This document shows positions 1-64,000 of a stretch of 64,000 nt of DNA, one piece after another. The notes beneath the pieces are model-generated. The model was given only the letters and a program-made list of their open reading frames with translations, was not told the origin of the DNA and ran no database searches. The DNA lies in assembly GCA_028868825.1 (NCBI GenBank), contig JAGWTU010000028.1, forward strand, positions 789 to 64,788, written 5' to 3'. The stretch comes from Burkholderiales bacterium (GTDB taxonomy: Bacteria; Pseudomonadota; Gammaproteobacteria; Burkholderiales; Burkholderiaceae_C). Numbering within the stretch: the first letter of the stretch is position 1; each line of letters opens with the position of its first letter. The translations under genes were made by a program, and so were the position numbers.

Positions 1-331
1 ATCGTCAAGTTGAAGACGATGGAAGGCCAGCGGTGCGGGATCTGCAGTTCCTCCTTGTACGCAGCGGCGCAGCCGGACGACACGATCAGGATCACCACCA
101 CCGAGAACAGCGCCGCCGCCCAGTACATCGGGTAGAGGCGGAAGAAGCGGTTCTCGGCGTAGCCGCGGATGCCGCGCCAGTCGTAGCCGTAGGTCCCGTG
201 CATGATCATCGTCATCAGGAAACCGCTGAGGACGAAGAACGAGAACACCGCATCGGGCCCGATGACCGGGATGTCGAGCAGGTGGAGGCCACCACGAAGA
301 GGGCGAGCATCGTTCTGTAGAAACCGAACAT
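1..331 (-). pseudogene. Acyltransferase family 3 (O-acyltransferase) gene, 5' part. It appears frameshifted and continues past the window start.
   Basis: On the minus strand, GGAGGG-N3-ATG sits at 331. That frame reads MFGFYRTMLALFVVAS and then hits TGA at 217-215. The adjacent frame from about 284 to 1 reads HLLDIPVIGPDAVFSFFVLSGFLMTMIMHGTYGYDWRGIRGYAENRFFRLYPMYWAAALF. Together these give the acyltransferase_3 signature (R..A.L.VV..H plus FFVLSGFL), split by a 1-nt frame change near 284-287. The second frame has no start codon upstream of the His. Confidence 0.45.
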
Positions 332-462
332 GTTCCCTCCGATGCGTCCGGGCGCCTAGCGCGACGCCGGCGCCAACGCGGCCGCCTGGCGTTGCGGTGC
401 GGCAGGCGATTGCCCGTCACCGGCGCCCGGCGCGCAGGCGCAGACTCGTTGCATCGGCCGGC

Positions 463-1428
463 TCAGGCCCGTGGCGACAGGGACATCAGCCATGAATAGA
501 TCAACCTCAATTGCAATGCGCGGGGGAAAGTCCTGATCGATGACTTCGAGGCGATCTCGCGAAAATACCGATGATCCTTCTCGTTCCAGGCCCACTGCGC
601 GGCCTCGATATTCGAGTCCACGATCGCCTGTTCGATGTCCGACCCGTATTTGGGCGGAATCCAGCCATCACGCCAGGCCTGGCGGAGCATCTCCGCACGC
701 TGCGTGTAGACCCTGCTCTTCTTCCTGGAGAAGCTGCCGCCATGGCGCCGGGTCTCGACCGTGATCCGATGGTCGCAGGCCACCCGCCCATGCAGCACGA
801 ACCGCCAGGTCAGATGGGCATCCCAGCAACCCAGGCGGCTGAATTGGGGATCGATGCCGCCGCACCGCTCGTACAGTTCGCGGCTGAAACAGGTGGAAGT
901 GGGGAAGACCGGATTGTTCCTCAGGAACGGCCCCAGCAGATCATGACCCAGGTCCTGAAATCCGTCCGCATCGGGCTTGGGGAAGGATTTCATCCAACCG
1001 GGGGGGATGTCGGCAAACGCATCGTAGTTCGGTCGCGAGTCCGGACCGAAGCTGGAGAAATTGGAAAACGTGTAGTCCACTTCCGGGTAGGCGTCCAGGA
1101 GCCTGACTCTGCGCGAAAGATGTTCCGGCCGCCAGCGGTCATCGTCGTCGCAAAGGGCGATCCACTCGTTGGAGCATCGCTCGATCGCCTTCTTCAATGC
1201 GGTGCCGGGTCCGCAATTCTCGATCTTGATATAGACGATGTCCTTGCTGACCGCTTCGATGGCTTCCCGCGTGCCGTCGGACGATCCGTCGTCCACGATG
1301 ACGATCTCGCTCGGCGGATACGCCTGCCCGAGTATGCAACCCAAGGTCTCGGGAATGATGTGGGCGCGATTGTAGGTGGCAATGGCGACCGAGATCTTTC
1401 TGTCGTTGCTCATGACCGGTGATGTCAA
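463..1428 (-). CDS. Glycosyltransferase family 2
   Basis: N-terminus ISVAIATYNRAHIIPETLGCILGQAYPPSEIVIVDDGSSDGT and a later DDDD (DXD-like) motif are typical of GT2. The start overlaps the upstream stop by 4 nt. Confidence 0.85.
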   Translation of the reverse strand: MTSPVMSNDRKISVAIATYNRAHIIPETLGCILGQAYPPSEIVIVDDGSSDGTREAIEAVSKDIVYIKIENCGPGTALKKAIERCSNEWIALCDDDDRWRPEHLSRRVRLLDAYPEVDYTFSNFSSFGPDSRPNYDAFADIPPGWMKSFPKPDADGFQDLGHDLLGPFLRNNPVFPTSTCFSRELYERCGGIDPQFSRLGCWDAHLTWRFVLHGRVACDHRITVETRRHGGSFSRKKSRVYTQRAEMLRQAWRDGWIPPKYGSDIEQAIVDSNIEAAQWAWNEKDHRYFREIASKSSIRTFPRALQLRLIYSWLMSLSPRA

Positions 1429-2072
1429 TCGTTGATGGGCGTGGCGACGGCGACGAACTGGTAGTACTTCATGTCCGCAGCCCAGGATCCCAGCAGCGGA
1501 TGCAGCAGTCGAGTCTTGTTTCCAGACTCGAAGTACGGATTGATGCCTTGCACCTTCGTGACCTCGTACCGGGCATCGGCAATCGTGCGCCGCAGACTTC
1601 TTTCGGTGAAGAATCGGAGATGCGTGTCATCGAGTATGCCCATCGGCGTGTATTTCCAATCCTTGCCGAACAGGAGATTCTTGACGTTCTCCACGTATCG
1701 AACATTCGGCACGCAACAGATCAGGACGCCGTTCTTCTTGAGCTTCCTGCGGGCCAGCTCCAGCGGAGTGCGCGGTTCGGGGAAATGTTCCAGGCTGTCG
1801 TTGAACGTCACGACGTCGAAGAAATCGTCGGGAATGGGCGATTCGGCGTCGAAGTAGCCGTGTATGACCTTGTCCAGCACCTTCGTGGCGTTCTTTGCCG
1901 TGGCTGCCACCGGCTCGACTCCCCACACCACGGCGCCGGACTGCTTCTTGACCTTGGCGCCGAATTCTCCGGACGAGCATCCGATATCCAGCAAGGTGGA
2001 AAACTTTCCGGGTAGATAGTCCAGGATCACGGCACGGTCGCCGGTGTACTTCTTTCCGTCCTCGTGACTCAA
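1425..2072 (-). CDS. Class I SAM-dependent methyltransferase
   Basis: SAM-binding motif I LLDIGCSSGEFG and later FDVVTFNDSLEHF. GC content is visibly lower than the rest of the window. Confidence 0.8.
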   Translation of the reverse strand: MSHEDGKKYTGDRAVILDYLPGKFSTLLDIGCSSGEFGAKVKKQSGAVVWGVEPVAATAKNATKVLDKVIHGYFDAESPIPDDFFDVVTFNDSLEHFPEPRTPLELARRKLKKNGVLICCVPNVRYVENVKNLLFGKDWKYTPMGILDDTHLRFFTERSLRRTIADARYEVTKVQGINPYFESGNKTRLLHPLLGSWAADMKYYQFVAVATPIND

Positions 2073-2145
2073 TTCGTTCTCCTCTGGTTCTTGTTCATTC
2101 GCAATTCACGCCGTTCGGCCGACGCCGGCAAGCGAGACCACGCCA

Positions 2146-3807
2146 TTACGCTGGATGGCGCCAGTTCGGTGCATGGCTGCGCAGCCAATGTTCCAACATG
2201 ACCAGAATCCAGACCATCGTTCCGTAGTAATGCGGATGGTCCGGGAGCAGTCGGTCGAACAATTGGCTCTCGAATTCGGGCCGGACGATGCCGCGGGCGA
2301 CGAGGGAAGACACGGCGTCGACCGACAGGCGCCGAAGTCCGTCGTGCTGCACCATCCAGACCCCGAAGGGCAGGCCGAATCCCTGCTTCTTCTTGGTGAT
2401 GACGCCGTCGGGAAGAAAACCGCGCAAGGCCTCCTTGAAAAACCAGCGCAGCGCGTCGCCGCGCAGTTTGTAATCAGCCGGCAGCGTCATCGAGAAATCG
2501 ACGAGTGCGTCGTCGAGCATCGGGAATCCGACGGAAACGCCTGCCATCGTCGATGTGCCGACGACCTTGGGCAGGTCGCATTCGGCCAGCGTGTAGCGCC
2601 AGTCGTAGGCCAGATGGCGGTCGATCCCGTCAGTGCATTCGGCTTCGGCCCAGACCGCGCGCTGCTGGCGCACGGCGTCGGCGGGCTCGATGGCGGCGAC
2701 GAAGTCCCGCGTCAGCGCGGTGGACTCGCCGATCCGGCGCACATGGTTGTAGTCCTGGCCGCGTTCGGGCATGCCGAGATTGGCCAGCCGGATGTAGTTC
2801 GAACCCTTGCGCAGCCCAGGCAGGCTGGAGACGATGCCCAGGCCGAAGAACGGCTCGAGGAAACCGCGGCGGATCAATGCCGGAATGCGCGCGTAGGGTT
2901 CGAACAGCCTGTCGGTCGCATAGCGCGAATTGCCCCCGAACAGTTCGTCGCCACCGTCGCCGGCGAGCAGGCGGGTGATGCCGTCGGCGCGGGCGCGCTC
3001 GGCGCAGTGGAACGCCGGCAGCGCCGACGAATTGCCGAACGGCTGGTCGTACCAGGCGGCGACCTTGGGGATGTCGCGCACCAGATCCTCGGGGCTGAAG
3101 TAGATCTCGCGGTGTTCGCAGCCGAAATGCTTCGCGGCCAGCCTCGCGTACTCCATTTCGTCGTAGCCCTGGGCGGCAAAGCCGATGGAATAGGCCACCG
3201 CGGGTCGGCCCGCGGCCAGGCCGATCATTCCCGCTATGGTCGAGCTGTCGGTGCCGCCGCTGAGATAGCAGGCGGGTGTGCTGCCGTCGAGCTGGCGCGC
3301 CACGGCGTCCTGCAGCAGACGGCGGAATTCGGCGCGCAGCGCTTCGAAATCGGGTTCACGCCGGGGCTTGAACGCGGGCGTCCAGTAACGCTGCGGCGTC
3401 AGGCGGCCGTCCTTGAACAGGCCCCAATGCGCCGCCGGCAGGCGCTGCACGCCGTCGAACACGGTGCGCGGCGAGGGCACGACATGGAAATACAGGTAGT
3501 CGTACATCGCCTGCGGGCTGAGAGAGGCGCCCGCGGCCAGTTCATCGGCACGCTCGGCAAAGCGCAGGCTGCCGCCTTCGATGCGCCAGCACAGGGTGCG
3601 GATGGCAAAGCGGTCGACGGCGATGAAGACGCTGCCGTCGTCCAGCGGCAAGGCGACCGCGAAATCGCCACCGACCTGGGACGCGGCCGCGGCGACCCCG
3701 ACGCGGCTTATGAGGCTGCGCCAGGCCTGCGCCGGTTCGAGCGCGGCGTCGTCGGGGTCGGCGAACCGGGGTGATCCGATGCAGATTGAAGTGAGCGTGG
3801 TGTCCAT
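2146..3807 (-). CDS. Asparagine synthetase B family amidotransferase/ligase with a truncated N-terminal domain that lacks the Cys nucleophile
   Basis: PP-loop YLSGGTDSS at residues 181-189 and a long AsnB-like C-terminal synthetase domain. The N-terminus is MDTTLTSICIGS, not MCG. Confidence 0.8.
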   Translation of the reverse strand: MDTTLTSICIGSPRFADPDDAALEPAQAWRSLISRVGVAAAASQVGGDFAVALPLDDGSVFIAVDRFAIRTLCWRIEGGSLRFAERADELAAGASLSPQAMYDYLYFHVVPSPRTVFDGVQRLPAAHWGLFKDGRLTPQRYWTPAFKPRREPDFEALRAEFRRLLQDAVARQLDGSTPACYLSGGTDSSTIAGMIGLAAGRPAVAYSIGFAAQGYDEMEYARLAAKHFGCEHREIYFSPEDLVRDIPKVAAWYDQPFGNSSALPAFHCAERARADGITRLLAGDGGDELFGGNSRYATDRLFEPYARIPALIRRGFLEPFFGLGIVSSLPGLRKGSNYIRLANLGMPERGQDYNHVRRIGESTALTRDFVAAIEPADAVRQQRAVWAEAECTDGIDRHLAYDWRYTLAECDLPKVVGTSTMAGVSVGFPMLDDALVDFSMTLPADYKLRGDALRWFFKEALRGFLPDGVITKKKQGFGLPFGVWMVQHDGLRRLSVDAVSSLVARGIVRPEFESQLFDRLLPDHPHYYGTMVWILVMLEHWLRSHAPNWRHPA

Positions 3808-3835
3808 GCGTGGAGTTTGGGAGAACCTGGAGATT

Positions 3836-5302
3836 TCAAGCGTCGCGGATGCGGCGAGCCTGCAGCCGCGTCCTGAGGGGATTTGCGGCGCGCATGACCT
3901 CGCCCCACAGCGGGTGCCGGGTCGCCCGCACAGCCGCGAGCCAGGCCAAGGTGGTCAGCGAGCCGCCGATCAGCAACTGCCAGATGTAGTTGCCGGGGTG
4001 GGCCGGCATGACGTTGACGACGAGGACCATCGGCGCGAGCGCGAGCAGGGCCACCAGCAGGCTCGATGCCACCGACTCCCATAGACCGGCAACCGTGAAC
4101 CCGGCGCCGACCCGCATATGCCATTGCGACAGCCCGACCGTGCAGACGGCCGATGCCACCATGCCCCAGCAGGCGCCGGTGAGTCCCAAAGGAATCGCGA
4201 GCAGGAGCCCCAGTACCTGGGCGAGTTGTTGCAGGAACTGCAGCCTGGTTGCTAGTTTGACCTTGCCGCTGGACATCAAGGCTTCCTTGGCCATCGTGTG
4301 CATCATTTCCATGAATCCAGCCACGCAGAGGATTTGCGCGAGCGGCACCGCAGCGTCCCATTGCGGACCATAGACGATGCGTATGAGCGGAAACGCGGCC
4401 AATCCGAGGAAACCGATGATCGTGAAGGCGACGCCATTGAGCAGCTTGGCGCTGTGCGTATAGGCGCGTGACACGTTGCCGTCATCCCGGTCGGCGCGGG
4501 CGAAATACGGCATGAACACGGGGCCCACGGCCCGCGTGACCAGCATTCTGAACATCTGCATGAGGCCACCGCCGCGGCTGAAAAGGGCGACGCCGGTGAT
4601 GTCGAGCGCGCGACCGAGGATCATCTCCGGCGCGCCGCGGCCGAGTTGACCGATGGCGTAAAGACCGCTGGCGTAAGCGCCGAAACGCGCCACCTCGGCG
4701 AATCCCTTCGTCCCCGGCCAGCGGGGAAACTCCTTCGGCCTCAAGGCCATCGAGACGACGACGGTGATGACGACGCCCGCCAGGGACGAGTAGGCCAGGC
4801 TCAAGGCACCGAGGCCTCGCAAGCCGAGCCCTATCGCGACGATGAGGCTGACGACGTCCGAGGCGACGCTGCAGAAGAATATCGGCCTGAAATTCAGCTC
4901 GCGCCGGAACCAGGCCATGTTGATCGCCCCGAAGGGGATCAACAGGAAATTCACGCTCTGCACCTGCATCACCGTGGTGATTTCGGGCGAGCGATAGAAG
5001 GCGCCCACCGGCGACGCAAGGAGCAGCATCGCCAGGCCCATCGACCACGAGGTGACGATATTGACGAGGAAGGCCGCCCGGATGCGTTGGGTATCGAGAT
5101 CCTTCGCCTGGATCAGGTATTCGCCGATGCCGAAATCCCGCACGGTGCTGGCCAATGCGGCAAAGACGGCGGCAATGGCAAAGACGCCGACCTGCGCGGG
5201 TGTGAGGATGCGTGAAAGAACCGCGGTCGAGACCAGTTGCAGGCCTATGCTCACATAGGTCTGGACGGCGGAATAGGCGATCGATCGGCGCAAGTCAGAC
5301 AT
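3836..5302 (-). CDS. Polysaccharide/oligosaccharide flippase (MOP/Wzx-like polysaccharide biosynthesis protein)
   Basis: 488 aa, polytopic and hydrophobic. N-terminus AYSAVQTYVSIGLQLVSTAVLSRILTPAQVGVFAIA is typical of the Polysacc_synt family. Confidence 0.8.
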   Translation of the reverse strand: MSDLRRSIAYSAVQTYVSIGLQLVSTAVLSRILTPAQVGVFAIAAVFAALASTVRDFGIGEYLIQAKDLDTQRIRAAFLVNIVTSWSMGLAMLLLASPVGAFYRSPEITTVMQVQSVNFLLIPFGAINMAWFRRELNFRPIFFCSVASDVVSLIVAIGLGLRGLGALSLAYSSLAGVVITVVVSMALRPKEFPRWPGTKGFAEVARFGAYASGLYAIGQLGRGAPEMILGRALDITGVALFSRGGGLMQMFRMLVTRAVGPVFMPYFARADRDDGNVSRAYTHSAKLLNGVAFTIIGFLGLAAFPLIRIVYGPQWDAAVPLAQILCVAGFMEMMHTMAKEALMSSGKVKLATRLQFLQQLAQVLGLLLAIPLGLTGACWGMVASAVCTVGLSQWHMRVGAGFTVAGLWESVASSLLVALLALAPMVLVVNVMPAHPGNYIWQLLIGGSLTTLAWLAAVRATRHPLWGEVMRAANPLRTRLQARRIRDA

Positions 5303-5314
5303 GGTCGGCCTGCA

Positions 5315-6325
5315 TCAATGGGTCTGCGACCATGTGCGCCATGTCCGCCATTTGCAGCGGGCGGTATACAGCAACCACTTCAGGCCGGGTGCAGCCCCTA
5401 GGGCTTGGCCTGCGTAATGGCTGGCGTTGGGCCAGTCGCCCGCGGCGGCGTAATCGACCGCGATCTTCTTCAATGCGTAGCCTTTGTGCAAGCGGGCGTG
5501 GCGGCGGATGGCGGGGTCGGCGCTGCGTGCCAGCACGCGGTCCATCACGAGCGTCTGGTACAGGCGCTTGTCGATGCCGGCGGTGGCGGTGGTCACGTTG
5601 TTGCGCTGGCTCGGATCGGGCACATGGTGGCGCGAGACGACCGCCGGGTGATGGAGCATCAGCCGCGCCGGCTCGATCAGGTCGAGGTAGAGCTTGCGAT
5701 CCTGCTCCCAGCGGATGCCCTCGTCCATGCCGCCGACGCGCTCGTAGAGTTCGCGCCGGACCGTGAAGACGTTGAGGTGGCAGAAGCCGTCGATGCGCAA
5801 CAGGTCGGCCACCGTCACCTCGTAGCGTCCCTGCTCGTCGGGGCGGCGCCCGCGCGCCTCGAGGTCGGCGGCCAGCGCGCCCAGCCACAGCAGGCCCAGG
5901 CTGCGGTCACCGATCCAGGCCTCCTGGTTGCCCATGTAGAGATCGAGCACGCGGCCTTGCGCCGCGGCATCGCCGATGGCGCGCGCGACGCGGTCGAGGT
6001 GCCCGCTGTCGGTCCAGCGGTCATCGTCGTCGAGGAAGCAGAGGTGGCTGCCGCGCGCGTGCGCCGCACCGGTATTGAGCGCATAGCTCGGGCCATGGCC
6101 CCGCGGCCGCTCGACGAGCCGGTGCAGCGACCAGCGTTCGCCCAGCCTTTGCGCCGCCGCATCCCAGATCGGTTGGTAAGCCGACAGCGATTCGGCGCTC
6201 GATCCATCGTCGACGACGACGATCTCGACGTCGTCGCGGCCCTGCGCGAGCACCGAATCCAGCGCCTCGGCGAAGAGGGCGGGGCGGTTGCGCGTCGCGA
6301 TGACGACCGAGATCAGCGGGTTCAT
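5315..6325 (-). CDS. Glycosyltransferase family 2
   Basis: Internal start MNPLISVVIATRNRPALFAEALDSVLAQGRDDVEIVVVDDGSS, then FLDDDDRW. The ATG at 6325 overlaps the upstream stop by 4 nt. The upstream 282 aa of the listed ORF are Arg/Ala-rich run-on sequence. Confidence 0.8.
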   Translation of the reverse strand: MNPLISVVIATRNRPALFAEALDSVLAQGRDDVEIVVVDDGSSAESLSAYQPIWDAAAQRLGERWSLHRLVERPRGHGPSYALNTGAAHARGSHLCFLDDDDRWTDSGHLDRVARAIGDAAAQGRVLDLYMGNQEAWIGDRSLGLLWLGALAADLEARGRRPDEQGRYEVTVADLLRIDGFCHLNVFTVRRELYERVGGMDEGIRWEQDRKLYLDLIEPARLMLHHPAVVSRHHVPDPSQRNNVTTATAGIDKRLYQTLVMDRVLARSADPAIRRHARLHKGYALKKIAVDYAAAGDWPNASHYAGQALGAAPGLKWLLYTARCKWRTWRTWSQTH

Positions 6326-7203
6326 CGGGGTTCGCCCGGTCCGGGCTTCGCGCCCAGCAGCCAGCCGCCGAGGATTTCGCGCAGCAGGCCGCGCGACTCC
6401 GATGCCGAGAAGGTCTGGTCGGCATCGGGCAGGTCGTGACGATCGACGCGCCGCGGCGAGGTCAGCGCGCGCTGCCAGGGCGGCGCCGACGCGACGAGCT
6501 CGTCGAATTCGCGGCTGACCTGGCTGCGTCCGCTCATCACCAGCAGCAGATCGCCGCGGTAGCGCGTCAGCCCCTGGCACATGCGATCGATGAAATGCGG
6601 TGTGGTTGCCGCGGCGCGCGGCCGCGCGCCGATCAGCGCCGCGCATCGCGAACGGGCGCTGCGCGCCAGCGTGCCCAGCGCCGGCCTGGGGTCGTACTGC
6701 CCGCGCAGCACCTTGGACCAGAAATCGCGATCGAGGATGCGGCGGCTGAAATGGTCGACGGCGACCTTGTCGGCCGTCTCGTCGGTGTGCACCCAGGGGT
6801 TGCCGAGCGCGATGCCGGTGACCTCGGGGTATTGCCAGGCATTGATCATGATCGCCGACGCGGCGTCGCAGCCGCCCCAGAGCACGACCTCGTTCAAGCC
6901 CGGCACCTGGGCGCGGAAGGCCGCGATCGCCGCGCCGATGTCGGCGCCGACATCCTCGAAGCCGCCGAAGCGCCCCTCGCTGTCGCCCAGACCGCGGTGG
7001 TCGAAGCGCATCATCGGGATGCCCATCGCGGCGAGGTCGCGCGCCAGTTCGACCTGCAGCCGATTCACGCCGGCGCGGTATTGCGGGCCGCCGGCGACGA
7101 CCAGCAGCAGGCCGCGCGCCGCGACCTGCTCGGGCCGATGGACGATGCCGACGAGCTCGCTCCCCTCGCATTCGAAGACGATCGGCAGTTCGGTCGACTT
7201 CAT
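6322..7203 (-). CDS. Alpha/beta hydrolase, exosortase A system-associated 'hydrolase 1' type
   Basis: Starts at MKSTELPIVFECEG. Contains FDHRGLGDSEG and a nucleophile elbow VVLWGGCDAAS with Cys at the nucleophile position. Paired with a second hydrolase through 4-nt overlaps. Confidence 0.7.
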   Translation of the reverse strand: MKSTELPIVFECEGSELVGIVHRPEQVAARGLLLVVAGGPQYRAGVNRLQVELARDLAAMGIPMMRFDHRGLGDSEGRFGGFEDVGADIGAAIAAFRAQVPGLNEVVLWGGCDAASAIMINAWQYPEVTGIALGNPWVHTDETADKVAVDHFSRRILDRDFWSKVLRGQYDPRPALGTLARSARSRCAALIGARPRAAATTPHFIDRMCQGLTRYRGDLLLVMSGRSQVSREFDELVASAPPWQRALTSPRRVDRHDLPDADQTFSASESRGLLREILGGWLLGAKPGPGEPR

Positions 7204-8033
7204 GCTTGCGCTCCCATCAGGCGCGAGGTCGTCGCGATCAGATCGGGCGCCGATTCGGGAACCTGCAATTGCCAGATCTTGGGGCACACGGCCACCGCCG
7301 TCGCGACCTCGACGCCGACGCCGCGGATCTGCTCGACGGCGCGCTGGCTCGGAAGCGCCAGGCCGGTGTCGGAGGGGCCGACCATCTCGATCCAGTCGAT
7401 GCGCGGGCCCGGCGCGGCGAGGTGGTCGGCGAGCCGCATCGCCGCCAGGCCTTCGGCGAGCGCCGGCGTCAGCGGATAGCCGCCGACCTCGAGCGTCTCG
7501 CCGCCGCGCAGGCGCTCGCGTATCGATTCGGTCGTCTCGCGGGCCTCGGCGTGGACGATCTGCGTGGCGATGCGCAAGCGCAGGTGCTGGTTCAGGAACA
7601 GCTTGCCGTCGAGCACGGGCTGCCAGAAAAGCAGCCGCTCGACGGCGACCTCGCGCGCCGCGGCCAGCCGCGCCGCCAGCAAGGCACCGGTGCGCACGCC
7701 CCAGACGGTGAGCGGCAGCGCGCTGTCGTCGGCGAGCCAGCGCGCGGCCCGCTTCGCGTCGTCGAGCCAGAGATCCCAGTCGCCCTCGAGCGTCGAGCCG
7801 CCGCTCTCGCCGGTGCCGTGGTAGTCCAGCAGCAGGCAGCGATAGCCGAGCGCCGCCAGCGCGCGCGCCTGCTTGGCGGCATGGGCGCGGCAACGGTTCA
7901 TCTCCTCGGTGAAAGGCGGCAGGTAGAGCAGGGCGCCGCGGCGGGTCCCGGTGGGGACGATGTCGAGCGCGAACAGTCGCCGACCGCCGAGTTCGAGGAA
8001 ACGCGGTCGGGCGTGCGAGGTCCGTTCGCTCAC
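7200..8033 (-). CDS. Alpha/beta hydrolase-fold protein, exosortase A system-associated 'hydrolase 2' type
   Basis: GTG start (VSERTSH) overlapping the upstream stop as GTGA. Contains LLLDYHGTGESGG and an elbow-position sequence LTVWGVRTGALLA with Arg where the nucleophile is expected. Confidence 0.65.
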   Translation of the reverse strand: MSERTSHARPRFLELGGRRLFALDIVPTGTRRGALLYLPPFTEEMNRCRAHAAKQARALAALGYRCLLLDYHGTGESGGSTLEGDWDLWLDDAKRAARWLADDSALPLTVWGVRTGALLAARLAAAREVAVERLLFWQPVLDGKLFLNQHLRLRIATQIVHAEARETTESIRERLRGGETLEVGGYPLTPALAEGLAAMRLADHLAAPGPRIDWIEMVGPSDTGLALPSQRAVEQIRGVGVEVATAVAVCPKIWQLQVPESAPDLIATTSRLMGAQA

Positions 8034-8812
8034 GCTGCGGCCCTCGTCGGCAATTGCACCGACCGCTGCGCGCGCGCGATCAGCGCCGCGCGGTGTTCGC
8101 CGTAGGCCTGCAGCGCCTCTTCGTGCAGCGCCGTCGGTATCTCGATCTCGTCGTAGCTGCGCTTTTGCGCCGCGACCTTGCCCGATTTCAGCCGCGCGGA
8201 ATGGTCGCCCGCGGCGCCGCTGCCGGTGCGGTTGAAGACGCCGTATTCGGTCGGGATCGGTCCGTCCAATTGCAGCCAGTCGCCGAGCGCGGCCAGCGTC
8301 GGCGCCGTGTCGCTGACGATGAGTTCGGCGTCGAGGTAGAAATAAGGCGACTGCAGATTGCGCGCGACGCCGGCCAGCGACTTCAGCCGGTCGATGTAAT
8401 AGCGCGCCGCGCCTACGACCTCGGCCTCGGGCTGCGTGGGCAGATGTTCGCGGTAGAGCACGACGAGACTGCGGATCGATTGCGTCGGTTCGCGCAGCAT
8501 CAGGATCGTGCGGCTGCTCGGGCGCTCCAGCAGCGGCAGCGCGACGGCATGGCCGTCGTGCAGCACCTTGTCGAACATGTAGCGCGCGCCGGGCTTGGCG
8601 CTGTGGTCGGCGAAATGCAGCATCTTCTGGCGCCACAGGCTTTTCCAGCTGTAGTAGCCGATGTGCATCTCGTAATAGCCCTCGATCTGCGGGTGGCTGC
8701 CGAGCAGATGGCCGAGCAGGCTCGTATTGGCCCGCATATGGCTGAGCAGGAAGATGTTGCGGTGGCGCAGCACCAGCGACGGATTGGCGGCGAATGCCGA
8801 CAGCAGCGACAT
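8030..8812 (-). CDS. Sulfotransferase-like protein (putative)
   Basis: 5'-PSB-like motif IFLLSHMRANTSLLGHLLGSHPQI and 3'-PB-like motif MLREPTQSIRSL, about 260 aa. Assignment is by motif resemblance only. Confidence 0.5.
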   Translation of the reverse strand: MSLLSAFAANPSLVLRHRNIFLLSHMRANTSLLGHLLGSHPQIEGYYEMHIGYYSWKSLWRQKMLHFADHSAKPGARYMFDKVLHDGHAVALPLLERPSSRTILMLREPTQSIRSLVVLYREHLPTQPEAEVVGAARYYIDRLKSLAGVARNLQSPYFYLDAELIVSDTAPTLAALGDWLQLDGPIPTEYGVFNRTGSGAAGDHSARLKSGKVAAQKRSYDEIEIPTALHEEALQAYGEHRAALIARAQRSVQLPTRAAA

Positions 8813-8818
8813 GGGGCT

Positions 8819-10615
8819 TCAGTCCTGAGGTGGTTGGAGCCAGGCGTCGACCGAGGTCAGCACCTGTTTGCAGACGCGCTCGTAGACGGCGCGCGTCTTG
8901 CCGTAGGGGTCCGGCACTTCGACCTGCGCCGGGTTCGATGCGCTGGCGGCACCGAGCAGGTAGGCCTTGCCGCCGGCGGCCGGATGCTCGCGCGCGAGGC
9001 GGTCGAGGTGCGCGACTTCCATCGCGAACACGATGTCGGCGTCGGCGACGAGCCGGGCGTCGAGCGTGCGCGAATGCCAGGCGCCGAGTTCGACGCCGCC
9101 GGCGGCGGTGGCGGCGACGTCGACCATCGTCGGATCGGCGGGCCGCCCCGCGGGGCTGTGGAAGCCGGCCGAGGCGAATTCAAAGCGACCGGGGTAGCGG
9201 CGCTCGGCATAGGCCTGGGCAAGCGCACTGCGGTTGATGTTGCCGTGGCAGAGGAAGACGATGCGCCGCGCCTTGCGCAGGCGTTGGCGTGCCGGCGCCG
9301 CGGCGCGCAGCTCGCGCTCGAGCCGGCGCCGCTGCGCGACGATGGCGCCGAAGCGGCGCGCCTGGTGGCTGGCGATGCGGCCGAGGTCGACGAGCCCGGG
9401 CCAGGGATCGCGCCAGCTCTGGACGTCGAAATGGTGGCGCGGCGAGAACATCAGCAGCCAGTCGCGCAGCACTTCGCGCTTGGACGGCAGCGTGACGAGT
9501 TGCGGTGGCGCCGCCTTGCGCAGCACATGCTCGGACCAGTCGATGTCGCGCGCGAGATGGCGCGCGACGATGCCGCTGCGCGCCGCCGGCCAGTCGCCGA
9601 CGTGCCCGGTGGTCCACAGCTCATGCAGCATGGCCGGGAAGTCGGCGCCGGCGGCGACGGCCAGCGGCAGCGAGCCCCAGAAGCGGCCGTTGATCTCGAC
9701 GAGGACGAAGGCGCCTGTCTGCGGCTGGTACTTGAACTCGACCATCGCGACGCCATGCCAGCGCAGCGCCTGCATGAGCTTGCGCGAGGCCTCGAGCAGC
9801 GCCGGCACCGGCGCCTCGCTCACGCGCAGCGTGCTGCCGCCGCCGGTCAGCGGCACCTCGTGCAGCCGACGGTGCTGGAAGGCGTAGCGGACCTCGCCCT
9901 GGTCGGCGATCAATTCGATCCCGACCCCGTCGCCGCGGAAGTATTCCTGGAGGATCACGGCGCCATGGCGCAGCGCCGAGGTCGCCTCGGCCTCGAGACC
10001 GGCGTCGTCGAAGGCGTAGGCGACGCGCAGCTGGACGCGTTCGCCCGCGCCGCCGCCGACCGAGCGCGCCGGCTTGACGACGACGGGGTAGCCGAGATCC
10101 TTCGCCGCGGCGACGGCCTCGGCCGGGGAGGCGACGACGATGGACCGGGGCACCGGGATGCCGAGCGAGCGCGCGAGCGCGCCGGTGCGGTCCTTGTCGA
10201 GCACCTGCTCGAGTGCCTCGGCGCTTGCCATCGCGATGGGTTCGCCCTCGAAGCGCGAGCGCGCGCGCATCAGCGGCACCAGCGTGCGCTCGGTGACCGG
10301 AATCACGAGTCCGCGCCGCCGCTCGTCCAGCTGTTGCCGCAGCCAAGCGACGAATCCGGCCTCGTCGCGCAATGGATCGGGGTAGCGCAGGCAGGCCGCG
10401 ACATGGCGCGAACTGGCGGCGAGCGGGTGTTCGACATCGCTGGCGACCTCGACGGCCAATCCGCGACGCGCGAGCGCGCGCACGATCGACAGCGTCGACG
10501 CCTGGTCGCCGTCAAGGACGAGCACCGAAGGTCTGGCTGCACGGGGCGGTTCGGGCTTCGCTGGGCTGGGCATCTCGCAGGGTTGCGCGCCCCGGCCTCG
10601 CCGGCGCCTACGCAC
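8819..10615 (-). CDS. Fusion protein: N-terminal ATP-grasp ligase domain plus C-terminal low-molecular-weight phosphotyrosine phosphatase (Wzb/ArsC-fold) domain
   Basis: The ATP-grasp region (about 9596-10528) contains GYPVVVKPARS, ILQEYF and GVAMVEFKY...VLVEINGRFWGS. The LMW-PTP region (about 8822-9268) has the P-loop IVFLCHGNINRS (C at 9248-9250) and the general-acid motif VPDPYG. The start is uncertain: GTG at 10615 or ATG at 10573. Confidence 0.75.
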   Translation of the reverse strand: MRRRRRGRGAQPCEMPSPAKPEPPRAARPSVLVLDGDQASTLSIVRALARRGLAVEVASDVEHPLAASSRHVAACLRYPDPLRDEAGFVAWLRQQLDERRRGLVIPVTERTLVPLMRARSRFEGEPIAMASAEALEQVLDKDRTGALARSLGIPVPRSIVVASPAEAVAAAKDLGYPVVVKPARSVGGGAGERVQLRVAYAFDDAGLEAEATSALRHGAVILQEYFRGDGVGIELIADQGEVRYAFQHRRLHEVPLTGGGSTLRVSEAPVPALLEASRKLMQALRWHGVAMVEFKYQPQTGAFVLVEINGRFWGSLPLAVAAGADFPAMLHELWTTGHVGDWPAARSGIVARHLARDIDWSEHVLRKAAPPQLVTLPSKREVLRDWLLMFSPRHHFDVQSWRDPWPGLVDLGRIASHQARRFGAIVAQRRRLERELRAAAPARQRLRKARRIVFLCHGNINRSALAQAYAERRYPGRFEFASAGFHSPAGRPADPTMVDVAATAAGGVELGAWHSRTLDARLVADADIVFAMEVAHLDRLAREHPAAGGKAYLLGAASASNPAQVEVPDPYGKTRAVYERVCKQVLTSVDAWLQPPQD

Positions 10616-10624
10616 TCTCTCGGT

Positions 10625-11362
10625 TCAATGGGTAGCGGCGCTTGCGCCGCTTGCGGCGTCGACCGGCGCCGAAGCCGCGGAGGCAGGCGGATCGGACCAT
10701 TCGCCCTTCGCGCGCAGTCGCTCGATCAGGTCCTTGCGCTCCATGCCTTCATCCATCGCGGCCCAGGCCTGCTCTCGAGCATCCTTGTAGCGGCCCATCT
10801 GGAAGTAAAGCAGACCCAGGTTGTAGTGGGTGAACGGATTGTCTCCGGCCTTGATCGCGACATAGTCGAGCTGCATCGACGCGTCCTTGGGCCGACCGAG
10901 CTGGATCATGTAGTCGGCGTGCAGCATGCGCACGATCAGATCGTCGGGGCGGAATCGCTCGGCGCGCAGGAAATAGCATTCGACCGTGTAGTCGAGATTG
11001 CCCGGTTGAGGTGTCTTGTCGCGGATCGACCAGCGCATCAGCGTCGCCAGACCGCGCGGATGGTTCGGAAAGGCGTGCAGCAGGAAGGCAATTTCGGCCG
11101 CGAGGGTCCCCGTATTGCCATGTTCCAGATTCTCGACGTTGGGCGTGAAGTGATTGCTCTCGACCATGCGGACACCCGGATTGGTGCGGAAATCCCACGG
11201 TCCTCGGTTGTTCGGGATCGGAAAGGTATTGGTGCGCGGGCAAGGTTCGATCAACGTCTCGACCGCGCTTTGCCCCCAGGCCCATTGAGCCGACAACGTG
11301 CAGGCAAGCACGCCTGCGGTGGCGAGCCACCGATGTGAGCAGAGTCGCGGACCTGGAGCCAT
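10625..11362 (-). CDS. Secreted protein of unknown function with a TPR-like C-terminal region
   Basis: The internal start MAPGPRLCSHRWLATAGVLACTLSAQWAWGQ looks like a signal peptide. The C-terminal NPFTHYNLGLLYFQMGRYKDAREQAWAAM is TPR-like. I recognised no enzyme motif. Confidence 0.55.
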   Translation of the reverse strand: MAPGPRLCSHRWLATAGVLACTLSAQWAWGQSAVETLIEPCPRTNTFPIPNNRGPWDFRTNPGVRMVESNHFTPNVENLEHGNTGTLAAEIAFLLHAFPNHPRGLATLMRWSIRDKTPQPGNLDYTVECYFLRAERFRPDDLIVRMLHADYMIQLGRPKDASMQLDYVAIKAGDNPFTHYNLGLLYFQMGRYKDAREQAWAAMDEGMERKDLIERLRAKGEWSDPPASAASAPVDAASGASAATH

Positions 11363-11366
11363 CGCC

Positions 11367-11618
11367 TCAAGTCCCGACGCGTTCGACGATGAACCGGCAC
11401 AGGCTGCCGACGGTCGCAAACGTCTCGCCGCTGATCTCGTCGTCCTCGACCGAGATGCCGAAGCGGTCCTCCATCGCGCCGACGAGGCTGACGACGGCCA
11501 TGCTGTCGAGTTCGGGGATCGAGCCGAGCAGACGCGTGTCGGCGTCGAAGGATTGGGCACGGCCGTGCAGACCGAGCACGTCGTCCAGCATGTTCAGCAC
11601 TTCCTTGTTCGTATCCAC
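11367..11618 (-). CDS. Acyl carrier protein (stand-alone, exosortase A-associated type)
   Basis: 83 aa and acidic, with the phosphopantetheine attachment motif LDSMAVVSL. GTG start. Confidence 0.8.
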   Translation of the reverse strand: MDTNKEVLNMLDDVLGLHGRAQSFDADTRLLGSIPELDSMAVVSLVGAMEDRFGISVEDDEISGETFATVGSLCRFIVERVGT

Positions 11619-11854
11619 GCTAGTCCGCTTCTTCGATTGGGGTTGGTCGGTGGACGGCGCCGGGTCGGCGCGGACACACCGCTACGCCCGCGATCATATC
11701 GGCGTCGATTCCCGGCTAGGCGGCCATCCCGGCCACCTCGATGGGAGTCGTGCCATTGTTGGCGTTTCCACCTCGCCGGACCCCGTTCGACTCGTTGAAA
11801 ATCCCGCCGAGCGGCCGCCGATCGTGGCGGACTAACATCGTCCCATCCGGCGCC

Positions 11855-11871
11855 GGTTCGCCTGGCGAACC
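11855..11871 (+). promoter_or_regulatory. 17-nt palindrome GGTTCGCC-T-GGCGAACC in the divergent control region, 20 nt upstream of the ligase ATG
   Basis: Perfect 8-bp arms read directly from the sequence. It could be an operator or a 5'-UTR hairpin. Confidence 0.3.
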
Positions 11872-11890
11872 CGCCCGTAGCACTCCCGAC

Positions 11891-13498
11891 ATGAGCCCAC
11901 ATCCTCCCGAAGCCGCGCTGCTGCACGAGTTGATCTTCCGCGCCCGGTCGCTGACGCCGCAGGCGCCGGCGCTGACCTATGGCGCCGAGACCTGGACCTA
12001 CGAGCGCCTGGCGCAGGACACCGCGGCCTTCGCCGCCGGGCTGCGCGCACTCGGCCTCGAACGCGGCGAGCGCGTCGGCATCTGGCTCGAGAAGCGGTTC
12101 GAGGCCGTCGTCGCGAGTTTCGGCACCGCCGCCGCGGGCCTCGTGATGGTGCCGATGAACCCGCTGCTCAAGCCCGAACAGGTGGGCCACATCGCGCGCG
12201 ATTGCAACGCCCGCGTCATCGTCACGTCACCCGAGCGTGCTGCGCTGCTGGCCGCCGTGCTGCCGCAATGCCCGGACCTGCGCCACCTCGTGCTCACCGA
12301 CGGCCAGGCCGCGCCGGCGGGCGGCGCGGTCGCCGTGCAGCGCTGGTCCGAGCTGCTGGCTGCATTGCCTGCCGACGGCCATCGCGTCATCGACACCGAC
12401 ATCTGCGCCATCCTCTACACGAGCGGCTCGACCGGGCTGCCCAAGGGCGTCGTGCTCAGCCACCGCAACATGGTCGCCGGTGCCAAGAGCGTCGCCAGCT
12501 ATCTCGAGAACCGCGCCGGCGACACGCTGCTGGCGGCGCTGCCGCTGTCGTTCGACGCCGGCTTCAGCCAGCTCACCACCGCCTTCCACGCCGGTGCCCG
12601 CGTCGTGCTGCTGAACTACCTGATGCCGCGCGACGTGCTCAAGGCGATGGCGCGCGAGCGCGTCACCGGGCTCACCGCCGTGCCGCCGCTGTACATCCAG
12701 CTCACGCAGCTCGAATGGCCGGCCGAGGTCGGCGAGCATCTGCGCTATTTCGCCAACACCGGCGGGCGCATGCCGCGCGAGACGCTGGATGCACTGCGCC
12801 AGCGCGTGCCGCGCGCACTGCCGTTCCTGATGTACGGCCTCACCGAGGCCTTCCGCAGCACCTACCTGCCGCCGGCCGAGGTCGACCGACGCCCCGACAG
12901 CATCGGCCGCGCGATACCGAACGCCGAGATCCTCGTGCTGCGCGAGGACGGCAGCGAGTGCGCACCCGACGAGCCGGGCGAACTCGTGCACCGCGGCGCG
13001 CTCGTCGGCCAGGGCTACTGGAACGATGCCGAGAAGACGGCCGAGCGCTACCGCCTGCTCGGCGCCGGCCGCGGCGGCCGCATGGCCGGGCTGCAGCTGC
13101 CCGAATACGCCGTGTTCAGCGGCGACACGGTACGCCGCGATGCCGAAGGATTTCTCTATTTCATCGGCCGCCGCGACGAGATGATGAAGACCTCGGGCTA
13201 CCGCGTCAGTCCGACCGAGGTCGAGGAGATCGTCTATTCGACCAGGCGCGTCGGCGAATGCGTCGCGTTCGGCGTCGACCACCCGAGCCTGGGCCAGGCG
13301 ATCCAGATCATCGCCACCGCGCCCGACGGCAGCGCGGCGCTCGACGTGCCCGCGCTGCTCGCCGATTGCAAGCAGCGCATGCCGGCCTACATGGTGCCGG
13401 CCGGCATCCACCCGATGGCCGGCCCGCTGCCGCGCAACCCCAACGGCAAGATCGACCGCAAGCTGCTGGCGACGCAATGGTTGGAGACGCCCCGATGA
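11891..13498 (+). CDS. Acyl-CoA ligase (AMP-forming), exosortase A system-associated type
   Basis: Adenylate-forming motifs ILYTSGSTGLPKGV, YGLTE, SGDTVRRDAEGFLYFIGRRDEMMKTSGYRV and PRNPNGKIDRK. Start taken at MSPHPPEAALLHE. Confidence 0.85.
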   Translation: MSPHPPEAALLHELIFRARSLTPQAPALTYGAETWTYERLAQDTAAFAAGLRALGLERGERVGIWLEKRFEAVVASFGTAAAGLVMVPMNPLLKPEQVGHIARDCNARVIVTSPERAALLAAVLPQCPDLRHLVLTDGQAAPAGGAVAVQRWSELLAALPADGHRVIDTDICAILYTSGSTGLPKGVVLSHRNMVAGAKSVASYLENRAGDTLLAALPLSFDAGFSQLTTAFHAGARVVLLNYLMPRDVLKAMARERVTGLTAVPPLYIQLTQLEWPAEVGEHLRYFANTGGRMPRETLDALRQRVPRALPFLMYGLTEAFRSTYLPPAEVDRRPDSIGRAIPNAEILVLREDGSECAPDEPGELVHRGALVGQGYWNDAEKTAERYRLLGAGRGGRMAGLQLPEYAVFSGDTVRRDAEGFLYFIGRRDEMMKTSGYRVSPTEVEEIVYSTRRVGECVAFGVDHPSLGQAIQIIATAPDGSAALDVPALLADCKQRMPAYMVPAGIHPMAGPLPRNPNGKIDRKLLATQWLETPR

Positions 13499-14730
13499 GC
13501 CGCACCGCCCCCGTCCATGTGCCGATGTCGCAGTTCCCGCGCGTCGATGGCGAACTCACCGTCGGCGGCGAGCGGCTGAGCGTGCTCGCCGCGCGCGTCG
13601 CCAGCACGCCTTTCTACGCCTACGACCGCGCATTGATCCGCGCGCGCGTCGCCGCGCTGCGCGCCGCGCTGCCCTCGGCGGTGATGCTGCATTACGCGAT
13701 GAAGGCCAACCCGATGCCGGCCGTCGTCGCGCTGATGGTCGGGCTCGTCGACGGCATCGACGTCGCCTCGGGCGGCGAGTTGCGCGTGGCGCTCGACGCC
13801 GGCGCCGCGGCGGCCGACGTCAGCTTCGCCGGGCCCGGCAAGCGCGATGTCGAACTGCGCCAGGCGGTGGCCTCGCGCGTGCTCGTGAATGTCGAATCGG
13901 CGCGCGAGCTCCCGATCCTGGCGCAGGCCTCGCAGGAGCTCGGCCTGCCGGCGCGCGTGGCCGTGCGCGTGAACCCGGACTTCGAGCTCAAGGGCTCGGG
14001 CATGAAGATGGGCGGCGGGCCCAAGCAGTTCGGCATCGATGTCGAGCAGGTGCCGGCGGTGCTCGCGCGCATCGGCGAGCTCGGCCTCGCGTTCGAGGGC
14101 TTCCACCTCTATTCGGGTTCGCAGAACCTCAACGCCGAATCGATCTGCGAGGCGCAGCGCCAGTCGTTCGAACTCGCGCTGCGGCTGGCCGCGCTGGCGA
14201 GCGCGCCGGTGCGCCACCTCAACCTCGGTGGCGGCTTCGGCGTGCCGTATTTCCCGGGGCAGGAGCGGCTCGACCTGGCGCCCATCGGCGCCAACCTCGA
14301 GCGGCTGGCCGAGCGGCTCGAGACGGCGATGCCGGGAGCTTCGATCGTCATCGAGCTCGGCCGCTATTTCGTCGCCGAGGCCGGCGTCTACGTCACCCGC
14401 GTCGTCGACCGCAAGCTCTCGCGCGGCGAGGTCTTCCTCGTCTGCGATGGCGGCCTCAACCACCATCTGGCGGCCTCGGGCAACTTCGGCCAGGTGGTGC
14501 GCAAGAACTACCCGGCGGCGATCGGCCGGGCGCCACAGGGTGGCGCGGTCGAGGTCGCGTCGGCCGTCGGCCCGCTGTGCACGCCGCTGGACATCCTGGC
14601 CGACCGCATGGAGCTGCCGCAGGCCGAGATCGGCGATCTGGTCGTCATCTTCCAGTCCGGCGCCTACGGGCCGTCGGCCAGCCCGCAGGCCTTCCTCGGA
14701 CACCCGGCCTGCACCGAAGTGCTGGTTTGA
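13495..14730 (+). CDS. PLP-dependent decarboxylase (Orn/DAP/Arg decarboxylase fold), exosortase A system-associated type
   Basis: ATGA overlap with the ligase stop. PLP-lysine context LHYAMKANP, then GFHLYSGSQ and CDGGLNHH, all typical of the DAP-decarboxylase family. Confidence 0.85.
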   Translation: MSRTAPVHVPMSQFPRVDGELTVGGERLSVLAARVASTPFYAYDRALIRARVAALRAALPSAVMLHYAMKANPMPAVVALMVGLVDGIDVASGGELRVALDAGAAAADVSFAGPGKRDVELRQAVASRVLVNVESARELPILAQASQELGLPARVAVRVNPDFELKGSGMKMGGGPKQFGIDVEQVPAVLARIGELGLAFEGFHLYSGSQNLNAESICEAQRQSFELALRLAALASAPVRHLNLGGGFGVPYFPGQERLDLAPIGANLERLAERLETAMPGASIVIELGRYFVAEAGVYVTRVVDRKLSRGEVFLVCDGGLNHHLAASGNFGQVVRKNYPAAIGRAPQGGAVEVASAVGPLCTPLDILADRMELPQAEIGDLVVIFQSGAYGPSASPQAFLGHPACTEVLV

Positions 14731-14750
14731 CGGGGGCGGCAAGCGGTGCG

Positions 14751-15992
14751 GTGCGCCGGTCGCGTCGCGGCATCGGTTGCCTGCTTGCGCTGTTCGGCTT
14801 CGGCCTGGTCGTCGTGCTCGGTCTGCGCGCCGGCAGCGCAGCGCTGCGCGACGCGCCGCGCTCACCCGGCGAGATGATCGACCACGCCGAGCGCCGCCTC
14901 GTCGGCCATCCGCGCCTGCAGCGCTGGGGCGTGCCGATGCTCGAGGAACTGCGCGTCGCGCTCGGCGAGCCCAGCCCGGCCGAGCGCGCGCTGCCGTTCG
15001 CGGTGCCGCCGCTCGCGCCCAACCCGATGCAGGCGCCGGCGGCTGCGGCTGCGGACGATGCGCGCGTGATCCGCGTCGGGCCGACGCGCGCGATCCGCAC
15101 CATCGCCGAGGCGGCGCGGCGCGCCGTCGACGGCAGCGTGATCGAGATCGACCCCGGCGACTACCACCGCGACGTCGCCGTCTGGGACCGCGCGCGGTTG
15201 ACGATCCGCGGCCGCGGCGACCGCGTACGCCTGATCGCCGACGGTGCCAGCGCCGAGGGCAAGGCGATCTGGGTCGTGCGCCGCGGCGAGGTCACGATCG
15301 AGAACATCGAGTTCGTCGGCGCCCGCGTACCCGATCGCAACGGCGCCGGGATCCGGCTCGAGAGCGGCCAGCTGCTGGTGCGCCAATGCCGCTTCTACGC
15401 CAGCGAGAGCGGCATCATCACCGCCGCCGATGTGCGCTCGACGCTCGACGTCGAGGATTCCGAATTCGGCTTCCTCGGTCAAGGCGACGGCTACAGCCAT
15501 GGCATCTATGTCGGCGCCATCGCCTCGTTCAGGCTGGTCGGCAGCTACCTGCACGACGGCAATGCCGGCCACCTCGTCAAGTCGCGCGCCTGGAAGAACG
15601 TGCTCGCCTACAACCGCCTCATCGACGGGCCCGCCGGTCGCTCGAGCTACGAGGTCGAATTCCCGAACGGCGGCGAGGTCGAGATGGTCGCCAACGTGGT
15701 CGAGCAGGGGCGCAGATCACGCAACTCGGTCATCGTCTCGTACGCCGCGGAAGGCTATCGATATGCGACGAACCGGCTGCACCTGCGCGCGAACGTCATC
15801 GTCAACGACGGCCGCTGGGGCGGCACCTTCGTGCATGTCGCCCCCGGCCCGGCGAAGGTCGAACTGGTCGACAACCTCTGGGCCGGCGGCGGCCGGCTCG
15901 ACGTGCCGCCGGGTGCCCAGGAGAGCGGCAATCGATCGGCCGACTGGCCCTACGACATCGTGGTCCCGCCACCGATGAAGGTGCTGCCATGA
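14751..15992 (+). CDS. Membrane-anchored right-handed parallel beta-helix repeat protein (candidate polysaccharide lyase/epimerase)
   Basis: N-terminal TM segment GIGCLLALFGFGLVVVLGL. Repeated beta-helix-like units (NGAGIRLESGQLLVRQCRF, SESGIIT, HGIYVG, NAGHLVKSRA). The start is uncertain: GTG at 14751 or TTG at 14727. Confidence 0.7.
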   Translation: MRRSRRGIGCLLALFGFGLVVVLGLRAGSAALRDAPRSPGEMIDHAERRLVGHPRLQRWGVPMLEELRVALGEPSPAERALPFAVPPLAPNPMQAPAAAAADDARVIRVGPTRAIRTIAEAARRAVDGSVIEIDPGDYHRDVAVWDRARLTIRGRGDRVRLIADGASAEGKAIWVVRRGEVTIENIEFVGARVPDRNGAGIRLESGQLLVRQCRFYASESGIITAADVRSTLDVEDSEFGFLGQGDGYSHGIYVGAIASFRLVGSYLHDGNAGHLVKSRAWKNVLAYNRLIDGPAGRSSYEVEFPNGGEVEMVANVVEQGRRSRNSVIVSYAAEGYRYATNRLHLRANVIVNDGRWGGTFVHVAPGPAKVELVDNLWAGGGRLDVPPGAQESGNRSADWPYDIVVPPPMKVLP

Positions 15993-18496
15993 CGGATCCG
16001 GCGCCGGCCGTCCCCCGGAAGTCGCGGCGCCGCCGGTCGTCGAAGGCGTCGCCGTCGCCGCGCGGCAAGCCGTCCCAAGTGCCGCCGGCCCTGGCGGCCG
16101 CAGCCAGCGCGGCGCTGGCGCTGTTCCTGGCACTGCACCATCCCTTGTCGCCGGCGCTGGCGCTGCTGGGCTGCGCCGCGCTCGGCGGCCTCGCGTTCTG
16201 GCGCCCGCTGCCGGCGCTGGCGCTGCTGCCGGTGCTGCTGCCGGCGATCGACCTCATGCCATGGACCGGCTGGCTGACGTTCGAGGAATTCGACATCGCG
16301 GTGCTTGCGGTGGCCGCGGGCGCCTATGCGCGCCGGCTGCTCGAGCGACCCGAGGCGCGCCCGGCCGGCGGCGCGACGGCGCTCAAGGGGCTGCTGATCA
16401 CCGGCTATGCGGCGGCGCTGCTCGTGAGCCTGCTGCGGGGTTTCGCCGACGCCGGCGGACTGGTCTGGGGCTGGTGGCAGGGCTATCAGGAGTCGATGAA
16501 CAGCCTGCGCCTGCTCAAGCCCTACTTCCTCGCCTGCCTCGTGCTGCCGCTGTGGACCGGGGCGCTGCGCGCGCAGCCCCAGCGCTCGGCACGCGCGTTC
16601 GCGCTCGGCATGGCCGGCGGCCTCGGCGTGGTGGCGCTGCTGCTGCTGTGGGAGCGCTGGGCGAACACCGGGCTGGGCAATTTCTCGTCCGACTACCGCA
16701 CGACGGCCCTGTTCTGGGAGATGCATGTCGGCGGCGCCGCGCTCGACGGCTTCCTCGCGCTGACGATGCCCTTCGCGGTGCGCGAGCTGCTGCGCGCGCA
16801 CAGTGCGCGGCGCTGGTTCGCGGCGGCGCTCATCGTGCTGATCGGCGCCTATGGCTGCCTGACGACGTTCTCGCGCGATGTCTACATCGGCGTGCCGGCG
16901 GCGCTGATCACGATGACGGCGCTGGCCGCCCAGCAGCGAACGCGATCGCCGGCGTCGGCCGGCACGGCCGCGACGACACCCTGGCTGGCGACGATCCTCG
17001 TCTGGCTGCTGTTCGCCGGCGCCGTCGCCTGGACCTTCCCGAGCGGCGGTTACCGCGTCATGCTGGCGCTGCTCGGCGCCGTGCCCTGGGTGCTGGCGGC
17101 GCCGGCGCGGTTGCGCTCGCTCTGGTTCGGCTCCGCATCGTCGGCGCCGGCCCCGCGCGCCGCCGCTGCCGTGCTGGGCGCGGGTGGTGTCGCGGCGCTG
17201 CTGCTGACGCTGGCCGCCCTGGCGCTGCCCAAGGGGCCCTACCTCGTCTACGCGCTCGTCTGGAGCGCCTGCGCGCTGGCGGCGATGGTGCTGCGGCGGC
17301 GCCCGGCGCGCGCGCTAGCGATCGGCTACGGCGCCGCGCTCGTCGCGCTGATCGGACTCGTGCCGACCGTCGCGGGCTACTGGGGCGGTGCGGCGGCGCG
17401 CACGCAGGCACTGCCCGCGGCCGCCGTGCTGGCGCTGCTGGCCGCCTGGGGCTGCGCGTCGCGGCGCCCGCGCTGGCCCGACGCGCTGCGCTGGCAGGGC
17501 ACGCAGACGGCGGCGCTGGTGGTCGTCGGACTCGTCGGCGGCGTGCTGCTGGGCGGCAGCTACATGGACGACCGCTTCGCCAGCGGCCGCGAGGATCTGC
17601 ACACCCGTCTCGTCCACTGGCAGCATGGCGTCGGCCTGATGAACGGCGGCAGCGACTGGTTCTTCGGCAAGGGGCTGGGGCGCTACCCGGCGAACCGCTT
17701 CGTCTCCGGCTATGTCGAGGACGAGGTCGGCGACTATCGGCTGGGCGGCGCCGGTGCCGACCGCCACCTCGCGCTCAGCGGCGGCAAGCACATGCTGGGC
17801 TGGGGCGAGATGCTGCGCCTGTCGCAGCGCGTCGATGCCTTCGAGGGGCCGGTGACGGTGCGCGCCCGGGTCGGCGCCGACGCGCCGGTGACGCTGCAGT
17901 TCGAGCTCTGCCGCAAGCATCTGCTCTACGACAACGGCAGTTGCAGGGTGGCCAGCGCCAGGGTCGTCGCGTCCGCCGGGCAGACGCAGGCGATCGAGCT
18001 GCAGCTGACAGGGCCCGGGCTGGACCATGGCGACTGGTTCGCACCGAACTTCATCGTCTTCTCGGTCGCGGTCGCCGACAGCGGGCGCGCGGCGCGCATC
18101 GCCGAGCTGAGCGCGACCGACGCCAGGGGCCGCGAACTGCTCGAAAACCGCGATTTCAGTGCCGGCATGTCGCGCTGGTTCTTCAGCAGCGACAAGTACC
18201 ACCTGCCCTGGCACATGAAGAACCTCTTCCTGCACCTGCTGCTCGAGCAGGGCGCCATCGGTCTCGGCCTGTTCCTGGCGCTGCTCGCCGGCGCCTTCTG
18301 GCGCCTCGCCGCCGGCCGCGCCCGCGACCACGAACTGGCGCCGCCGCTGGCCGGCGCGCTGGTCGGATTCGTCGTCGTCGGCCTCTTCGACAGCCTGCTC
18401 GACGTGCCCCGCGTGGCCTTCCTCGCCTACCTGCTGATGCTGGTCGCCCTGAGCTTGGCGCCCGCGCGTCCCGGGGTCGCCGCGCGCGCACCCTAA
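15989..18496 (+). CDS. O-antigen ligase/polymerase-like (Wzy_C) membrane protein, exosortase A-associated 'O-glycosylation ligase' type, unusually long at 835 aa
   Basis: ATGA overlap with the upstream stop. Many TM helices, TTFSRDVYIG, and the terminal motif HMKNLFLHLLLEQGAIGLGLF. A soluble insert of about 200 aa lies before the terminal motif. Confidence 0.75.
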   Translation: MTDPAPAVPRKSRRRRSSKASPSPRGKPSQVPPALAAAASAALALFLALHHPLSPALALLGCAALGGLAFWRPLPALALLPVLLPAIDLMPWTGWLTFEEFDIAVLAVAAGAYARRLLERPEARPAGGATALKGLLITGYAAALLVSLLRGFADAGGLVWGWWQGYQESMNSLRLLKPYFLACLVLPLWTGALRAQPQRSARAFALGMAGGLGVVALLLLWERWANTGLGNFSSDYRTTALFWEMHVGGAALDGFLALTMPFAVRELLRAHSARRWFAAALIVLIGAYGCLTTFSRDVYIGVPAALITMTALAAQQRTRSPASAGTAATTPWLATILVWLLFAGAVAWTFPSGGYRVMLALLGAVPWVLAAPARLRSLWFGSASSAPAPRAAAAVLGAGGVAALLLTLAALALPKGPYLVYALVWSACALAAMVLRRRPARALAIGYGAALVALIGLVPTVAGYWGGAAARTQALPAAAVLALLAAWGCASRRPRWPDALRWQGTQTAALVVVGLVGGVLLGGSYMDDRFASGREDLHTRLVHWQHGVGLMNGGSDWFFGKGLGRYPANRFVSGYVEDEVGDYRLGGAGADRHLALSGGKHMLGWGEMLRLSQRVDAFEGPVTVRARVGADAPVTLQFELCRKHLLYDNGSCRVASARVVASAGQTQAIELQLTGPGLDHGDWFAPNFIVFSVAVADSGRAARIAELSATDARGRELLENRDFSAGMSRWFFSSDKYHLPWHMKNLFLHLLLEQGAIGLGLFLALLAGAFWRLAAGRARDHELAPPLAGALVGFVVVGLFDSLLDVPRVAFLAYLLMLVALSLAPARPGVAARAP

Positions 18497-18550
18497 AATG
18501 CGCGGTTCGCCCGCTCCTGCCGGGCACGCTACCGTCGAGGATCGCCGAAA

Positions 18551-18871
18551 GTGTTTATCTCCGAAGCCTTTGCCCAGACCGCCACCGGTGGCGGCACCCA
18601 ATCGTCGCTCATGAGCCTGCTGCCGCTGGTGCTCATGTTCGTGGTCCTGTACTTCATCATGATCCGCCCGCAGATGAAGAAGCAGAAGGAGCACAAGGCG
18701 ATGATCGACGCCCTGGCCAAGGGCGACGAGGTCGTCGTCGGCGGCGGCGTCATCGGCCGCATCGCCAAGATCGGCGAGACCTTCGTCCATGTCGAGGTCG
18801 CCAACGGCGTCGAGCTGCAGGTGCAGCGCGCGGCCGTCGTCCAGGTCCTGCCCAAGGGCACCTACAAGTAA
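18551..18871 (+). CDS. yajC: Preprotein translocase subunit YajC
   Basis: LLPLVLMFVVLYFIMIRPQMKKQKEHKAMIDALAKGDEVVVGGGVIGRI is a canonical YajC sequence, and it precedes secDF. Confidence 0.9.
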   Translation: MFISEAFAQTATGGGTQSSLMSLLPLVLMFVVLYFIMIRPQMKKQKEHKAMIDALAKGDEVVVGGGVIGRIAKIGETFVHVEVANGVELQVQRAAVVQVLPKGTYK

Positions 18872-18940
18872 GTCAGTCCCCCGCGGCGGCGCCTGGCGCG
18901 CCGCCCAGCCACCAAGAGGCCGCCCGGCCAAGGAATCTTG

Positions 18941-20782
18941 ATGAACCGCTACCCCTGGTGGAAGTACGCGATCCTCGGCGTCGCCCTGCTGATCGGCGTG
19001 CTCTACACGCTGCCCAACTTCTACGGCGAGGCGCCGGCCGTCCAGATCACCGGCGGCAAGGTCACGGTGCGCGTCGACGGCGCCATGGTCGACCGCGTCC
19101 AGCAGGTGCTGACCGCGGCGGCCGTGCAGCCCGATTTCGTCCAGTTCGACGGCAACTCGGTGCGCGCGCGCTTCGCCAACACCGACATCCAGCTCAAGGC
19201 CAAGGACGCGCTGTCGAAGTCGCTCAACCCCGACCCGGCGAACCCCGACTACATCGTCGCGCTGAACCTCGTCTCGCGCTCGCCCGTCTGGCTCACCAAG
19301 CTGCACGCGCTGCCGATGTTCCTCGGCCTGGACCTGCGCGGCGGCGTCCACTTCCTGATGCAGGTGGACATGCGCGCTGCCGTCAAGCTCAGCGTCGACA
19401 GCTACGCCAGCGACGCGCGCACGACGCTGCGCGACAAGCGCGTGCGTTTCTCCGGCATCACGCGCGACCCCGACGGCGTCACCGTCTCCGTGCCCGATGC
19501 CGCCGAGGCGACGAAGGCGCGCGACCTGCTGTATGACCGCCTGCCCTCGATGACCTGGACCGAGCAGCCCGGCGACGCCGGCGCGATGCGAGTCGTCGGT
19601 CGGCTCTCGCCGAAGGCGGCGCTGGAGATCCAGAACCAGGCCATCAAGCAGAACATCGAGACGCTGCACAAGCGCGTCAACGAACTCGGCGTCGCCGAGC
19701 CGGTCATCCAGCAGCAGGGCGCCGACCGCATCGTCGTCCAGCTGCCCGGCGTGCAGGACACGGCGCGCGCCAAGGACATCATCGGCCGCACGGCGACGCT
19801 GCAGTTCCGCCTCGTCGACCCCGATGCCGCGACGGCGGCCGAGGTCGTGCCGACGCGCGAGGGCGGCAGCGTCGGCCTCAAGCGCGACGTCATCGCCAGC
19901 GGCGAGCAGATCAAGCAGGCCGCCGCCGGCTTCGACCGCGACCAGCGCCCCGACGTCTCGGTGCGGCTGGACGACGTCGGCGGCCGCAACATGCGCAACG
20001 TCACGCGCGAGAACCTCGGCAAGCCGATGGCCATCGTGCTCTACGAGAAGGGCAAGGGCCAGGCGCTGTCGGTGGCGACGATCCAGGGCGAGTTCGGCAC
20101 CGATTTCCAGATCACCGGCCGCTTCACGCCGCAGGAGGTCAACGACCTCGCGCTGCTGATCCGCGCCGGCGCGCTGGCCGCGCCGATGGACATCATCGAG
20201 GAACGCACGATCGGCCCGAGCCTGGGCGCCGACAACATCACCAAGGGCTTCCACAGCGTGATGTACGGCTTCGCCGCCATCGCCGCCTTCATGTGCCTGT
20301 ACTACCGGCTGTTCGGCGTCTTCTCGACGCTGGCGCTGGCCTTCAACCTGCTGTGCCTGGTGGCGCTGCTGTCGCTGCTGCAGGCCACGCTGACGCTGCC
20401 GGGCATCGCGGCCATCGCCCTGACGCTGGGCATGGCGATCGACGCCAACGTGCTGATCAACGAGCGCGTGCGCGAGGAACTGCGCGGCGGCGCGAGCCCG
20501 CAGGTGGCGATCCACACCGGCTACGAACGCGCCTGGGGCACGATCCTCGACTCCAACGTCACGACGCTGATCGCCGGCGTCTCGCTGCTGGCCTTCGGCT
20601 CGGGGCCGGTGCGCGGCTTCGCCGTCGTCCACTGCCTCGGCATCTTGACATCGATGTTCTCCGCGGTGATGTTCTCGCGCGGCCTCGTGAACTTCTGGTA
20701 CGGACGCCAGAAGCGCTTGAAGGGCGTCTCGATCGGGCAGGTCTGGCGGCCCGACGGCGATGTGCCGGCCGTGAAGTCGTAA
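18941..20782 (+). CDS. secD: Protein translocase subunit SecD
   Basis: MNRYPWWKYAILGVALLIGVLYTLPNFYGE and the C-terminal SecD/F membrane domain IAAIALTLGMAIDANVLINERVREE. Confidence 0.95.
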   Translation: MNRYPWWKYAILGVALLIGVLYTLPNFYGEAPAVQITGGKVTVRVDGAMVDRVQQVLTAAAVQPDFVQFDGNSVRARFANTDIQLKAKDALSKSLNPDPANPDYIVALNLVSRSPVWLTKLHALPMFLGLDLRGGVHFLMQVDMRAAVKLSVDSYASDARTTLRDKRVRFSGITRDPDGVTVSVPDAAEATKARDLLYDRLPSMTWTEQPGDAGAMRVVGRLSPKAALEIQNQAIKQNIETLHKRVNELGVAEPVIQQQGADRIVVQLPGVQDTARAKDIIGRTATLQFRLVDPDAATAAEVVPTREGGSVGLKRDVIASGEQIKQAAAGFDRDQRPDVSVRLDDVGGRNMRNVTRENLGKPMAIVLYEKGKGQALSVATIQGEFGTDFQITGRFTPQEVNDLALLIRAGALAAPMDIIEERTIGPSLGADNITKGFHSVMYGFAAIAAFMCLYYRLFGVFSTLALAFNLLCLVALLSLLQATLTLPGIAAIALTLGMAIDANVLINERVREELRGGASPQVAIHTGYERAWGTILDSNVTTLIAGVSLLAFGSGPVRGFAVVHCLGILTSMFSAVMFSRGLVNFWYGRQKRLKGVSIGQVWRPDGDVPAVKS

Positions 20783-20794
20783 GGGGAGGCGGTC

Positions 20795-21835
20795 ATGGAA
20801 TTCTTCCGTATCAAGCGTGACATCCCGTTCATGCGCCACGTGCTGGTGCTGAACATCATCTCGGCCATCACCTTCGCCGCCGCCGTCTTCTTCCTCGCCA
20901 CGCGCGGGCTCGAGCTCTCGGTGGAGTTCACCGGCGGCACGCTGATCCAGGTCGCCTACGCCGACACCGCCAACATCGACCGCGCGCGCTCGGCCGTCGA
21001 GACGCTGGGCTACGGCGACGTGCAGGTGCAGCCGTTCGGCACCTCGCGCGACGTGCTGATCCGCGTGCCGGTGCGCGCCGACGTCAAGCAGACCGAAGTT
21101 TCGGGCCGCGTCTTCGACGCGCTGTGCAAGGCCGAGTCGGGCGTCAGCGGCCGCAAGCAGTACCTGACGCCGCAGGGCGAGCAGGTCAGCCGCGCCAGCT
21201 GCGCGCGCGCCGACGGCAGCGAGCCGCTGCTGCTCACCAGCACCGAGGCGGTGGGCGCCTCGGTCGGCGCCGAGCTGTACCAGAACGGCGCGCTCGCGCT
21301 GCTCGTCACCGTGCTCGGCATCATGGCCTACCTGGCGGTGCGCTTCGAATGGAAGTTCGCGCTCGCCGGCATCATCGCCAACCTGCACGACGTCGTCATC
21401 ATCCTCGGCTTCTTCGCCTTCTTCCGCTGGGAGTTCTCGCTCTCGGTGCTGGCGGCGGTGCTGGCGGTGCTGGGTTACTCGGTCAACGAATCGGTCGTCA
21501 TCTTCGACCGCATCCGCGAGACCTTCCGCAAGTTCCGCAAGCTCAATACGCACCAGGTCATCGACCACGCGATCACGAGCACGACGAGCCGCACCATCAT
21601 CACCCACGGTTCGACGCAGATGATGGTGCTGTCGATGCTGTTCTTCGGCGGCCCGACGCTGCACTACTTCGCCATCGCGCTGACGATCGGCATCCTGTTC
21701 GGCATCTACTCGTCGATCTTCGTCGCCGCCGGCATCGCGATGTGGCTGGGCGTCAAGCGCGACGACCTCGTCAAGCTAGGGACCTCGACGAAGGACAGCG
21801 ACCCGAACGACCCGAACGCCGGGGCTGTGGTGTAG
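20795..21835 (+). CDS. secF: Protein translocase subunit SecF
   Basis: MEFFRIKRDIPFMRH..., LGYSVNESVVIFDRIRE, and its position after secD. Confidence 0.95.
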   Translation: MEFFRIKRDIPFMRHVLVLNIISAITFAAAVFFLATRGLELSVEFTGGTLIQVAYADTANIDRARSAVETLGYGDVQVQPFGTSRDVLIRVPVRADVKQTEVSGRVFDALCKAESGVSGRKQYLTPQGEQVSRASCARADGSEPLLLTSTEAVGASVGAELYQNGALALLVTVLGIMAYLAVRFEWKFALAGIIANLHDVVIILGFFAFFRWEFSLSVLAAVLAVLGYSVNESVVIFDRIRETFRKFRKLNTHQVIDHAITSTTSRTIITHGSTQMMVLSMLFFGGPTLHYFAIALTIGILFGIYSSIFVAAGIAMWLGVKRDDLVKLGTSTKDSDPNDPNAGAVV

Positions 21836-21875
21836 AGTGGGCCGAACCGCCACTCATCCGAGCTGACCCGCCGCA

Positions 21876-24242
21876 ATGGCCAACCGCGCCTCGCCCGACT
21901 CGCTTGCCGGCCAGGCGCGCAGGCTCTACTCCGAAGAGCTGGTCAAGGGCCTGGTGCCGCTGGTGCAGGCCGTCATCGACGCCGCACGCGACCTCTTCGA
22001 CAAGCCCAGCGAACACGCCGTCTTCCAGCGCCGGCGCGACCTCGTGCAGGCGCTGGGCACCGGGGCCCAGGCCTGGCACCGCGGCATCGTCGCCGGGTTG
22101 CGCAAGGTGCTCACCTCGGGCGTCTCGGCCACCTATCCGGGCGACCTGCCGCCGCCCGGGCAGGGCCGTGACGCGCTGACCCTGGTCTCCGACGATGCGA
22201 TCGAACTCGAGATCGTGACCTCGCGCCTGGCGCTGGCGATCATGGACCGCGCCTCCTGGGAATTCGCCGACCTGCGTTCGCGCGTCGCGCATCTCGAAGG
22301 CCGCGCCGAGCTCGAACCGCACGACATGCTGCGCGCCCATGTGCTGGCGCGCATCGTCTTCGAATCCTGGCGCGCCGCCGGGCTCTCGCTCGAGGGCTGG
22401 CGCGAGATGCAGCCGACGCTGCACGAGGAATTCGCCGCGCTCGTCGAGGAGGCGTACCACGAGGCCAACCGCTGGCTCGTCGAACAGGGCGTGCTTGCCG
22501 AGGTCGATCTGCGGCCCTTCATCCGCCGCGCCCGCGAGTATCCGGTGGCACCGTCGTGGCAGGCCGGCGGCGGCCGCGATGCCGGGCCGTCGATCGGCCT
22601 GCCGGCGAACTCGGCCTACGGCAGCGGCTATGCGGCGCCGCCGGGCGGCTACACCGCCTGGGGGCCTTCGTCGGTGCGCGGCGACGTCAGCGACGAGACG
22701 CGGATGATGACGCGCGGCGCGCCGCTGGCGCGCAGCCGCGAGCATGCCGAGGCCGTGCTCGGCCGCCTGAACCGGCTCATCGGCCGCCATGTGCCGGCCT
22801 TCGGCACGTCGACGCGGTCGCAGGCGCTGGGGCCGCATTCGGCGATGTCGCCGGCCCTGGCGCACGCCATCGACACGGCGCAGGTCGATCTGCGCCACCG
22901 CCTGTCGACGCGCGGCGACGCCGGCGTCGGGTTGACCGCGCCGGTGATGCTCGAGGAGCTGCACCAGCGCAAGCAGGCGCTGAAGAAGGCCGCGGCGACG
23001 CCCGAGGAGCGGGCGACGATCGAGATCGTCGCGCTGCTGTTCCAGAGCATCCTGACCGAGGACCGCATCCCGGCCAGCGTGCGCGTGTGGTTCGCGCGGC
23101 TGCAGATGCCGGTGCTGCGCGTGGCCGTCACCGAGCCCGATTTCTTCGCCACCATCGACCACCCGGCGCGGCGCCTGATCGACCGCATGGGCGCCTGCGT
23201 GATGGGCTTCGACAGCGCCGCCAGCGGCGCGGCCAGCGAAGGCTCGGGCGCGCTCGAAAAGGAGATCAAGCGCATCGTCCAGGTCGTCGAGGCCTACCCC
23301 GATACCGGCCGTCGCGTCTTCCAGACCGTGCTGACCGAGTTCGAGAAATTCCTCGAGCATTACTTCAGCACCGAGAACGAGGCGACGCGGCGCGGCGTCT
23401 CGCTGGCGCAGCAGGTCGAGCAGCGCGAGACGCTGGCGATCCAGTACACGATCGAGCTGCGGCGCATGCTCAACGAGGTGCCGGTGCAGGAAGGCGTGCG
23501 CCAGTTCCTGTTCCACGTCTGGGCCGACGTGCTGGCGACGACGGCCGTGCGCTACGGCGCCCAGGACCAGCAGACGAAGACGATGAAGCGCGCCGCCGCC
23601 GACCTCATCTGGAGCGCCAGCGCCAAGGTCACGCGCGAGGAGCGCGCCGAGGTCATCCGGCGCCTGCCGGTGCTGCTGAAATCGCTGCGCGAGGGCATGG
23701 TCTCGGCCGGCATCGACGCCGCCAAGCAAGACGAGAACATCCAGCAGCTCAACAACTCGCTCGCCGCGGCGTTCACCGCCAAGGCCGCGGTGATCCCCGA
23801 CGACCGGCTGCGCGAGCTGATGGAGCGGCTGGAAACGCTCGAGGAACTGCTGCCCGAGGCCGCCGACGTCGACATCGACGAATCGATGGTGCTCGACCTC
23901 TCGGGGCACCAGAGCAGCGAGCTCGACGTCGTGCTCGACGGCGGCTCGATGCCGACGCCGGCGATGGTCGCCTGGGCACGCGAGCTGCAGGTCGGCAGCT
24001 GGTACATGCTGGACCGCGGCGGCCACAGCGAGGCGGTGCAGTTGGCCTGGCATGGCCTGCGCAAGCAGCTCTCGCTGTTCGTCACGCCGCACGGGCGCTG
24101 CGTGCTGTTCCAGCAGCACCGCCTGGCGTCCTATCTGCAGGCCGGCCTGATGCTGCCGGCGCAGGACGAGGCGCTGACGGTGCGCGCGACGCGCAGCGCG
24201 CTCGCCAAGCTCGACGTCGACGGCTCGCGGCTTTTGAACTAG
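21876..24242 (+). CDS. DUF1631 family protein (conserved, function unknown)
   Basis: 788 aa, with an N-terminus and overall sequence that resemble proteobacterial DUF1631 proteins from memory. Codon bias matches real genes here. Confidence 0.65.
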   Translation: MANRASPDSLAGQARRLYSEELVKGLVPLVQAVIDAARDLFDKPSEHAVFQRRRDLVQALGTGAQAWHRGIVAGLRKVLTSGVSATYPGDLPPPGQGRDALTLVSDDAIELEIVTSRLALAIMDRASWEFADLRSRVAHLEGRAELEPHDMLRAHVLARIVFESWRAAGLSLEGWREMQPTLHEEFAALVEEAYHEANRWLVEQGVLAEVDLRPFIRRAREYPVAPSWQAGGGRDAGPSIGLPANSAYGSGYAAPPGGYTAWGPSSVRGDVSDETRMMTRGAPLARSREHAEAVLGRLNRLIGRHVPAFGTSTRSQALGPHSAMSPALAHAIDTAQVDLRHRLSTRGDAGVGLTAPVMLEELHQRKQALKKAAATPEERATIEIVALLFQSILTEDRIPASVRVWFARLQMPVLRVAVTEPDFFATIDHPARRLIDRMGACVMGFDSAASGAASEGSGALEKEIKRIVQVVEAYPDTGRRVFQTVLTEFEKFLEHYFSTENEATRRGVSLAQQVEQRETLAIQYTIELRRMLNEVPVQEGVRQFLFHVWADVLATTAVRYGAQDQQTKTMKRAAADLIWSASAKVTREERAEVIRRLPVLLKSLREGMVSAGIDAAKQDENIQQLNNSLAAAFTAKAAVIPDDRLRELMERLETLEELLPEAADVDIDESMVLDLSGHQSSELDVVLDGGSMPTPAMVAWARELQVGSWYMLDRGGHSEAVQLAWHGLRKQLSLFVTPHGRCVLFQQHRLASYLQAGLMLPAQDEALTVRATRSALAKLDVDGSRLLN

Positions 24243-24691
24243 TGGATCACCCGGTCGCCGGGGTCGACGAACAGCTCGTCGAGGATCAGCGCGTCGGGCT
24301 CCTCGCCCAGGCTCCAGAACACCATCAGCACGATGATCTTCAGGTCCTCGAGGTCGAGCTTGCCGGCGCCGACGGCGACGGCGCGGTCGATCACCATCTC
24401 GCGCATCGGCGCCGGCAGCACGCCGGCCGATTCGAGGAAGGCGATGAAGCCGACCGACGATTCGTCCAGCACCTCGCGCTCGGCGTCGGTGTAGACGCGC
24501 ATGCTCGCCCGCTCGGGCGCGCCGGTGACGGCGCCGGCGCTGTCGGCCAGGCCGTCGAGCCAGCGCAGCGCGTCCTGGATTTCCTCGGGTTCGAAGCCCA
24601 CGGCGGAGAGTTTGCGCGAGAGCTGCTTGGGTTCCGGACAGGCATCCGGGCGCCAATAGTTCTCGTAGAGATAGACCAGTACTTCGAACAT
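24239..24691 (-). CDS. smg: Smg (DUF494) protein
   Basis: MFEVLVYLYENYWRPDACPEPKQLSRKLSAVGFEPEEIQDALRWL is a canonical Smg N-terminus, and it lies downstream of dprA. Confidence 0.85.
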   Translation of the reverse strand: MFEVLVYLYENYWRPDACPEPKQLSRKLSAVGFEPEEIQDALRWLDGLADSAGAVTGAPERASMRVYTDAEREVLDESSVGFIAFLESAGVLPAPMREMVIDRAVAVGAGKLDLEDLKIIVLMVFWSLGEEPDALILDELFVDPGDRVIH

Positions 24692-24721
24692 CGGTCCACT
24701 ATACCCGAGCCGACCGGGTCC

Positions 24722-25822
24722 TCAAGCGGCAAAACGTCGCTGAAACCGGCCTCCGGGCAGGCGCGCCAGGCGGCCTTCGAGTTCGAGGTCGAGCAGCCGT
24801 GCCGCGAGCCGGTCGGCCGGCCACCCGCTGCGGTCCTGCAGCTCGTCCAGCGTCAGCGATTCGGCGCCCAGGGCCTGCAGCAACGGGTCGGTGGTGTCGG
24901 CGGCGGGTGCGGGCGGCGCCACCGCGGCGGCCCCGATGCCGCCGGCGCCGAGTTCGTCGAAGATGTCCTGCACCGTCTCGACCAGCTTGGCGCCCTGCTT
25001 GATGAGGTCGTGGCAGCCCCGGGACTGCGGCGCGTGGATCGAGCCCGGCATCGCGAACACCTCGCGACCGGCCTCGGCGGCGAGGCGGGCCGTGATCAGC
25101 GAGCCCGACTTCAATGCCGCCTCGACGACCAGCGTGCCGCGCGTCAGCCCGGCGATGATGCGGTTGCGGCGCGGGAAGTTGTGCGCCAGCGCTTCCATGC
25201 CGGGTGAGTACTCGCTTATGAGGGCGCCGTGGGCGGCGATGCGCCGCGCCAGCGCCCGATGGCGCGCCGGGTAGACCTGGTCGAGCCCGGTGCCACAGAC
25301 GGCGACGGTGCCGGCCGCGCTGGCGAGCGCACCTTCGTGCGCCGCGGCGTCGATGCCCGCGGCCAGCCCCGAGACGACGACCCAGCCGGCGTTGCCGATC
25401 GCGCTGCCGAAGCGGCGCGCGTGGTCGATGCCCTGCGGCGTCGCGTGGCGGCTGCCGACGATGGCCAGCGCCGGCGCGGCGAGCCGCTTCGCGTCGCCCT
25501 CGACGTAGAGCAGCAGCGGCGGGTCGGGCGACTGCAGCAGCAGCGGCGGCCAGTCGGGGTGGTCCAGCGTCAGCACGCTGCGGTTCGGCTCCCCGGCGAG
25601 CCAGGCCAGCGCAGCGGCCAGGCGCTGCGGCCAGTCGGGCGGCGGCTCGCGCAGGGCGGCCGCGACGGCCGGACCGACGATGGCCGCGCGCCGCGCCTCG
25701 GTGGCCCCGAGCACCGCGTCGGGTGACCCGAGCGCCGCGAGCAGCCGCCGCGCCGATGCGCGCCCCAGCCCGGGCGTCTCGATGAGCCTCAGCCAGGCCG
25801 CGAAATCGGCGTCGGCCGGCAT
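24722..25822 (-). CDS. dprA: DNA-processing protein DprA (Smf)
   Basis: Rossmann-like core AIVGSRHATPQG...VVSGLAAGIDAAAHEGAL...VAVCGTGLD and the position lysM-dprA-smg opposite def-fmt. Confidence 0.85.
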   Translation of the reverse strand: MPADADFAAWLRLIETPGLGRASARRLLAALGSPDAVLGATEARRAAIVGPAVAAALREPPPDWPQRLAAALAWLAGEPNRSVLTLDHPDWPPLLLQSPDPPLLLYVEGDAKRLAAPALAIVGSRHATPQGIDHARRFGSAIGNAGWVVVSGLAAGIDAAAHEGALASAAGTVAVCGTGLDQVYPARHRALARRIAAHGALISEYSPGMEALAHNFPRRNRIIAGLTRGTLVVEAALKSGSLITARLAAEAGREVFAMPGSIHAPQSRGCHDLIKQGAKLVETVQDIFDELGAGGIGAAAVAPPAPAADTTDPLLQALGAESLTLDELQDRSGWPADRLAARLLDLELEGRLARLPGGRFQRRFAA

Positions 25823-25877
25823 CGCGGTGGCTTCCCGGGGCAGGCCGGCGAGTCGGCGCGAGCGCCTGCGGCGCTCG

Positions 25878-27059
25878 CTATGGACTCGTGCAGCGGTCGC
25901 CGGCGCTGACGGGTTCCTGGACGTTCAGGATCAGCGCGTACGAGACGCGGTCGAAGACGCGGAAGACGAAGAGCAGGCCATGCCGCTCGTCCGGCAGGTG
26001 CATCTTGGTCTTCTGGCCGTCGGTCGTGTCGACGGCCTGGGCGCCGGCGCGCCAAAGCGCGAGCACGTTGCCGCGCTCGAGCCCGTCCTGCTTGCCGCGG
26101 TTGATCGAGACGACCTGGTTCTGGCCGGCGTTGAGGCCATCGCCGTAGACCGAGACGATGCGGCATTCGACCTTGCCCGCCGGCGCGTGCGGCACGTAGG
26201 CGACGAGTTCCTGCTGCGGCACCGGCGAGAGGCGGTCGCCGACGCCGGCCTCGAGGGTCGTGCTCGTGATGCGGAAGGTGTCGGGGACGACGACGCCCTT
26301 GCCGTTGCCGGCGTCCTCGATGCCGCCCGAGCGGACGAAGACGGCGGTGCCGACGTAGCGGCCCTCGAAGCCGAGCACCTGGCGCGTCTCGGGGTCGACG
26401 AGCGGCTTGAGTTCGCGGAAGAGGCGGAAATCGGTCGCGCCATGGAGGTCGCCGCGCACATAGGCGGTCTCGCCGCGCGAGACCAGCACGCGGCCCTCCT
26501 GGGTGGCGACGATGCGCGGCGCCGATGCGAGCGTGTTGGCGTCGAAGACGACGGCCTCGTTGAGGAAGGGGCCGATCGAGTTGAGGGGGATCGAGGCGAT
26601 GGCACCGTTGTCGAGCACCTCGCCGCGCACGCGCGGCGACAGGCGCACGGTGTTCGTCGGCTCCTGGCCCAAGCCCTTGGCGACGCGCAGCGAGGCGCGG
26701 CCGTCCTTCTTCTCCAGCACCAGGATCTGGCCCGGGTAGATCAGGTGCGGGTTGCGGATCTGGTCGAGGTTCATGCCCCAGAGTTCGGGCCAGCGCCACG
26801 GGCTCTTGAGGAACAGCCCCGAGATGCCCCACAGCGTGTCGCCGCGCTGCACGACATGGCTGTCGGGCGCGTTGGCCGCGAGTTCGGACAAGGGGATGCC
26901 GGCCTGGGCCACGTGCTGCGCCGTCGCGCGCCATTGCGGCAGCACCGGCAACTGGCCGGCGGCCTGGGCCATGGCGCTGCCCTGCAGCGCGGCGACAGCG
27001 GCGCAGGCCGCGGCCAAGCGCAGCACCGAGCGCGTGCAACGACGATTGCGAATGCTCAT
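25878..27059 (-). CDS. LysM peptidoglycan-binding domain-containing protein
   Basis: Signal peptide MSIRNRRCTRSVLRLAAACAAVAALQGSAMA and LysM motif HVVQRGDTLWGISGLFLKSPWRWPELW. Confidence 0.8.
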   Translation of the reverse strand: MSIRNRRCTRSVLRLAAACAAVAALQGSAMAQAAGQLPVLPQWRATAQHVAQAGIPLSELAANAPDSHVVQRGDTLWGISGLFLKSPWRWPELWGMNLDQIRNPHLIYPGQILVLEKKDGRASLRVAKGLGQEPTNTVRLSPRVRGEVLDNGAIASIPLNSIGPFLNEAVVFDANTLASAPRIVATQEGRVLVSRGETAYVRGDLHGATDFRLFRELKPLVDPETRQVLGFEGRYVGTAVFVRSGGIEDAGNGKGVVVPDTFRITSTTLEAGVGDRLSPVPQQELVAYVPHAPAGKVECRIVSVYGDGLNAGQNQVVSINRGKQDGLERGNVLALWRAGAQAVDTTDGQKTKMHLPDERHGLLFVFRVFDRVSYALILNVQEPVSAGDRCTSP

Positions 27060-27318
27060 GACGCTGGGGTCTCCGGGCTGTGTGAGGAGCCGTGGCGGAT
27101 GCCAGAATACCGCCCGGCCCTGAGGGTGAAGATCCCGCCGGCAGACGAGCCGCATTGCGGGATGCCAATGTTCATATGGTTTCACAGATTCTGCCCGTAA
27201 ACCCTTGATGCCGCAATGAAACGGCCCAGGCGTGAGGTCTCCCACGGATGCCGGCGCCGGGCCTCGTTGCAGCCCTTCCACACCTGTTGCCAGCTGTTTC
27301 GCCGATTCGGATTCGTCC

Positions 27319-27837
27319 ATGTCCCTTCTGACCATCCTGCGCTACCCCGACCCCCGACTCCACACCGTGGCCAAGCCGGTGCGCGAGGTCGACGACCGCG
27401 TGCGCCGCCTCGTCGACGACATGGTCGAGACGATGTATGCCAACGACGGTGTCGGCCTCGCGGCGACCCAGGTCGACGTGCACGAGCGCGTCATCGTGAT
27501 GGACACCTCGGAGCAGCATGACCAGGCGCAGGTGCTGATCAACCCGGAGATCGTCGCGCGCAGCCTGGAGATGGCGGTCGCCGAGGAGGGCTGCCTGTCG
27601 GTGCCCCAGATCTACGACAAGGTCGAGCGCCATGCCCGCGTCACCGTGCGCGCGCTCGGCCGCGACGGTGTCGCGTTCGAACTCGAAGCCGAGGGACTGA
27701 CTGCGGTCTGCGTCCAGCACGAGATGGATCACCTGCTGGGCAAGGTCTTCGTCGAGTACCTGAGCCCGCTCAAGCGCAACCGCATCCGCACGAAGATGTT
27801 GAAGAAGACGCGCGACGAGGCCAAGGCCGGCGCATGA
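27319..27837 (+). CDS. def: Peptide deformylase
   Basis: [37 protein letters not shown] and HEMDHL are the three PDF motifs. Confidence 0.95.
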
Positions 27838-28772
27838 GGCTGGCCTACGCCGGCACGCCGGAATTCGCCCGCGTTGCGCTCGACGCGCTTCTGGCCGCCG
27901 GCCACGAGGTGGTGCTGGTGCTGACCCAGCCCGACCGGCCCGCCGGCCGCGGCCTGAAGCTGCAGCCCTCGCCGGTCAAGCAGCTGGCGCTGGCGCGCAG
28001 CCTGGCACTCGCGCAGCCGCGCAGCCTGCGCCTGGACGGCAAGTACCCCGATGACGCGGCCGCCGCGCGGGCCGCACTCGCGGCGGCCGCGCCCGAGGTC
28101 CTCGTCGTCGCCGCCTACGGCCTGATCCTGCCGGGCTGGGTGCTCGAGCTGCCGCGCCATGGCGCGCTCAACATCCACGGCTCGCTGCTGCCGCGCTGGC
28201 GCGGCGCGGCGCCGATCCAGCGCGCGATCGAGGCCGGCGACGCGCGCACCGGCATCACGATCATGCAGATGGACGCCGGCCTGGACACCGGCGCGATGCT
28301 GCTCGCCGAAGCCACGGCGATCGGCGCCGACGACACGGCGGCGACGCTGCACGACCGGCTGGCGGCGATCGGCGCGCGGCTTATCGTCGCCGCGCTCGAC
28401 GATCTGGCGCAGGCTCGGCTGGCGCCGGTCGCCCAGGGCGCCCAGGGCGTGACCTACGCGCACAAGATCGACAAGGCCGAGGGCGCGATCGACTGGGCTG
28501 CACCGGCGGCGGTGATCGAGCGGCGGCTGCGCGCGTTCGACCCCTTCCCCGGTTGCAGCGCCGAGATCGGCGGCCAGACCGTCAAGGTCTGGCGCGGCCG
28601 CGTCGTCGAAGGTGCCGCCGGGTTGCCGGGGCAGCGGCTGGAGCGCGGTGAAGGGCGCCTCGTGATCGCCTGTGGCGAGGGGGCGCTCGAACTGCTCGAA
28701 CTCCAGCTGCCGGGCGGGCGCCGGATCGCGGCGCGGGAATTCCTGCAGCGGCACCCCGGCGCATCGGCGTGA
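27834..28772 (+). CDS. fmt: Methionyl-tRNA formyltransferase
   Basis: [26 protein letters not shown], and a 4-nt overlap with def. Confidence 0.95.
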
Positions 28773-28810
28773 GCCCTCAAGTGCGGCGCGCGCAGCGCCG
28801 ATAACGGTGC

Positions 28811-29194
28811 GTGGACCGCTCCATCACCGCCCGCCTCCTCATCGCCGTGGCCGCCGCCTTGCTGGTCGGCGGCTGTGACCAGCTCGGCATCGAGTCGGCA
28901 AGCGCCGTCGCCGCGCGCCGCGAAGCCGAAGGCAAGGCCATCGGCGGCGGCTGCCGCTATTCGGCGCGCTCGATCGAGCAGTGCTACGAGAACAACAAGC
29001 GCGCCGAGAAGGCCGCCATCTTCGCCGGCTGGCGCGAGATGAACGACTACATGCGCGACAACAAGCTCGACGCGCAGCCGGCGCCGGCCGAACCCACGGT
29101 GGCCGACAAGTCGGCCGACGGCGCGGCCAGCGACGCCGCCGACGAGGCCCCGGCCGCATCGGCGCCCGAGAAGAAGGCGAAGAAAAGGGCCTGA
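28811..29194 (+). CDS. Hypothetical lipoprotein
   Basis: Lipobox LLVGGC after a hydrophobic leader, and an Ala/Pro/Lys-rich C-terminal tail. GTG start. Confidence 0.5.
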   Translation: MDRSITARLLIAVAAALLVGGCDQLGIESASAVAARREAEGKAIGGGCRYSARSIEQCYENNKRAEKAAIFAGWREMNDYMRDNKLDAQPAPAEPTVADKSADGAASDAADEAPAASAPEKKAKKRA

Positions 29195-29295
29195 TCCCGG
29201 GCGTTTCGTCGCGCCCAGGCGCGGGCTGTCGCACCGGTGTTGCCGGCGCGGCGCGGCGGCACCACAGTCGGTGCTCTTCGCCTCGGGAGCCTCGC

Positions 29296-30024
29296 ATGAA
29301 CCTCGTCCGCCGCCCTCTGTTCGTCGCCGCCGCCCTGGCGCCGCTGCTCACCTCGCTTGCCGCCCTGGCCTTCACGCTGGGTTCGGGCCATGTCCAGACC
29401 CAGACGCGCCAGGTCGCCGCCTTCCAGTCCGTGGCCAGCAGCGGCGACTTCGACCTGCGGATCACCCAGGGGCCGCAACAGCTCACGGTGAGCGCCGACG
29501 ACAACCTGCTGCCGCTGCTCGAAACCGTCGTCGAGGGCAGCGGCGCCGGCGCGACGCTGAAGTTGCGCTGGAAGCGCGGCGAGAGCATCCACCAGCGTTC
29601 GAAGACGCAGGTGACGATCGCCATGCCGAAGCTCGACGCGGTCTCGCTGGCGGGTTCGGGCGATGTCGCGATCGACGGCTACCGCACGCCGGCGCTCGAA
29701 CTCTCGCTCTCGGGCGCGGGTGACGCGAAGCTGAACGCGATCGAGACCGCGGCGCTGAAGCTGCACGTGGCCGGCAGCGGCGATGTCACCGCCAGCGGCC
29801 AGGCGACGACGCTGCAGGCCAGCGTCTCGGGCAGCGGCGACCTGCGGCTGATGGATCTGCGCGCCGACGACGTGAAGGTCCGCATCGCCGGCAGCGGCGA
29901 CGCCGCGGTGCACGCCGACAGGACGCTCGACGTCCGCATCGCCGGCAGCGGCGACGTCGTCTACGCGGGCAACGCCAGCGTCAGCAGCCGCGTCGCCGGC
30001 AGCGGCAGCGTGAAGAAACAGTAG
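29296..30024 (+). CDS. DUF2807-like (GIN-domain, putative adhesin head) beta-helical protein
   Basis: Signal/TM leader, then seven tandem units of about 20 aa carrying (A/S)GSGD (LAGSGDVAIDG, VAGSGDVTASG, VSGSGDLRLM, IAGSGDAAVHA, IAGSGDVVYAG and others). Confidence 0.7.
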   Translation: MNLVRRPLFVAAALAPLLTSLAALAFTLGSGHVQTQTRQVAAFQSVASSGDFDLRITQGPQQLTVSADDNLLPLLETVVEGSGAGATLKLRWKRGESIHQRSKTQVTIAMPKLDAVSLAGSGDVAIDGYRTPALELSLSGAGDAKLNAIETAALKLHVAGSGDVTASGQATTLQASVSGSGDLRLMDLRADDVKVRIAGSGDAAVHADRTLDVRIAGSGDVVYAGNASVSSRVAGSGSVKKQ

Positions 30025-30066
30025 CCAGCTGAAGCGGCGGCGGCGCCGGCCGCCGACAATGCCGCG

Positions 30067-30810
30067 GTGCACAACCCGGCCCTCACCACCACCGCGCACT
30101 GGCGCCACCCCGAATTCGCCCGTGGGGCGCGCGAGATGCTGGGCACGGCGCTCGGCATCGGCGCCTGGGGCCTGATCACCGGCGTCGCGATGGGCCGCAG
30201 CGGCCTGCCGCCGGCGCTGATGGTGCTGATGTCGCTGATCGTCTTTGCCGGCAGCGCGCAGCTCGCCGTGCTGCCGCTGCTGATCAGCGGCGCGCCGACC
30301 TGGGTCGTCTGGGCGACGGCGCTGTGCGTGAACCTGCGCTTCGTGATCTTCAGCGCCCAGTGGCGGCCCTACTTCATCGGCTACCCGCGGGCGCAGCGGC
30401 TGCGGCTGGCGTACTTCACCGCCGACCTGAACTATGTGATGTTCATGCGGCGCTTTCCCGAGCCGCGCCCGGGGCCCGACCAGCTGCCGTATTTCTGGGG
30501 CGGCGCGCTGTGCAACTGGTTCGCCTGGCAGGTGCCGTCCATCCTGGGCATCTTCGCCGGCGACGCGGTGCCGGACCGCTGGGGCTTTGGCTTCGCCGGC
30601 GTGCTGGCGCTGCTGGGCGTGGGCGCGTCGCTGGTCACCGACAAGGCCACCGCGGTGGCCGGCACGGTGGCCGGCTGCGCGGCGGTGGCGGCTTTCGCGC
30701 TGCCTTTCAAGCTCAACATCGTCGTCGCCATCGCCGCCGCCGTCGCCATCGCGCTGGTCATCGACCACAGCCGGCCGCGCACGGTGCCGCCGTTGGAGGA
30801 CCGGACATGA
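30067..30810 (+). CDS. azlC: AzlC family branched-chain amino acid exporter subunit
   Basis: Polytopic protein with SLIVFAGSAQLAVLPLL typical of AzlC, followed by an azlD-like gene with an ATGA overlap. Confidence 0.75.
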   Translation: MHNPALTTTAHWRHPEFARGAREMLGTALGIGAWGLITGVAMGRSGLPPALMVLMSLIVFAGSAQLAVLPLLISGAPTWVVWATALCVNLRFVIFSAQWRPYFIGYPRAQRLRLAYFTADLNYVMFMRRFPEPRPGPDQLPYFWGGALCNWFAWQVPSILGIFAGDAVPDRWGFGFAGVLALLGVGASLVTDKATAVAGTVAGCAAVAAFALPFKLNIVVAIAAAVAIALVIDHSRPRTVPPLEDRT

Positions 30811-31139
30811 TCGAATGGGTAGGGCCCTTGCTCGCGATCGTCGGGCTGGCGGTCATCACCGTCGTCACGCGCGGCTTCTTCTTCATCACCGAGCGCGAGA
30901 TCCCGATCCCCGTCTGGCTGCGCCAGGGCCTGCGCTATGCGCCGCTGGCCGCGCTGGCGGCCGTCGTCGTGCCCGAGGTCGTGATGACCCAGGGCCATCT
31001 GATCGACACCTGGCGCGACGCCCGGCTGTACGCGGCGCTGGCCGGTGGCGCCTACTACGCCTGGCGGCGCGGCATCCTCGGCACCATCGTCGTCGGCATG
31101 GCGGTGCTGCTGCCGCTGCGCCTGGGGCTCGGCTGGTAG
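30807..31139 (+). CDS. azlD: AzlD family protein
   Basis: 110-aa hydrophobic protein with LAVITVVTRGFFF...LRYAPLAALAAVVVPEV. Coupled to azlC. Confidence 0.7.
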   Translation: MIEWVGPLLAIVGLAVITVVTRGFFFITEREIPIPVWLRQGLRYAPLAALAAVVVPEVVMTQGHLIDTWRDARLYAALAGGAYYAWRRGILGTIVVGMAVLLPLRLGLGW

Positions 31140-31191
31140 CCCTGCATAGAATCGTCAACCGCCATCCCAACCTCAGCACCCGGAGAATTCC

Positions 31192-32385
31192 GTGAACGTG
31201 ATCCGTCTTGCCGACCTCATCGCCCAGGGCCGCGTCGCCGGCAAGCGGGTGTTCATCCGCGCCGATCTCAACGTGCCGCAGGACGATGCCGGCCGCATCA
31301 CCGAGGACACCCGCATCCGCGCCAGCGTGCCCTGCATCCGCATGGCGCTGGACGCCGGTGCCGCGGTGATGGTGACCTCGCACCTGGGCCGCCCGACCGA
31401 GGGCGAGTTCAAGCCCGCGGATACGCTGGCGCCGGTCGCGGCGCGCTTGTCGGAACTGCTCGGCCGCGAGGTGCCACTGGTCTCGAACTGGGTCGACGGC
31501 GTCACCGTCGCGCCGGGGCAGGTCGTGCTGCTGGAGAACTGCCGCGTCAACAAGGGCGAGAAGAAGAACGACCCGGCGCTGGCGCGCAAGCTCGCGGCGC
31601 TGTGCGACATCTTCGTCCACGACGCCTTCGGCACCGCGCACCGCGCCGAGGCCAGCACCTACGGCATCGCGCAGTTCGCGCCCATCGCCTGCGCCGGGCC
31701 GCTGCTGGCGGCCGAGATCGACGCCGTGACGAAGGCGCTGGCGAACCCGAAGCGGCCGCTGCTGGCGATCGTCGCCGGCAGCAAGGTGAGCACCAAGCTG
31801 ACCATCCTGCAAAGCCTGGCGACCAAGGTCGACGGGCTCATCGTCGGCGGCGGCATCGCCAACACCTTCATGCTCGCCGCCGGGTTGCCGATCGGCAAGA
31901 GCCTGGCCGAACCCGACCTGCTCGACCAGGCGAAGTCGGTGATCGCGGCGATGAAGGCGCGCGGCGCGGCGGTGCCGATCCCCACCGACGTCGTCGTCGC
32001 CAAGGCCTTCAAGGCCGATGCGCCGGCCACCGTCAAGCTGGCTGCCGATGTCGCCGACGACGACCTCATCCTCGACATCGGGCCGCAGACTGCGGCGACG
32101 TTGGCGGCGCAGTTGAAGGCCGCCGGAACGATCGTCTGGAACGGCCCGGTGGGCGTGTTCGAGTTCGACGCCTACGCCCATGGCACCGAGACGATCGCGC
32201 GCGCGATCGCCGCGAGCCCGGCGTTCAGCATCGCCGGCGGCGGCGACACGCTGGCGGCGATCGCCAAATACGGCATCGAAAAGGACATCGGCTACATCTC
32301 GACCGGCGGCGGCGCCTTCCTCGAGGTGCTCGAGGGCAAGACGCTGCCGGCGTTCGAGATCCTCGCCGCGCGCGCGGCAGGCTGA
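31192..32385 (+). CDS. pgk: Phosphoglycerate kinase
   Basis: [28 protein letters not shown] and STGGGAFLE. Confidence 0.95.
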
Positions 32386-32565
32386 TCCGCGCCGCCGGGC
32401 AGCGCCGGCGACCTCGGCGCTGCGGCGTGAAGCACGCCACGCCGCGGGCGCTGGCAACGGGCCGCCTGCGCCGTCATGCCGCGTCGGCGCGCTAGCATCC
32501 TCGCCTGCTTCGACCGGCCGCGCGTCGCGCGCGCCGCCGCATACCCGAGAGAAAGCGATTTCGCC

Positions 32566-33597
32566 ATGAAAGGCAGTGTTCGTGCCCGCGCGCCGTTGCG
32601 CCTGGGACTGGCCGGAGGCGGCACCGATGTCTCGCCGTTCTGCGACCAGCATGGCGGCTACGTGCTGAACGCGGCGATCGACAAGTACGCCTATGCGATG
32701 CTCGACCCGCTGCCCGAGGGCCGCATCGAAATGGTCGCCGCCGATCAGAACCAGAGTCACGCCGGCGCCGCCGTCGCCGAGCTCGAGCTGACCGAGCCGC
32801 TGCGCCTGCACAAGGGCGTGTACAACCGCATCGTGCGTGATTTCCGCGGCGGCGAGCCGCTGCCGGTGCGTTTGACGACGTTTTCCGAGGCCCCCGCCGG
32901 GTCGGGTCTGGGGTCCTCGTCGACGCTCGTCGTCGCCATCATCAAGGCCTTCGTCGAATACCTCAACCTGCCGCTGGGCGAGTACGAGATCGCGCGCCTG
33001 GCCTACCAGATCGAGCGCATCGACGTCGGCCTCGCGGGCGGACGCCAGGACCAGTATTCGGCCACCTTCGGCGGCTTCAACTTCATGGAGTTCTATGCCG
33101 ACGAGCGCGTCGTCGTGAACCCGCTGCGCATCAAGAACTGGATCCTGACCGAGCTCGAGGCCTCGCTCGTGCTGTATTTCACCGGCGTTTCGCGCCAGTC
33201 GGCGGCGATCATCGACGAGCAGCGCAAGAACGTCGAGGCGAAGTCGCAGACCAGCCTCGACGCCTCGTTCGCGCTCAAGCGCGAGGCCGTGAGCATGAAG
33301 GAATCGATCCTCAAGGGCGATTTCGACGCCCTCGCCGAATCGATGCGTTCGGGCTGGCTGTGGAAGAAGCAGCTCGCCAGCCAGATCACGAATCCGCAGA
33401 TCGACGAGACCTACGAGACGGCCTGCCGCCACGGCGCACTCGCCGGCAAGGTCAGCGGCGCCGGCGGCGGCGGCTTCATGTTCTTCCTCGTCGAGCCGCG
33501 CCGGCGCGTCGACGTCATGCGCGCGCTGCAGGCCCTCGGCGGTCAGGTCGGCGGCTGCCATTTCAGCAAACACGGAACCGAAGGGTGGAAACTGTGA
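32566..33597 (+). CDS. hddA: GHMP kinase, D-glycero-alpha-D-manno-heptose 7-phosphate kinase-like (HddA/WcbL type)
   Basis: RAPLRLGLAGGGTDVSPFCDQHGGYVLNAAIDKYAYA and GHMP motif PAGSGLGSSSTLVVA. It sits in a cluster with gmhA, a nucleotidyltransferase and gmhB. Confidence 0.7.
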   Translation: MKGSVRARAPLRLGLAGGGTDVSPFCDQHGGYVLNAAIDKYAYAMLDPLPEGRIEMVAADQNQSHAGAAVAELELTEPLRLHKGVYNRIVRDFRGGEPLPVRLTTFSEAPAGSGLGSSSTLVVAIIKAFVEYLNLPLGEYEIARLAYQIERIDVGLAGGRQDQYSATFGGFNFMEFYADERVVVNPLRIKNWILTELEASLVLYFTGVSRQSAAIIDEQRKNVEAKSQTSLDASFALKREAVSMKESILKGDFDALAESMRSGWLWKKQLASQITNPQIDETYETACRHGALAGKVSGAGGGGFMFFLVEPRRRVDVMRALQALGGQVGGCHFSKHGTEGWKL

Positions 33598-34196
33598 GCG
33601 ACAACCTCCAAGGCGCCGCGGCGCTGGTCAAGGCCGACATCGACAGCGCGCGCGAGGTGCTCGCGGCGATGAGCGCCGACGCCGAACTCCAGGCCACCGT
33701 CGCCGCCGTCGCCGCGGCCTGCGTGAAGGCGCTGCGCGCCGGCGGCAAGGTGCTGTTTTGCGGCAACGGCGGCAGCGCCGCCGACGCCCAGCATCTGGCA
33801 GGCGAATTCGTCAGCCGCTTCCATTACGACCGCGCGCCGCTGGGCGCCGTGGCGCTGACGACCGACACTTCGGTGCTGACGGCGATCGGCAACGACTACG
33901 GCTACGAGCGCGTGTTCGAGCGCCAGGTGCTCGGCCTGGGCCGCGCCGGCGACGTGCTCGTCGGCATCTCGACCTCGGGCCGCTCGCCCAACGTGCTGCG
34001 CGCGCTGCAGGCGGCGCGCGGCATCGGCATGGTGACGGTCGGCATGACGGGCAACCAGCGGGAGGCGATCGAGCAGCATGCCGACCTGTGCATCCGCATC
34101 CCGTCGCGCTCGACGCCGAAGATCCAGGAAGGCCATATCGTCTGCGGCCACGCGCTGTGCGCGCTCGTCGAGCGCCAGATGTTCCCGCGCGACTGA
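33594..34196 (+). CDS. gmhA: D-sedoheptulose 7-phosphate isomerase
   Basis: SIS-domain motif GGKVLFCGNGGSAADAQHLAGEF and ISTSGRSPNV. GTGA overlap with the upstream gene. Confidence 0.85.
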   Translation: MSDNLQGAAALVKADIDSAREVLAAMSADAELQATVAAVAAACVKALRAGGKVLFCGNGGSAADAQHLAGEFVSRFHYDRAPLGAVALTTDTSVLTAIGNDYGYERVFERQVLGLGRAGDVLVGISTSGRSPNVLRALQAARGIGMVTVGMTGNQREAIEQHADLCIRIPSRSTPKIQEGHIVCGHALCALVERQMFPRD

Positions 34197-34200
34197 GCGC

Positions 34201-34899
34201 ATGCAGGCAGTCATCCTCGCGGGAGGCTTCGGCACCCGCTTGCGCCAGCGCGTCGTCGACCTGCCCAAGCCGATGGCGCCGGTCGCGGGGCGGCCGTTTC
34301 TCGACTACCTGCTCGACCCGCTGGCCGAGGCCGGCTGCGCGCGCGCGATGCTGGCCACCGGGCACCTGGCGGACAAGATCGAGGCCCATGTCGGGCATTC
34401 GTGGCGCGGGATGGCGATCGAGTACTCGCACGAAGAGACGCCGCTGGGCACCGGCGGCGCCGTGCTGCAGGCCATGCGCCGGCTTCCCGACGAGCCGACG
34501 CTGGTGCTCAATGGCGACACCTGGATCGGGCTCGACCTGACCGCCTTCGGCACCTGGTGCGATCGCGTGCCCGATGCCGACGCCATCGTGCTGCGGCGGG
34601 TCGAGGACGCGTCGCGCTATGGCCGGGTCGAGATCGACGGCGAGCGCATCGTCGCCTTCGGCGAGAAGAGCGGCAGCGGTCCCGGTCTGATCAACGCCGG
34701 CGTCTACCGGTTGCGGCGTTCGACCTTCGCTCGCTACGCGCTGCCGGCGGCGTTCTCGCTCGAGTCGGACCTGTTCGCGCCGCATGCGGCCGAGCTCGGA
34801 CTGCGCGGCCATGTCTGCGCCGGCCATTTCATCGACATCGGCGTGCCCGAGGACTACGACCACGCCCAGACGGTGCTGCCGCTATGGACACGCCGCTGA
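34201..34899 (+). CDS. hddC: Sugar-1-phosphate nucleotidyltransferase, D-glycero-alpha-D-manno-heptose 1-phosphate guanylyltransferase-like (HddC/WcbM type)
   Basis: MQAVILAGGFGTRLRQRVVDLPKPMAPVAGRPFLDYLL is an NTP_transferase N-terminus, about 230 aa. Heptose context. Confidence 0.7.
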   Translation: MQAVILAGGFGTRLRQRVVDLPKPMAPVAGRPFLDYLLDPLAEAGCARAMLATGHLADKIEAHVGHSWRGMAIEYSHEETPLGTGGAVLQAMRRLPDEPTLVLNGDTWIGLDLTAFGTWCDRVPDADAIVLRRVEDASRYGRVEIDGERIVAFGEKSGSGPGLINAGVYRLRRSTFARYALPAAFSLESDLFAPHAAELGLRGHVCAGHFIDIGVPEDYDHAQTVLPLWTRR

Positions 34900-35456
34900 G
34901 CGCTGCGCCGCGTCGGCGCGCGCTGTTCCTCGACCGCGACGGTGTCATCAACGTCGACCATGGCTATGTGCACCGCGTCGAGCAGTTCGAGTTCTGCCCC
35001 GGCATCGCTGCGCTGATCGCGCGCGCGAACACGCTCGGCCTCGCGGTCGTCGTCGTGACGAACCAGGCCGGCATCGCGCGCGGCTATTACACCGAGGCCG
35101 ACTTCCAGGCGCTGACCGCCTGGATGGTGGCCGAGTTGGCGCGTCGCGGCGCGCTCGTCGACCGCGTCTACCACTGCCCCTACCACCCGGAACATGGCAT
35201 CGGCGAGTACCGCCGCGAATCGCCGCGGCGCAAGCCCAACCCGGGCATGCTGCTGCAGGCGGCCGAGGAACTCGACATCGACCTCGCGCGCTCGGTGCTC
35301 GTCGGGGACTACGAGACCGACATCGAGGCCGGCCGCCGCGCCGGCGTCGGCCACCGCATCCTCATCGACTGGTCCGGCCAGGCGCGCAGCGAATCGGGCG
35401 CCGACCTCGTCGTCCACAGCCTCGACGCGGTCCGCGACTGGCTCGACCGTTCCTGA
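34884..35456 (+). CDS. gmhB: D-glycero-D-manno-heptose 1,7-bisphosphate phosphatase
   Basis: HAD motifs LFLDRDGVIN and VVVVTNQAGIARG, the Zn-site-like CPYHPEH, and KPNPGML. Confidence 0.85.
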   Translation: MDTPLSAAPRRRALFLDRDGVINVDHGYVHRVEQFEFCPGIAALIARANTLGLAVVVVTNQAGIARGYYTEADFQALTAWMVAELARRGALVDRVYHCPYHPEHGIGEYRRESPRRKPNPGMLLQAAEELDIDLARSVLVGDYETDIEAGRRAGVGHRILIDWSGQARSESGADLVVHSLDAVRDWLDRS

Positions 35457-35463
35457 ACAGACC

Positions 35464-36657
35464 ATGGCCAAGATCCTCTACCTCGCCCATCGCATCCCCT
35501 ATCCGCCGGACAAGGGCGACAAGATCACGACCTTCAATTTCCTGCGCCATCTCTCGCAGCGCCATCAGGTCTACCTCGGCGCCTTCGTCGACAGCCCCGA
35601 GGACTGGGCGCACGAGGAGAAGCTGCGCTCGTATTGCACCGAGCTCAAGCTCGTCGGCATCGCGCCGCTGCGGCGGCGGCTGTGGAGCGCGCGCGCGCTG
35701 CTCGGTGCTCGCTCGCTGACCGAGGCCTATTACGCCAGCGCTGCGTTGCAGACCTGGGTCGACGCGACGATGCGCGAGCGCGGCATCGACGCCGTGCTCG
35801 CCTATTGCAGCGCGATGGCGCCTTATGTCGCCGACGCACGGTATGGCGGCGTGTCGCGCGTGACCCATTACGCCGACGTCGATTCGGAGAAGTGGAATTC
35901 GTATGCCGAGTCGCACCGCGGACTGATGAGCTGGGTCTACCGGCGCGAGGCGCGCACGCTGCTCGCACTCGAGCGCTCGATGTCGCAGGCCTACGACGTC
36001 ACCTCGTTCATCAGCGATGCCGATGCCGATCTCTACCGGCGCCTGGCGCCTGAATCGGCCGCGCGCGTGCGCGTCATCCCCAACGGCGTCGACACCGACT
36101 ATTACGACCCTGACCTGGCCCATGAGCCGCCGTACGCGGCCGGCGCCGAGACCGTGGTCTTCGTCGGGGCGATGGACTACTGGCCCAACGTCGACGCCGT
36201 GCGCTGGTTCGCCGACGAGGTGCTGCCGCTGCTGCGGCACGAGCGGCCCGCGGCCGAGTTCTGGATCGTCGGCAGCAAGCCGACGAACGAGGTCAAGCAG
36301 CTGGCCGAAAGACCGGGCGTGCATGTGACCGGGCGCGTTCCCGATGTGCGGCCCTATGTCGCTCATGCCGGTGCCGTTGTCGCGCCGCTGCGCGTGGCGC
36401 GCGGAACGCAGAACAAGGTCCTCGAGGCCTACGCGATGGCGCGCCGCGTCGCGCTGACGAGCGCGGCGGCGAACGGCCTGCGGCCCGATCCGTTCATTGC
36501 CGCCGATACCCACGACGAGCCGGCGGCGCTGGCCGGCGCCGTCGCACGCGCGCTCGCGGCGCCGCCGCGACATGCCGCCGCGCGCGACTACGTCATGCGG
36601 AATTTCTCCTGGGCCAGCGCCTGCGCCGAACTCGACCGCGCCTTGCGGCTGGATTGA
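35464..36657 (+). CDS. Glycosyltransferase group 1, 'sugar transferase, PEP-CTERM/EpsH1 system-associated' type
   Basis: N-terminus MAKILYLAHRIPYPPDKGDKITTFNFLRHLSQRHQVYLGAFVD and a C-terminal GT1 core (VGAMDYWPN...GTQNKVLEAYAM) resemble that family from memory. Confidence 0.7.
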   Translation: MAKILYLAHRIPYPPDKGDKITTFNFLRHLSQRHQVYLGAFVDSPEDWAHEEKLRSYCTELKLVGIAPLRRRLWSARALLGARSLTEAYYASAALQTWVDATMRERGIDAVLAYCSAMAPYVADARYGGVSRVTHYADVDSEKWNSYAESHRGLMSWVYRREARTLLALERSMSQAYDVTSFISDADADLYRRLAPESAARVRVIPNGVDTDYYDPDLAHEPPYAAGAETVVFVGAMDYWPNVDAVRWFADEVLPLLRHERPAAEFWIVGSKPTNEVKQLAERPGVHVTGRVPDVRPYVAHAGAVVAPLRVARGTQNKVLEAYAMARRVALTSAAANGLRPDPFIAADTHDEPAALAGAVARALAAPPRHAAARDYVMRNFSWASACAELDRALRLD

Positions 36658-36714
36658 GCGGCGGCGGCCGCGCTTGCGCCACCGCAGCGCGGCCGCGCCA
36701 AACAGGCGTAATCT

Positions 36715-39075
36715 GTGCGCTCCAAAAGCCAGACCCAGGAGACCGCCGTGACGCCCCCCCTCTCGGATGCAGAAGCCGCGCTGCGCGAAGCCGCGCTCGA
36801 ATACCACCGCGCACCGACGCGCGGCAAGATCTCCGTCACGCCGACGAAGCCGCTGTTCAACCAGCGCGACCTCTCGCTGGCCTATTCGCCGGGCGTGGCC
36901 TATGCGTGCCTGGCGATCGAGAAGGATCCCTCGCTGGCCGCCGAGTACACCTCGCGCGGCAACCTCGTCGGCGTCGTCACCAACGGCACCGCCGTGCTCG
37001 GTCTCGGCGACATCGGCCCGCTCGCCGGCAAGCCGGTGATGGAGGGCAAGGGCTGCCTGTTCAAGAAGTTCGCCGGCATCGACGTCTTCGACATCGAGCT
37101 CGCGCAGCGCGACCCCGACATGCTGATCGAGATCGTCGCCGCGCTCGAGCCGACGCTGGGCGGCGTCAACCTCGAGGACATCAAGGCGCCCGAATGCTTC
37201 TACATCGAGAAGAAGCTGCGCGAGCGCATGAACATCCCGGTCTTCCACGACGACCAGCATGGCACGGCCATCATCTCGTCGGCGGCGCTGCTCAACGGGC
37301 TCGAGCTCGTCGGCAAGCAGATCGGCGACGTCAAGATCGCCGTCTCGGGCGCCGGCGCGGCGGCCATCGCCTGCCTCGACGTCATGGTCGGCCTGGGCGT
37401 GCGGCGCGAGAACGTCTATGTCTGCGACAGCAAGGGCGTGATCCGCGCCGGCCGCGAGGACGTGCTCGCCGGCAAGCTCGACGAGAGCAAGCACCGCTAT
37501 TGCCAGCGCACCGACGCGCGCACGCTCGGCGAGGTGGTCAAGGACGCCGACGTCTTCCTCGGCTGCTCGGCCCCGGGCGTGCTGACGGCCGAGATGGTGG
37601 CGACGATGGCCGCGCGGCCCATCATCCTCGCGCTCGCCAACCCCGAGCCCGAGATCCGGCCCGAGCTGGCCAAGGCCGTGCGCCCCGACTGCATCATCGC
37701 CACCGGGCGCAGCGACTACCCGAACCAGGTCAACAACGTCCTGTGCTTCCCCTACATCTTCCGCGGCGCGCTCGACTGCGGCGCGACGAAGATCACCGAG
37801 GCGATGAAGCTGGCCTGCGTGCGCGAGATCGCCGCGCTGGCCAAGGCCGAGACGAGCGACGAGGTCGCCGCCGCGTACCAGGGTCGTGTCCTCAAGTTCG
37901 GCCCCGACTACCTGATCCCGACACCCTTCGACGTGCGGCTGATCCTGCGCATCGCCCCCGCGGTGGCCAAGGCGGCGCAGGAATCGGGCGTGGCGACACG
38001 GCCGATCGCCGACCTCGAGGCCTACCGCCAGTCGCTCGGCCGCTACGTCTACCAGACGGGGATGGTGATGCGCCCGGTGTTCGAGGCCGCGAAGGCGCAT
38101 TGCGCCAAGGGCGCGGCGCGCGTCGTCTACGCCGAGGGCGAGGACGAGCGCACGCTGCGCGCCGTGCAGGTCGTGCTCGACGAGGGCATGGCGCGGCCGA
38201 TCCTCGTCGGCCGCCCCGAGGTCGTGAAGATGCGCATCGAGCGCGCCGGGCTGCGGCTGCAGATCGGCCGCGACTTCGAGCTCTGCGACCCCGAGAAAGA
38301 CCCGCGCTTCCGCGACTACTGGGAGCTTTACCGCCGGCTGATGGCGCGTGAGGGCGTGACGCCCGACGCCGCCAAGGCCACGGTGCGGCGTTCGAACACG
38401 CTGATCTCGTCGCTGATGCTGCAGCGCGGCGAGGCCGAGGCGATGATCTGCGGCCTCGTCGGTCGCTACGACGCGCACCTCGACCATGTGCGCTCGGTGA
38501 TCGGCGCGCGCAGCGGCACGCGCACGCTGGCGGCGATGAACGCGCTGATGCTCGACAACCAGACCCTGTTCATCACCGACACCTTCGTCAACGAGGAGCC
38601 CAGCGCCGAGGAGCTCGCCGAGATCGCGCTGATGGCGGCCAACGAGGTGGCTCGCTTCGGCCTGCCGCCGAAGGTCGCCTTCCTCTCGCATTCGATCTTC
38701 GGCTCGTCGTCACGGCCGGCGGCCAAGCGGATGCGCCAGGCGCATGCGCTGTTCCGCGAACTCGCGCCCGGCATCGAGAGCGACGGCGAGATGCAGGGCG
38801 ACGCCGCGCTGTCGGAGACCGTGCGCCGCGGCTATCTGCCCGAGACGACGCTGGCCGGCAGCGCCAACCTGCTCGTGCTGCCCAACCTCGACGCCGCGAA
38901 CATCCTGTTCAATGTCCTCAAGGTCGCCTCGGGCAACGGCGTCACCGTCGGTCCGATCCTGCTCGGCGCGGCGCGGCCGGCGCATATCCTGACGCCGTCG
39001 TCGACGGTGCGCCGCATCGTCAACATGACGGCGCTGGCGGTGGCCGACGCGGCGGCCACGGCGGGCAACGGCTGA
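36715..39075 (+). CDS. maeB: NADP-dependent malic enzyme (malic enzyme plus PTA-like domain)
   Basis: [36 protein letters not shown] and a C-terminal phosphotransacetylase-like domain. The start may instead be GTG at 36748. Confidence 0.9.
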
Positions 39076-39091
39076 AGCAAGAGCAGTCGTG

Positions 39092-39111
39092 GCGGGCCCG
39101 GACGGGCCCGC
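39092..39111. terminator. GC-rich hairpin between the convergent maeB and rlpA-like genes (candidate bidirectional terminator)
   Basis: GCGGGCCC-GGAC-GGGCCCGC is a perfect 8-bp stem, followed only by TT on the plus strand. Confidence 0.4.
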
Positions 39112-39127
39112 TTCGGCGGATGCCCGT

Positions 39128-39625
39128 TCAGTGCTTGCCGTGACGGGCGCGGCTGTGGTGGCGGGCGCCATGCGCCGCGCCGCCGCCGAGGACTTCGAGC
39201 TGGGCCTCGATGACGCCCGAACGCAACATGTGCAGGCGGCGTGCCGCGGCCAGCGACAGGTCGCCGACGCGGTCGGCAGTGCTCGGTCCGCGGTCGTTGA
39301 CGCGGACGATGACGCTGCGGTGGTTCTTCGTGTTCGTGACGCGCACGCGGGTGCCGAAGGGCAGCGTCTTGTGCGCCATCGTCAGCGCGGCGGGGTTGAA
39401 GCGCTCGCCGCTGGCCGTGCGGCGGTGGCTGAACTTGCGGCCGTAGTAGGCGACCTTGCCGCTTTCGGTGCCGGCCGTGGCGGCGGCGGGAGCCGAAGGA
39501 GCAGCAGGAGCGGTTGCGGGCGCCGGCGCCGCGGTGCTGGCGGCGGCGGCAGCGGCCGGTGCCTGGGCACCGGCGGCGAAGGACAGGGCGGCGGCGACGG
39601 CCACGAGCACGCGTTGGAATTTCAC
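39128..39625 (-). CDS. Septal ring lytic transglycosylase RlpA family (DPBB domain) protein
   Basis: GTG start preceded by GAGGAG. Signal peptide, Ala/Pro linker and the DPBB core GKVAYYGRKFSHRRTASGERFNPAALTMAHKTLPFGTRVRVTN...VIVRVNDRGP. Confidence 0.75.
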   Translation of the reverse strand: MKFQRVLVAVAAALSFAAGAQAPAAAAAASTAAPAPATAPAAPSAPAAATAGTESGKVAYYGRKFSHRRTASGERFNPAALTMAHKTLPFGTRVRVTNTKNHRSVIVRVNDRGPSTADRVGDLSLAAARRLHMLRSGVIEAQLEVLGGGAAHGARHHSRARHGKH

Positions 39626-39801
39626 GGGGGGACTCCTCGGTTTGGTTTTGTACCGCGCCGGGTCGGCGCAACCGCGCAATCTAGATGGCCGGCGTCCCTT
39701 CTCCCTCCATCCTAGGTCTAGGCGGCCGTAATCGGTGCGTAACTCGTTGTCGCCGACGACACCCATAATCGCCGCCCAATAGCCACCTTCGGAGCCCGAC
39801 C

Positions 39802-41232
39802 ATGACCCGCGCCACCAAGATCGTCGCCACCCTGGGCCCGGCTTCGAGCGACCCCGAGGTGCTCGAGCGGCTGCTGCGCGCCGGCGTCGACGTCGTGCGG
39901 TTGAATTTCAGCCACGGCAAGGCGCAGGACCATATCGATCGCGCCGCGCTCGTGCGCTCGGTCGCCGACAAGGTCGGCAAGACGGTGGCGCTGATGGCCG
40001 ACCTGCAGGGGCCGAAGATCCGCGTCGGCAAGTTCGCCGACGGCAAGGTGATGCTCGAGCCCGGTGCGGCCTTCGTGCTCGATGCCCAGCGCAGCGAGCC
40101 CGGCAACGTCGAGATCGTCGGCCTCGACTACAAGGAGCTGCCGCGCGACGTGCGCCCCGGCGACACGCTGCTGCTCAACGACGGGCTGATCAAGCTGCGC
40201 GTCGAGAGCGTGCTCGGCGAGCAGGTGCACACCAAGGTCGTCCTCGGCGGCGAGCTGTCGAACAACAAGGGCATCAACAAGGCCGGCGGCGGGCTCACGG
40301 CGCCGGCGCTGACGGCCAAGGACATGGAGGACATCAAGACCGCCGTGGCCTTCCAGTGCGAGTACCTGGCGATCAGCTTCCCGAAGAACGCCACCGACAT
40401 GGAGATGGCGCGCCAGCTCGCCTACGTCGCCGGCGAGGCGACGCGCCACAAGCCGGCGCTGATCGCCAAGATCGAGCGCAGCGAGGCGATCCCGCATCTC
40501 GAGGCCATCCTGCGCGCCAGCGACGGCATCATGGTCGCGCGCGGCGACCTCGCCGTCGAGGTCGGCAACGCCGCCGTGCCGGCGCTGCAGAAGAAGATGA
40601 TCCGCATGGCGCGCGAGATGGACAAGGTCGTCATCACCGCGACGCAGATGATGGAGAGCATGATCCTCGCGCCGGTGCCCACGCGCGCCGAGGTCAGCGA
40701 CGTCGCCAACGCCGTGCTCGACGGCACCGACGCCGTGATGCTCAGCGCCGAGACCGCCGCCGGCAAGTACCCGGTCGAGACGGTCGAGCAGATGGCGCAG
40801 ATCGCGCTCGAGGCCGAACGCGCCGAGGAAGTGCTGCTCGACGCCGACTTCACGAACAAGCGCTTCGGCCGCATCGACCAGAGCATCGCGATGGGCGCGC
40901 TGTTCACGGCCAACCACCTCGGCTGCCGCGCCATCATCGCGCTCACCGAATCGGGGTCGACGGCGTTGTGGATGAGCCGCCACAACATCAAGGTGCCGAT
41001 CTACGGCCTGACCTCGCAGCTCAATTCGCAGCGCCGCATGGCGCTGTACCGCAACGTGCGGCCGCTGCTGATGCCCAAGGTCGCCGATCGCGACACGGCG
41101 CTGGCGCAAGCCGAGGCGCTGCTCGTCGAGCGCGGCGTGCTCAAGCCCGGCGACACCTACGCCATCACCTGCGGCGAGCCGATGGGCTACCCCGGCGGCA
41201 CGAACATGCTGAAGGTGGCGCAGGTGCGCTGA
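39802..41232 (+). CDS. pyk: Pyruvate kinase
   Basis: TKIVATLGPAS, VVRLNFSHG, DLQGPKIR, MVARGDLAVE. Confidence 0.95.
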   Translation: MTRATKIVATLGPASSDPEVLERLLRAGVDVVRLNFSHGKAQDHIDRAALVRSVADKVGKTVALMADLQGPKIRVGKFADGKVMLEPGAAFVLDAQRSEPGNVEIVGLDYKELPRDVRPGDTLLLNDGLIKLRVESVLGEQVHTKVVLGGELSNNKGINKAGGGLTAPALTAKDMEDIKTAVAFQCEYLAISFPKNATDMEMARQLAYVAGEATRHKPALIAKIERSEAIPHLEAILRASDGIMVARGDLAVEVGNAAVPALQKKMIRMAREMDKVVITATQMMESMILAPVPTRAEVSDVANAVLDGTDAVMLSAETAAGKYPVETVEQMAQIALEAERAEEVLLDADFTNKRFGRIDQSIAMGALFTANHLGCRAIIALTESGSTALWMSRHNIKVPIYGLTSQLNSQRRMALYRNVRPLLMPKVADRDTALAQAEALLVERGVLKPGDTYAITCGEPMGYPGGTNMLKVAQVR

Positions 41233-41266
41233 GGCGCCGCGCGCCGGCGCCCGGTCAGACTCCCGA

Positions 41267-42286
41267 TCAAACGGCTGCGGCCATCGCGGCGACGCGCTCG
41301 CTCATGCGGCGCGGCACCAGTTCCAGCCGCGGCAGTTCGCGGTGCAGGACGCGGAACAGCTCGTCGGCGAAACCCTGGCCGATCTCGGCGATGCCGCCGA
41401 AATCGAGCTCGGCGCGCTCGAAGCCCGCAAGCCGCGCGACGACGCGCCGCGCCTCGGCGCGCGAGACCAGCGAGAGCCCGCCGCCGCCGTCCTGGCCGAG
41501 CAGGTGCAGCGGCACCTCGGTGCAGTCGAAGCGGGTGCCCGCGCCGTCGGCGCTGTGGCGCCGTGCAACCTCGCCGAGCGTGCGCGGCGTACCGATGGCG
41601 AAGGCCAGGAATACCGTCGTGCCGACGCGCGCCACCGGGCGCCCGGCGTGCCAGCGCCGCTCGTCCCAGTTGCGGCATTGGTAGGCGACGCCGTTGGCGT
41701 GGATGTCGAACACGTCGGCCAGCCGCGAGCTGAAGTACAGGCCGTGGCCGCGGTGGCGGTCGGGCGAGGTCGTCAGCTTGCCCTTGGCGAGCTCGAACAT
41801 CGCCAGCGCCGGGTCGGCGATCGCGTGGCCCTGCTGGATGCGCTCGAACAGGCCGCAGCCGTCGTCGGAGATCAGCAGCTGCACCTGCAGCGGCGTCTGC
41901 CGCATCGAGACCGTGACCTGGGTGCCGCCGCTGTGCGAGACGGCGTTGTTGAGCAGCTCGGTGTAGGCATGGCGGACCATGCGCAGCAACTCGGGTGCGA
42001 GTTCGAAGCAGGGCGCGAAGTCGTGGCGCCAGGGGGCGTCCTCCTCGAGCCCGGCGATCGCGTAGCGGCGCACGACCTGGCGCAGCGCGCCCGGCCGGTA
42101 GACGCGGCGGCGCGCGCAGCCCTGCACCGTCAGCCATTGCAGCGCGACGAGCCGGCGCAGCGCGTTGCAGGCGCTGCGCCGCGTCACGCCGAGCCGCTCG
42201 GCGAGCAGATCGGGCAGGCGGGCGCCGTCGCTGATCGCGGCGGCGGTGATCCATTGGGTCGTCGCGTTGAGGTCGATGCGCGCCAT
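41267..42286 (-). CDS. wHTH + GHKL-type ATPase (SpoIIAB-like) + STAS-like (DUF4325-like) domain protein
   Basis: N-terminal HTH-like [26 protein letters not shown]-box [10 protein letters not shown]1 ISDDGCGLF and G2-like GHGLYF. C-terminal [22 protein letters not shown]. Start taken at [10 protein letters not shown]. Confidence 0.6.
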
Positions 42287-42497
42287 GGCCGTACTTTCGA
42301 TAGGAACGTGGGCGCGAGTGTCGCCGCGGCCGCCGCCGCCGCCGGTGCCGAAAAGCGGGCGTTTCACGGTGCATTTGCCGCCGGCGCGGCGTGCCTCGAT
42401 CGGGCCGCGGGACGGCCCGGTGCTGGGCCTAAAATCGATCGATTACGGCGCGGTACGAAAGGCGCTGACTGCGGTTCCCAACCACTCGGAGATCTCC

Positions 42498-43562
42498 ATG
42501 CCTCTCGTTTCGATGCGCCAGCTGCTCGACCACGCCGCCGAGCACGGCTATGGCATTCCGGCCTTCAACGTCAACAACCTCGAACAGGTGCAGGCGGTGA
42601 TGACGGCGGCGGCCGAGGTCGGCGCGCCGGTGATCCTGCAGGCCAGCGCCGGCGCCCGCAAGTACGCCGGCGAGCCCTTCATCAAGCACCTGATCCTGGC
42701 GGCGATCGAGTCGTGGCCGCAGATCCCGCTCGTCATGCACCAGGACCATGGCCAGAGCCCCGATGTCTGCCGCGGCGCCATCGACCTCGGCTTCTCGTCG
42801 GTGATGATGGACGGCAGCCTCGAGGCCGACGGCAAGTCGATCGCCAGCTACGACTACAACGTCGAGGTCACGCGCAAGGTCGTCGAGATGGCGCATGTGC
42901 AGGGCGTGACCGTCGAGGGCGAGCTCGGCTGCCTGGGCAGCCTCGAGACCATGCGTGGCGACAAGGAAGACGGCCACGGCACCGACGCGACGATGACGCG
43001 CGAGCAGCTGCTCACCGACCCCGAGCAGGCCGCCGACTTCGTCAAGCGCACCCAGCTCGACGCGCTGGCGATCGCCATCGGCACCAGCCACGGCGCCTAC
43101 AAGTTCAGCCGCAAGCCCACCGGCGAGACGCTGGCCATCAGCCGCATCAAGGAGATCAACGCCCGCATCCCGAACACCCACCTCGTGATGCACGGCTCGT
43201 CGAGCGTGCCGCAGGACCTGCTCGAGATCATCCGCGCCCATGGCGGCAAGATGAAGGAGACCTACGGCGTGCCGGTGAGCGAGATCCAGGAGGCGATCAA
43301 GTACGGCGTGCGCAAGGTCAACATCGACACCGACATCCGGCTGGCGATGACCGCGGCGGTGCGCAAGTTCCTGGTCGAGAACCCCGAGAAGTTCGACGCC
43401 CGCGACTGGCTCAAGCCCGCGCGCGAGGCCGCCAAGGCAATCTGCAAGCAGCGCTACCTCGAGTTCGGCTGCGAGGGCCAGGCGGCGAAGATCAAGCCGC
43501 TGGCGCTGGGCGAGGTCGCGCAGCGCTACGCCAGCGGCAAGCTGGCGCAGGTCGTCCAGTAA
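42498..43562 (+). CDS. fba: Fructose-bisphosphate aldolase, class II (CbbA/Calvin-cycle subtype)
   Basis: [53 protein letters not shown]. Confidence 0.95.
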
Positions 43563-43633
43563 GGCCGGGCCGCGCGCGGCGGCTGCCGCGCGCAGCGCGC
43601 GCGCTGGCCGGTCGCGCCGCCGGCATCGACGGT

Positions 43634-43661
43634 GCATCACCACCGCTCGCGGCGGTGATGC
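43634..43661 (+). terminator. Imperfect hairpin downstream of fba (weak candidate terminator)
   Basis: GCATCACCACCGC..GCGGCGGTGATGC has arms complementary except for one mismatch. It is followed by TCAAGTTCGTTG, a poor U-tract. Confidence 0.25.
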
Positions 43662-43688
43662 TCAAGTTCGTTGAAAACTATCCGAAGA
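43662..43688 (+). promoter_or_regulatory. Sigma-28 (FliA)-like promoter upstream of the chemoreceptor gene
   Basis: TCAAGTTC-N11-TCCGAAGA compared with the E. coli consensus TAAAGTTT-N11-GCCGATAA, with correct spacing and 11 of 16 matches. It lies in an AT-richer patch about 125 nt upstream of the MCP start. Confidence 0.4.
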
Positions 43689-43812
43689 GATAGTTCACGA
43701 ACTGAAAACTGTCGGGCGGAGGGGCCCCGCGCCGTTGCCGGCGCCTGCACCTTGCCGGGGCCACGAGGCGCCGGTGCAAGCGTTTGCCGCGCGACGCAAC
43801 CGGGAGCTCCCC

Positions 43813-45357
43813 TTGAAGAATCTGAACATCGGCGTCCGGCTGGGCCTCGGCTTCGGCCTGCTGATCGCGCTGCTCCTGCTGCTGGCCGGGGTCGGCGCGG
43901 CGCGCATGGCCAGCCTCGACGGCGCCGTGAACGAGGTCGGCAAGGACCGCTACCCCAAGGTCAATGCGACGCAGCGGATCTCCTTCGTCGTGATGGATGA
44001 GGCCCGCATCACGCGCGATCTGATCCTGCTCGACGACGAACCGGCGCGGCGCCGGCACCTCGAGGCCTACGACAAGGACCGGATACTGATCCGCGACCAG
44101 CTGGCCTATCTCGACAAGACGCTGAGGTCGACCGAGGGCCGGGCGCGCTACGACCGCCTGCTCGCCGCGCGCAAGGCGTTCCTGGGCTTCACCGACGAGG
44201 TGCTCGCGCTCGCCGGCCAGCGCAAGCAGGCGGCGGCGACGGCCTTGCTGTTCGGTCCGCGCTACGCGACCCAGGCCGCCTATCTGGCGGCGCTGGCCGA
44301 CCTGAACGGCTACCAGGAGCAGCTGCTCGATGCCAGCATCGTGAAGGCGAGCGACGTCTACGACCAGGGCCGTCTGACGCTGGCGCTGGTCGCGGCCATC
44401 GCGATGCTGGCGGGTGTCGCCAGCGCCTTCGTCCTCACGCGCTCGATCACCCGACCCCTGGACCTGGCCGTCGCGGCCGCCAACCGCGTCGCCGAGGGCG
44501 ACCTCACGCACCGCATCGAGGCCGGCTCGCGCGACGAGACCGGACGCCTGCTCGGCGCGCTGCAGCGCATGCAGGAATCGCTGCAGCGCGTCGTCTGTGA
44601 CGTGCGCAGCAACGCCGAGAGCGTCGCTGCGGCGACGAGCCAGATCGCGCAGGGCAACCTCGACCTGTCCAGCCGCACCGAGCAGCAGGCGGCGGCGCTG
44701 CAGCAGACCGCGGCGTCGATGGACGAGCTCGGCGCGACGGTCAAGCAGAACGCCGACAACGCGCGCCAGGCCGACCGCCTGGCCCAGGGCGCGAGCAGCA
44801 CGGCGGTGCAGGGCGGCGAGGTCGTCGCGCGCGTCGTCGAGACGATGAAGGACATCAATGCGAGCAGCCGCCGCATCGCCGACATCATCGGCACGATCGA
44901 CGGCATCGCCTTCCAGACCAACATCCTGGCGCTGAATGCCGCGGTCGAGGCGGCGCGTGCCGGCGAGCAGGGCCGCGGCTTCGCCGTCGTCGCCTCCGAG
45001 GTGCGCAGCCTGGCGCAGCGCAGCGCCGAGGCGGCACGCGAGATCAAGAGCCTGATCACCGCCAGCGTCGAGCGCGTCGAGGTCGGCACCTCGCAGGTCG
45101 ACGAGGCCGGCTCGACGATGACCGAGGTCGTCGGCGCGATCCGCCGCGTCACCGCCATCATGGGCGAGATCAGCGCCGCCAGCGTCGAGCAGAGCGCCGG
45201 CGTCGGTCAGGTCGGCGCCGCGGTCAGCCAGATGGATCAGGCGACCCAGCGCAATGCCGCGCTGGTCGAGGAAAGCGCCGCCGCGGCCGAGGGCCTGAAG
45301 CAGCAGGCCGAGCAGCTCGTCGACGCGGTGTCGGTGTTCAGGTTGTCGACGGCGTAG
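43813..45357 (+). CDS. Methyl-accepting chemotaxis protein (4-helix-bundle sensor, HAMP, MA domain)
   Basis: TTG start after GGGAG. N-terminal [17 protein letters not shown] and the highly conserved signalling hairpin [44 protein letters not shown]. Confidence 0.9.
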
Positions 45358-45358
45358 C

Positions 45359-45374
45359 GCGCCACGCGTGGCGC
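45359..45374. terminator. 16-nt perfect palindrome between the convergent MCP and pfkB-family genes
   Basis: GCGCCACG|CGTGGCGC read directly. No U-tract, so its function is uncertain. Confidence 0.25.
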
Positions 45375-45393
45375 TGGGGCCGGCGCGCGCCGT

Positions 45394-46320
45394 TCAGCGC
45401 GCGATCTCGGCCCGCACCGCGTCGTCGAGCACGTGGTGCTGCGGCCCGCGCTGCGCGATCTTCAGCGCGCCCATGCGGTTGCCCAGCGCGACGCTGCGTG
45501 CGAGGCTCCAGCCGCGCTCGAGCCCGTAGAGCAGCCCGCCGCGGAAGGCGTCGCCGCAGCCGGTGGGGTCGATGACGCCGGTGGCCGTGATGCCGGGCAC
45601 GGCGCTGCGCTCGCCGCGCACCCAGACCTCGCAGCCTTCGGCCGCCAGCGTGACGACGACGCCACGCAGGTTCGGCCGCCGCGACATCGCCTGCGGCGAT
45701 TCGCCGGTGCGCTCCTCGAGCATGCGCGCCTCGTAGTCGTTGACGGCGACCCAGCTCGCCAGGCCGAGGATCTCGCGGTGCTCCTCGCCGTTGAACTGCG
45801 GCAGCTGCTGGCCCGGGTCGAAGACGAAGGGCACGCCCAGCGCGTGCATGCGGTGCGCGTTCTTCCACATCGCGTCGCGGCCGTCGGGCGCGATGATGCC
45901 GATGCGCAGCGTCGCGGCCAGCGCGGGCGACGGGTCGGCGATGAGGTGCGCATGCGTCATCGCGCCGGGGTGGAAGGCGGTGATCTGGTTGTTGTCGCGG
46001 TCGGTGATGATGATCGCCTGCGCCGTGTGCAGATCGGGGTCGACGCGCACGAGCGAGGTCTCGGCGCCCCAGCTCTTCATGCGCGCGAGGTAGTCGGCGC
46101 CATCGGTGCCCATCGCCGCCATCACGACCGGATCGCCGCCGAGCAGGTGCAGCGTGTAGGCGATGTTGCCGGCGCAGCCGCCGAACTCGCGCCGCAGCGT
46201 CGGCACCAGGAACGAGACGTTCAGGATATGGACCTGGTCGGGCAGGATCTGGTCGGCGAAGCGGCCAGGAAACGTCGTGATGGTGTCGAAGGCGAGTGAA
46301 CCGCAGATCAGGGCCGGCAT
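45394..46320 (-). CDS. PfkB family carbohydrate/nucleoside kinase (adenosine kinase-like)
   Basis: GGCAGNIAYTL near the N-terminus and DPTGCGDAFRGGLLYGL, the PfkB signature 2. Confidence 0.8.
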   Translation of the reverse strand: MPALICGSLAFDTITTFPGRFADQILPDQVHILNVSFLVPTLRREFGGCAGNIAYTLHLLGGDPVVMAAMGTDGADYLARMKSWGAETSLVRVDPDLHTAQAIIITDRDNNQITAFHPGAMTHAHLIADPSPALAATLRIGIIAPDGRDAMWKNAHRMHALGVPFVFDPGQQLPQFNGEEHREILGLASWVAVNDYEARMLEERTGESPQAMSRRPNLRGVVVTLAAEGCEVWVRGERSAVPGITATGVIDPTGCGDAFRGGLLYGLERGWSLARSVALGNRMGALKIAQRGPQHHVLDDAVRAEIAR

Positions 46321-46344
46321 GGGCGGGGGCTTTCAGGCAGGGGG

Positions 46345-47298
46345 TCAGGGGTAGAACAGTTCGACCGTGTAGCCGGCCACCGGATCGGTGGCCGCCTGCA
46401 GGGTGGCCTGCAGCGCAAGTTCGCGGCCGGCGGCCAGCGTCTGGCGCGGGGCGCCGAGCTCGGCCGACGTCAGCACGCGCCGCGCCAGCAGCTTGCCCTG
46501 GCTGTCGGTGAGCGCGAGGTCGATCGCCGGCAGCAGCAGTTCGATGTCGTCGCGGTTGTGCAGCGTGACCGAGAGCCTGTAGAGGTTCGACTTCTCGACG
46601 CGCACGAGTCCGCTGCTGTCGACCGCCATCTTCTCGATCGCGCGCACGGCGCCGACACTGCAGGCCAGCGGCTGGCAGGCGGCGGCGAGCAACGGCCGCA
46701 GCGCCGGCTCGCGCGCGGCGATCGCGTCGCGATACACGTAAGTGGCCTGGGCGCCGAGGGTGAGCAGCAGCACCAGCGCCGCCAGCGCCAGCGCGGCGCG
46801 CACGCCGGGGCGGCGCCAGCGCTCGGCGCGCTCGGCGCGGCGCACGAAGGAGGGGCGGTCGGCGGGGTCGACGCTGGGCTCGGCATCGTCGGCGTCCGTG
46901 GCGCTGATGTCGGGTTCGTCCTCGGGCTCGGGCGCGGGCTCGCGCGACAGCGCGGCGGCGGGTGCTGGCGCGGGCGGCGGCGCGCTCGCCGGTTCGGGGT
47001 TCTCGAAGGGCGGGTCGCGGTCGCCGGCGGCCGCTGCGGTGCCTTCGGGCGCCGGCCGCGAATGGACGAAGGCCTGCTGGAATTCGGCCGCCGTCGGCGA
47101 AGGCGCGGCGTCGGGTGCGCGCGGCGGCATCGACACGCGCCGCGGCTGGCCGGTCTCGAGGTCGACGAGGCTCGCGCTGGCGTCGAAGACCTCGGCGCAG
47201 CGGCCGCAGCGCACCCAGCCTTCGGAGACGCGCAACTGGTCCGGCACGACCCGGAACACGGTGTCGCAGGCGGGGCAGCGGGTCGCGAGTCCGGCCAT
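46345..47298 (-). CDS. Zinc-ribbon (MJ0042-type) plus DUF3426 domain protein
   Basis: MAGLATRCPACDTVFRVVPDQLRVSEGWVRCGRCAEVFDA, an Ala/Pro-rich linker, one TM segment and a C-terminal beta-rich domain. Conserved position next to prmA. Confidence 0.75.
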   Translation of the reverse strand: MAGLATRCPACDTVFRVVPDQLRVSEGWVRCGRCAEVFDASASLVDLETGQPRRVSMPPRAPDAAPSPTAAEFQQAFVHSRPAPEGTAAAAGDRDPPFENPEPASAPPPAPAPAAALSREPAPEPEDEPDISATDADDAEPSVDPADRPSFVRRAERAERWRRPGVRAALALAALVLLLTLGAQATYVYRDAIAAREPALRPLLAAACQPLACSVGAVRAIEKMAVDSSGLVRVEKSNLYRLSVTLHNRDDIELLLPAIDLALTDSQGKLLARRVLTSAELGAPRQTLAAGRELALQATLQAATDPVAGYTVELFYP

Positions 47299-48194
47299 CA
47301 GTGCAGGGCGCGCCGCGCCGTCATCAGGATCCAGCCCTCGTCGCGGTCGGCGACGTCGAGCGCGAGCCGGCCGGCATAGGCCGCCTTCAGCTCGTCGGCC
47401 TGGCGCTCGAGGATGCCGGCGAGCACGAGCCGGCCGCCCGGCGCGACATGGGCGCACAGCAGCGGCGCCAGCAGCTTCAGCGGCGTGGCCAGGATGTTGG
47501 CGAGCACGAGGTCGTATTCACCGTGCGCGGCGTCGGGCAGCGCCGGCGTCAGCGTCGTCGCGGCGACGCCGTTGCGCGCCGCGTTCTCGCGCGTGGCCTG
47601 CACGGCCGCGGGGTCGATGTCGACGGCGTCGATGCGCGCCGCGCCGTGCAGCGCGGCGCCGATGGCGAGGATGCCCGAGCCGCAGCCGTAGTCGAGCACG
47701 CGCGCGAACGGTGCCGGCGCGGCGGCGATCCAGCGCAGGCACATGCGCGTCGTCGGATGCGTGCCGGTGCCGAAGGCCAGACCCGGGTCGAGCCGGATCA
47801 CGCGCGTCGCGGCGGCCGGCGGCTCGTGCCAGCTCGGCACGATCCAGAACCCGGGCGTGATCGCCACCGGCGCGAACTGCGACTGCGTCAGCCGCACCCA
47901 GTCCTGGTCGGCGAGCTCGGCCAGCGACTGCAGGTGCAGCGGCCAGCCGCGCGCCAGCAGCGCGACGGCGGCGGCGTCGGCGCCGGCCTCGTTCTCGAAC
48001 AGCGCCTTGATCGTCGAGCGCTCCCAGCCCGGCGCCGGCGGCGGCATGCCGGGCTCGCCGAACAGCGGCCGTTCTTCGCCGCTGTCGGCGTCGGCGTCCT
48101 CGACCGAGACCGAGAGTGCGCCCTGCTCGTCGATGAGCGCATCCGAGACCGCCTCGACGAGCGATTGCGGCGCGCGCAGCACGAGCTCGAACAT
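47298..48194 (-). CDS. prmA: Ribosomal protein L11 methyltransferase
   Basis: Start at [12 protein letters not shown]. Contains FGTGTHPTTRMCL and VLDYGCGSGILAI. It follows accBC. Confidence 0.9.
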   Translation of the reverse strand: MFELVLRAPQSLVEAVSDALIDEQGALSVSVEDADADSGEERPLFGEPGMPPPAPGWERSTIKALFENEAGADAAAVALLARGWPLHLQSLAELADQDWVRLTQSQFAPVAITPGFWIVPSWHEPPAAATRVIRLDPGLAFGTGTHPTTRMCLRWIAAAPAPFARVLDYGCGSGILAIGAALHGAARIDAVDIDPAAVQATRENAARNGVAATTLTPALPDAAHGEYDLVLANILATPLKLLAPLLCAHVAPGGRLVLAGILERQADELKAAYAGRLALDVADRDEGWILMTARRALH

Positions 48195-49543
48195 CAGCGC
48201 TTTCTCTGGCCGAGCCAGCCTTCGAGGTAATGGATGCTGGTGCCGCCCTCGATGAACTTCGCGTCGGCCATGAGTTCGCGGTGCAGCGCGATGTTCGTGT
48301 GGATGCCCTCGACGACGGTCTCGGACAGCGCCGTGCGCATGCGCGCCAGCGCCTGGTCGCGCGTGTCGCCGTGGCAGATGATCTTGCCGATCATCGAATC
48401 GTAGTTCGGCGGCACGTAGTAGTTCGTGTAGGCATGCGAGTCGACGCGCACGCCGGGCCCGCCCGGCGCGTGCCACAGCGTGATGCGCCCCGGCGACGGC
48501 GTGAACTTGTACGGGTCCTCGGCGTTGACGCGGCATTCGATCGCGTGGCCGCGCAGCTGGATCTGGCGCTGCGTGAACGGCAGCTTCTCGCCCGCGGCGA
48601 CGCGGATCTGCATCTGCACGATGTCGATGCCGGTGACCATCTCGGTCACCGGATGCTCGACCTGCACGCGCGTGTTCATCTCGATGAAATAGAACTCGCC
48701 GTCCTCGTAGAGGAATTCGAAGGTGCCGGCGCCGCGGTAGCCGATCTTCTTGCAGGCGGCGGCGCAGCGGTCGCCGATGCGCTCGATGACGCGGCGCGGG
48801 ATGCCGGGGGCGGGCGCCTCCTCGATGATCTTCTGGTGCCGGCGCTGCATCGAGCAGTCGCGCTCGCCGAGCCAGACGGCGTTCTTCTGCTGGTCGGCGA
48901 GGATCTGGATCTCGATGTGGCGCGGATGCTCGAGGAACTTCTCCATGTAGACGGCGGCGTTGCCGAAGGCCGCGCCGGCCTCGGCGCGCGTCGTCTGCAC
49001 GGCGTGGATCAGCGCCGCCTCGGTGTGGACGACGCGCATGCCGCGCCCGCCGCCGCCGCCGGCGGCCTTGATGATCACCGGGTAGCCGACGGTGCGGGCG
49101 ATGCGGATGATCTCCTTCGGATCGTCGGGCAGCGCGCCCTCGCTGCCGGGGACGCAGGGCACGCCGCTCTTGATCATCGCCTGCTTGGCCGAGACCTTGT
49201 CGCCCATCAGGCGGATCGATTCCGGGCTCGGGCCGATGAAGACGAAACCGCTCTTCTCGACGCGCTCGGCGAAATCGGCGTTCTCGCTGAGGAAGCCATA
49301 GCCGGGGTGGATGGCCTCGGCGTCGGTGACCTCGGCCGTCGAGATGATCGCCGGCATGTTGAGGTAGCTGAGGTTGGACGCCGCGGGGCCGATGCAGACG
49401 GCCTCGTCGGCGAGCTTGACGTACTTGGCTTCGCGGTCGGCCTCGGAATAGACGATGACCGACTTGATGCCGAGCTCGCGGCAGGCGCGCTGGATGCGCA
49501 GGGCGATCTCGCCGCGGTTGGCTATGAGGATCTTCTTGAACAC
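48194..49543 (-). CDS. accC: Acetyl-CoA carboxylase biotin carboxylase subunit
   Basis: GTG start giving (M)[16 protein letters not shown]. Contains [20 protein letters not shown] and [15 protein letters not shown]. Confidence 0.95.
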
Positions 49544-49554
49544 GGGCGAGCGGC

Positions 49555-50004
49555 CTATTCGACGATGAACAGCGGCTGGCCGAACTCCACCGCCTGGCCG
49601 TTCTCGCACAGGATGCGCAGGATCTTGCCTTCGCAGTCGGACTCGATCTCGTTCATGATCTTCATCGCCTCGATGATGCAGACCGGTTCGCCTTCCTTGA
49701 CCTGGTCGCCGATGTCGACGAAGGGCTTGGCGCCGGGGCTGGCGGCGCGGTAGAAGGTGCCGACCATCGGCGACTTGATCATGCGGCCCTCGGCCACCGG
49801 TTCGGCCACGGCCTCGGGGGCGGCGGCTGCGGCGGCGGGTGCCGCGAGCGGCGCCGCGGCGGTCGAGTAGGTCGGCATCGGCGGCGCCGATGCGACACCG
49901 CCCTTGACGATGCGGACCTTGCCTTCGGCCTCGGTGATCTCGAGTTCGGAGATGTTCGATTCGGAGACGAGGTCGATCAGGGTCTTGAGTTTTCTGAGGT
50001 CCAT
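49555..50004 (-). CDS. accB: Acetyl-CoA carboxylase biotin carboxyl carrier protein
   Basis: [23 protein letters not shown] and the biotinylation motif [13 protein letters not shown]. Confidence 0.95.
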
Positions 50005-50041
50005 CTTCGCGGGTCCTGTGTTGGGTGCCGAGGCTGCATCG

Positions 50042-50065
50042 GCCTCGATCGCGCGCGATCGAGGC
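50042..50065 (-). promoter_or_regulatory. 24-nt perfect palindrome in the accB leader
   Basis: GCCTCGATCGCG|CGCGATCGAGGC lies 38-61 nt upstream of the accB ATG and is flanked by further TCGATCGA-type palindromic sequence. Confidence 0.3.
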
Positions 50066-50245
50066 GGTATTGTTCGTCGATCGACCTCGATGCGCTGCAA
50101 AATGGCCGGGTTAGCCGTGTCTTGCGCGGGTGCCTCCCAAGATCACCCTGTCTGCATTCGGAGGCTGGACTTTACGCTTTTTAGAGACCGTTGAAGGCGG
50201 CATTGCGTAGATAGAGGCGAAATTCTGGATTTTTGCGGATTCGGA

Positions 50246-50764
50246 TCAATTGCCTCGGGTCCAGCCCTCGAGTTCATCGAAACTCGTCGGTCCCAGCCGC
50301 TGGTGGGTGACGACGCCGTCGGTCGAAATCAGCACGGTGTAGGGCAGGGCGCCAGCCGTGTTGCCGAGCTTGCGGGCGATTTCGGCACCTTCGAATCCGG
50401 CCACGGCGATGGTATAGCCCACGGGCCGCGTCGCCAAGAACTCGCGCACCGGCTTGGGATTGTCGACGGCGACGCCGACGACGACGCCGCCGCGGGCCGC
50501 GAAGGCGCGCGACCAGCGGTCGATCTCGGGCATCTCCTTGACGCAGGGCGGGCACCAGGTGGCCCAGAAGTTCAGCACCAGCGGCTTGCCGCGCAGCGCG
50601 GCCAGCGCCAGCGGCGTGCCGTCGGGGTTCTTCAGCGGCGCCTGCCAGAAGGCGGCGGTGGCGCTGCTGTCAACCGGCGCGGCCAGGCCGCGCAGGCGCC
50701 AGGCGGCGCCGGCGGCGAGCGCCGCCGCGCCGCCGCCGAGGTAGATCCAATGGCGTCGGTTCAT
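50246..50764 (-). CDS. TlpA family thiol:disulfide interchange protein (periplasmic thioredoxin-like)
   Basis: Signal/anchor WIYLGGGAAALAAGAAW and the redox motif LNFWATWCPPCVKEMPE. Confidence 0.8.
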   Translation of the reverse strand: MNRRHWIYLGGGAAALAAGAAWRLRGLAAPVDSSATAAFWQAPLKNPDGTPLALAALRGKPLVLNFWATWCPPCVKEMPEIDRWSRAFAARGGVVVGVAVDNPKPVREFLATRPVGYTIAVAGFEGAEIARKLGNTAGALPYTVLISTDGVVTHQRLGPTSFDELEGWTRGN

Positions 50765-50842
50765 TTCGGTACCGCGCGGCCGTTCCGAAGGTACTGGGCG
50801 CCCCCTTTGGGGCTGCGAACGAAGTGAGCTTGGGGTTTCATG

Positions 50843-51466
50843 TCAGTCCTGGTGGGCGCCGCCTGCGGCGCCGTCTTCGGTGTCGTCCTGGGCGATGACG
50901 CGGCGCAGCGCCGCCGCGTCGCCGCGCCAGCTGCGACCGCGCGCGTCGGGCTTGAGGGCGCCGCGCTGTTCGTCGGCGTCGTGCAGCAGCAGGTGCAGTG
51001 TCACCGTCTCGCCCAGGGCGGGGCAGGGGGCAGCCAGCGTCAGCAGCGGCAGCGGCTCGCGGCGGCCGGGGCGGTCGAGCCCGGCGCCGTCGTAATCGAC
51101 GCCGGCGTTGACGAGCGCGATCTCCGGCGCCTTGCTGTCGTCGCAATACAGGTCCAGGTGCAGCGCCGACAGCCTCGTGGCCGTGCCGCGCCAGGCGGCG
51201 CCCGAGAGATGCGGGCGGAACTCGGCCAGCCGCGCCATCCAGACCAGCGCCAGCTCGCGCAGCGCGCGCAGCTCGGCCGGCTGGGTGTCGGCGTGGAAGA
51301 GGGCGATGTGCTCGCGCACCGCGTCCTCGACCTCCTCGTTGCCGGGCAGCGCGACGCGGGGGCCGAAGTCGCGTGCCGCGCGGCGCTTCGCGGCCGCGTA
51401 TTCCATGCCCTCGTCGACGACGAGGCGGGCGGCGACGGCGGCGATCTCGGCGCTGGGGTTCATCAT
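50843..51466 (-). CDS. Conserved hypothetical protein
   Basis: 207-aa ORF with normal amino-acid composition, packed tightly between mtgA and the tlpA-like gene. I recognised no motif. Confidence 0.45.
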   Translation of the reverse strand: MMNPSAEIAAVAARLVVDEGMEYAAAKRRAARDFGPRVALPGNEEVEDAVREHIALFHADTQPAELRALRELALVWMARLAEFRPHLSGAAWRGTATRLSALHLDLYCDDSKAPEIALVNAGVDYDGAGLDRPGRREPLPLLTLAAPCPALGETVTLHLLLHDADEQRGALKPDARGRSWRGDAAALRRVIAQDDTEDGAAGGAHQD

Positions 51467-51484
51467 CGTTCGATCATCGCGGAT

Positions 51485-52258
51485 TCAGGGCAGGTCGACC
51501 GCGCCCATGCGCGCGACGATGGTCGAGGCGCGGCCGACGACATAGGCCGAATCCGGGTTCTTCTCGAAACGCTTGGGCGCCGGCAGCATCACCGCCAGCC
51601 GCGCCGCCTGTTCGGCGCCGAGGCGGCTGGCGTCGATGTGGAAGTAATGGCGCGCGGCGGCCTGGGCGCCGAACAGGCCCTCGCCCCATTCGACGTTGTC
51701 GAGATAGATCTCGAGGATGCGCGACTTGCCCAGGATGGCCTCGAGCGCATAGGCCAGCAGCAGTTCCTGGCCCTTGCGCAGCACCGTGCGCTCGCCCGAG
51801 AGGAAGAGGTTCTTCGCCAGCTGCTGCGTGATCGTCGAGCCGCCGACGACCTTCACCGGCGGCGGCGGCCGCCCGGCGCGGCTGCGCACCGGGCGCTGCA
51901 CGGCGCGTTGTTGTGCACGTTCTTCGGCGCGCTCGTTGCGCGTCCAGGCCTTCTCGATCGCGTCCCATTCGACGCCGTCGTGGTCGACGAAGCCGGCGTC
52001 CTCGCTGGCGACGACGGCGCGCGCCAGGTTGGTCGAGATGCGCGACATCGGCACCGCGTCCTGGCTCCAGGCGATCTCGTGCTTGGTCACGAGCAGACGG
52101 GCGATCTCGCTGCGCTGGAAGGTGGTCGACTCGGGCATCACGACCTTCATCAGCGCGATGCGCAGCAAGAAGACGAGTTCGAGCGCGACCGCGCACAGCG
52201 CGAGCAGCGCCAGCGGGCGCAGCGCGCGCCGGCGCCAGGTCGCGGCTGCCACGGCCAT
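51485..52258 (-). CDS. mtgA: Monofunctional biosynthetic peptidoglycan transglycosylase
   Basis: Start at MAVAAATWRRR with a TM anchor. GT51 motifs AVVASEDAGFVDHDGVEW, GGSTITQQLAKNLFL, RKGQELLLAYALE. Confidence 0.9.
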   Translation of the reverse strand: MAVAAATWRRRALRPLALLALCAVALELVFLLRIALMKVVMPESTTFQRSEIARLLVTKHEIAWSQDAVPMSRISTNLARAVVASEDAGFVDHDGVEWDAIEKAWTRNERAEERAQQRAVQRPVRSRAGRPPPPVKVVGGSTITQQLAKNLFLSGERTVLRKGQELLLAYALEAILGKSRILEIYLDNVEWGEGLFGAQAAARHYFHIDASRLGAEQAARLAVMLPAPKRFEKNPDSAYVVGRASTIVARMGAVDLP

Positions 52259-53160
52259 CACTTCGCGGCGGCGGCCATCTGCGCGCGCAGCGACGCCAGC
52301 ACCGGCGCGGTGCGCGGCATCACGCCGCGCCAGGCGTGGAAGGCCTCGGCCGCCTGCTCGACGAGCATGCCCAGCCCGTCGCGCGCTTCGGCGCCGGCCG
52401 CGCGCGCCCAGGCCAGGAACGGCTCGGCGGCGGCACCGTACATCAGGTCGACGGCGAGCGCGCCGCTCGCCAGCACCGACGCCGGCACCGGCGCGGCGAC
52501 GCCGGCGAGGCTGCTGGCGCTGGCGTTCACGACGATGTCGTAGCCGCGGCCCGGATCGTCGAGCGTGCGCGCCGCCAGCGGCACGCCCTGTTCGGCGGCC
52601 CAGCCGGCGTGCGATGCGACGAGGGCCTGCGCCTTCGCCGCCGTGCGGTTGACGACGACGAGCCGCGACGGCCGCGCCGCCAGCAGCGGGCCCAGCACGC
52701 CGGCGGCGGCGCCGCCGGCGCCGATGAGCAGCAGCGCGCGGCCGGCGATCGGCAGCCCGGCGCCCTGTTCGATGTCGCGCACGAGGCCGATGCCGTCGCT
52801 GTTGTCGGCCCACCAGCCCTCGGCATCGAAGCGCAGCACGTTGGCGGCGCCGGCGCGCTCGGCGCGGTCGCTGCGGCGCGCCGCGAGCAGCCAGGCCTCG
52901 TGCTTGAAGGGCACGGTGACGTTGCAGCCGCGCGCGCCGCCGGCGGCGAAGGCGCGCACGCCGGCCTCGAAACCGTCGAGCGGGCACAGCAGCCGCGTGT
53001 ATTCGATCGCCGCGCCGGTCTGGCGCGCGAATTCGGCGTGGATCGCCGGGCTGCGGCTGTGGGCGACGGGGTTGCCGAGGACGGCGTAGCGGTCGACCGC
53101 GAGGGCGTCGCGGTCGGTGCCGTCGGTGCGGGGGGCGGGGGCGGTCGGAGCGGGATTCAT
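52258..53160 (-). CDS. aroE: Shikimate dehydrogenase
   Basis: Start at MNPAPTAP. Contains YAVLGNPVAHSRSPAIH, GCNVTVPFK, LLIGAGGAAAG. The upstream 828 aa of the listed ORF are a run-on artefact. Confidence 0.9.
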   Translation of the reverse strand: MNPAPTAPAPRTDGTDRDALAVDRYAVLGNPVAHSRSPAIHAEFARQTGAAIEYTRLLCPLDGFEAGVRAFAAGGARGCNVTVPFKHEAWLLAARRSDRAERAGAANVLRFDAEGWWADNSDGIGLVRDIEQGAGLPIAGRALLLIGAGGAAAGVLGPLLAARPSRLVVVNRTAAKAQALVASHAGWAAEQGVPLAARTLDDPGRGYDIVVNASASSLAGVAAPVPASVLASGALAVDLMYGAAAEPFLAWARAAGAEARDGLGMLVEQAAEAFHAWRGVMPRTAPVLASLRAQMAAAAK

Positions 53161-54014
53161 CGGGTGCCGATCTGGGTGGTTTCGAGTCCCTCGTCGCGCG
53201 TGAAGCGAAAGCGCGAGGTGACGACGATCTGGTCGGCCTGCGCGCGCATCGCGGCGCTGAAGGGGCCGAAGGGGGCGGCGGCGTGGACGATGGCCACCGC
53301 CTGCTGGTCGAGCAGGTGCGACTTGGACGGGCGCACGATCTCGGCGTCGACGACGCGGCCGGCGGCGTCGACGGTGACGTTCATCGTCAGCTCGCCGTAG
53401 AGCTTGTGCCCCTGCCATTCGGGGAAGTTGCGCGTGCCGCGGTCCTCGATGCGACGGCGCAGCCCGTCGTAGTACAGCGCATAGACGGCCTCGCGCGTGG
53501 CCGGGCTGATGTAGCGCTTCTTGGGCCGCGCGTTCTCGTCGTTGATGCGCTTCTCGATCTCGGCCAGCAGCCGCAGCAGCTGGCGCCGGCGCTCCTCCTG
53601 GTCGCGCTCGAGCGGCGTGCCGGTGTCGCGCCGCGGGTCGGGCGGCGGCAGCGCGGCGATCTCGCGCCGGATCTGCGCCAGCAACTGCTGCTGCTGCTCC
53701 TGCAGTGCGTCGATGCGGCGGTGCGCGTCCTCGGCCGCGTCGCCCGGCCGCGCCAGCGCCTCCATCGGCAGCGGCGAGGTCGCGCGGCCGCGCTGCGCCT
53801 CGCCGCCGCCGGCCAGGCTGGCCTGCGCGATCGCCTGCGCCTGGTCGGGTGCCTCGGCGGTCTTGGCGTTGACGAGGATGACCTCGAGCGGCGCGTCGCG
53901 GAAGGCGCGCTCGATGCGCCCGGGCCCGACGACATGGACGAGCAGCAGCGCGCCATGGAACGCCGCCGACGCGAGCAGCGCCCATTGCAGCGTCGACAGC
54001 TCGCGCCAGCGCAT
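53157..54014 (-). CDS. TonB family (energy transducer C-terminal domain) protein
   Basis: N-terminal TM LQWALLASAAFHGALLLV, a charged coiled linker, and the TonB_C-like GELTMNVTVDAAGRVVDAEIVRPSKSHLLDQQAVAIV. ATGA overlap with aroE. Confidence 0.7.
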   Translation of the reverse strand: MRWRELSTLQWALLASAAFHGALLLVHVVGPGRIERAFRDAPLEVILVNAKTAEAPDQAQAIAQASLAGGGEAQRGRATSPLPMEALARPGDAAEDAHRRIDALQEQQQQLLAQIRREIAALPPPDPRRDTGTPLERDQEERRRQLLRLLAEIEKRINDENARPKKRYISPATREAVYALYYDGLRRRIEDRGTRNFPEWQGHKLYGELTMNVTVDAAGRVVDAEIVRPSKSHLLDQQAVAIVHAAAPFGPFSAAMRAQADQIVVTSRFRFTRDEGLETTQIGTR

Positions 54015-54023
54015 CGCCGCGGA

Positions 54024-56081
54024 TCAGGCTGCGGCCGGTGCCGCGGCGGCCGCGGCCGGGTTCGGCTCTGCCTCGTCGACCTCGATCGCGAGCTGCAGCA
54101 GCGGCGCCGCCTCGTCCTCGTCGTCGGGCACGTCGGTGGCCGCCGCAGCGGCGACCTCGGCCTCGGCATCCAGCCGCGCCGCCAGCGTCGCGTGCAGCTC
54201 GAGCGTCAGCAGGTCGATGCCGGTGACGCGGGCGCGCACGCGCGCGCCGCGCGCCAGGCTCTCGGTGCCGGCGACGCGGAACACCAGCGGCAACGCCTCG
54301 GCGCGCACGAGGCCGTCCTTCATCACCGCAGCGTCGATCTCGACCAGGGCCTGCTGCTCGACATAGCGCAGCGTCCAGTAGCGCTCGATCGCCTGCTGGA
54401 AGCCGTTGTAGGCCGCGTAGGCGGCATCGAAGGCCGAGATCACCGAGAACAGCGCCGCGTCCTTGGGCTTGAAGGGCGCCGCCAGCGCCGCCGTGCGACC
54501 GTGGCGCGCGCAGGCGATGATCTGCCACTGGTTGACGAGGTCGACGTAACGCCGCAGCGGCGAGGTCGACCAGGCGTATTGCGCCACGCCCATGCCGGCG
54601 TGCGGCGCCGGCTTCGTGCCCATGCGCACCTTGATGCCGGGCGCCAGGCTGGCCTGGCTGCGGTAGATCGCCGGCACGCCGAGCTCGCCGAGCCAGCCGC
54701 CCCAATGGCTGTTGGCCAGGATCATCGCCTCGGCGACGATGAGGTCCAGCGGCGCGCCGCGCCGCCGCGTCGTGATCTCGACCGGCTCGTCGCCGCGCGG
54801 CTCGTGAGCGGCGTCGGCGCGCTCGAGCCGGTAGTTGTAATCGGGGCGGTTGAAGTTCTCGGGCTTGCCGCGCACGACCTCGCGCCGGCGCTTGAGCTCG
54901 CGGGCGAGGCGGAAGGCGAAGGTGAGTTCGGCCGCGAACGGGAAGTCGGCCGGCGCCTCGCCGGCCAGCGCGGCCTCGGTGACCACGGCGTCGAGCCGGT
55001 CGTGGCGCAGGTTGGCGACGATGGGCACGCGCTCGATGCGCGTCTCGGCGCCGCGGATCGCGAGCGTCGCCTCGTCGAGCGTGAAGTACACGCTCAGCGC
55101 CGGGCAGTCGCGGCCTTCGGCCAGCGTGTAGGCCTGCACGACCTCGTCGGGCAGCATCGTGATCTTCCAGCCCGGCATGTAGACGGTCGAGAGGCGATCG
55201 CGGGCGATCCTGTCGAGCGCGCTGTCGGGCGTGATCGCCAGCCCCGGCGCCGCGATGTGGATGCCCAGCACGACGCTGCCGCTGCCCAGGCCCTGGAAGG
55301 ACAGCGCGTCGTCGATCTCGGTCGTCGCCGAATCGTCGATCGAGAACGCGCGCACGGCGGCCAGCGGCAGCTCCTCCTTGATCGCCGGCGCGGCCGGCGC
55401 CGCCGTGCCGAACCCGGTGCCCTTGGGGAACTCGTCGAAGAGGAAGCGCTGCCAGTGGAACTGGTAGGGGCTGGCGATGGCACCGGCGGCGGTCAGCAAG
55501 TCCAGCGGCGCGCGCTGGGCGCGCTTGGAGGCCTCGACCACGGCCTTGTACTCGGGGCCGTTCTTGTCGGGCTTGAAGAGGATGCGGTAGAGCTGCTCGC
55601 GCACCGGCTCGGGGCAGCGGCCGGCGACGAGTTCGGCCGCCCATTGCTCGATCTGCAGCGCGAGCTGCTTCTTGCGCTCGATGCCCAGCAGCGCGGCCTT
55701 CACCGTCTCCTCGGGCGCCTTCCTGAACTGGCCCTTGCCGAGGCGGCGGAAGTAATGCGGCGCGTCGAACAGGCGCAGCAGCGCCGCGGCCTGCTTCTCG
55801 GGGCCGGCGGCGGCGTCGAAATAGTCGCGTGCGAGGTCGGCGAAGCCGAACTCGGCCTCGGGCGCGAATTCCCAGGCCAGGTCGAGGTCGATCTCCAGCG
55901 CCAGTGCCTGCGCCTGCGCCATCAGCTCGGCCGGCGCCGGCTTGTCGAAGCGCAGCATCACGTTGGCCGTCTTGACCTTGACCCGCTTGCCCGAGTCGAG
56001 CTCGATCTGGACCGAGGCCTCGGCCTCGGACATCAGGCGGCCGGCGTGGAACTTCCCGGCGTCGTCGAAGAGTGCATACAT
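54024..56081 (-). CDS. RNB domain-containing ribonuclease (RNase II/R family)
   Basis: Start at MYALFDDAGKFHAGRL. RNB core FSIDDSATTEIDDALS and YAWSTSPLRRYVDLVNQ. Confidence 0.8.
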   Translation of the reverse strand: MYALFDDAGKFHAGRLMSEAEASVQIELDSGKRVKVKTANVMLRFDKPAPAELMAQAQALALEIDLDLAWEFAPEAEFGFADLARDYFDAAAGPEKQAAALLRLFDAPHYFRRLGKGQFRKAPEETVKAALLGIERKKQLALQIEQWAAELVAGRCPEPVREQLYRILFKPDKNGPEYKAVVEASKRAQRAPLDLLTAAGAIASPYQFHWQRFLFDEFPKGTGFGTAAPAAPAIKEELPLAAVRAFSIDDSATTEIDDALSFQGLGSGSVVLGIHIAAPGLAITPDSALDRIARDRLSTVYMPGWKITMLPDEVVQAYTLAEGRDCPALSVYFTLDEATLAIRGAETRIERVPIVANLRHDRLDAVVTEAALAGEAPADFPFAAELTFAFRLARELKRRREVVRGKPENFNRPDYNYRLERADAAHEPRGDEPVEITTRRRGAPLDLIVAEAMILANSHWGGWLGELGVPAIYRSQASLAPGIKVRMGTKPAPHAGMGVAQYAWSTSPLRRYVDLVNQWQIIACARHGRTAALAAPFKPKDAALFSVISAFDAAYAAYNGFQQAIERYWTLRYVEQQALVEIDAAVMKDGLVRAEALPLVFRVAGTESLARGARVRARVTGIDLLTLELHATLAARLDAEAEVAAAAATDVPDDEDEAAPLLQLAIEVDEAEPNPAAAAAAPAAA

Positions 56082-56680
56082 GGGCCCGATTGTCGCCGCA
56101 GGCCCAGGAAGTCGATCAGCGCCGGCAGATGGTCGTCGAAGTCCGACAGGCCGTGGTCGCTGCCCTCGACCAGGCGCAGCGCGCAACCGGCGTAACGCGA
56201 CGTCATCTCGCGCCAGTCGAGCAGCTCGTCGCCCTTGGCGACGACGGCCAGCAGCCGCTCGGGGTGGCCGATCGGCGGGCGGCCGAGGGCGCGCAGCTCG
56301 GCCAGGTGCGCCGACGTGAAGGCGAAGCGGCGCTGCGGGTCGTGCCACCCCGTCTGCTCGCCGACGGCCGCCGCGAGGTCGCGCGCCGGTTCGACGGCCG
56401 GGTTGATGACGGCGCCGCGCCAGCCACGCTCCTGCGCCAGCAGCGTCGCGTAGTAGCCGCCGAGCGAACTGCCGACGACGGCGCTGGTGGCCGCCGGCCA
56501 ATCGGCGGTGGCGGCGCGCACGAGGTCCATCGCCGCGCGCGGCGAGGGCGGCAGCTCGGGGCACAGCCATTGCAGATCGGGTCGCTCGGCGGCGACCCAG
56601 GCGGCGAGGCGGCGCGCCTTGGCCGAAGCCGGCGACGAGCGAAAGCCGTGCAGGTAGATCAGGTGTGTCGCTGGCTCCAT
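56033..56680 (-). CDS. YqiA/YcfP family esterase (alpha/beta hydrolase, UPF0227)
   Basis: MEPATHLIYLHGFRSSPASAKA, the nucleophile elbow VVGSSLGGYYA and a C-terminal GSDHGL. The 3' end overlaps the RNB gene start by 49 nt. Confidence 0.7.
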   Translation of the reverse strand: MEPATHLIYLHGFRSSPASAKARRLAAWVAAERPDLQWLCPELPPSPRAAMDLVRAATADWPAATSAVVGSSLGGYYATLLAQERGWRGAVINPAVEPARDLAAAVGEQTGWHDPQRRFAFTSAHLAELRALGRPPIGHPERLLAVVAKGDELLDWREMTSRYAGCALRLVEGSDHGLSDFDDHLPALIDFLGLRRQSGPCMHSSTTPGSSTPAA

Positions 56681-56773
56681 GTCGGCTCCGTAGAAACGTG
56701 TGCTCGAAATCCGGTCCCCGGTTGCAGAATCCGCGGCTTTGACTGCGGCCGCGACGCGGCCAGGCAACCCATC

Positions 56774-59446
56774 ATGCGCAAAGTCTCGCACCACCCGCTC
56801 ACACGGGCCGCCACCGCGGCAGCAGCACTCGCCGTCGCCGGCTGCGCGACACCGCCGGCCGCCGCGCCGACTTCGGCGAGAGCGGTCGCCAGCGCCGCCG
56901 CCGCGGCGTCGGCACCGGACAACGCGGCCTCGGCTCCCGATGCCGACGGTCTCAAGCCCTTCGCCGTCGTCTCCAAGGGCGCCCAGCGTCAGGACGGCTA
57001 TATCCCGGTCTGGCGCAAGGACGACAAGGTCTGGCTCGAGATCGGCCCGGACCGCCTCGACAAGCCGCTGCTGTTCACGGTCAACGTCGCGCAGTCGGTC
57101 GGCGAGCGCGGGCTCTACGCGAGCCAGATGGGGCCGAGCTGGATGGTCGAGTTCCACCGCATCGGCAAGCAGATGCAGGTCGTCGCCAAGCAGCTCGATT
57201 TCCGCGCCCCGGGCGACCCGGCGTCGCGGCGCGCCGTTGGCCAGGGCTTCAGCGACAGCGTCGTCGCCTCGGGGCCGGTGTCCAGTGCCGAGGATCCGGC
57301 GCGCAAGGCGGTGCTCGTCGATGCGTCGTTCCTGCTCGCCGACATCGCCGGCTACAGCACGGCGCTCGAGATGGCGTACCGCATGCCCTACGCGCCCGAC
57401 AAGGCGAACTCGTACTTCGAGCGCGTGCGCGCCGATGCCGGCATGACGACGCTCGAGGCCAAGGTGCTCTACGCCGTGCCGCGCATCGCCGCGCCGCCGC
57501 TGCTGCCGCCGGGCGCGCCCCGGCCGATGACGCCGCCGCCGTCGGAGAACCTGCCCGACCCGCGCAGCCTCTTCGTCGGCTATGTCTACAGCCTGCGCGA
57601 GCTGCCGCCGCAGCCGATGACGCCGCGCGCCGCCGACCCGCGCGTGGGCTATTTCACCGAGAGCTACACCGACCTGTCGAACGACTTCCGCGCCAACCCG
57701 CGCGTGCACCAGATCCGGCGCTGGCGGCTCGAGAAGAAGGACCCGCAGGCGGCGCTGTCCGAACCGGTGCAGCCCATCACCTACTGGCTCGATGCCAACA
57801 TCCCCGCGCGCTACCGGGCCAGCATCCGCGCCGGCATCCTGGAGTGGAACAAGGCCTTCGAGAAGATCGGCTACAAGGACGCGATCGTCGTGCGCCAGCA
57901 GGCCGACGGCGACGATTTCGACGACATGGACGCGCAGCACGCGTCGATACGCTGGTTCGTCGGCGCCGATGTCGGCTTCGCCATCGGCCCCAACCGCGAC
58001 GACCCGCGCACCGGCGAGATCCTCGACGCCGACATCGGCATGAGCGATGTCTTCGGTCGCGGCGCGCGGCGCCTGATCCGCGACGACGTGCCGCGGCTGC
58101 CGGCGATCGTCGGCCGCCATGCCGACGAGGCCTGCGACTACGCCGCCGAGGCCGCCGAGCAGTTCGATTTCGCGCTCGACCTGCTCGAGGCGCGCGGCGA
58201 ACTCGACCCCGACAGCCCCGAGGCCGAGGCCTTCGTGCAGAACTACATCAAGGACGTCATCACGCACGAGGTCGGCCACACGCTGGGCCTGCGCCACAAC
58301 TTCAAGGCCTCGACGACGGTCACGCTGGCCGAGCTCAAGGACAAGGCCTGGGCCGAGAGCCACGGCATTTCGGGTTCGGTGATGGACTACAACGCCTTCA
58401 ACCTGCCGCTGGCGGGCGAGGCGAAGAGCGAATACAACATGGTCACGCTGGGCGCCTACGACTACTGGGCGATCGAATACGGCTACAAGCCGCTGACCCC
58501 GGGGCACGAGAAGGCCGAGCTCGAGGCGATCGCCGAGCGCAGCCGCAACGACCCGCGGCTGGCCTTCGCCGACGACGGCGATGCCGGCGGCTTCGGCGGC
58601 ATCACCGGGCTCGACCCGCTGGTCAACCGCTTCGACCTCGGCAACGACCCGCTGGGCTGGTACGAGCGGCGGCTGCAGCTCACGCGCGAGCTCTGGCAGC
58701 GCGTCGAGCAGCGCAGGCCGCAAGCCGGCGACGACCCCGAGCGCGCGCGCCGCAGCGTCCTCGAAGGCCTGCGCCAGTTGCGCAACATGCCCGAGCTCGC
58801 GGCCAAGTACGTCGGCGGCATGAACACCTCGCGCGACCTGCCGGGCAGCGGCAAGCCGGCCTACGTGCCGGTCGATCCGGCCCAGCAGCGGCGGGCGCTG
58901 CGCTTCCTGACGAGCGGCATCTTCGGCGCCGACAGCTTCCGCTTCTCGCCCGAGTTCCTGGCCAGCGTCGGGCCCGACTACGTCGAATGGAAACGCAACG
59001 GCCCGCTCGACGTCGGCGCCGCCGTGCTCAAGCTGCAGACCACGGCGATGGACAAGCTGCTCGACGCCGGCACCGCGCAGCGCCTGCTCGACCTGCCGAA
59101 CTTCCTGCCTGCCGCGCAGCGCAAGGGCGCGATCGGCCTGGCCGAGGTCTACGCGACGCTGCGCGAGGCCGTCTGGTCGGAGCTGAAATCCGGCAAGGAC
59201 ATCGACCCGCTGCGGCGCGACCTGCAGCGCGCGCACCTGCGTCGCCTGCAGGCCGTCCTGACGAAGCCGGCCCCCGACTTGCCGGCCGACGCGATCAGCC
59301 TGACGCGGATGAACGCGGTCGAACTGCAGGGTGAACTGCGGCGCGCCGCGGGCCGTTCGGGGCTCTCGGTCGAGACGCGCGCGCATCTGCAGGATGCGCT
59401 GGAGCTGATCACCGAGGCGCTGAAGGCCACGCTGCAACGCAGCTGA
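56774..59446 (+). CDS. Zinc-dependent metalloprotease lipoprotein (DUF4953/DUF5117-type, metzincin-like)
   Basis: Lipobox ALAVAGC, the zinc motif ITHEVGHTLGLRHNF and downstream SVMDYN. 890 aa. Confidence 0.8.
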   Translation: MRKVSHHPLTRAATAAAALAVAGCATPPAAAPTSARAVASAAAAASAPDNAASAPDADGLKPFAVVSKGAQRQDGYIPVWRKDDKVWLEIGPDRLDKPLLFTVNVAQSVGERGLYASQMGPSWMVEFHRIGKQMQVVAKQLDFRAPGDPASRRAVGQGFSDSVVASGPVSSAEDPARKAVLVDASFLLADIAGYSTALEMAYRMPYAPDKANSYFERVRADAGMTTLEAKVLYAVPRIAAPPLLPPGAPRPMTPPPSENLPDPRSLFVGYVYSLRELPPQPMTPRAADPRVGYFTESYTDLSNDFRANPRVHQIRRWRLEKKDPQAALSEPVQPITYWLDANIPARYRASIRAGILEWNKAFEKIGYKDAIVVRQQADGDDFDDMDAQHASIRWFVGADVGFAIGPNRDDPRTGEILDADIGMSDVFGRGARRLIRDDVPRLPAIVGRHADEACDYAAEAAEQFDFALDLLEARGELDPDSPEAEAFVQNYIKDVITHEVGHTLGLRHNFKASTTVTLAELKDKAWAESHGISGSVMDYNAFNLPLAGEAKSEYNMVTLGAYDYWAIEYGYKPLTPGHEKAELEAIAERSRNDPRLAFADDGDAGGFGGITGLDPLVNRFDLGNDPLGWYERRLQLTRELWQRVEQRRPQAGDDPERARRSVLEGLRQLRNMPELAAKYVGGMNTSRDLPGSGKPAYVPVDPAQQRRALRFLTSGIFGADSFRFSPEFLASVGPDYVEWKRNGPLDVGAAVLKLQTTAMDKLLDAGTAQRLLDLPNFLPAAQRKGAIGLAEVYATLREAVWSELKSGKDIDPLRRDLQRAHLRRLQAVLTKPAPDLPADAISLTRMNAVELQGELRRAAGRSGLSVETRAHLQDALELITEALKATLQRS

Positions 59447-59451
59447 GATCC

Positions 59452-59480
59452 GCGGCGCGCGGTTCGCCGCCGCGCGCCGC
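59452..59480. terminator. GC-rich hairpin between the convergent metalloprotease and mpl genes (candidate bidirectional terminator)
   Basis: GCGGCGCGCGG-TTCGCCG-CCGCGCGCCGC is a perfect 11-bp stem that fills the 34-nt intergenic gap. Confidence 0.45.
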
Positions 59481-60878
59481 CTATTCCTTCGCGGCCGCCA
59501 AGGCCGCGAGCAGCTTGGCGTGGATGCCGCCGAAGCCGCCGTTGCTCATGCACAGCACGGCGTCGCCCGGATGTGCGGCCCGGGCGATGGCGGCGACGAG
59601 CGCGTCGACGCTGTCGGCGACGACGGCCTTCTTGCCCAGCGGCGCCAGCGCCTCGCGCGCGCTCCAGCCATAGTCCCCCTGCAGGCAGAACGCGAGGTCG
59701 GCGTTCTCCAGCGACCAGGGCAGCTGCGCCTTCATCGTCCCGAGCTTCATCGTGTTGCTGCGCGGCTCGAAGGCGGCGAGGATGCGCGGCGGCGGCGTCG
59801 GCAACGCGCCGGCGGCGTCACGCTCCAGCGCGCGGTGCAGGCCGTCGATGGTCGTGCGCATGGCGGTCGGGTGGTGCGCGAAATCGTCGTAGACGCGCAC
59901 GCCGCCGGCCGTGCCGCGCAGCTCGAGCCGCCGGCGCACGTTCTCGAACGTCGCCAGCGCCGCGCAGGCGGCCTCGGTCGCCACGCCCAGGTGCTCGGCG
60001 GCGCCGATGGCGGCCAGCGCGTTCATCTGGTTGTGCTCGCCGATCAGGTTCCACGCCACATGGCCGAGCTTGAGGCTGCCGCGCAGCACGTCGAACGACG
60101 AGGCATCGCCGCGTGCGCACAGCCCGCCCGGTTCCTCGCGCTTGGTGCCGAAGCGCTGCACCTCGCTCCAGCAGCCGCGCGCGAGCACGCGCGCCAGTGC
60201 CGGGTCGCGCGCGTTGACGATCAGCCGGCCGCTGCCCGGCACCGTGCGCACGAGGTGGTGGAACTGCGTCTCGATCGCCGCGAGGTCGGGGAAGATGTCG
60301 GCGTGGTCGTGTTCGAGGTTGTTGAGGATCGCCGTGCGCGGCCGGTAGTGGACGAACTTGCTGCGCTTGTCGAAGAGGGCTGTGTCGTACTCGTCGGCCT
60401 CGATGACGAACGGCCGGCCGGCGCCCAGTCGCGCCGAGACGCCGAAATTCAGCGGCACGCCGCCGACGAGGAAACCCGGCCGCAGCCCCGCCTGCTCGAG
60501 GATCCAGGCCAGCATCGCCGTCGTCGTCGTCTTGCCATGAGTGCCGGCCACGGCCAGCACATGGCGGCGGGCCAGCACCTGTTCGGCCAGCCATTGCGGG
60601 CCGCTCGTGTAGGCGGCGCCGGCGTCGAGGATGGCCTCCATCAGCGGAAAGGCCTCGCCGCGCGTGACGACGTTGCCGACGACGTAGACATCGGGCTTCA
60701 GCGCCATCTGGTCGGCGCCGAAGCCTTCGATCAACTCGATGCCGAGCGCGCGCAACTGCTCGCTCATCGGCGGGTAGACGCCGCTGTCGCAACCGCTGAC
60801 CTTGTGGCCGGCTTCCTGCGCGAGCGCCGCGAGGCCGCCCATGAAGGTGCCGCAGATGCCGAGGATGTGAACGTGCAT
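59481..60878 (-). CDS. mpl: UDP-N-acetylmuramate:L-alanyl-gamma-D-glutamyl-meso-diaminopimelate ligase
   Basis: MHVHILGICGTFMGGLAALAQEAGHKVSGCD and AVAGTHGKTTTTAM (Mur ligase P-loop), with Mpl-like overall length. Confidence 0.9.
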   Translation of the reverse strand: MHVHILGICGTFMGGLAALAQEAGHKVSGCDSGVYPPMSEQLRALGIELIEGFGADQMALKPDVYVVGNVVTRGEAFPLMEAILDAGAAYTSGPQWLAEQVLARRHVLAVAGTHGKTTTTAMLAWILEQAGLRPGFLVGGVPLNFGVSARLGAGRPFVIEADEYDTALFDKRSKFVHYRPRTAILNNLEHDHADIFPDLAAIETQFHHLVRTVPGSGRLIVNARDPALARVLARGCWSEVQRFGTKREEPGGLCARGDASSFDVLRGSLKLGHVAWNLIGEHNQMNALAAIGAAEHLGVATEAACAALATFENVRRRLELRGTAGGVRVYDDFAHHPTAMRTTIDGLHRALERDAAGALPTPPPRILAAFEPRSNTMKLGTMKAQLPWSLENADLAFCLQGDYGWSAREALAPLGKKAVVADSVDALVAAIARAAHPGDAVLCMSNGGFGGIHAKLLAALAAAKE

Positions 60879-60936
60879 GGGGCATTCTAGGGACGGCGGG
60901 CGCCGTCGATGCCGCGGCAACGCGCCGCCGCTGGCT

Positions 60937-62937
60937 CTAAGGCGTGAGGCTGTGCGCGAGGAAGGCGTCGAGCCGGGTCAGAAAGTCGGCGTGATGGGTC
61001 CTGTACGTCCAGCCATGACCCTCGTCGTCGTAGGTGACGCTGTCGACCGCGACGCCGGCCGCGCGCGCCGCGGCGACGAAGCGGCTCGCATGCTCGGGCG
61101 GGACGCGGCGGTCGAGGCGGCCCTGCGCCAGCAGCAGCGGCACCTTGATCTCGGCCACGCGCTCGATCGGCGAGGCCTGGGCCAGCATCGCCACGTCGCG
61201 ATCGGGGTCGCCGATGAGCGCCGGCAGCGCGTATTCGCGGCCTTCGGCGGAACTGTCGCTGATGATCCAGCGGCTGTACATCAACTTCAGGTCGGTGACG
61301 CCGGCGAAGCTCGCCGCGCAGCGGTAGACGCCCGGGTTGCGCACCGGCCCCATCAGCGCCGCATAGCCGCCGTAGCTGCTGCCGACGATGCAGACCCGTT
61401 TCGCGTCGACGAGGCCCTGGGCGGCGGCCCAGGCGACGGCGTCGGCGAGGTCGTCCTGCATCGCGGCGCCCCATTGCCTGAGTCCGGCCTCGAAATGGCG
61501 CGCGCCGAGGCCGTCGCTGCCGCGGAACTCGGGCTCGATGACGCGGTAGCCGCGCGCGGCGAGGAACTGCGCCTCCTCGCTCCAGCCGCGGTCGACGCCG
61601 CGCAGCCAGGGCCCGCCGTGGACGAGGACGACGGCGGGCAGCGCCTCGCGATCATGGCCCGGCGGATGGGTGACGACGAGCGGCAGCGGCAGGCCGTCGC
61701 GCGCCGTCGTCCAGTGCCAGCTGCGCCGCGCCTGTGTCGACTCGGCGATCCAGGGCCGCACGGCACCGAGCGCCGAAAGCGTCCGCCGCTGCGGGTCGTA
61801 GACGAAGTACTCGCCGGGCTGGCGGTCCGATTGCGACAGCACGAGATAGTTCGCGCTGGTCGCGCAGCGGCCGCAGGCGATGCGGTTCGAGCGATCCGCC
61901 GGCAGCGCCGCGTCGACGGCCTTCTGCAGCGCCGCCATGCGCTCGCTGAACCAGGCCGTGATCGGGCGGTCGGCGACGAGCCGCGCGCCGACGACCTCGT
62001 GCCGGCGGTCGTCGACGATGGCGGTGGCGATGTCGTAGCGCGCGGCCTGCGCCAGCGGCTCGGGGTCGAGGTGGCGCCGCTTCAGGTCGTAATGGAAGAG
62101 GCCGAAGGTGTCGCCGCCGGCGCGCGTGCGCACGACGAGGCGGCCGTCCGCCTCGAGGTAGACCGGGTGCAGCGCGGCGGCGGCGAGCGCGTCCTGGTCG
62201 TCGACCGTCACCCAGTCGCCGGATCCACCCTCGCGCCACAGCAGCTTCAAGCGGCCCTGCCGCCGCGTGGCGACGACGCGCAACTCGCCCGCGGCGTCGA
62301 AGACCCAGGCGACGGCCGCGCCCGGCACGCCGATGCCGATCGCCTTCGTCGCGCCGGTGCGCGTGTCCAGGCGCAGCAACCGGGTGTCGACCGGCTCGCC
62401 CGCCTCGGTGCGCGTCGTCTGCGCCATCACGACTTCGTCGCCGCCGCCGTCGAACGTTTCGAGCAGTTGCCAGCGGTAGTCGAGCATGCGCGTCTTGATG
62501 TGCGTGCCGATGTCGTTGATGCCGTCGACCCAGGCGACGAGCTGGCGATCCTCCTTGCCGTCGGCGTCGACGGCGAGGATGCCGCGCTCGCGGCTGCTCA
62601 GCGACTGGCCCGGTGCCGATGCGCCGTAGATCAGGCGCCGCTCGTTGACCCAGCGGAACCAGCGGATGTCGATGTCGCGGAAGCCGGCGACGATGCGGGC
62701 CGCGGCCGCGATCGGCAACTCCTGCACGACCAGGGCCTGGCGACCGTTGCCCTGCGGCACGAGCATCGCGAGCCGCTGCCCGTCGGGTGAAATCGATACC
62801 TGGGCGATGTGCGCCTTGCGCGTGTAGAGCGCGGCGACTTCGGCGGCCGCGCTCGGCGCGGTCTCGGGGGCGGCGATGGCCGGCGCGGCGATCAGCGCGG
62901 CCAGCAGCGCCGCGATGCACGGCAACGACGGGGACAT
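60937..62937 (-). CDS. S9 family serine peptidase (prolyl oligopeptidase/dipeptidyl aminopeptidase-like)
   Basis: Signal peptide, a long beta-propeller-like N-terminal region and a C-terminal catalytic domain with CIVGSSYGGYAAL. Confidence 0.8.
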   Translation of the reverse strand: MSPSLPCIAALLAALIAAPAIAAPETAPSAAAEVAALYTRKAHIAQVSISPDGQRLAMLVPQGNGRQALVVQELPIAAAARIVAGFRDIDIRWFRWVNERRLIYGASAPGQSLSSRERGILAVDADGKEDRQLVAWVDGINDIGTHIKTRMLDYRWQLLETFDGGGDEVVMAQTTRTEAGEPVDTRLLRLDTRTGATKAIGIGVPGAAVAWVFDAAGELRVVATRRQGRLKLLWREGGSGDWVTVDDQDALAAAALHPVYLEADGRLVVRTRAGGDTFGLFHYDLKRRHLDPEPLAQAARYDIATAIVDDRRHEVVGARLVADRPITAWFSERMAALQKAVDAALPADRSNRIACGRCATSANYLVLSQSDRQPGEYFVYDPQRRTLSALGAVRPWIAESTQARRSWHWTTARDGLPLPLVVTHPPGHDREALPAVVLVHGGPWLRGVDRGWSEEAQFLAARGYRVIEPEFRGSDGLGARHFEAGLRQWGAAMQDDLADAVAWAAAQGLVDAKRVCIVGSSYGGYAALMGPVRNPGVYRCAASFAGVTDLKLMYSRWIISDSSAEGREYALPALIGDPDRDVAMLAQASPIERVAEIKVPLLLAQGRLDRRVPPEHASRFVAAARAAGVAVDSVTYDDEGHGWTYRTHHADFLTRLDAFLAHSLTP

Positions 62938-63006
62938 GGGACCTCGGGGCGAGCGGGTGGAGGCCCACTCTAACCCCGGCGTGCAGGGTCCCGGCCCTCG
63001 ACCCTG

Positions 63007-64000
63007 TCAGGCCGACAGGGCCTGCGCGCTCGCCGCCACGGTGGCTTCGATGTCGGCGGCGCCGTGCGCGGCGCTGACGAAGCCGGCCTCGTAGAGCGCC
63101 GGCGCGAGGTAGACGCCGCGATCCAGCATGGCGTGGAAATAGCGGTTGAAGCGGTCCTTGTCGGTGGCCAGCACGGCGCCGTAGTTCTGCGGCAGCTCGG
63201 ACGCGAAGAAGAAGCCGAACATGCCGCCCTCGCAGTCGCCCACCAGCGGCACGCCGGCGGCGCGCGCGCTGGCGGTGAGGCCGTCGACGAGCGAGCGCGT
63301 GCGCGCGGCCAGCGCCTCGAAGAAGCCGGGTTTGGCGATCTCGCGCAGCGTCGCCAGGCCGCAGGCGGTGGCCACCGGATTGCCGCTGAGCGTGCCGGCC
63401 TGGTAGACCGGGCCGAGCGGCGCGAGCAGGCTCATCACGGCGCGGCTGCCGCCGAAGGCCGCCAGTGGCATGCCGCCGCCGATGACCTTGCCGAAGACGC
63501 TCAAGTCGGGGCGGAAGCCCGGAATCAGCTTCGCGTAGAGGCTCTGCGCGCCGCCCAGCGCGACACGGAAACCCGTCATCACCTCGTCGAACACGAGCAT
63601 CGTGCCGTGTTGCGTGCACAGCTCGCGCAGCCGCTTCATGAACGGCACGGCGGCGCGCACGAAGTTCATGTTGCCGGCGATCGGCTCGATCATCACGCAG
63701 GCGATCTCGTCGCCCTGGGTCGCGAAGGCCTGCTCGATCTGCTCGACGTTGTTGTATTCGAGCACCAGCGTGTGCTTGACGACGTCCTCGGGCACGCCGG
63801 CGCTGGTCGGGTGGCCGAAGGTCGCCAGTCCCGAACCGGCCTTCACGAGCAGCGCGTCGGCATGGCCGTGGTAGCAGCCCTCGAACTTGATGATCTTCAC
63901 GCGGCCGGTGGCGCCGCGCGCCAGGCGCAGCGCGCTCATGCCGGCCTCGGTGCCGCTGCTCACCAGCCGCACCTGCTCGACGCCGGGGACCTGGGCGATG
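63007..64000 (-). CDS. hemL: Glutamate-1-semialdehyde 2,1-aminomutase, 3' part (the N-terminus lies beyond the window end)
   Basis: [30 protein letters not shown] and [16 protein letters not shown]. The reading frame stays open to position 64000. Confidence 0.9.

Follow-up and report, generated by a model that had tools for sequence, protein, structure and literature searches.

A recurrent, previously undescribed version of an expanded carrier-protein module in a slime-polysaccharide gene cluster

Results

The module genes and their family memberships

What might a carrier-protein module of the exosortase A (XrtA/EpsH1) type do in a slime-polysaccharide gene cluster, and are the genes that separate its members at this locus a local insertion? 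We analyzed a window of 64,000 nucleotides of a Burkholderiales genome (contig JAGWTU010000028.1), meaning the whole stretch of DNA studied here. ORF calls recover all eight module genes where a previous sequence-only reading had placed them (Table 1). The two divergent gene sets flank a region of the length given in that reading, and the overlaps it described are also found: the ligase and decarboxylase genes are coupled by an ATGA (13495-13498), and the genes for the two alpha/beta-fold proteins, termed hyd1 and hyd2, by another ATGA. A GTGA joins hyd2 to the sulfotransferase gene, and the hyd1 gene overlaps the adjacent GT2 gene by 4 nt. The genes from the one for the ACP through GT2a form a single string with overlaps or gaps of at most 73 nt, and a terminator scan of positions 5200-16200 yielded no convincing candidate.

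Table 1. Features of the locus, with positions in the window.
Feature	Position	Strand	Remarks
Acyl_transf_3 membrane acyltransferase	3-248		at window edge
Second GT2	463-1413	-	distal end of the same gene string
Class I methyltransferase	1425-2072	-	distal end of the same gene string
Asn-synthase-like amidotransferase	2146-3807	-	Asn_synthase, 239 bits
MOP/Wzx-type flippase	3836-5293	-	NF007773, 162 bits, under the 273-bit cut-off
GT2 glycosyltransferase	5315-6325	-	Glycos_transf_2, 79 bits
hyd1 ('hydrolase 1')	6322-7203	-	TIGR03100, alpha/beta fold
hyd2 ('hydrolase 2')	7200-8033	-	TIGR03101, alpha/beta fold
PAPS-type sulfotransferase-fold protein	8030-8812	-	Sulfotransfer_3
ATP-grasp::LMW-PTP fusion	8819-10573	-	start uncertain: 10573, GTG 10615 or GTG 10525
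Secreted TPR-like protein	10625-11362	-	signal-peptide-like N-terminus; start 4 nt past ACP stop
ACP, stand-alone acyl/aminoacyl carrier protein, 83 aa	11367-11618	-	Ser in DSM, as in the sequence-only reading; motif IPELDSMAV
Divergent intergenic region, ACP/ligase	11619-11890	.	exactly 272 bp, read from sequence
Ligase	11891-13498	+	TIGR03098 family, AMP-forming adenylation enzyme
PLP-dependent decarboxylase	13495-14730	+	TIGR03099 family, BtrK-like
Beta-helix protein	14751-15992	+	downstream of decarboxylase; weak Beta_helix match, 19 bits
805-aa polytopic membrane protein	16079-18496	+	downstream of decarboxylase; no match in family library scans
TIGR03087 glycosyltransferase	35464-36657		485 bits, cut-off 317

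When the eight proteins were scanned against NCBIfam and Pfam, four enzymes passed the curated NCBIfam cut-offs, with scores far above chance: the ligase (TIGR03098, 760 bits, cut-off 592), the decarboxylase (TIGR03099, 605 bits, cut-off 478), hyd1 (TIGR03100, 259 bits, cut-off 168) and hyd2 (TIGR03101, 235 bits, cut-off 203). The ACP, which had been counted as the fifth member of an exosortase-A set, matches no exosortase-specific model, and XrtA-specific models therefore cover only four of the five genes. TIGR03097 is presumably a different, O-antigen-ligase-like protein, and none of the genes scanned here matches it. The XrtA connection is not visible within this window: neither an XrtA gene nor a PEP-CTERM protein was found in it, and the only XrtA-system marker besides the module in the family scan is the TIGR03087 glycosyltransferase. 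The literature searched contained no description of the function of the TIGR03098-TIGR03101 set, which agrees with the earlier statement that it has no assigned substrate or product.

The gene order resembles that of the XrtA set: the ligase adjoins the decarboxylase, hyd2 adjoins hyd1, and the ACP and ligase genes point away from each other, which most related loci also show. Of the 57 genome loci, 53 have an ACP homologue beside the ligase, and 61 loci other than this one share the divergent arrangement of the two genes, their spacers measuring 79-308 nt. We found neither a sigma-70 or sigma-54 consensus in the 272-bp region nor a motif common to it and the other loci. The canonical order, TPR-hyd1-hyd2-ACP on one side and ligase-decarboxylase on the other, is contiguous in 43 of the 57 loci, whereas at this locus ACP and hyd2 are separated by the TPR-like gene, the fusion and the sulfotransferase. 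Several loci also have homologues of the beta-helix protein or of the 805-aa membrane protein, the latter without any family match, in the vicinity of the ligase.

The fusion and the sulfotransferase belong to a recurring cassette

The sequence-only reading had regarded the three intervening genes as extra. This does not apply to the TPR-like gene, which is a regular neighbor of the module, relocated here rather than added. It has homologues in 40 of the 57 genome loci, mostly immediately downstream of hyd1, which they directly adjoin in 19, and it follows the ACP in the loci L081 and L082 as well; its Pfam matches to TPR_1 and TPR_2 are weak and under the cut-off. The fusion and the sulfotransferase, in contrast, are indeed rare beside the ligase (at most two and none of the 57 loci, respectively). 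They are, however, no one-off insertion, since both come from large families and are part of a widespread cassette in which they recur, in shuffled order, with GT2, ACP-hyd2-hyd1, the flippase and the Asn-synthase-like gene. Examples come from Nitrogeniibacter mangrovi, where a CysN/CysC gene adjoins the cassette, and from sludge, sediment and marine metagenomes. The same gene set is seen in L081, L082, L083 and many metagenome loci. The Asn-synthase-like gene is kept in L081-L083, where an Acyl_transf_3 acyltransferase gene also ends the cassette; the methyltransferase and the second GT2 have the same order in L081, and the flippase is represented in L081 and L082 by Polysacc_synt genes. The Asn-synthase-like protein is without the N-terminal glutaminase part: it aligns to TIGR03108 from position 118 onward only, under the cut-off, and its ORF offers no upstream start codon.

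In Pfam the fusion matches LMWPc (70 bits) and several ATP-grasp models, CPSase_L_D2 and ATPgrasp_Ter among them, and its C[YH]GNINRS, DPY and ATP-grasp motifs are invariant among 1625 homologues. In its AF2 model (pLDDT 86), the ATP-grasp domain is similar to biotin carboxylase, CPS and L-amino-acid ligases. The best PDB matches of the PTP domain are Wzb and AmsI, with which it shares the CX5R(S) P-loop and the DPY motif; it differs from them in being fused to a 400-aa ATP-grasp domain and in that no Wzc-type kinase was recognized in the scanned part of the window. An ArsC-type reductase was considered for this domain and rejected, because only a single Cys is conserved. The sulfotransferase matches Sulfotransfer_3 with its N-terminus only (31 bits). 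In a Foldseek search of the PDB with its AF2 model (pLDDT 87), the top 24 matches are all sulfotransferases (TMq 0.40-0.58), including CurM ST, 3-OST, NDST and TPST, and the residues R27/T30 and R107-x-P109...S115 are invariant. The fold and the PAPS-binding motifs are conserved. Many of its 610 homologue clusters are on contigs as long as the fusion-bearing ones.

A profile alignment to 9pjb matches C112 of hyd1 with the nucleophile Ser and residue 263 with the catalytic His. The Cys is invariant (79 of 79 sequences), which bears out the nucleophile behind the proposed Cys-acyl enzyme. In the protein of this locus, unlike in the XrtA set, the triad Asp corresponds to Ser227 and the triad His to Gln263, leaving only the Cys, and efficient acyl transfer by this hyd1 is therefore uncertain. 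The triad state covaries with the presence of the fusion: all 23 hyd1 proteins without the triad Asp and/or His are from fusion-carrying loci and none from loci without it. In hyd2, GVRTG is aligned with GLSMG of 7q4h, and Arg114 occupies the nucleophile position in all 89 homologues; several other Arg are likewise invariant, and no conserved His was found in these 89 proteins. Because hyd2 has an Arg in place of the nucleophile and this hyd1 only the Cys of its triad, the label 'hydrolase' seems doubtful for both. They are 35-45% identical to the canonical proteins and 53-57% to those of the fusion-bearing L082 and L083; the cassette has a hyd1/hyd2 subclade of its own, separate from that of the XrtA set.

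The tightest partner of the fusion is GT2, a homologue of which lies within 10 kb in 36 of 37 metagenome loci. For the ACP this is the case in 20 loci and for ligase plus decarboxylase in only five, and the tailoring set may thus work on its own, apart from the carrier pathway. The flippase is found in 20 and the Asn-synthase-like gene in 15 of the 37 loci. The fusion, sulfotransferase and TPR-like genes could even have no functional link to the module and be EPS-tailoring or regulatory genes that simply lie in its operon; the PTP would then be a Wzb-type phosphatase for the BY-kinase of the XrtA locus, and the glycan would be sulfated without involvement of the carrier pathway. The resemblance to Wzb and AmsI, the shuffled gene order, the scarcity of ligase and decarboxylase near the fusion and the 13 of 37 fusion loci that have GT2 without ACP, hyd1 or hyd2 within 10 kb all speak for this. 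We nevertheless consider it unlikely, since 24 of the 37 loci have ACP, hyd1 or hyd2 no more than 10 kb from the fusion, the loss of the hyd1 triad is confined to fusion loci, overlapping start and stop codons join the sulfotransferase to hyd2, and no BY-kinase was recognized among the 26 of 57 called window genes that were scanned against family libraries.

The ligase, the carrier protein and the decarboxylase

The ligase is a 100% match to an NCBI protein from a Burkholderiales MAG; NCBI names its family 'acyl-CoA ligase'. Its best PDB match is 3wvn/3wv4 (208 bits), which we take to be VinN, an enzyme that presumably loads 3-methyl-Asp onto the stand-alone ACP VinL and in which K330/R331 presumably have roles. 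The margin to ordinary NRPS A domains, which reach 196 bits, is small, and the matches include other beta-aminoacyl-ACP synthetases. In alignments, D222 in the A4 motif SFDAGFSQ is the invariant NRPS-type Asp; the SFDAG Asp is placed on the Asp in SWDFG of chain 3wvn and R322 on the Arg in its CKR motif. Together with the A10 motif PNGKIDR, the A4 Asp supports the previously suggested adenylation of an amino acid, and the ligase looks like an enzyme that activates one.

The ACP matches PP-binding in Pfam (33 bits) and, weakly, AmcB, AsbD and DltC in NCBIfam; its best PDB match is 2lki (70.9 bits). For the decarboxylase it is BtrK, annotated as L-glutamyl-[BtrI ACP] decarboxylase (273 bits, E 3e-80, end-to-end alignment). 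The top true DAP decarboxylase reaches 166 bits, and the score against the lysA model, 234 bits, is under its cut-off of 298. The enzyme is much nearer to BtrK, which acts on an ACP-bound substrate, than to free-substrate decarboxylases.

Discussion

A candidate pathway for an omega-aminoacyl donor

Tethering of Asp or Glu to an ACP through the side chain, followed by alpha-decarboxylation by a PLP enzyme, is known logic (PMC11350588; PMC11284099). From the protein families, the order and coupling of the genes, the nearest solved structures, the active-site residues and the co-occurrence statistics we infer the chemical steps, the substrate and the acceptor of a similar scheme, to which we give an even chance: a thiotemplated pathway whose product, an omega-aminoacyl donor, would serve to modify a Wzx-dependent exopolysaccharide. 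The ligase would adenylate an acidic amino acid like Asp, Glu or 3-methyl-Asp and attach it, via its side-chain carboxyl, to the ACP phosphopantetheine. The coupled PLP enzyme would remove the alpha-carboxylate on the carrier, on the model of BtrK, VinO, FlvO and CtaF, to give a beta-alanyl- or GABA-like aminoacyl-S-ACP. The aminoacyl group would pass to Cys112 of hyd1 by transthioesterification, with hyd2 as a probable non-catalytic partner whose invariant Arg could contact the ACP or a negatively charged substrate, and would be put on a lipid- or nucleotide-linked sugar in the cytoplasm, prior to flipping. GT2, the fusion, the sulfotransferase, the Asn-synthase-like amidotransferase and the methyltransferase, as a co-inherited tailoring set, may act on the same product.

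This scheme is supported by the closeness of the decarboxylase to BtrK and of the ligase to 3wvn/3wv4, by the ATGA coupling of their genes and the conserved divergent ACP gene, and by the invariant Cys of hyd1 and Arg114 of hyd2. Further support comes from the four TIGR03098-TIGR03101 memberships, the tight gene string from ACP to GT2a, the recurrence of the gene set, the conserved sulfotransferase fold and motifs together with the CysN/CysC gene in N. mangrovi, and the C. jejuni precedent discussed below. The literature searched held nothing on such a pathway. Its precedents are butirosin BtrJ/BtrI/BtrK, vicenistatin VinN/VinL/VinO, fluvirucin FlvN/L/O and closthioamide CtaD/E/F, in which a stand-alone carrier protein likewise goes together with an ATP-dependent loading enzyme and a PLP enzyme of the Orn/DAP-decarboxylase fold. 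They feed aminoglycoside, polyketide and thioamide antibiotics in Bacillus, actinomycetes and clostridia, whereas the present locus concerns a proteobacterial EPS. The scheme is weakened by the lack of homology between hyd1/hyd2 and the precedent transferases BtrH and VinK, and an enzyme for protecting-group removal is not evident at this locus.

The Dlt-like pathway of the sequence-only reading turns out to be a loose analogy, and the Btr and Vin systems are nearer precedents. An amino acid activated at its alpha-carboxyl would be carried by the ACP and esterified outside the cell to mature EPS or PEP-CTERM proteins, while the decarboxylase would use a separate free substrate, for example for a diamine. 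Like DltA and DltC, an adenylation enzyme and a small carrier protein would here modify a cell-surface polymer; the weak DltC match of the ACP, the resemblance of the ligase to amino-acid adenylation domains and the Cys of hyd1 fit this as well, and the Acyl_transf_3 protein could carry the acyl group across the membrane. We regard it as distinctly improbable, because none of the 13 locus genes scanned with Pfam (3-18496, flippase outside the scan) matches MBOAT (DltB) or DltD, the BtrK-like decarboxylase is translationally coupled to the ligase, and ACP, ligase, hyd1 and hyd2, like the decarboxylase, are without signal peptides. The coupled decarboxylase and the two non-canonical alpha/beta-fold proteins also set the locus apart from Dlt. 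That the ligase is a fatty-acyl or aryl-AMP ligase, with hyd1 and hyd2 as thioesterase/acyltransferase for an exosortase-linked lipid anchor or an N-acyl amino acid, would suit the NCBI family name, the fatty-acid CoA ligases as second-best NCBIfam matches (286 bits) and the PEP-CTERM-associated N-acyl amino acid synthases in the literature, but is very improbable given the invariant A4 Asp typical of amino-group-binding enzymes, the amino-acid adenylation enzymes as best solved relatives and an obligatorily coupled BtrK-like decarboxylase without a role in a fatty-acid route.

Within the omega-aminoacyl scheme, the fusion might convert a carboxylate to an amide and afterwards remove a phosphate, following the logic of Cj1438 and Cj1435, or might alternatively extend the aminoacyl-ACP in the manner of BtrJ. 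GT2, ATP-grasp amidoligase and phosphatase have been characterized in Campylobacter jejuni capsule synthesis (PMC11800379). The glucuronamide machinery there comprises Cj1438 (GT2 plus ATP-grasp amidoligase), the phosphatase Cj1435 and the PLP enzymes Cj1436/1437, and both polysaccharide loci thus hold a GT2, an ATP-grasp carboxylate-amine ligase, a phosphatase and a PLP enzyme. However, the parallel is weakened since at this locus the ATP-grasp domain belongs to the CPS/biotin-carboxylase type and is not TupA-like; moreover, the phosphatase has an LMW-PTP rather than a HAD fold and is fused to the ATP-grasp domain rather than to GT2. The likeness is one of analogy, not homology. What this locus contains is an expanded carrier-protein module within a slime-polysaccharide cluster, a version of the set that is recurrent and previously undescribed.

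The locus belongs to the XrtA-associated set

We compared the proteins of the carrier-protein module with the family models of NCBIfam and Pfam. The ligase (TIGR03098; 760.3 bits, cut-off 592.35), the decarboxylase that adjoins it (TIGR03099; 605.1 bits, cut-off 478.45), 'hydrolase 1' (TIGR03100; 259 bits, cut-off 168.45) and 'hydrolase 2' (TIGR03101; 235 bits, cut-off 202.75) all score above the thresholds of the exosortase A (XrtA)-associated families. The ACP is a stand-alone carrier with a phosphopantetheinyl Ser in a DSM motif (PP-binding, 33 bits), which matches no exosortase-specific model. Thus, the assignment to exosortase A families made in the sequence-only reading holds for four of the proteins but not for the ACP, and the locus belongs to the XrtA-associated set defined by NCBIfam. 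Moreover, Pfam recognises ACP, LMW-PTP, ATP-grasp and Sulfotransfer_3 domains. The best PDB match of the ACP by far is 2lki (70.9 bits, E 7e-19), deposited as a 'putative uncharacterized protein'; it was probably solved for an orthologous carrier protein in a structural-genomics project.

The window has a G+C content of ~70%, and a codon-bias model was therefore used for gene calling (see table). One minus-strand string of genes runs from the ACP into the left part of the window. From the ACP to hydrolase 1 the genes overlap by 4 nt or are separated by less than ~55 nt, no gap in the string exceeds 73 nt, and the adjacent genes of hydrolases 1 and 2 share an ATGA overlap at 7200-7203. Across a 272-bp spacer from the ACP lie four plus-strand genes, and from ~18.5 kb onward housekeeping genes follow. 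None of the called genes of the 64-kb window was recognised as XrtA, and a six-frame regular-expression search of it found no PEP-CTERM tails; it does encode a TIGR03087 XrtA-system glycosyltransferase. Directly upstream of the latter, 17 kb from the carrier module, is a set of genes that looks like a nucleotide-heptose pathway. A further protein of the window, 366 aa long and unrelated to the module, has a MarR/GntR-like HTH together with an ATPase domain resembling that of histidine kinases (HATPase_c_2) and a STAS-like domain (DUF4325).

Coordinates of the genes and gene sets discussed, as positions in the window
Feature	Position	Strand	Remark
Acyl_transf_3 fragment	window edge	-	end of minus-strand string
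Second GT2	463-1413	-	
Methyltransferase	1425-2072	-	
Asn-synthase-like	2146-3807	-	
MOP flippase	3836-5293	-	
GT2	5315-6325	-	
Hydrolase 1	6322-7203	-	
Hydrolase 2	7200-8033	-	
Sulfotransferase-like	8030-8812	-	
ATP-grasp::LMW-PTP fusion	8819-10573	-	
TPR-like	10625-11362	-	
ACP	11367-11618	-	
Ligase	11891-13498	+	
Decarboxylase	13495-14730	+	ATGA overlap with ligase at 13495-13498
Beta-helix protein		+	after decarboxylase
Polytopic membrane protein, 805 aa	16079-18496	+	downstream of decarboxylase
GHMP kinase, SIS isomerase, nucleotidyltransferase and HAD phosphatase, with the TIGR03087 glycosyltransferase	32596-36657		
TIGR03087 glycosyltransferase	35464-36657		
HTH/HATPase_c_2/DUF4325 protein	41267-42367		

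A promoter scan of positions 5200-16200 revealed no sigma-70-like site, and a terminator scan of the same interval returned chance-level candidates only. The sigma-54 consensus is absent from the 272-bp spacer, and its matches window-wide are fewer than in shuffled sequences. Finally, a k-mer comparison of 62 spacers between ACP and ligase found no motif common to the window's spacer and other loci. Variants of the motif TG[AC]GATACTTTT, which may be a regulatory site, recur in the divergent ACP-ligase spacers of some canonical loci from our ligase scan (L001-L080), their commonest 10-mers being found in 8/62 and 6/62 spacers; the motif is not present in the spacer of the window.

Two further proteins of the locus are of note. 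The 805-aa membrane protein has no Pfam or NCBIfam match, and full-length homologues of it (40-44% identity) are encoded near the ligase in L001, L014, L069, L073 and L079. The Asn-synthase-like protein lacks the N-terminal glutaminase nucleophile, its alignment to TIGR03108 starting only at position 118, and its ORF has no upstream start codon. Asn-synthase genes of similar length (556, 557 and 579 aa) are found in three loci retrieved by context look-up (L081, L082 and L083), and the protein may work as an amidotransferase that uses ammonia or an amine.

Ligase and decarboxylase resemble on-carrier enzymes

The closest solved relative of the decarboxylase is BtrK, the L-glutamyl-[BtrI ACP] decarboxylase, to which it aligns from end to end (273 bits, E 3e-80). 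The best genuine DAP decarboxylase (LysA) reaches 166 bits, and the protein scores below the cut-off of the lysA equivalog. Judged by these scores, it is assigned to the BtrK/VinO clade and not to the DAP or Orn decarboxylases that act on free substrates. The closest solved relative of the ligase is the chain 3wvn/3wv4 (208 bits), which we take to be VinN, and further beta-aminoacyl-ACP synthetases are found among its PDB matches. Its invariant A4 Asp (SFDAG) aligns to the Asp of the SWDFG motif of 3wvn, which presumably binds the substrate amino group, and its conserved Arg322 aligns with the Arg of the 3wvn CKR motif.

In the known on-carrier systems, BtrJ/I/K, FlvN/L/O, CtaD/E/F and VinN/L/O, Asp or Glu is bound to the ACP via its side-chain carboxyl, and a PLP enzyme then removes the alpha-carboxyl, which yields beta-alanyl- or GABA-ACP (PMC11284099, PMC11350588). 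These systems of the BtrK/VinO type are the closest to the module of the window in their mode of working, but the module is not a member of the antibiotic pathways to which they belong. By analogy, the ligase would be expected to act on the side-chain carboxyl of Asp or Glu, and the decarboxylase to take its substrate solely in the ACP-bound form. The ATGA coupling of the two genes agrees with such on-carrier chemistry.

The window holds one permutation of a recurrent cassette

When one genome per GTDB species was scanned with a ligase alignment, 80 loci with a ligase identity of 72-80% were found, and the 57 whose sequence extends 6 kb or more upstream of the ligase were used for counting. 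Homologues of the ACP (53/57), the decarboxylase (51/57), hydrolase 2 and hydrolase 1 (49/57 each) are found at most of them, ACP, hydrolase 2 and hydrolase 1 being contiguous at 43, and the canonical order is TPR-hydrolase 1-hydrolase 2-ACP, divergent from ligase-decarboxylase. The TPR-like gene is present at 40 of the 57 loci and, given the canonical layout, it is therefore a normal, unmodelled neighbour whose position has changed in the window. The ATP-grasp domain (2/57), the PTP domain (1/57) and the sulfotransferase (0/57), in contrast, are rare or absent. Thus, of the three genes previously described as inserted between ACP and hydrolase 2, the ATP-grasp::LMW-PTP fusion and the sulfotransferase are indeed seldom found beside ligases of this clade, but the TPR-like gene is a usual neighbour that has moved.

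Nor are the fusion and the sulfotransferase a one-off insertion, as both gene families recur elsewhere in a shuffled cassette. The fusion family comprises 1625 database clusters at E < 1e-10. The sulfotransferase family comprises 610 clusters, and several of the contigs listed for it are equal in length to contigs that bear the fusion. Nearly the same gene string as in the window is found in a close relative (L081), and rearranged versions of the cassette are present in a JGI metagenome (L082) and in Nitrogeniibacter mangrovi (L083). Moreover, a fusion-alignment scan of metagenomes from sludge, sediment and marine samples added 80 loci, and the 37 with an identity of 39% or more and flanks of 8 kb or more were used for counting. 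Near the fusion we found homologues of the GT2 at 5315-6325 (36/37 loci), hydrolase 2 (22/37), hydrolase 1 (21/37), ACP and flippase (20/37 each), the Asn-synthase-like gene (15/37), the TPR-like gene (13/37), the sulfotransferase (12/37), and the ligase and the decarboxylase (5/37 each). The window is therefore one instance of a recurring cassette whose gene order is shuffled. Carriers that can be cultured include Nitrogeniibacter mangrovi and Denitromonas for the expanded cassette, and Roseateles, Rubrivivax and Zoogloea for the canonical form. The Rubrivivax MAG CAYUPF01 has two contigs (L027 and L051), each with a ligase-ACP-hydrolase 2-hydrolase 1 set, so that the module may be present twice in some genomes.

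The fusion and the sulfotransferase have conserved motifs

Throughout its family, the fusion retains an invariant P-loop (C[YH]GNINRS), a DPY motif and the ATP-grasp motifs. In its PTP domain (LMWPc, 70 bits), whose nearest relatives are Wzb and AmsI, C426-x5-R432-S433 and D539-P-Y541 show no variation among 19 sequences. A role as an ArsC-type arsenate reductase was considered and rejected, because the P-loop Cys is the sole conserved Cys. A Foldseek search with the model of the fusion returned generic ATP-grasp neighbours only, which do not discriminate between substrates; as modelled, the ATP-grasp domain has a generic carboxylate-amine/thiol ligase fold. An analogy for the fusion is offered by the capsule of C. 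jejuni, where Cj1438, a GT2 joined to an ATP-grasp amidoligase, has been characterised together with the phosphatase Cj1435 (PMC11800379).

For the sulfotransferase-like protein a PDB sequence search gave no matches, and its fold was therefore obtained by prediction. The AF2 model has a pLDDT of 87, and its top 24 Foldseek matches are PAPS sulfotransferases throughout. R27-A-N-T30-S and R107-x-P-x5-S115, which we take to be the 5'-PSB and 3'-PB motifs, respectively, are invariant or almost invariant, with an Asn in the usual Gly place of the 5'-PSB loop. Predicted fold and motifs alike thus point to a PAPS-dependent sulfotransferase. In L083 (Nitrogeniibacter mangrovi, CP048836) the expanded cassette ends beside a convergently oriented gene (19649-21556 of that locus) that encodes a CysN (sulfate adenylyltransferase) and a CysC (APS kinase) domain, an arrangement that fits a local supply of PAPS for the sulfotransferase.

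Neither hydrolase of the window has a complete triad

Profile alignments place Cys112 of hydrolase 1 at the nucleophile Ser of solved alpha/beta hydrolases (GLSMGG) and its residue 263 at their catalytic His (GGDHTFS); residue 227 is taken as the triad acid, judged by position and conservation. The Cys is kept in all 79 sequences compared. Canonical homologues have Cys/Asp/His at the three positions (55/79), and the window has Cys112/Ser227/Gln263, a state shared by 14/79 sequences including its own. The others are Cys/Ser/His (6/79), Cys/Phe/Gln (3/79) and, in L018, Cys/Asp/gap (1/79). The degenerate states, in which Asp is replaced by Ser or Phe and His by Gln, are confined to fusion-bearing loci and occur at 0/51 loci that lack the fusion. 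Fast evolution as the mere cause of the low identity of both hydrolases to canonical loci was rejected, because those of the fusion-bearing L082 and L083 are 53-57% identical to the window and the Gln-type hydrolase 1 sequences form a separate cluster.

In hydrolase 2, all 89 homologues carry an Arg (Arg114) at the position of the nucleophile elbow, and no conserved His was found among them; the invariant positions include E44, R49, D70, W89, Q149, R152 and G185. The protein looks like a non-catalytic or ligand-binding member of the alpha/beta fold. In the sequence alignments, neither hydrolase of the window has a complete Ser/Cys-His-Asp triad and, going by these residues, neither is a classical hydrolase.

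A proposed thiotemplated pathway for an omega-aminoacyl donor

We infer every chemical step of the following scheme, a thiotemplated omega-aminoacyl donor pathway whose product is tailored by a co-inherited set of enzymes, and give it an even chance of being right. An acidic amino acid would be loaded onto the ACP and decarboxylated on the carrier. The aminoacyl group would then pass to Cys112 of hydrolase 1, with hydrolase 2 as a partner, and from there to a sugar intermediate. In the expanded variant, the same product would be tailored by the GT2, the fusion, the sulfotransferase, the amidotransferase and the methyltransferase. No signal peptides were found in ACP, ligase, decarboxylase or either hydrolase, and the acceptor should therefore be cytoplasmic and pre-flippase.

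Alternatively, the extra genes could have a function of their own, separate from the carrier pathway. That the fusion is less tightly linked to ligase and decarboxylase speaks for such independence, but the triad state of hydrolase 1 covaries with the fusion, and we consider this reading unlikely. The Dlt-like pathway suggested by the sequence-only reading would involve plain aminoacylation, the decarboxylase being unrelated to it. Pfam matches of 13 genes of the locus (positions 3-18496, flippase excluded) include neither a DltB (MBOAT) nor a DltD family; the locus is therefore not counted among the Dlt systems, and a route of this kind is quite improbable. Set beside the beta-aminoacyl-ACP synthetases matched by the ligase, a fatty-acid or aryl-acid route is the least credible of the alternatives and can hardly be expected.

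The donor pathway invites an extension, which is highly speculative. The module would equip the lipid-linked repeat units of the EPS with a short omega-amino-acyl handle, beta-alanyl- or GABA-like in kind. The free amine of this handle would serve as the nucleophile by which the acyl-enzyme of exosortase A is resolved, and a covalent bond between PEP-CTERM proteins and the polysaccharide would result. Hydrolase 1, with Cys only, and the Arg-bearing hydrolase 2 would form a new alpha/beta-fold aminoacyl relay, and the expanded cassette would yield a sulfated, amidated handle. If true, this would be a Gram-negative counterpart of sortase, which uses the lipid II cross-bridge amine.

The XrtA/PEP-CTERM system is common in biofilm- and floc-forming environmental bacteria, activated-sludge organisms among them. 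Nothing relevant was found in the literature on the module or under its NCBIfam name, on the combination of fusion and sulfotransferase, or on the expanded cassette, and neither the founding PEP-CTERM paper nor the epsSMASH preprint mentions the module genes. The links between the decarboxylase and BtrK and between the ligase and VinN replace 'function unknown' by a specific series of reactions, which is testable by intact-protein mass spectrometry. Moreover, the expanded cassette brings a conserved ATP-grasp::phosphatase fusion and may provide a route to exopolysaccharides that are sulfated and decorated with amino acids. The natural series of hydrolase 1 variants, in which the catalytic Asp and His are lost and the Cys is always kept, provides a handle on how both 'hydrolases' really work. 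The value of the analysis thus lies in concrete, testable chemistry for a widespread module and its two non-canonical 'hydrolases'.

Follow-up and report, generated by a model that had tools for sequence, protein, structure and literature searches.

A conserved fusion of an ATP-grasp ligase with a Wzb-type phosphatase domain in a predicted exosortase A-type exopolysaccharide operon of a Burkholderiales bacterium

The 64-kb window (the entire stretch of DNA analysed) begins inside an exopolysaccharide (EPS) locus, in which a minus-strand string of genes is separated from a divergent plus-strand set. The gene fusing an ATP-grasp ligase to a low-molecular-weight phosphatase (LMW-PTP) forms part of the former. 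The features of the locus are as follows:

463-1428, minus strand: GT2 glycosyltransferase at the window edge, where the visible part of the minus-strand string ends (Pfam Glycos_transf_2, 95.9 bits; cut-off 23.3)
1425-2072, minus strand: SAM-dependent methyltransferase in the same gene string (Pfam Methyltransf_23, 70.6 bits; cut-off 27)
2146-3807, minus strand: asparagine-synthase-like amidotransferase without the N-terminal glutaminase part (Pfam Asn_synthase, 239 bits)
3836-5302, minus strand: MOP/Wzx-type flippase (Pfam Polysacc_synt_3, 180 bits)
5315-6320, minus strand: GT2 glycosyltransferase, start approximate (Pfam Glycos_transf_2, 77.8 bits)
6322-7191, minus strand: hydrolase 1, exosortase A system-associated (NCBIfam TIGR03100, 256.5 bits; cut-off 168.45)
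7200-7985, minus strand: hydrolase 2, exosortase A system-associated (NCBIfam TIGR03101, 232.7 bits; cut-off 202.75)
8030-8812, minus strand: sulfotransferase-like protein of 260 amino acids, directly downstream of the fusion (weak, sub-threshold Sulfotransfer_3 match of 30.9 bits, covering the N-terminal P-loop only)
8819-10615, minus strand: fusion gene, ATP-grasp ligase and low-molecular-weight phosphatase (open reading frame list, translation, Pfam; GC3 0.89)
10625-11364, minus strand: TPR-repeat protein, immediately upstream of the fusion; start approximate (Pfam TPR_1/TPR_2 at weak, sub-threshold scores)
11367-11618, minus strand: acyl carrier protein (ACP) of 83 amino acids, the first gene of the minus-strand operon (Pfam PP-binding, 33.2 bits; cut-off 20.8)
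11741-13498, plus strand: divergent acyl-CoA ligase (AMP-forming), exosortase A system-associated (NCBIfam TIGR03098, 759.8 bits; cut-off 592)
13537-14730, plus strand: PLP-dependent decarboxylase, exosortase A system-associated, start approximate (NCBIfam TIGR03099, 602 bits; cut-off 478)
14577-15992, plus strand: beta-helix-like protein of 471 amino acids (weak Pfam Beta_helix match of 18.5 bits, below cut-off; GC3 0.85)
15986-18496, plus strand: polytopic membrane protein of 836 amino acids, marking the end of the polysaccharide locus (GC3 0.93-0.95, translation)

The asparagine-synthase-like protein also aligns to TIGR03108 from model position 118, at 215 bits and hence under the cut-off of 817, while the decarboxylase is of the Orn/DAP/Arg type. 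The beta-helix-like protein probably starts later than position 14577, which overlaps the end of the decarboxylase gene, and the membrane protein that follows it has no Pfam or NCBIfam match. The relatives of these two proteins form a single protein in one related locus (L031). Several of the immediate neighbours of the fusion are conserved, including the sulfotransferase-like protein (66-93 % identity in L001, L002, L003 and L005), the TPR-repeat protein (L001, L002, L006, L011, L012 and L096) and the ACP, which occupies the equal position in L012, L095 and L096. The sulfotransferase-like protein has no NCBIfam match, and three further conserved neighbour clusters (clusters 7, 15 and 19) match neither NCBIfam nor Pfam.

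All four curated families of the exosortase A (XrtA) accessory cassette (TIGR03098, TIGR03099, TIGR03100 and TIGR03101) exceed their cut-offs and surround the fusion at distances of up to 5 kb, and this gene order recurs in relatives. Neither an exosortase nor PEP-CTERM proteins, the latter sought by a regular expression for PEP-CTERM tails, were seen in the 64-kb window, and thus membership of an XrtA locus is judged from the accessory markers. By these markers, the fusion is predicted to lie in an XrtA/PEP-CTERM-type exopolysaccharide operon. The fusion family itself extends far beyond the loci that carry this cassette.

The fusion open reading frame encodes 598 amino acids from a GTG codon at position 10615, with the coordinates taking in the stop codon. 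The first 28 residues are unconserved and homologues comprise approximately 575-585 amino acids, and thus the true start may be the ATG at position 10573 (M15), giving a product of 584 amino acids. The GC content of the three codon positions (0.77/0.52/0.89) is the coding signature of a genome of ~70 % GC, and the GC3 signal is unbroken across the entire frame. The original prediction of a single, two-domain open reading frame of 598 amino acids was thus borne out; the frame is intact and coding and can now be placed on the minus strand, which had not been given. Its two modules and the catalytic loops of the second are located as follows:

9296-10528, minus strand: ATP-grasp module, residues ~30-440, with a pre-ATP-grasp domain, core and conserved C-terminal subdomain (Pfam, alignment, AlphaFold, Foldseek)
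8837-9268, minus strand: LMWPc (Wzb-like) domain, residues 450-593 (Pfam, PDB and NCBIfam relatives, alignment)
9227-9250, minus strand: P-loop CHGNINRS, part of the LMWPc domain
8903-8911, minus strand: DPY general-acid loop, part of the LMWPc domain

The ATP-grasp motifs that had been quoted (GYPVVVKPARS, ILQEYF and MVEFKY...LVEINGRFWGS) are all found in the translation. Pfam matches the module above cut-off with CPSase_L_D2 (residues 140-321; 48.4 bits, cut-off 19.8) and ATPgrasp_Ter (residues 219-354; 42.1 bits, cut-off 29.1), and the ATP/Mg ligands characteristic of the superfamily are conserved, with K181, E307, N309 and R311 invariant in an alignment of 41 sequences sharing 50-87 % identity. 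The fold is likewise that of the superfamily, with AlphaFold pLDDT values mostly above 90 in this module (whole-fusion model pLDDT 90, pTM 0.84). Foldseek matches the module to biotin carboxylase, carbamoyl phosphate synthetase and L-amino-acid ligases in the PDB with a probability of 1.0. Among these, the uncharacterised, carbamoyl phosphate synthase-like protein of structure 2pn1 (PRK12767) and the L-amino-acid ligases RizA (4wd3) and BL00235 (3vot) share the same three-part fold with a pre-ATP-grasp domain (target-normalised TM ~0.58-0.76, probability 1.0), but their identity to the fusion is just 14-20 % and, unlike the fusion, none carries a phosphatase domain. The best PRK12767 sub-model in NCBIfam scores 67.1 bits, short of the equivalog cut-off of 390. 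As these are generic ATP-grasp matches, they carry no information on the substrate of the ligase. Within the 50 PDB matches listed there was no fused LMW-PTP domain and no close superposition of both domains, the only long alignments being with carbamoyl phosphate synthetase, across its duplicated ATP-grasp halves (rmsd 14-21). Residues 355-446, between the core and the phosphatase, are conserved and confidently predicted as a C-terminal subdomain and a long helix (404-446) bridging both domains; this stretch is not a loose linker.

The hallmarks of the LMW-PTP superfamily are all present in the second domain, namely a full-length PF01451 match (LMWPc, residues 452-593; 69.8 bits, cut-off 23.2, E 3.6e-19, profile positions 1-144 of 144), a C-X5-R-(S/T) loop and a DP loop. 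The motifs CHGNINRS (C456-S463) and VPDPYG (D569-P570-Y571) were located as quoted, and the catalytic loop, predicted to be intact, is so: the catalytic residues of both domains are invariant in the 41 homologues, those of the phosphatase lying among the invariant residues C456, G458, N459, I460, N461, R462, S463, D569, P570 and Y571. The P-loop is furthermore found in 81/82 family members across related loci. The closest PDB relatives are Wzb (2fek, 7e-15) and AmsI (4d74, 8e-12), while the best NCBIfam LMW-PTP models are those of Etp (PRK11391, 65.8 bits) and Wzb (PRK10126, 62.5 bits), the equivalog cut-offs of which (247 and 243 bits, respectively) are far from reached. The domain shares 33 % identity with Escherichia coli Wzb over 143 columns, with loops of equal length. 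It has in common with Wzb, Etp and AmsI the full LMWPc fold, an N-terminal CX5R(S) loop, a DPY loop and a location in a polysaccharide locus, but these are stand-alone proteins of ~150 amino acids, whereas here the domain forms the C-terminus of a 598-amino-acid ligase and is not found in a wza-wzb-wzc arrangement. The second P-loop cysteine is replaced by Asn in the sub-clade of the fusion (CxGNINRS), while distant members retain CxGNICRS.

The phosphatase domain could in principle be a general housekeeping or redox protein of this fold, either an ArsC arsenate reductase or a YwlE-type arginine phosphatase, that was fused by chance. Some sources name homologues as [quoted passage not shown], and YwlE is a detectable relative in the PDB (5e-6). 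The chemistry of ArsC enzymes such as that of Staphylococcus aureus pI258 needs an additional conserved pair of cysteines for a disulfide relay, while YwlE-type enzymes carry Thr at the fifth P-loop position (C-x-G-N-T-C-R-S). However, C456 is the only invariant cysteine of the domain, with no second or third, and the original suggestion that it might serve as an ArsC-type reductase is not supported; no ArsC model occurs among the best 25 of 46 NCBIfam matches. The YwlE-type assignment was rejected on the P-loop, position 5 of which is Ile in the fusion (the invariant I460) and Ile, Leu or Val in all members of the fusion family. Moreover, the context in related loci is always that of polysaccharide assembly, and a fusion arisen by chance would not have been retained among diverged representatives as this one has been (see below). 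The missing cysteines and the P-loop residues largely refute the ArsC/YwlE reading, and it is considered highly improbable. Ile at the fifth P-loop position and an aromatic residue after the DP general acid, which 73/82 family members have, are typical of phosphotyrosine-specific LMW-PTPs. The best reading is that the domain is a catalytically competent, Wzb-type enzyme.

Joining of adjacent ATP-grasp and stand-alone Wzb genes by a sequencing or assembly error was also considered, as separate arrangements are known in a few distant loci (L081, where a stand-alone convergent phosphatase gene lies beside an ATP-grasp gene, and possibly L009, where the phosphatase follows a GT4 transferase). Both domains, however, occur in one protein in 120/120 of the closest protein clusters, which derive from independent assemblies, and in 136 of the 149 best representatives at 50 % identity, down to ~32 % identity. 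This removes the concern of an artefact, the probability of which is negligible given also the conserved, confidently modelled junction (355-446) and the continuous GC3 signal. The single-gene fusion predicted within an EPS-decoration operon is therefore genuine. The rarity implied for it was in turn contradicted, with 1691 clusters at 50 % identity matching at E<=1e-30.

The claim that this was not a characterised architecture stood, since the protein is annotated with generic names only, no curated NCBIfam model claims it above cut-off, and literature searches combining ATP-grasp with phosphatase, Wzb, PEP-CTERM or the cassette genes returned nothing on the fusion. The founding PEP-CTERM paper is silent on any phosphatase, ATP-grasp protein, ligase or decarboxylase, and the fusion is not listed in work on floc formation by Aquincola and Acidovorax or on the biofilm clusters of Rubrivivax. 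The two-domain protein is thus real and widely conserved; of the two circumstances said to count against its novelty, a common architecture was found and a functional assignment was not. Exactly one such fusion is present per locus in 77/94 loci. Triple fusions that add a NodB deacetylase, FemAB-like or GT2 domain (the latter in P0179) also occur, while in L085 the phosphatase domain is fused to a GT4 transferase. Taken with L009, L081 and the single fusion per locus, this distribution suggests that the phosphatase module is not tied to ATP-grasp chemistry.

The commonest neighbour of the fusion in related loci is a GT2 glycosyltransferase (within 6 kb in 46/77 loci), with NodB deacetylases found within the same distance in 26/77 loci. 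UDP-sugar dehydrogenases, a source of uronic acid, are present in several loci. It had been proposed that the ligase might add the amine made by the neighbouring decarboxylase. The TIGR03099 decarboxylase does lie in the same locus, but the association is not general, as none was seen within ±10 kb in three of six fusion-bearing loci annotated with Pfam. A tyrosine (BY-) kinase, sought as the possible partner of the phosphatase, was not found in the window and was within reach in just four of 94 related loci: phmmer searches of all open reading frames with E. coli Wzc, Wza and Wzb found no Wzc or Wza homologue in the 64 kb, which cover the EPS locus from position 1 rightwards, and no Wzz, GNVR or AAA_31 genes occur in the six Pfam-annotated contexts (±10 kb). 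The figure of 4/94 refers to the locus sequence available for the phmmer search. After the fusion, L043 and L063 carry first an XrtA-type ATPase gene and next that of a tyrosine autokinase (117.5 bits on TIGR01007, cut-off 108; 132 bits on TIGR03018), with an XrtA deacetylase (TIGR03006, above cut-off) encoded upstream.

The fusion probably links decoration of a sugar chain to a phosphatase step. As the best explanation, we tentatively propose that it is a bifunctional cytoplasmic protein of the XrtA/PEP-CTERM exopolysaccharide pathway, in which a glycan-tailoring amide ligase is tethered to an active Wzb-type phosphotyrosine phosphatase. The ATP-grasp carboxylate-amine ligase would convert a carboxylate to its activated acyl-phosphate, from which an amide would be made on the repeat unit of the polysaccharide. 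On the basis of its partners, which include GT2 enzymes, NodB de-N-acetylases, FemAB-like proteins and the ligase/ACP/decarboxylase/hydrolase cassette, this amide may link a uronic acid with an amine, or else a de-N-acetylated amino sugar with an acid. A role in glycan tailoring is consistent with an operon that also encodes the ACP, hydrolases 1 and 2, GT2, flippase and asparagine-synthase-like proteins. The phosphatase, held on the ligase by the long helix, would act on phosphotyrosine, either on the tyrosine autokinase/co-polymerase of the pathway or on the target enzymes of that kinase. Its tethering could thereby place it at the assembly complex, coupling decoration to polymerisation and export. 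The closest relatives of the domain, which are EPS tyrosine phosphatases, and the kinase two genes from the fusion in L043 and L063 argue for phosphotyrosine as the substrate, while the lack of Wzc and Wza in the window, the scarcity of kinases in related loci and the missed equivalog cut-offs argue against it. Tyrosine-kinase co-polymerases require a phosphatase partner to cycle. To our knowledge, the XrtA/PEP-CTERM floc and biofilm systems, including those of wastewater Betaproteobacteria, have a curated tyrosine autokinase and no assigned phosphatase. A further point against the reading is that no earlier case of a Wzb joined to a biosynthetic enzyme is known to us.

The principal rival, which is possible though somewhat unlikely, holds that the ATP-grasp domain would attach a small phosphorylated molecule to the repeat unit and the fused LMW-PTP-fold domain would then remove the phosphate. 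The candidate substrates are phospho-amines, for instance ethanolamine phosphate or serinol phosphate, and phospho-acids, for instance phosphoglycerate. In the Campylobacter jejuni HS:2 glucuronamide pathway, the PLP decarboxylase Cj1436 produces ethanolamine phosphate, the ATP-grasp domain of Cj1438, which shares its chain with a GT2, couples this phospho-amine to glucuronate as an amide, and Cj1435 strips the phosphate (PMC11800397). By analogy, the LMW-PTP domain would play the role of the HAD phosphatase Cj1435 after the amidoligase Cj1438C in capsule synthesis. The pathway and the fusion locus are alike in combining PLP decarboxylase, ATP-grasp ligase, GT2 and phosphatase activities, with some of the domains fused, and tailoring on the growing glycan, as in C. 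jejuni, is likewise proposed here. The PLP decarboxylase in the same locus as the fusion, the frequency of GT2 neighbours and their fusion to the protein in P0179, the UDP-sugar dehydrogenases of several loci and the confidently modelled helix joining the domains are all consistent with this scheme, as are the many loci in which the sequence examined contains no tyrosine kinase. Furthermore, the phosphatase accompanies the same ATP-grasp orthologue group from 87 % to about 30 % identity, and it stays with this group rather than with a kinase, which is the pattern expected of sequential catalytic steps. Fusions of a synthase with a phosphatase follow a common logic, as in the synthesis of trehalose phosphate, sucrose phosphate and mannosyl-phosphoglycerate.

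However, the ATP-grasp domain is not homologous in sequence to Cj1438C. Comparison of the 41-sequence family profile with Cj1438C, the sequence of which was taken from the supplement of PMC11800397, gave an hhalign probability of 0.08, and the two belong to different Pfam families, with Cj1438C matching TupA-like PF14305, to which the window protein has no match, and the fusion being CPSase_L_D2/ATPgrasp_Ter-like. Homology was rejected on these grounds, and the Campylobacter analogy is thus functional only. The phosphatases also differ in being a HAD enzyme in C. jejuni and an LMW-PTP fold in the fusion, and the fusion locus stands apart through its Orn/DAP/Arg-type decarboxylase and encodes a MOP/Wzx-type flippase. 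LMW-PTPs prefer aryl phosphates, and the aromatic crevice residues typical of phosphotyrosine binding are kept across the family. Phosphatase domains borne instead on a GT4 transferase and the loci in which no decarboxylase was seen also argue against ligation followed by dephosphorylation, and no enzyme making the phosphorylated donor was identified. A reading in which the LMW-PTP fold was co-opted as a phosphatase for glycan tailoring, in a self-contained machine that would ligate a phosphorylated unit and then strip its phosphate to leave a substituent attached by an amide, possibly an amine handle, on an exopolysaccharide of the exosortase type, is regarded as doubtful. If true, it would give the LMW-PTP fold its first class of substrates that are neither protein nor arsenate, extending its range to glycan-bound phosphates, and would provide a chemical function for the long-unexplained accessory cassette of exosortase A and a way into its chemistry.

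On the preferred reading, that of the tethered phosphotyrosine phosphatase, a Wzb-like domain is physically joined to a decoration enzyme, and sometimes also to a deacetylase, a FemAB-like transferase or a glycosyltransferase. Genetics should be feasible, as cultured organisms such as Nitrogeniibacter mangrovi and Pseudaquabacterium rugosum carry the fusion. With more than 1000 clusters at 50 % identity, the family would represent a concrete, testable candidate for coordinating the decoration of exopolysaccharides with their polymerisation.

The predicted open reading frame at 8819-10615 on the minus strand is present, encoding a protein of 598 amino acids from a GTG start, and all the sequence motifs on which its description as an ATP-grasp ligase fused to a Wzb-like low-molecular-weight phosphatase (LMWPc) was based were found in the protein. 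As its codon-position GC values (0.77/0.52/0.89) match the signature of a genome of ~70 % GC, the ORF is considered to be coding. Pfam matches cover the core of the ATP-grasp and the whole of the phosphatase domain:

Residues 140-321: CPSase_L_D2, 48.4 bits (cut-off 19.8)
Residues 219-354: ATPgrasp_Ter, 42.1 bits (cut-off 29.1)
Residues 452-593: LMWPc, profile positions 1-144 of 144, 69.8 bits (cut-off 23.2)

Across an alignment of forty-one homologues (A1; 50-87 % identity), the phosphatase P-loop (C456-x-G458-N459-I460-N461-R462-S463), the general-acid loop (D569-P570-Y571) and K181, E307, N309 and R311 of the ATP-grasp domain are invariant. Residues 1-28 are not conserved and the homologues are ~575-585 aa in length, and translation may thus start at the ATG at 10573. 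Residues 355-446 are conserved and confidently modelled as a C-terminal subdomain and a long helix (404-446) rather than a floppy linker (AlphaFold model of the fusion: pLDDT 90, pTM 0.84). Foldseek yields generic ATP-grasp relatives only (biotin carboxylase, CPS, 2pn1 and L-amino-acid ligases). Among the fifty PDB chains listed, no chain presented a fused LMW-PTP domain or a close two-domain superposition, and long alignments were confined to carbamoyl phosphate synthetase, with its duplicated ATP-grasp halves (rmsd 14-21).

The fusion is neither an artefact nor rare. In a search covering 5.8 billion proteins, the best 120 clusters at 90 % identity, whose carriers include Burkholderiales, Aquabacterium, Rubrivivax, Nitrogeniibacter, Denitromonas and Competibacteraceae, comprise proteins of 545-620 aa with both domains, with the exception of three truncated entries (436-495 aa). 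Searched exhaustively, the 50 %-identity representatives yielded 16097 matches at E<=1e-3, of which 1691 reach E<=1e-30, and both domains were found in 136/149 of the best new representatives, down to ~32 % identity. Fused genes also occur on marine, sediment, sludge and soil metagenome contigs, down to ~29 % identity, and cultured carriers include Nitrogeniibacter mangrovi and Pseudaquabacterium rugosum. The architecture, originally not recognised as a characterised one, is thus common but not functionally assigned: homologues bear generic names ('ATP-grasp domain-containing protein', 'arsenate reductase/protein-tyrosine-phosphatase family protein' and 'protein-tyrosine-phosphatase/predicted ATP-grasp superfamily ATP-dependent carboligase', for example), and no NCBIfam model scores above its cut-off, the best ATP-grasp model reaching 67 bits (cut-off 390) and the Wzb/Etp models 62-66 bits (cut-off ~245). 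No published work on the fusion emerged from literature searches directed at it, and one on exosortase A cassette genes added nothing. Both domains are of known kinds, and their fusion is a widespread, unassigned variant.

The fusion is the third gene of a tightly packed minus-strand operon, with exosortase A-associated genes divergent from it:

463-1428, minus strand: GT2 glycosyltransferase
1425-2072, minus strand: methyltransferase
2146-3807, minus strand: Asn-synthase-like protein
3836-5302, minus strand: Wzx-type flippase
5315-6320, minus strand: GT2 glycosyltransferase
6322-7191, minus strand: hydrolase 1 (TIGR03100)
7200-7985, minus strand: hydrolase 2 (TIGR03101)
8030-8812, minus strand: sulfotransferase-like protein, 260 aa, a conserved gene directly after the fusion
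8819-10615, minus strand: ATP-grasp/LMWPc fusion
~10625-11364, minus strand: TPR protein
11367-11618, minus strand: ACP
Divergent, plus strand: exosortase A-associated ligase (TIGR03098, 760 bits)
Divergent, plus strand: exosortase A-associated decarboxylase (TIGR03099, 602 bits)
14577-15992, plus strand: beta-helix-like protein, 471-aa ORF
15986-18496, plus strand: polytopic membrane protein of unknown family, 836 aa, clearly coding (GC3 0.93-0.95)

As the four curated accessory markers score above cut-off, the locus is of the exosortase A (XrtA) type; the left edge of the window falls within the EPS cluster, so that an XrtA core would lie out of view. Homologues of Wzc and Wza, as well as a second LMW-PTP, are absent from the whole 64-kb window. 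The 836-aa membrane protein, which matches no Pfam or NCBIfam model, extends the EPS locus to ~18.5 kb, with yajC-secD-secF directly beyond; it probably belongs to the polysaccharide machinery, perhaps as a polymerase- or ligase-like protein. In one related locus (L031) the counterparts of the beta-helix-like and membrane proteins form a single protein of 1492 aa. In alignments to the models for asparagine synthase and the XrtA amidotransferase, the Asn-synthase-like protein matches only from about model position 111-118 onward, and hence lacks the N-terminal glutaminase part; its homologue in locus L012 likewise has the Asn_synthase Pfam domain only. It may represent a second, glutamine-independent amide-forming enzyme of the operon. 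Long overlapping ORFs (618, 523 and 478 aa), typical of high-GC DNA, occur at 5315-8636 on the minus strand, where the real genes (GT2, hydrolase 1 and hydrolase 2) are confined to the C-terminal parts and mechanical ORF lists exaggerate gene lengths.

In close relatives the order ligase, ACP, TPR, fusion, (GT2), sulfotransferase-like, hydrolase 2, hydrolase 1, flippase and Asn-synthase-like is kept. Among six Pfam-annotated contexts of +-10 kb, none contained Wzz, GNVR or AAA_31 genes and three lacked the decarboxylase. When the ORFs of ninety-four loci were clustered without prior labels, exactly one fusion was found in 77 loci. Within 6 kb of it, a GT2 is encoded in 46/77 and a NodB deacetylase in 26/77; an additional unannotated neighbour family was observed in fifteen of the 77, hydrolases 1 and 2 in thirteen and a flippase in fourteen. 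The gene directly upstream encodes a NodB deacetylase in 16/59 loci and a member of the cluster-7 family, which has no Pfam or NCBIfam match, in eight more, and that directly downstream a GT2 in 16/63. Extra ATP-grasp-only paralogues were counted in 17/77 loci. Several (380-430 aa) are apparent beside one phosphatase-bearing copy in the distant loci L009, L079, L086 and L087, and if these are real the glycans may bear multiple amides; the paralogue counts are uncertain since BLAST cluster 0 also took in GT4 glycosyltransferases. The Nitrogeniibacter locus is bordered by CysN/CysC (APS kinase; L011:19649-21556) and another carries five sulfotransferase genes (L013:2114-15707). Considering these signals and that at 8030-8812 in the window, the polysaccharides of fusion loci may be sulfated. 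Locus L096 encodes the ACP-hydrolase 2-hydrolase 1 triplet twice (5873-7814 and 12816-14772), flanking the fusion on both sides, together with genes for a FemAB-like protein and a pyruvyl transferase.

Larger natural fusions combine the two domains with a NodB deacetylase (P0137, P0150), a FemAB-like Acetyltransf_6 domain (P0199, P0235), a GT2 (P0179) or a GINT1_N-like domain (P0258). These firmly place the ATP-grasp/LMWPc unit among the cytoplasmic enzymes that tailor the amines and carboxylates of repeat-unit sugars. The phosphatase module can also be separate from the ATP-grasp, and occurs as a fusion to a GT4 glycosyltransferase adjoining an ATP-grasp-only orthologue (L085:8270-10351), directly after a GT4 (L009:10762-12556), and as an independent convergent gene that borders the ATP-grasp (L081:118-1907).

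The closest solved structures to the phosphatase domain are those of Wzb (2fek; 7e-15) and AmsI (8e-12), with a much weaker match to the arginine phosphatase YwlE (5e-6), and the domain shares 33 % identity end to end, and equal loop lengths, with E. coli Wzb. Among eighty-two family members the P-loop consensus is C-x-G-N-(I/L/V)-x-R-S, with Asn at position 6 in the sub-clade of the window fusion and the canonical Cys in its more distant relatives, and the residue following the DP acid is aromatic in 73/82. Phosphotyrosine-specific LMW-PTPs characteristically have isoleucine at P-loop position 5 and an aromatic crevice wall. ArsC-type chemistry is excluded, as no second cysteine is invariant among the forty-one aligned sequences.

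The main rival reading, a bifunctional enzyme that ligates and then dephosphorylates, is possible, though somewhat less likely than the account preferred below. It has a precedent in the capsule pathway of C. jejuni HS:2, where the PLP decarboxylase Cj1436 makes ethanolamine-P, the ATP-grasp domain of Cj1438, a protein that also carries a GT2, joins this phospho-amine to glucuronate as an amide, and a separate phosphatase, Cj1435, then strips the phosphate (PMC11800397). All four, namely decarboxylase, ATP-grasp, GT2 and phosphatase, have counterparts in the window locus. Furthermore, the phosphatase follows one ATP-grasp orthologue group across a very large evolutionary distance, a pattern predicted by sequential catalytic steps and counted against a Wzb-like role. 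However, no homology is detectable between Cj1438C and the fusion family (hhalign probability 0.08), the ATP-grasp of the former being TupA-like (PF14305), while Cj1435 is a HAD enzyme rather than an LMW-PTP. The likeness to HS:2 is functional, and not one of family membership.

A Wzb-like role is favoured by the separability of the module and by two distant loci (~36 % identity; L043:9986-13828 and L063:1695-5461) in which the fusion lies inside an XrtA core-like cluster. These encode, in order, an XrtA-type deacetylase (above cut-off on TIGR03006), a NodB deacetylase, the fusion, a pepcterm_ATPase-like protein (TIGR03015-like), a tyrosine autokinase (above cut-off on TIGR01007; 132 bits on TIGR03018) and a GT4 'stp2'-like protein. 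The occurrence of a kinase homologue in only 4/94 loci, within the available sequence, counts against this role. The original prediction, in which ligation could be coupled to phosphotyrosine control, stands in its observations and in part of its interpretation. The most likely account, proposed tentatively, is that the fusion would be a glycan-tailoring amide ligase with a tethered, active Wzb-type phosphotyrosine phosphatase serving the tyrosine autokinase of the pathway.
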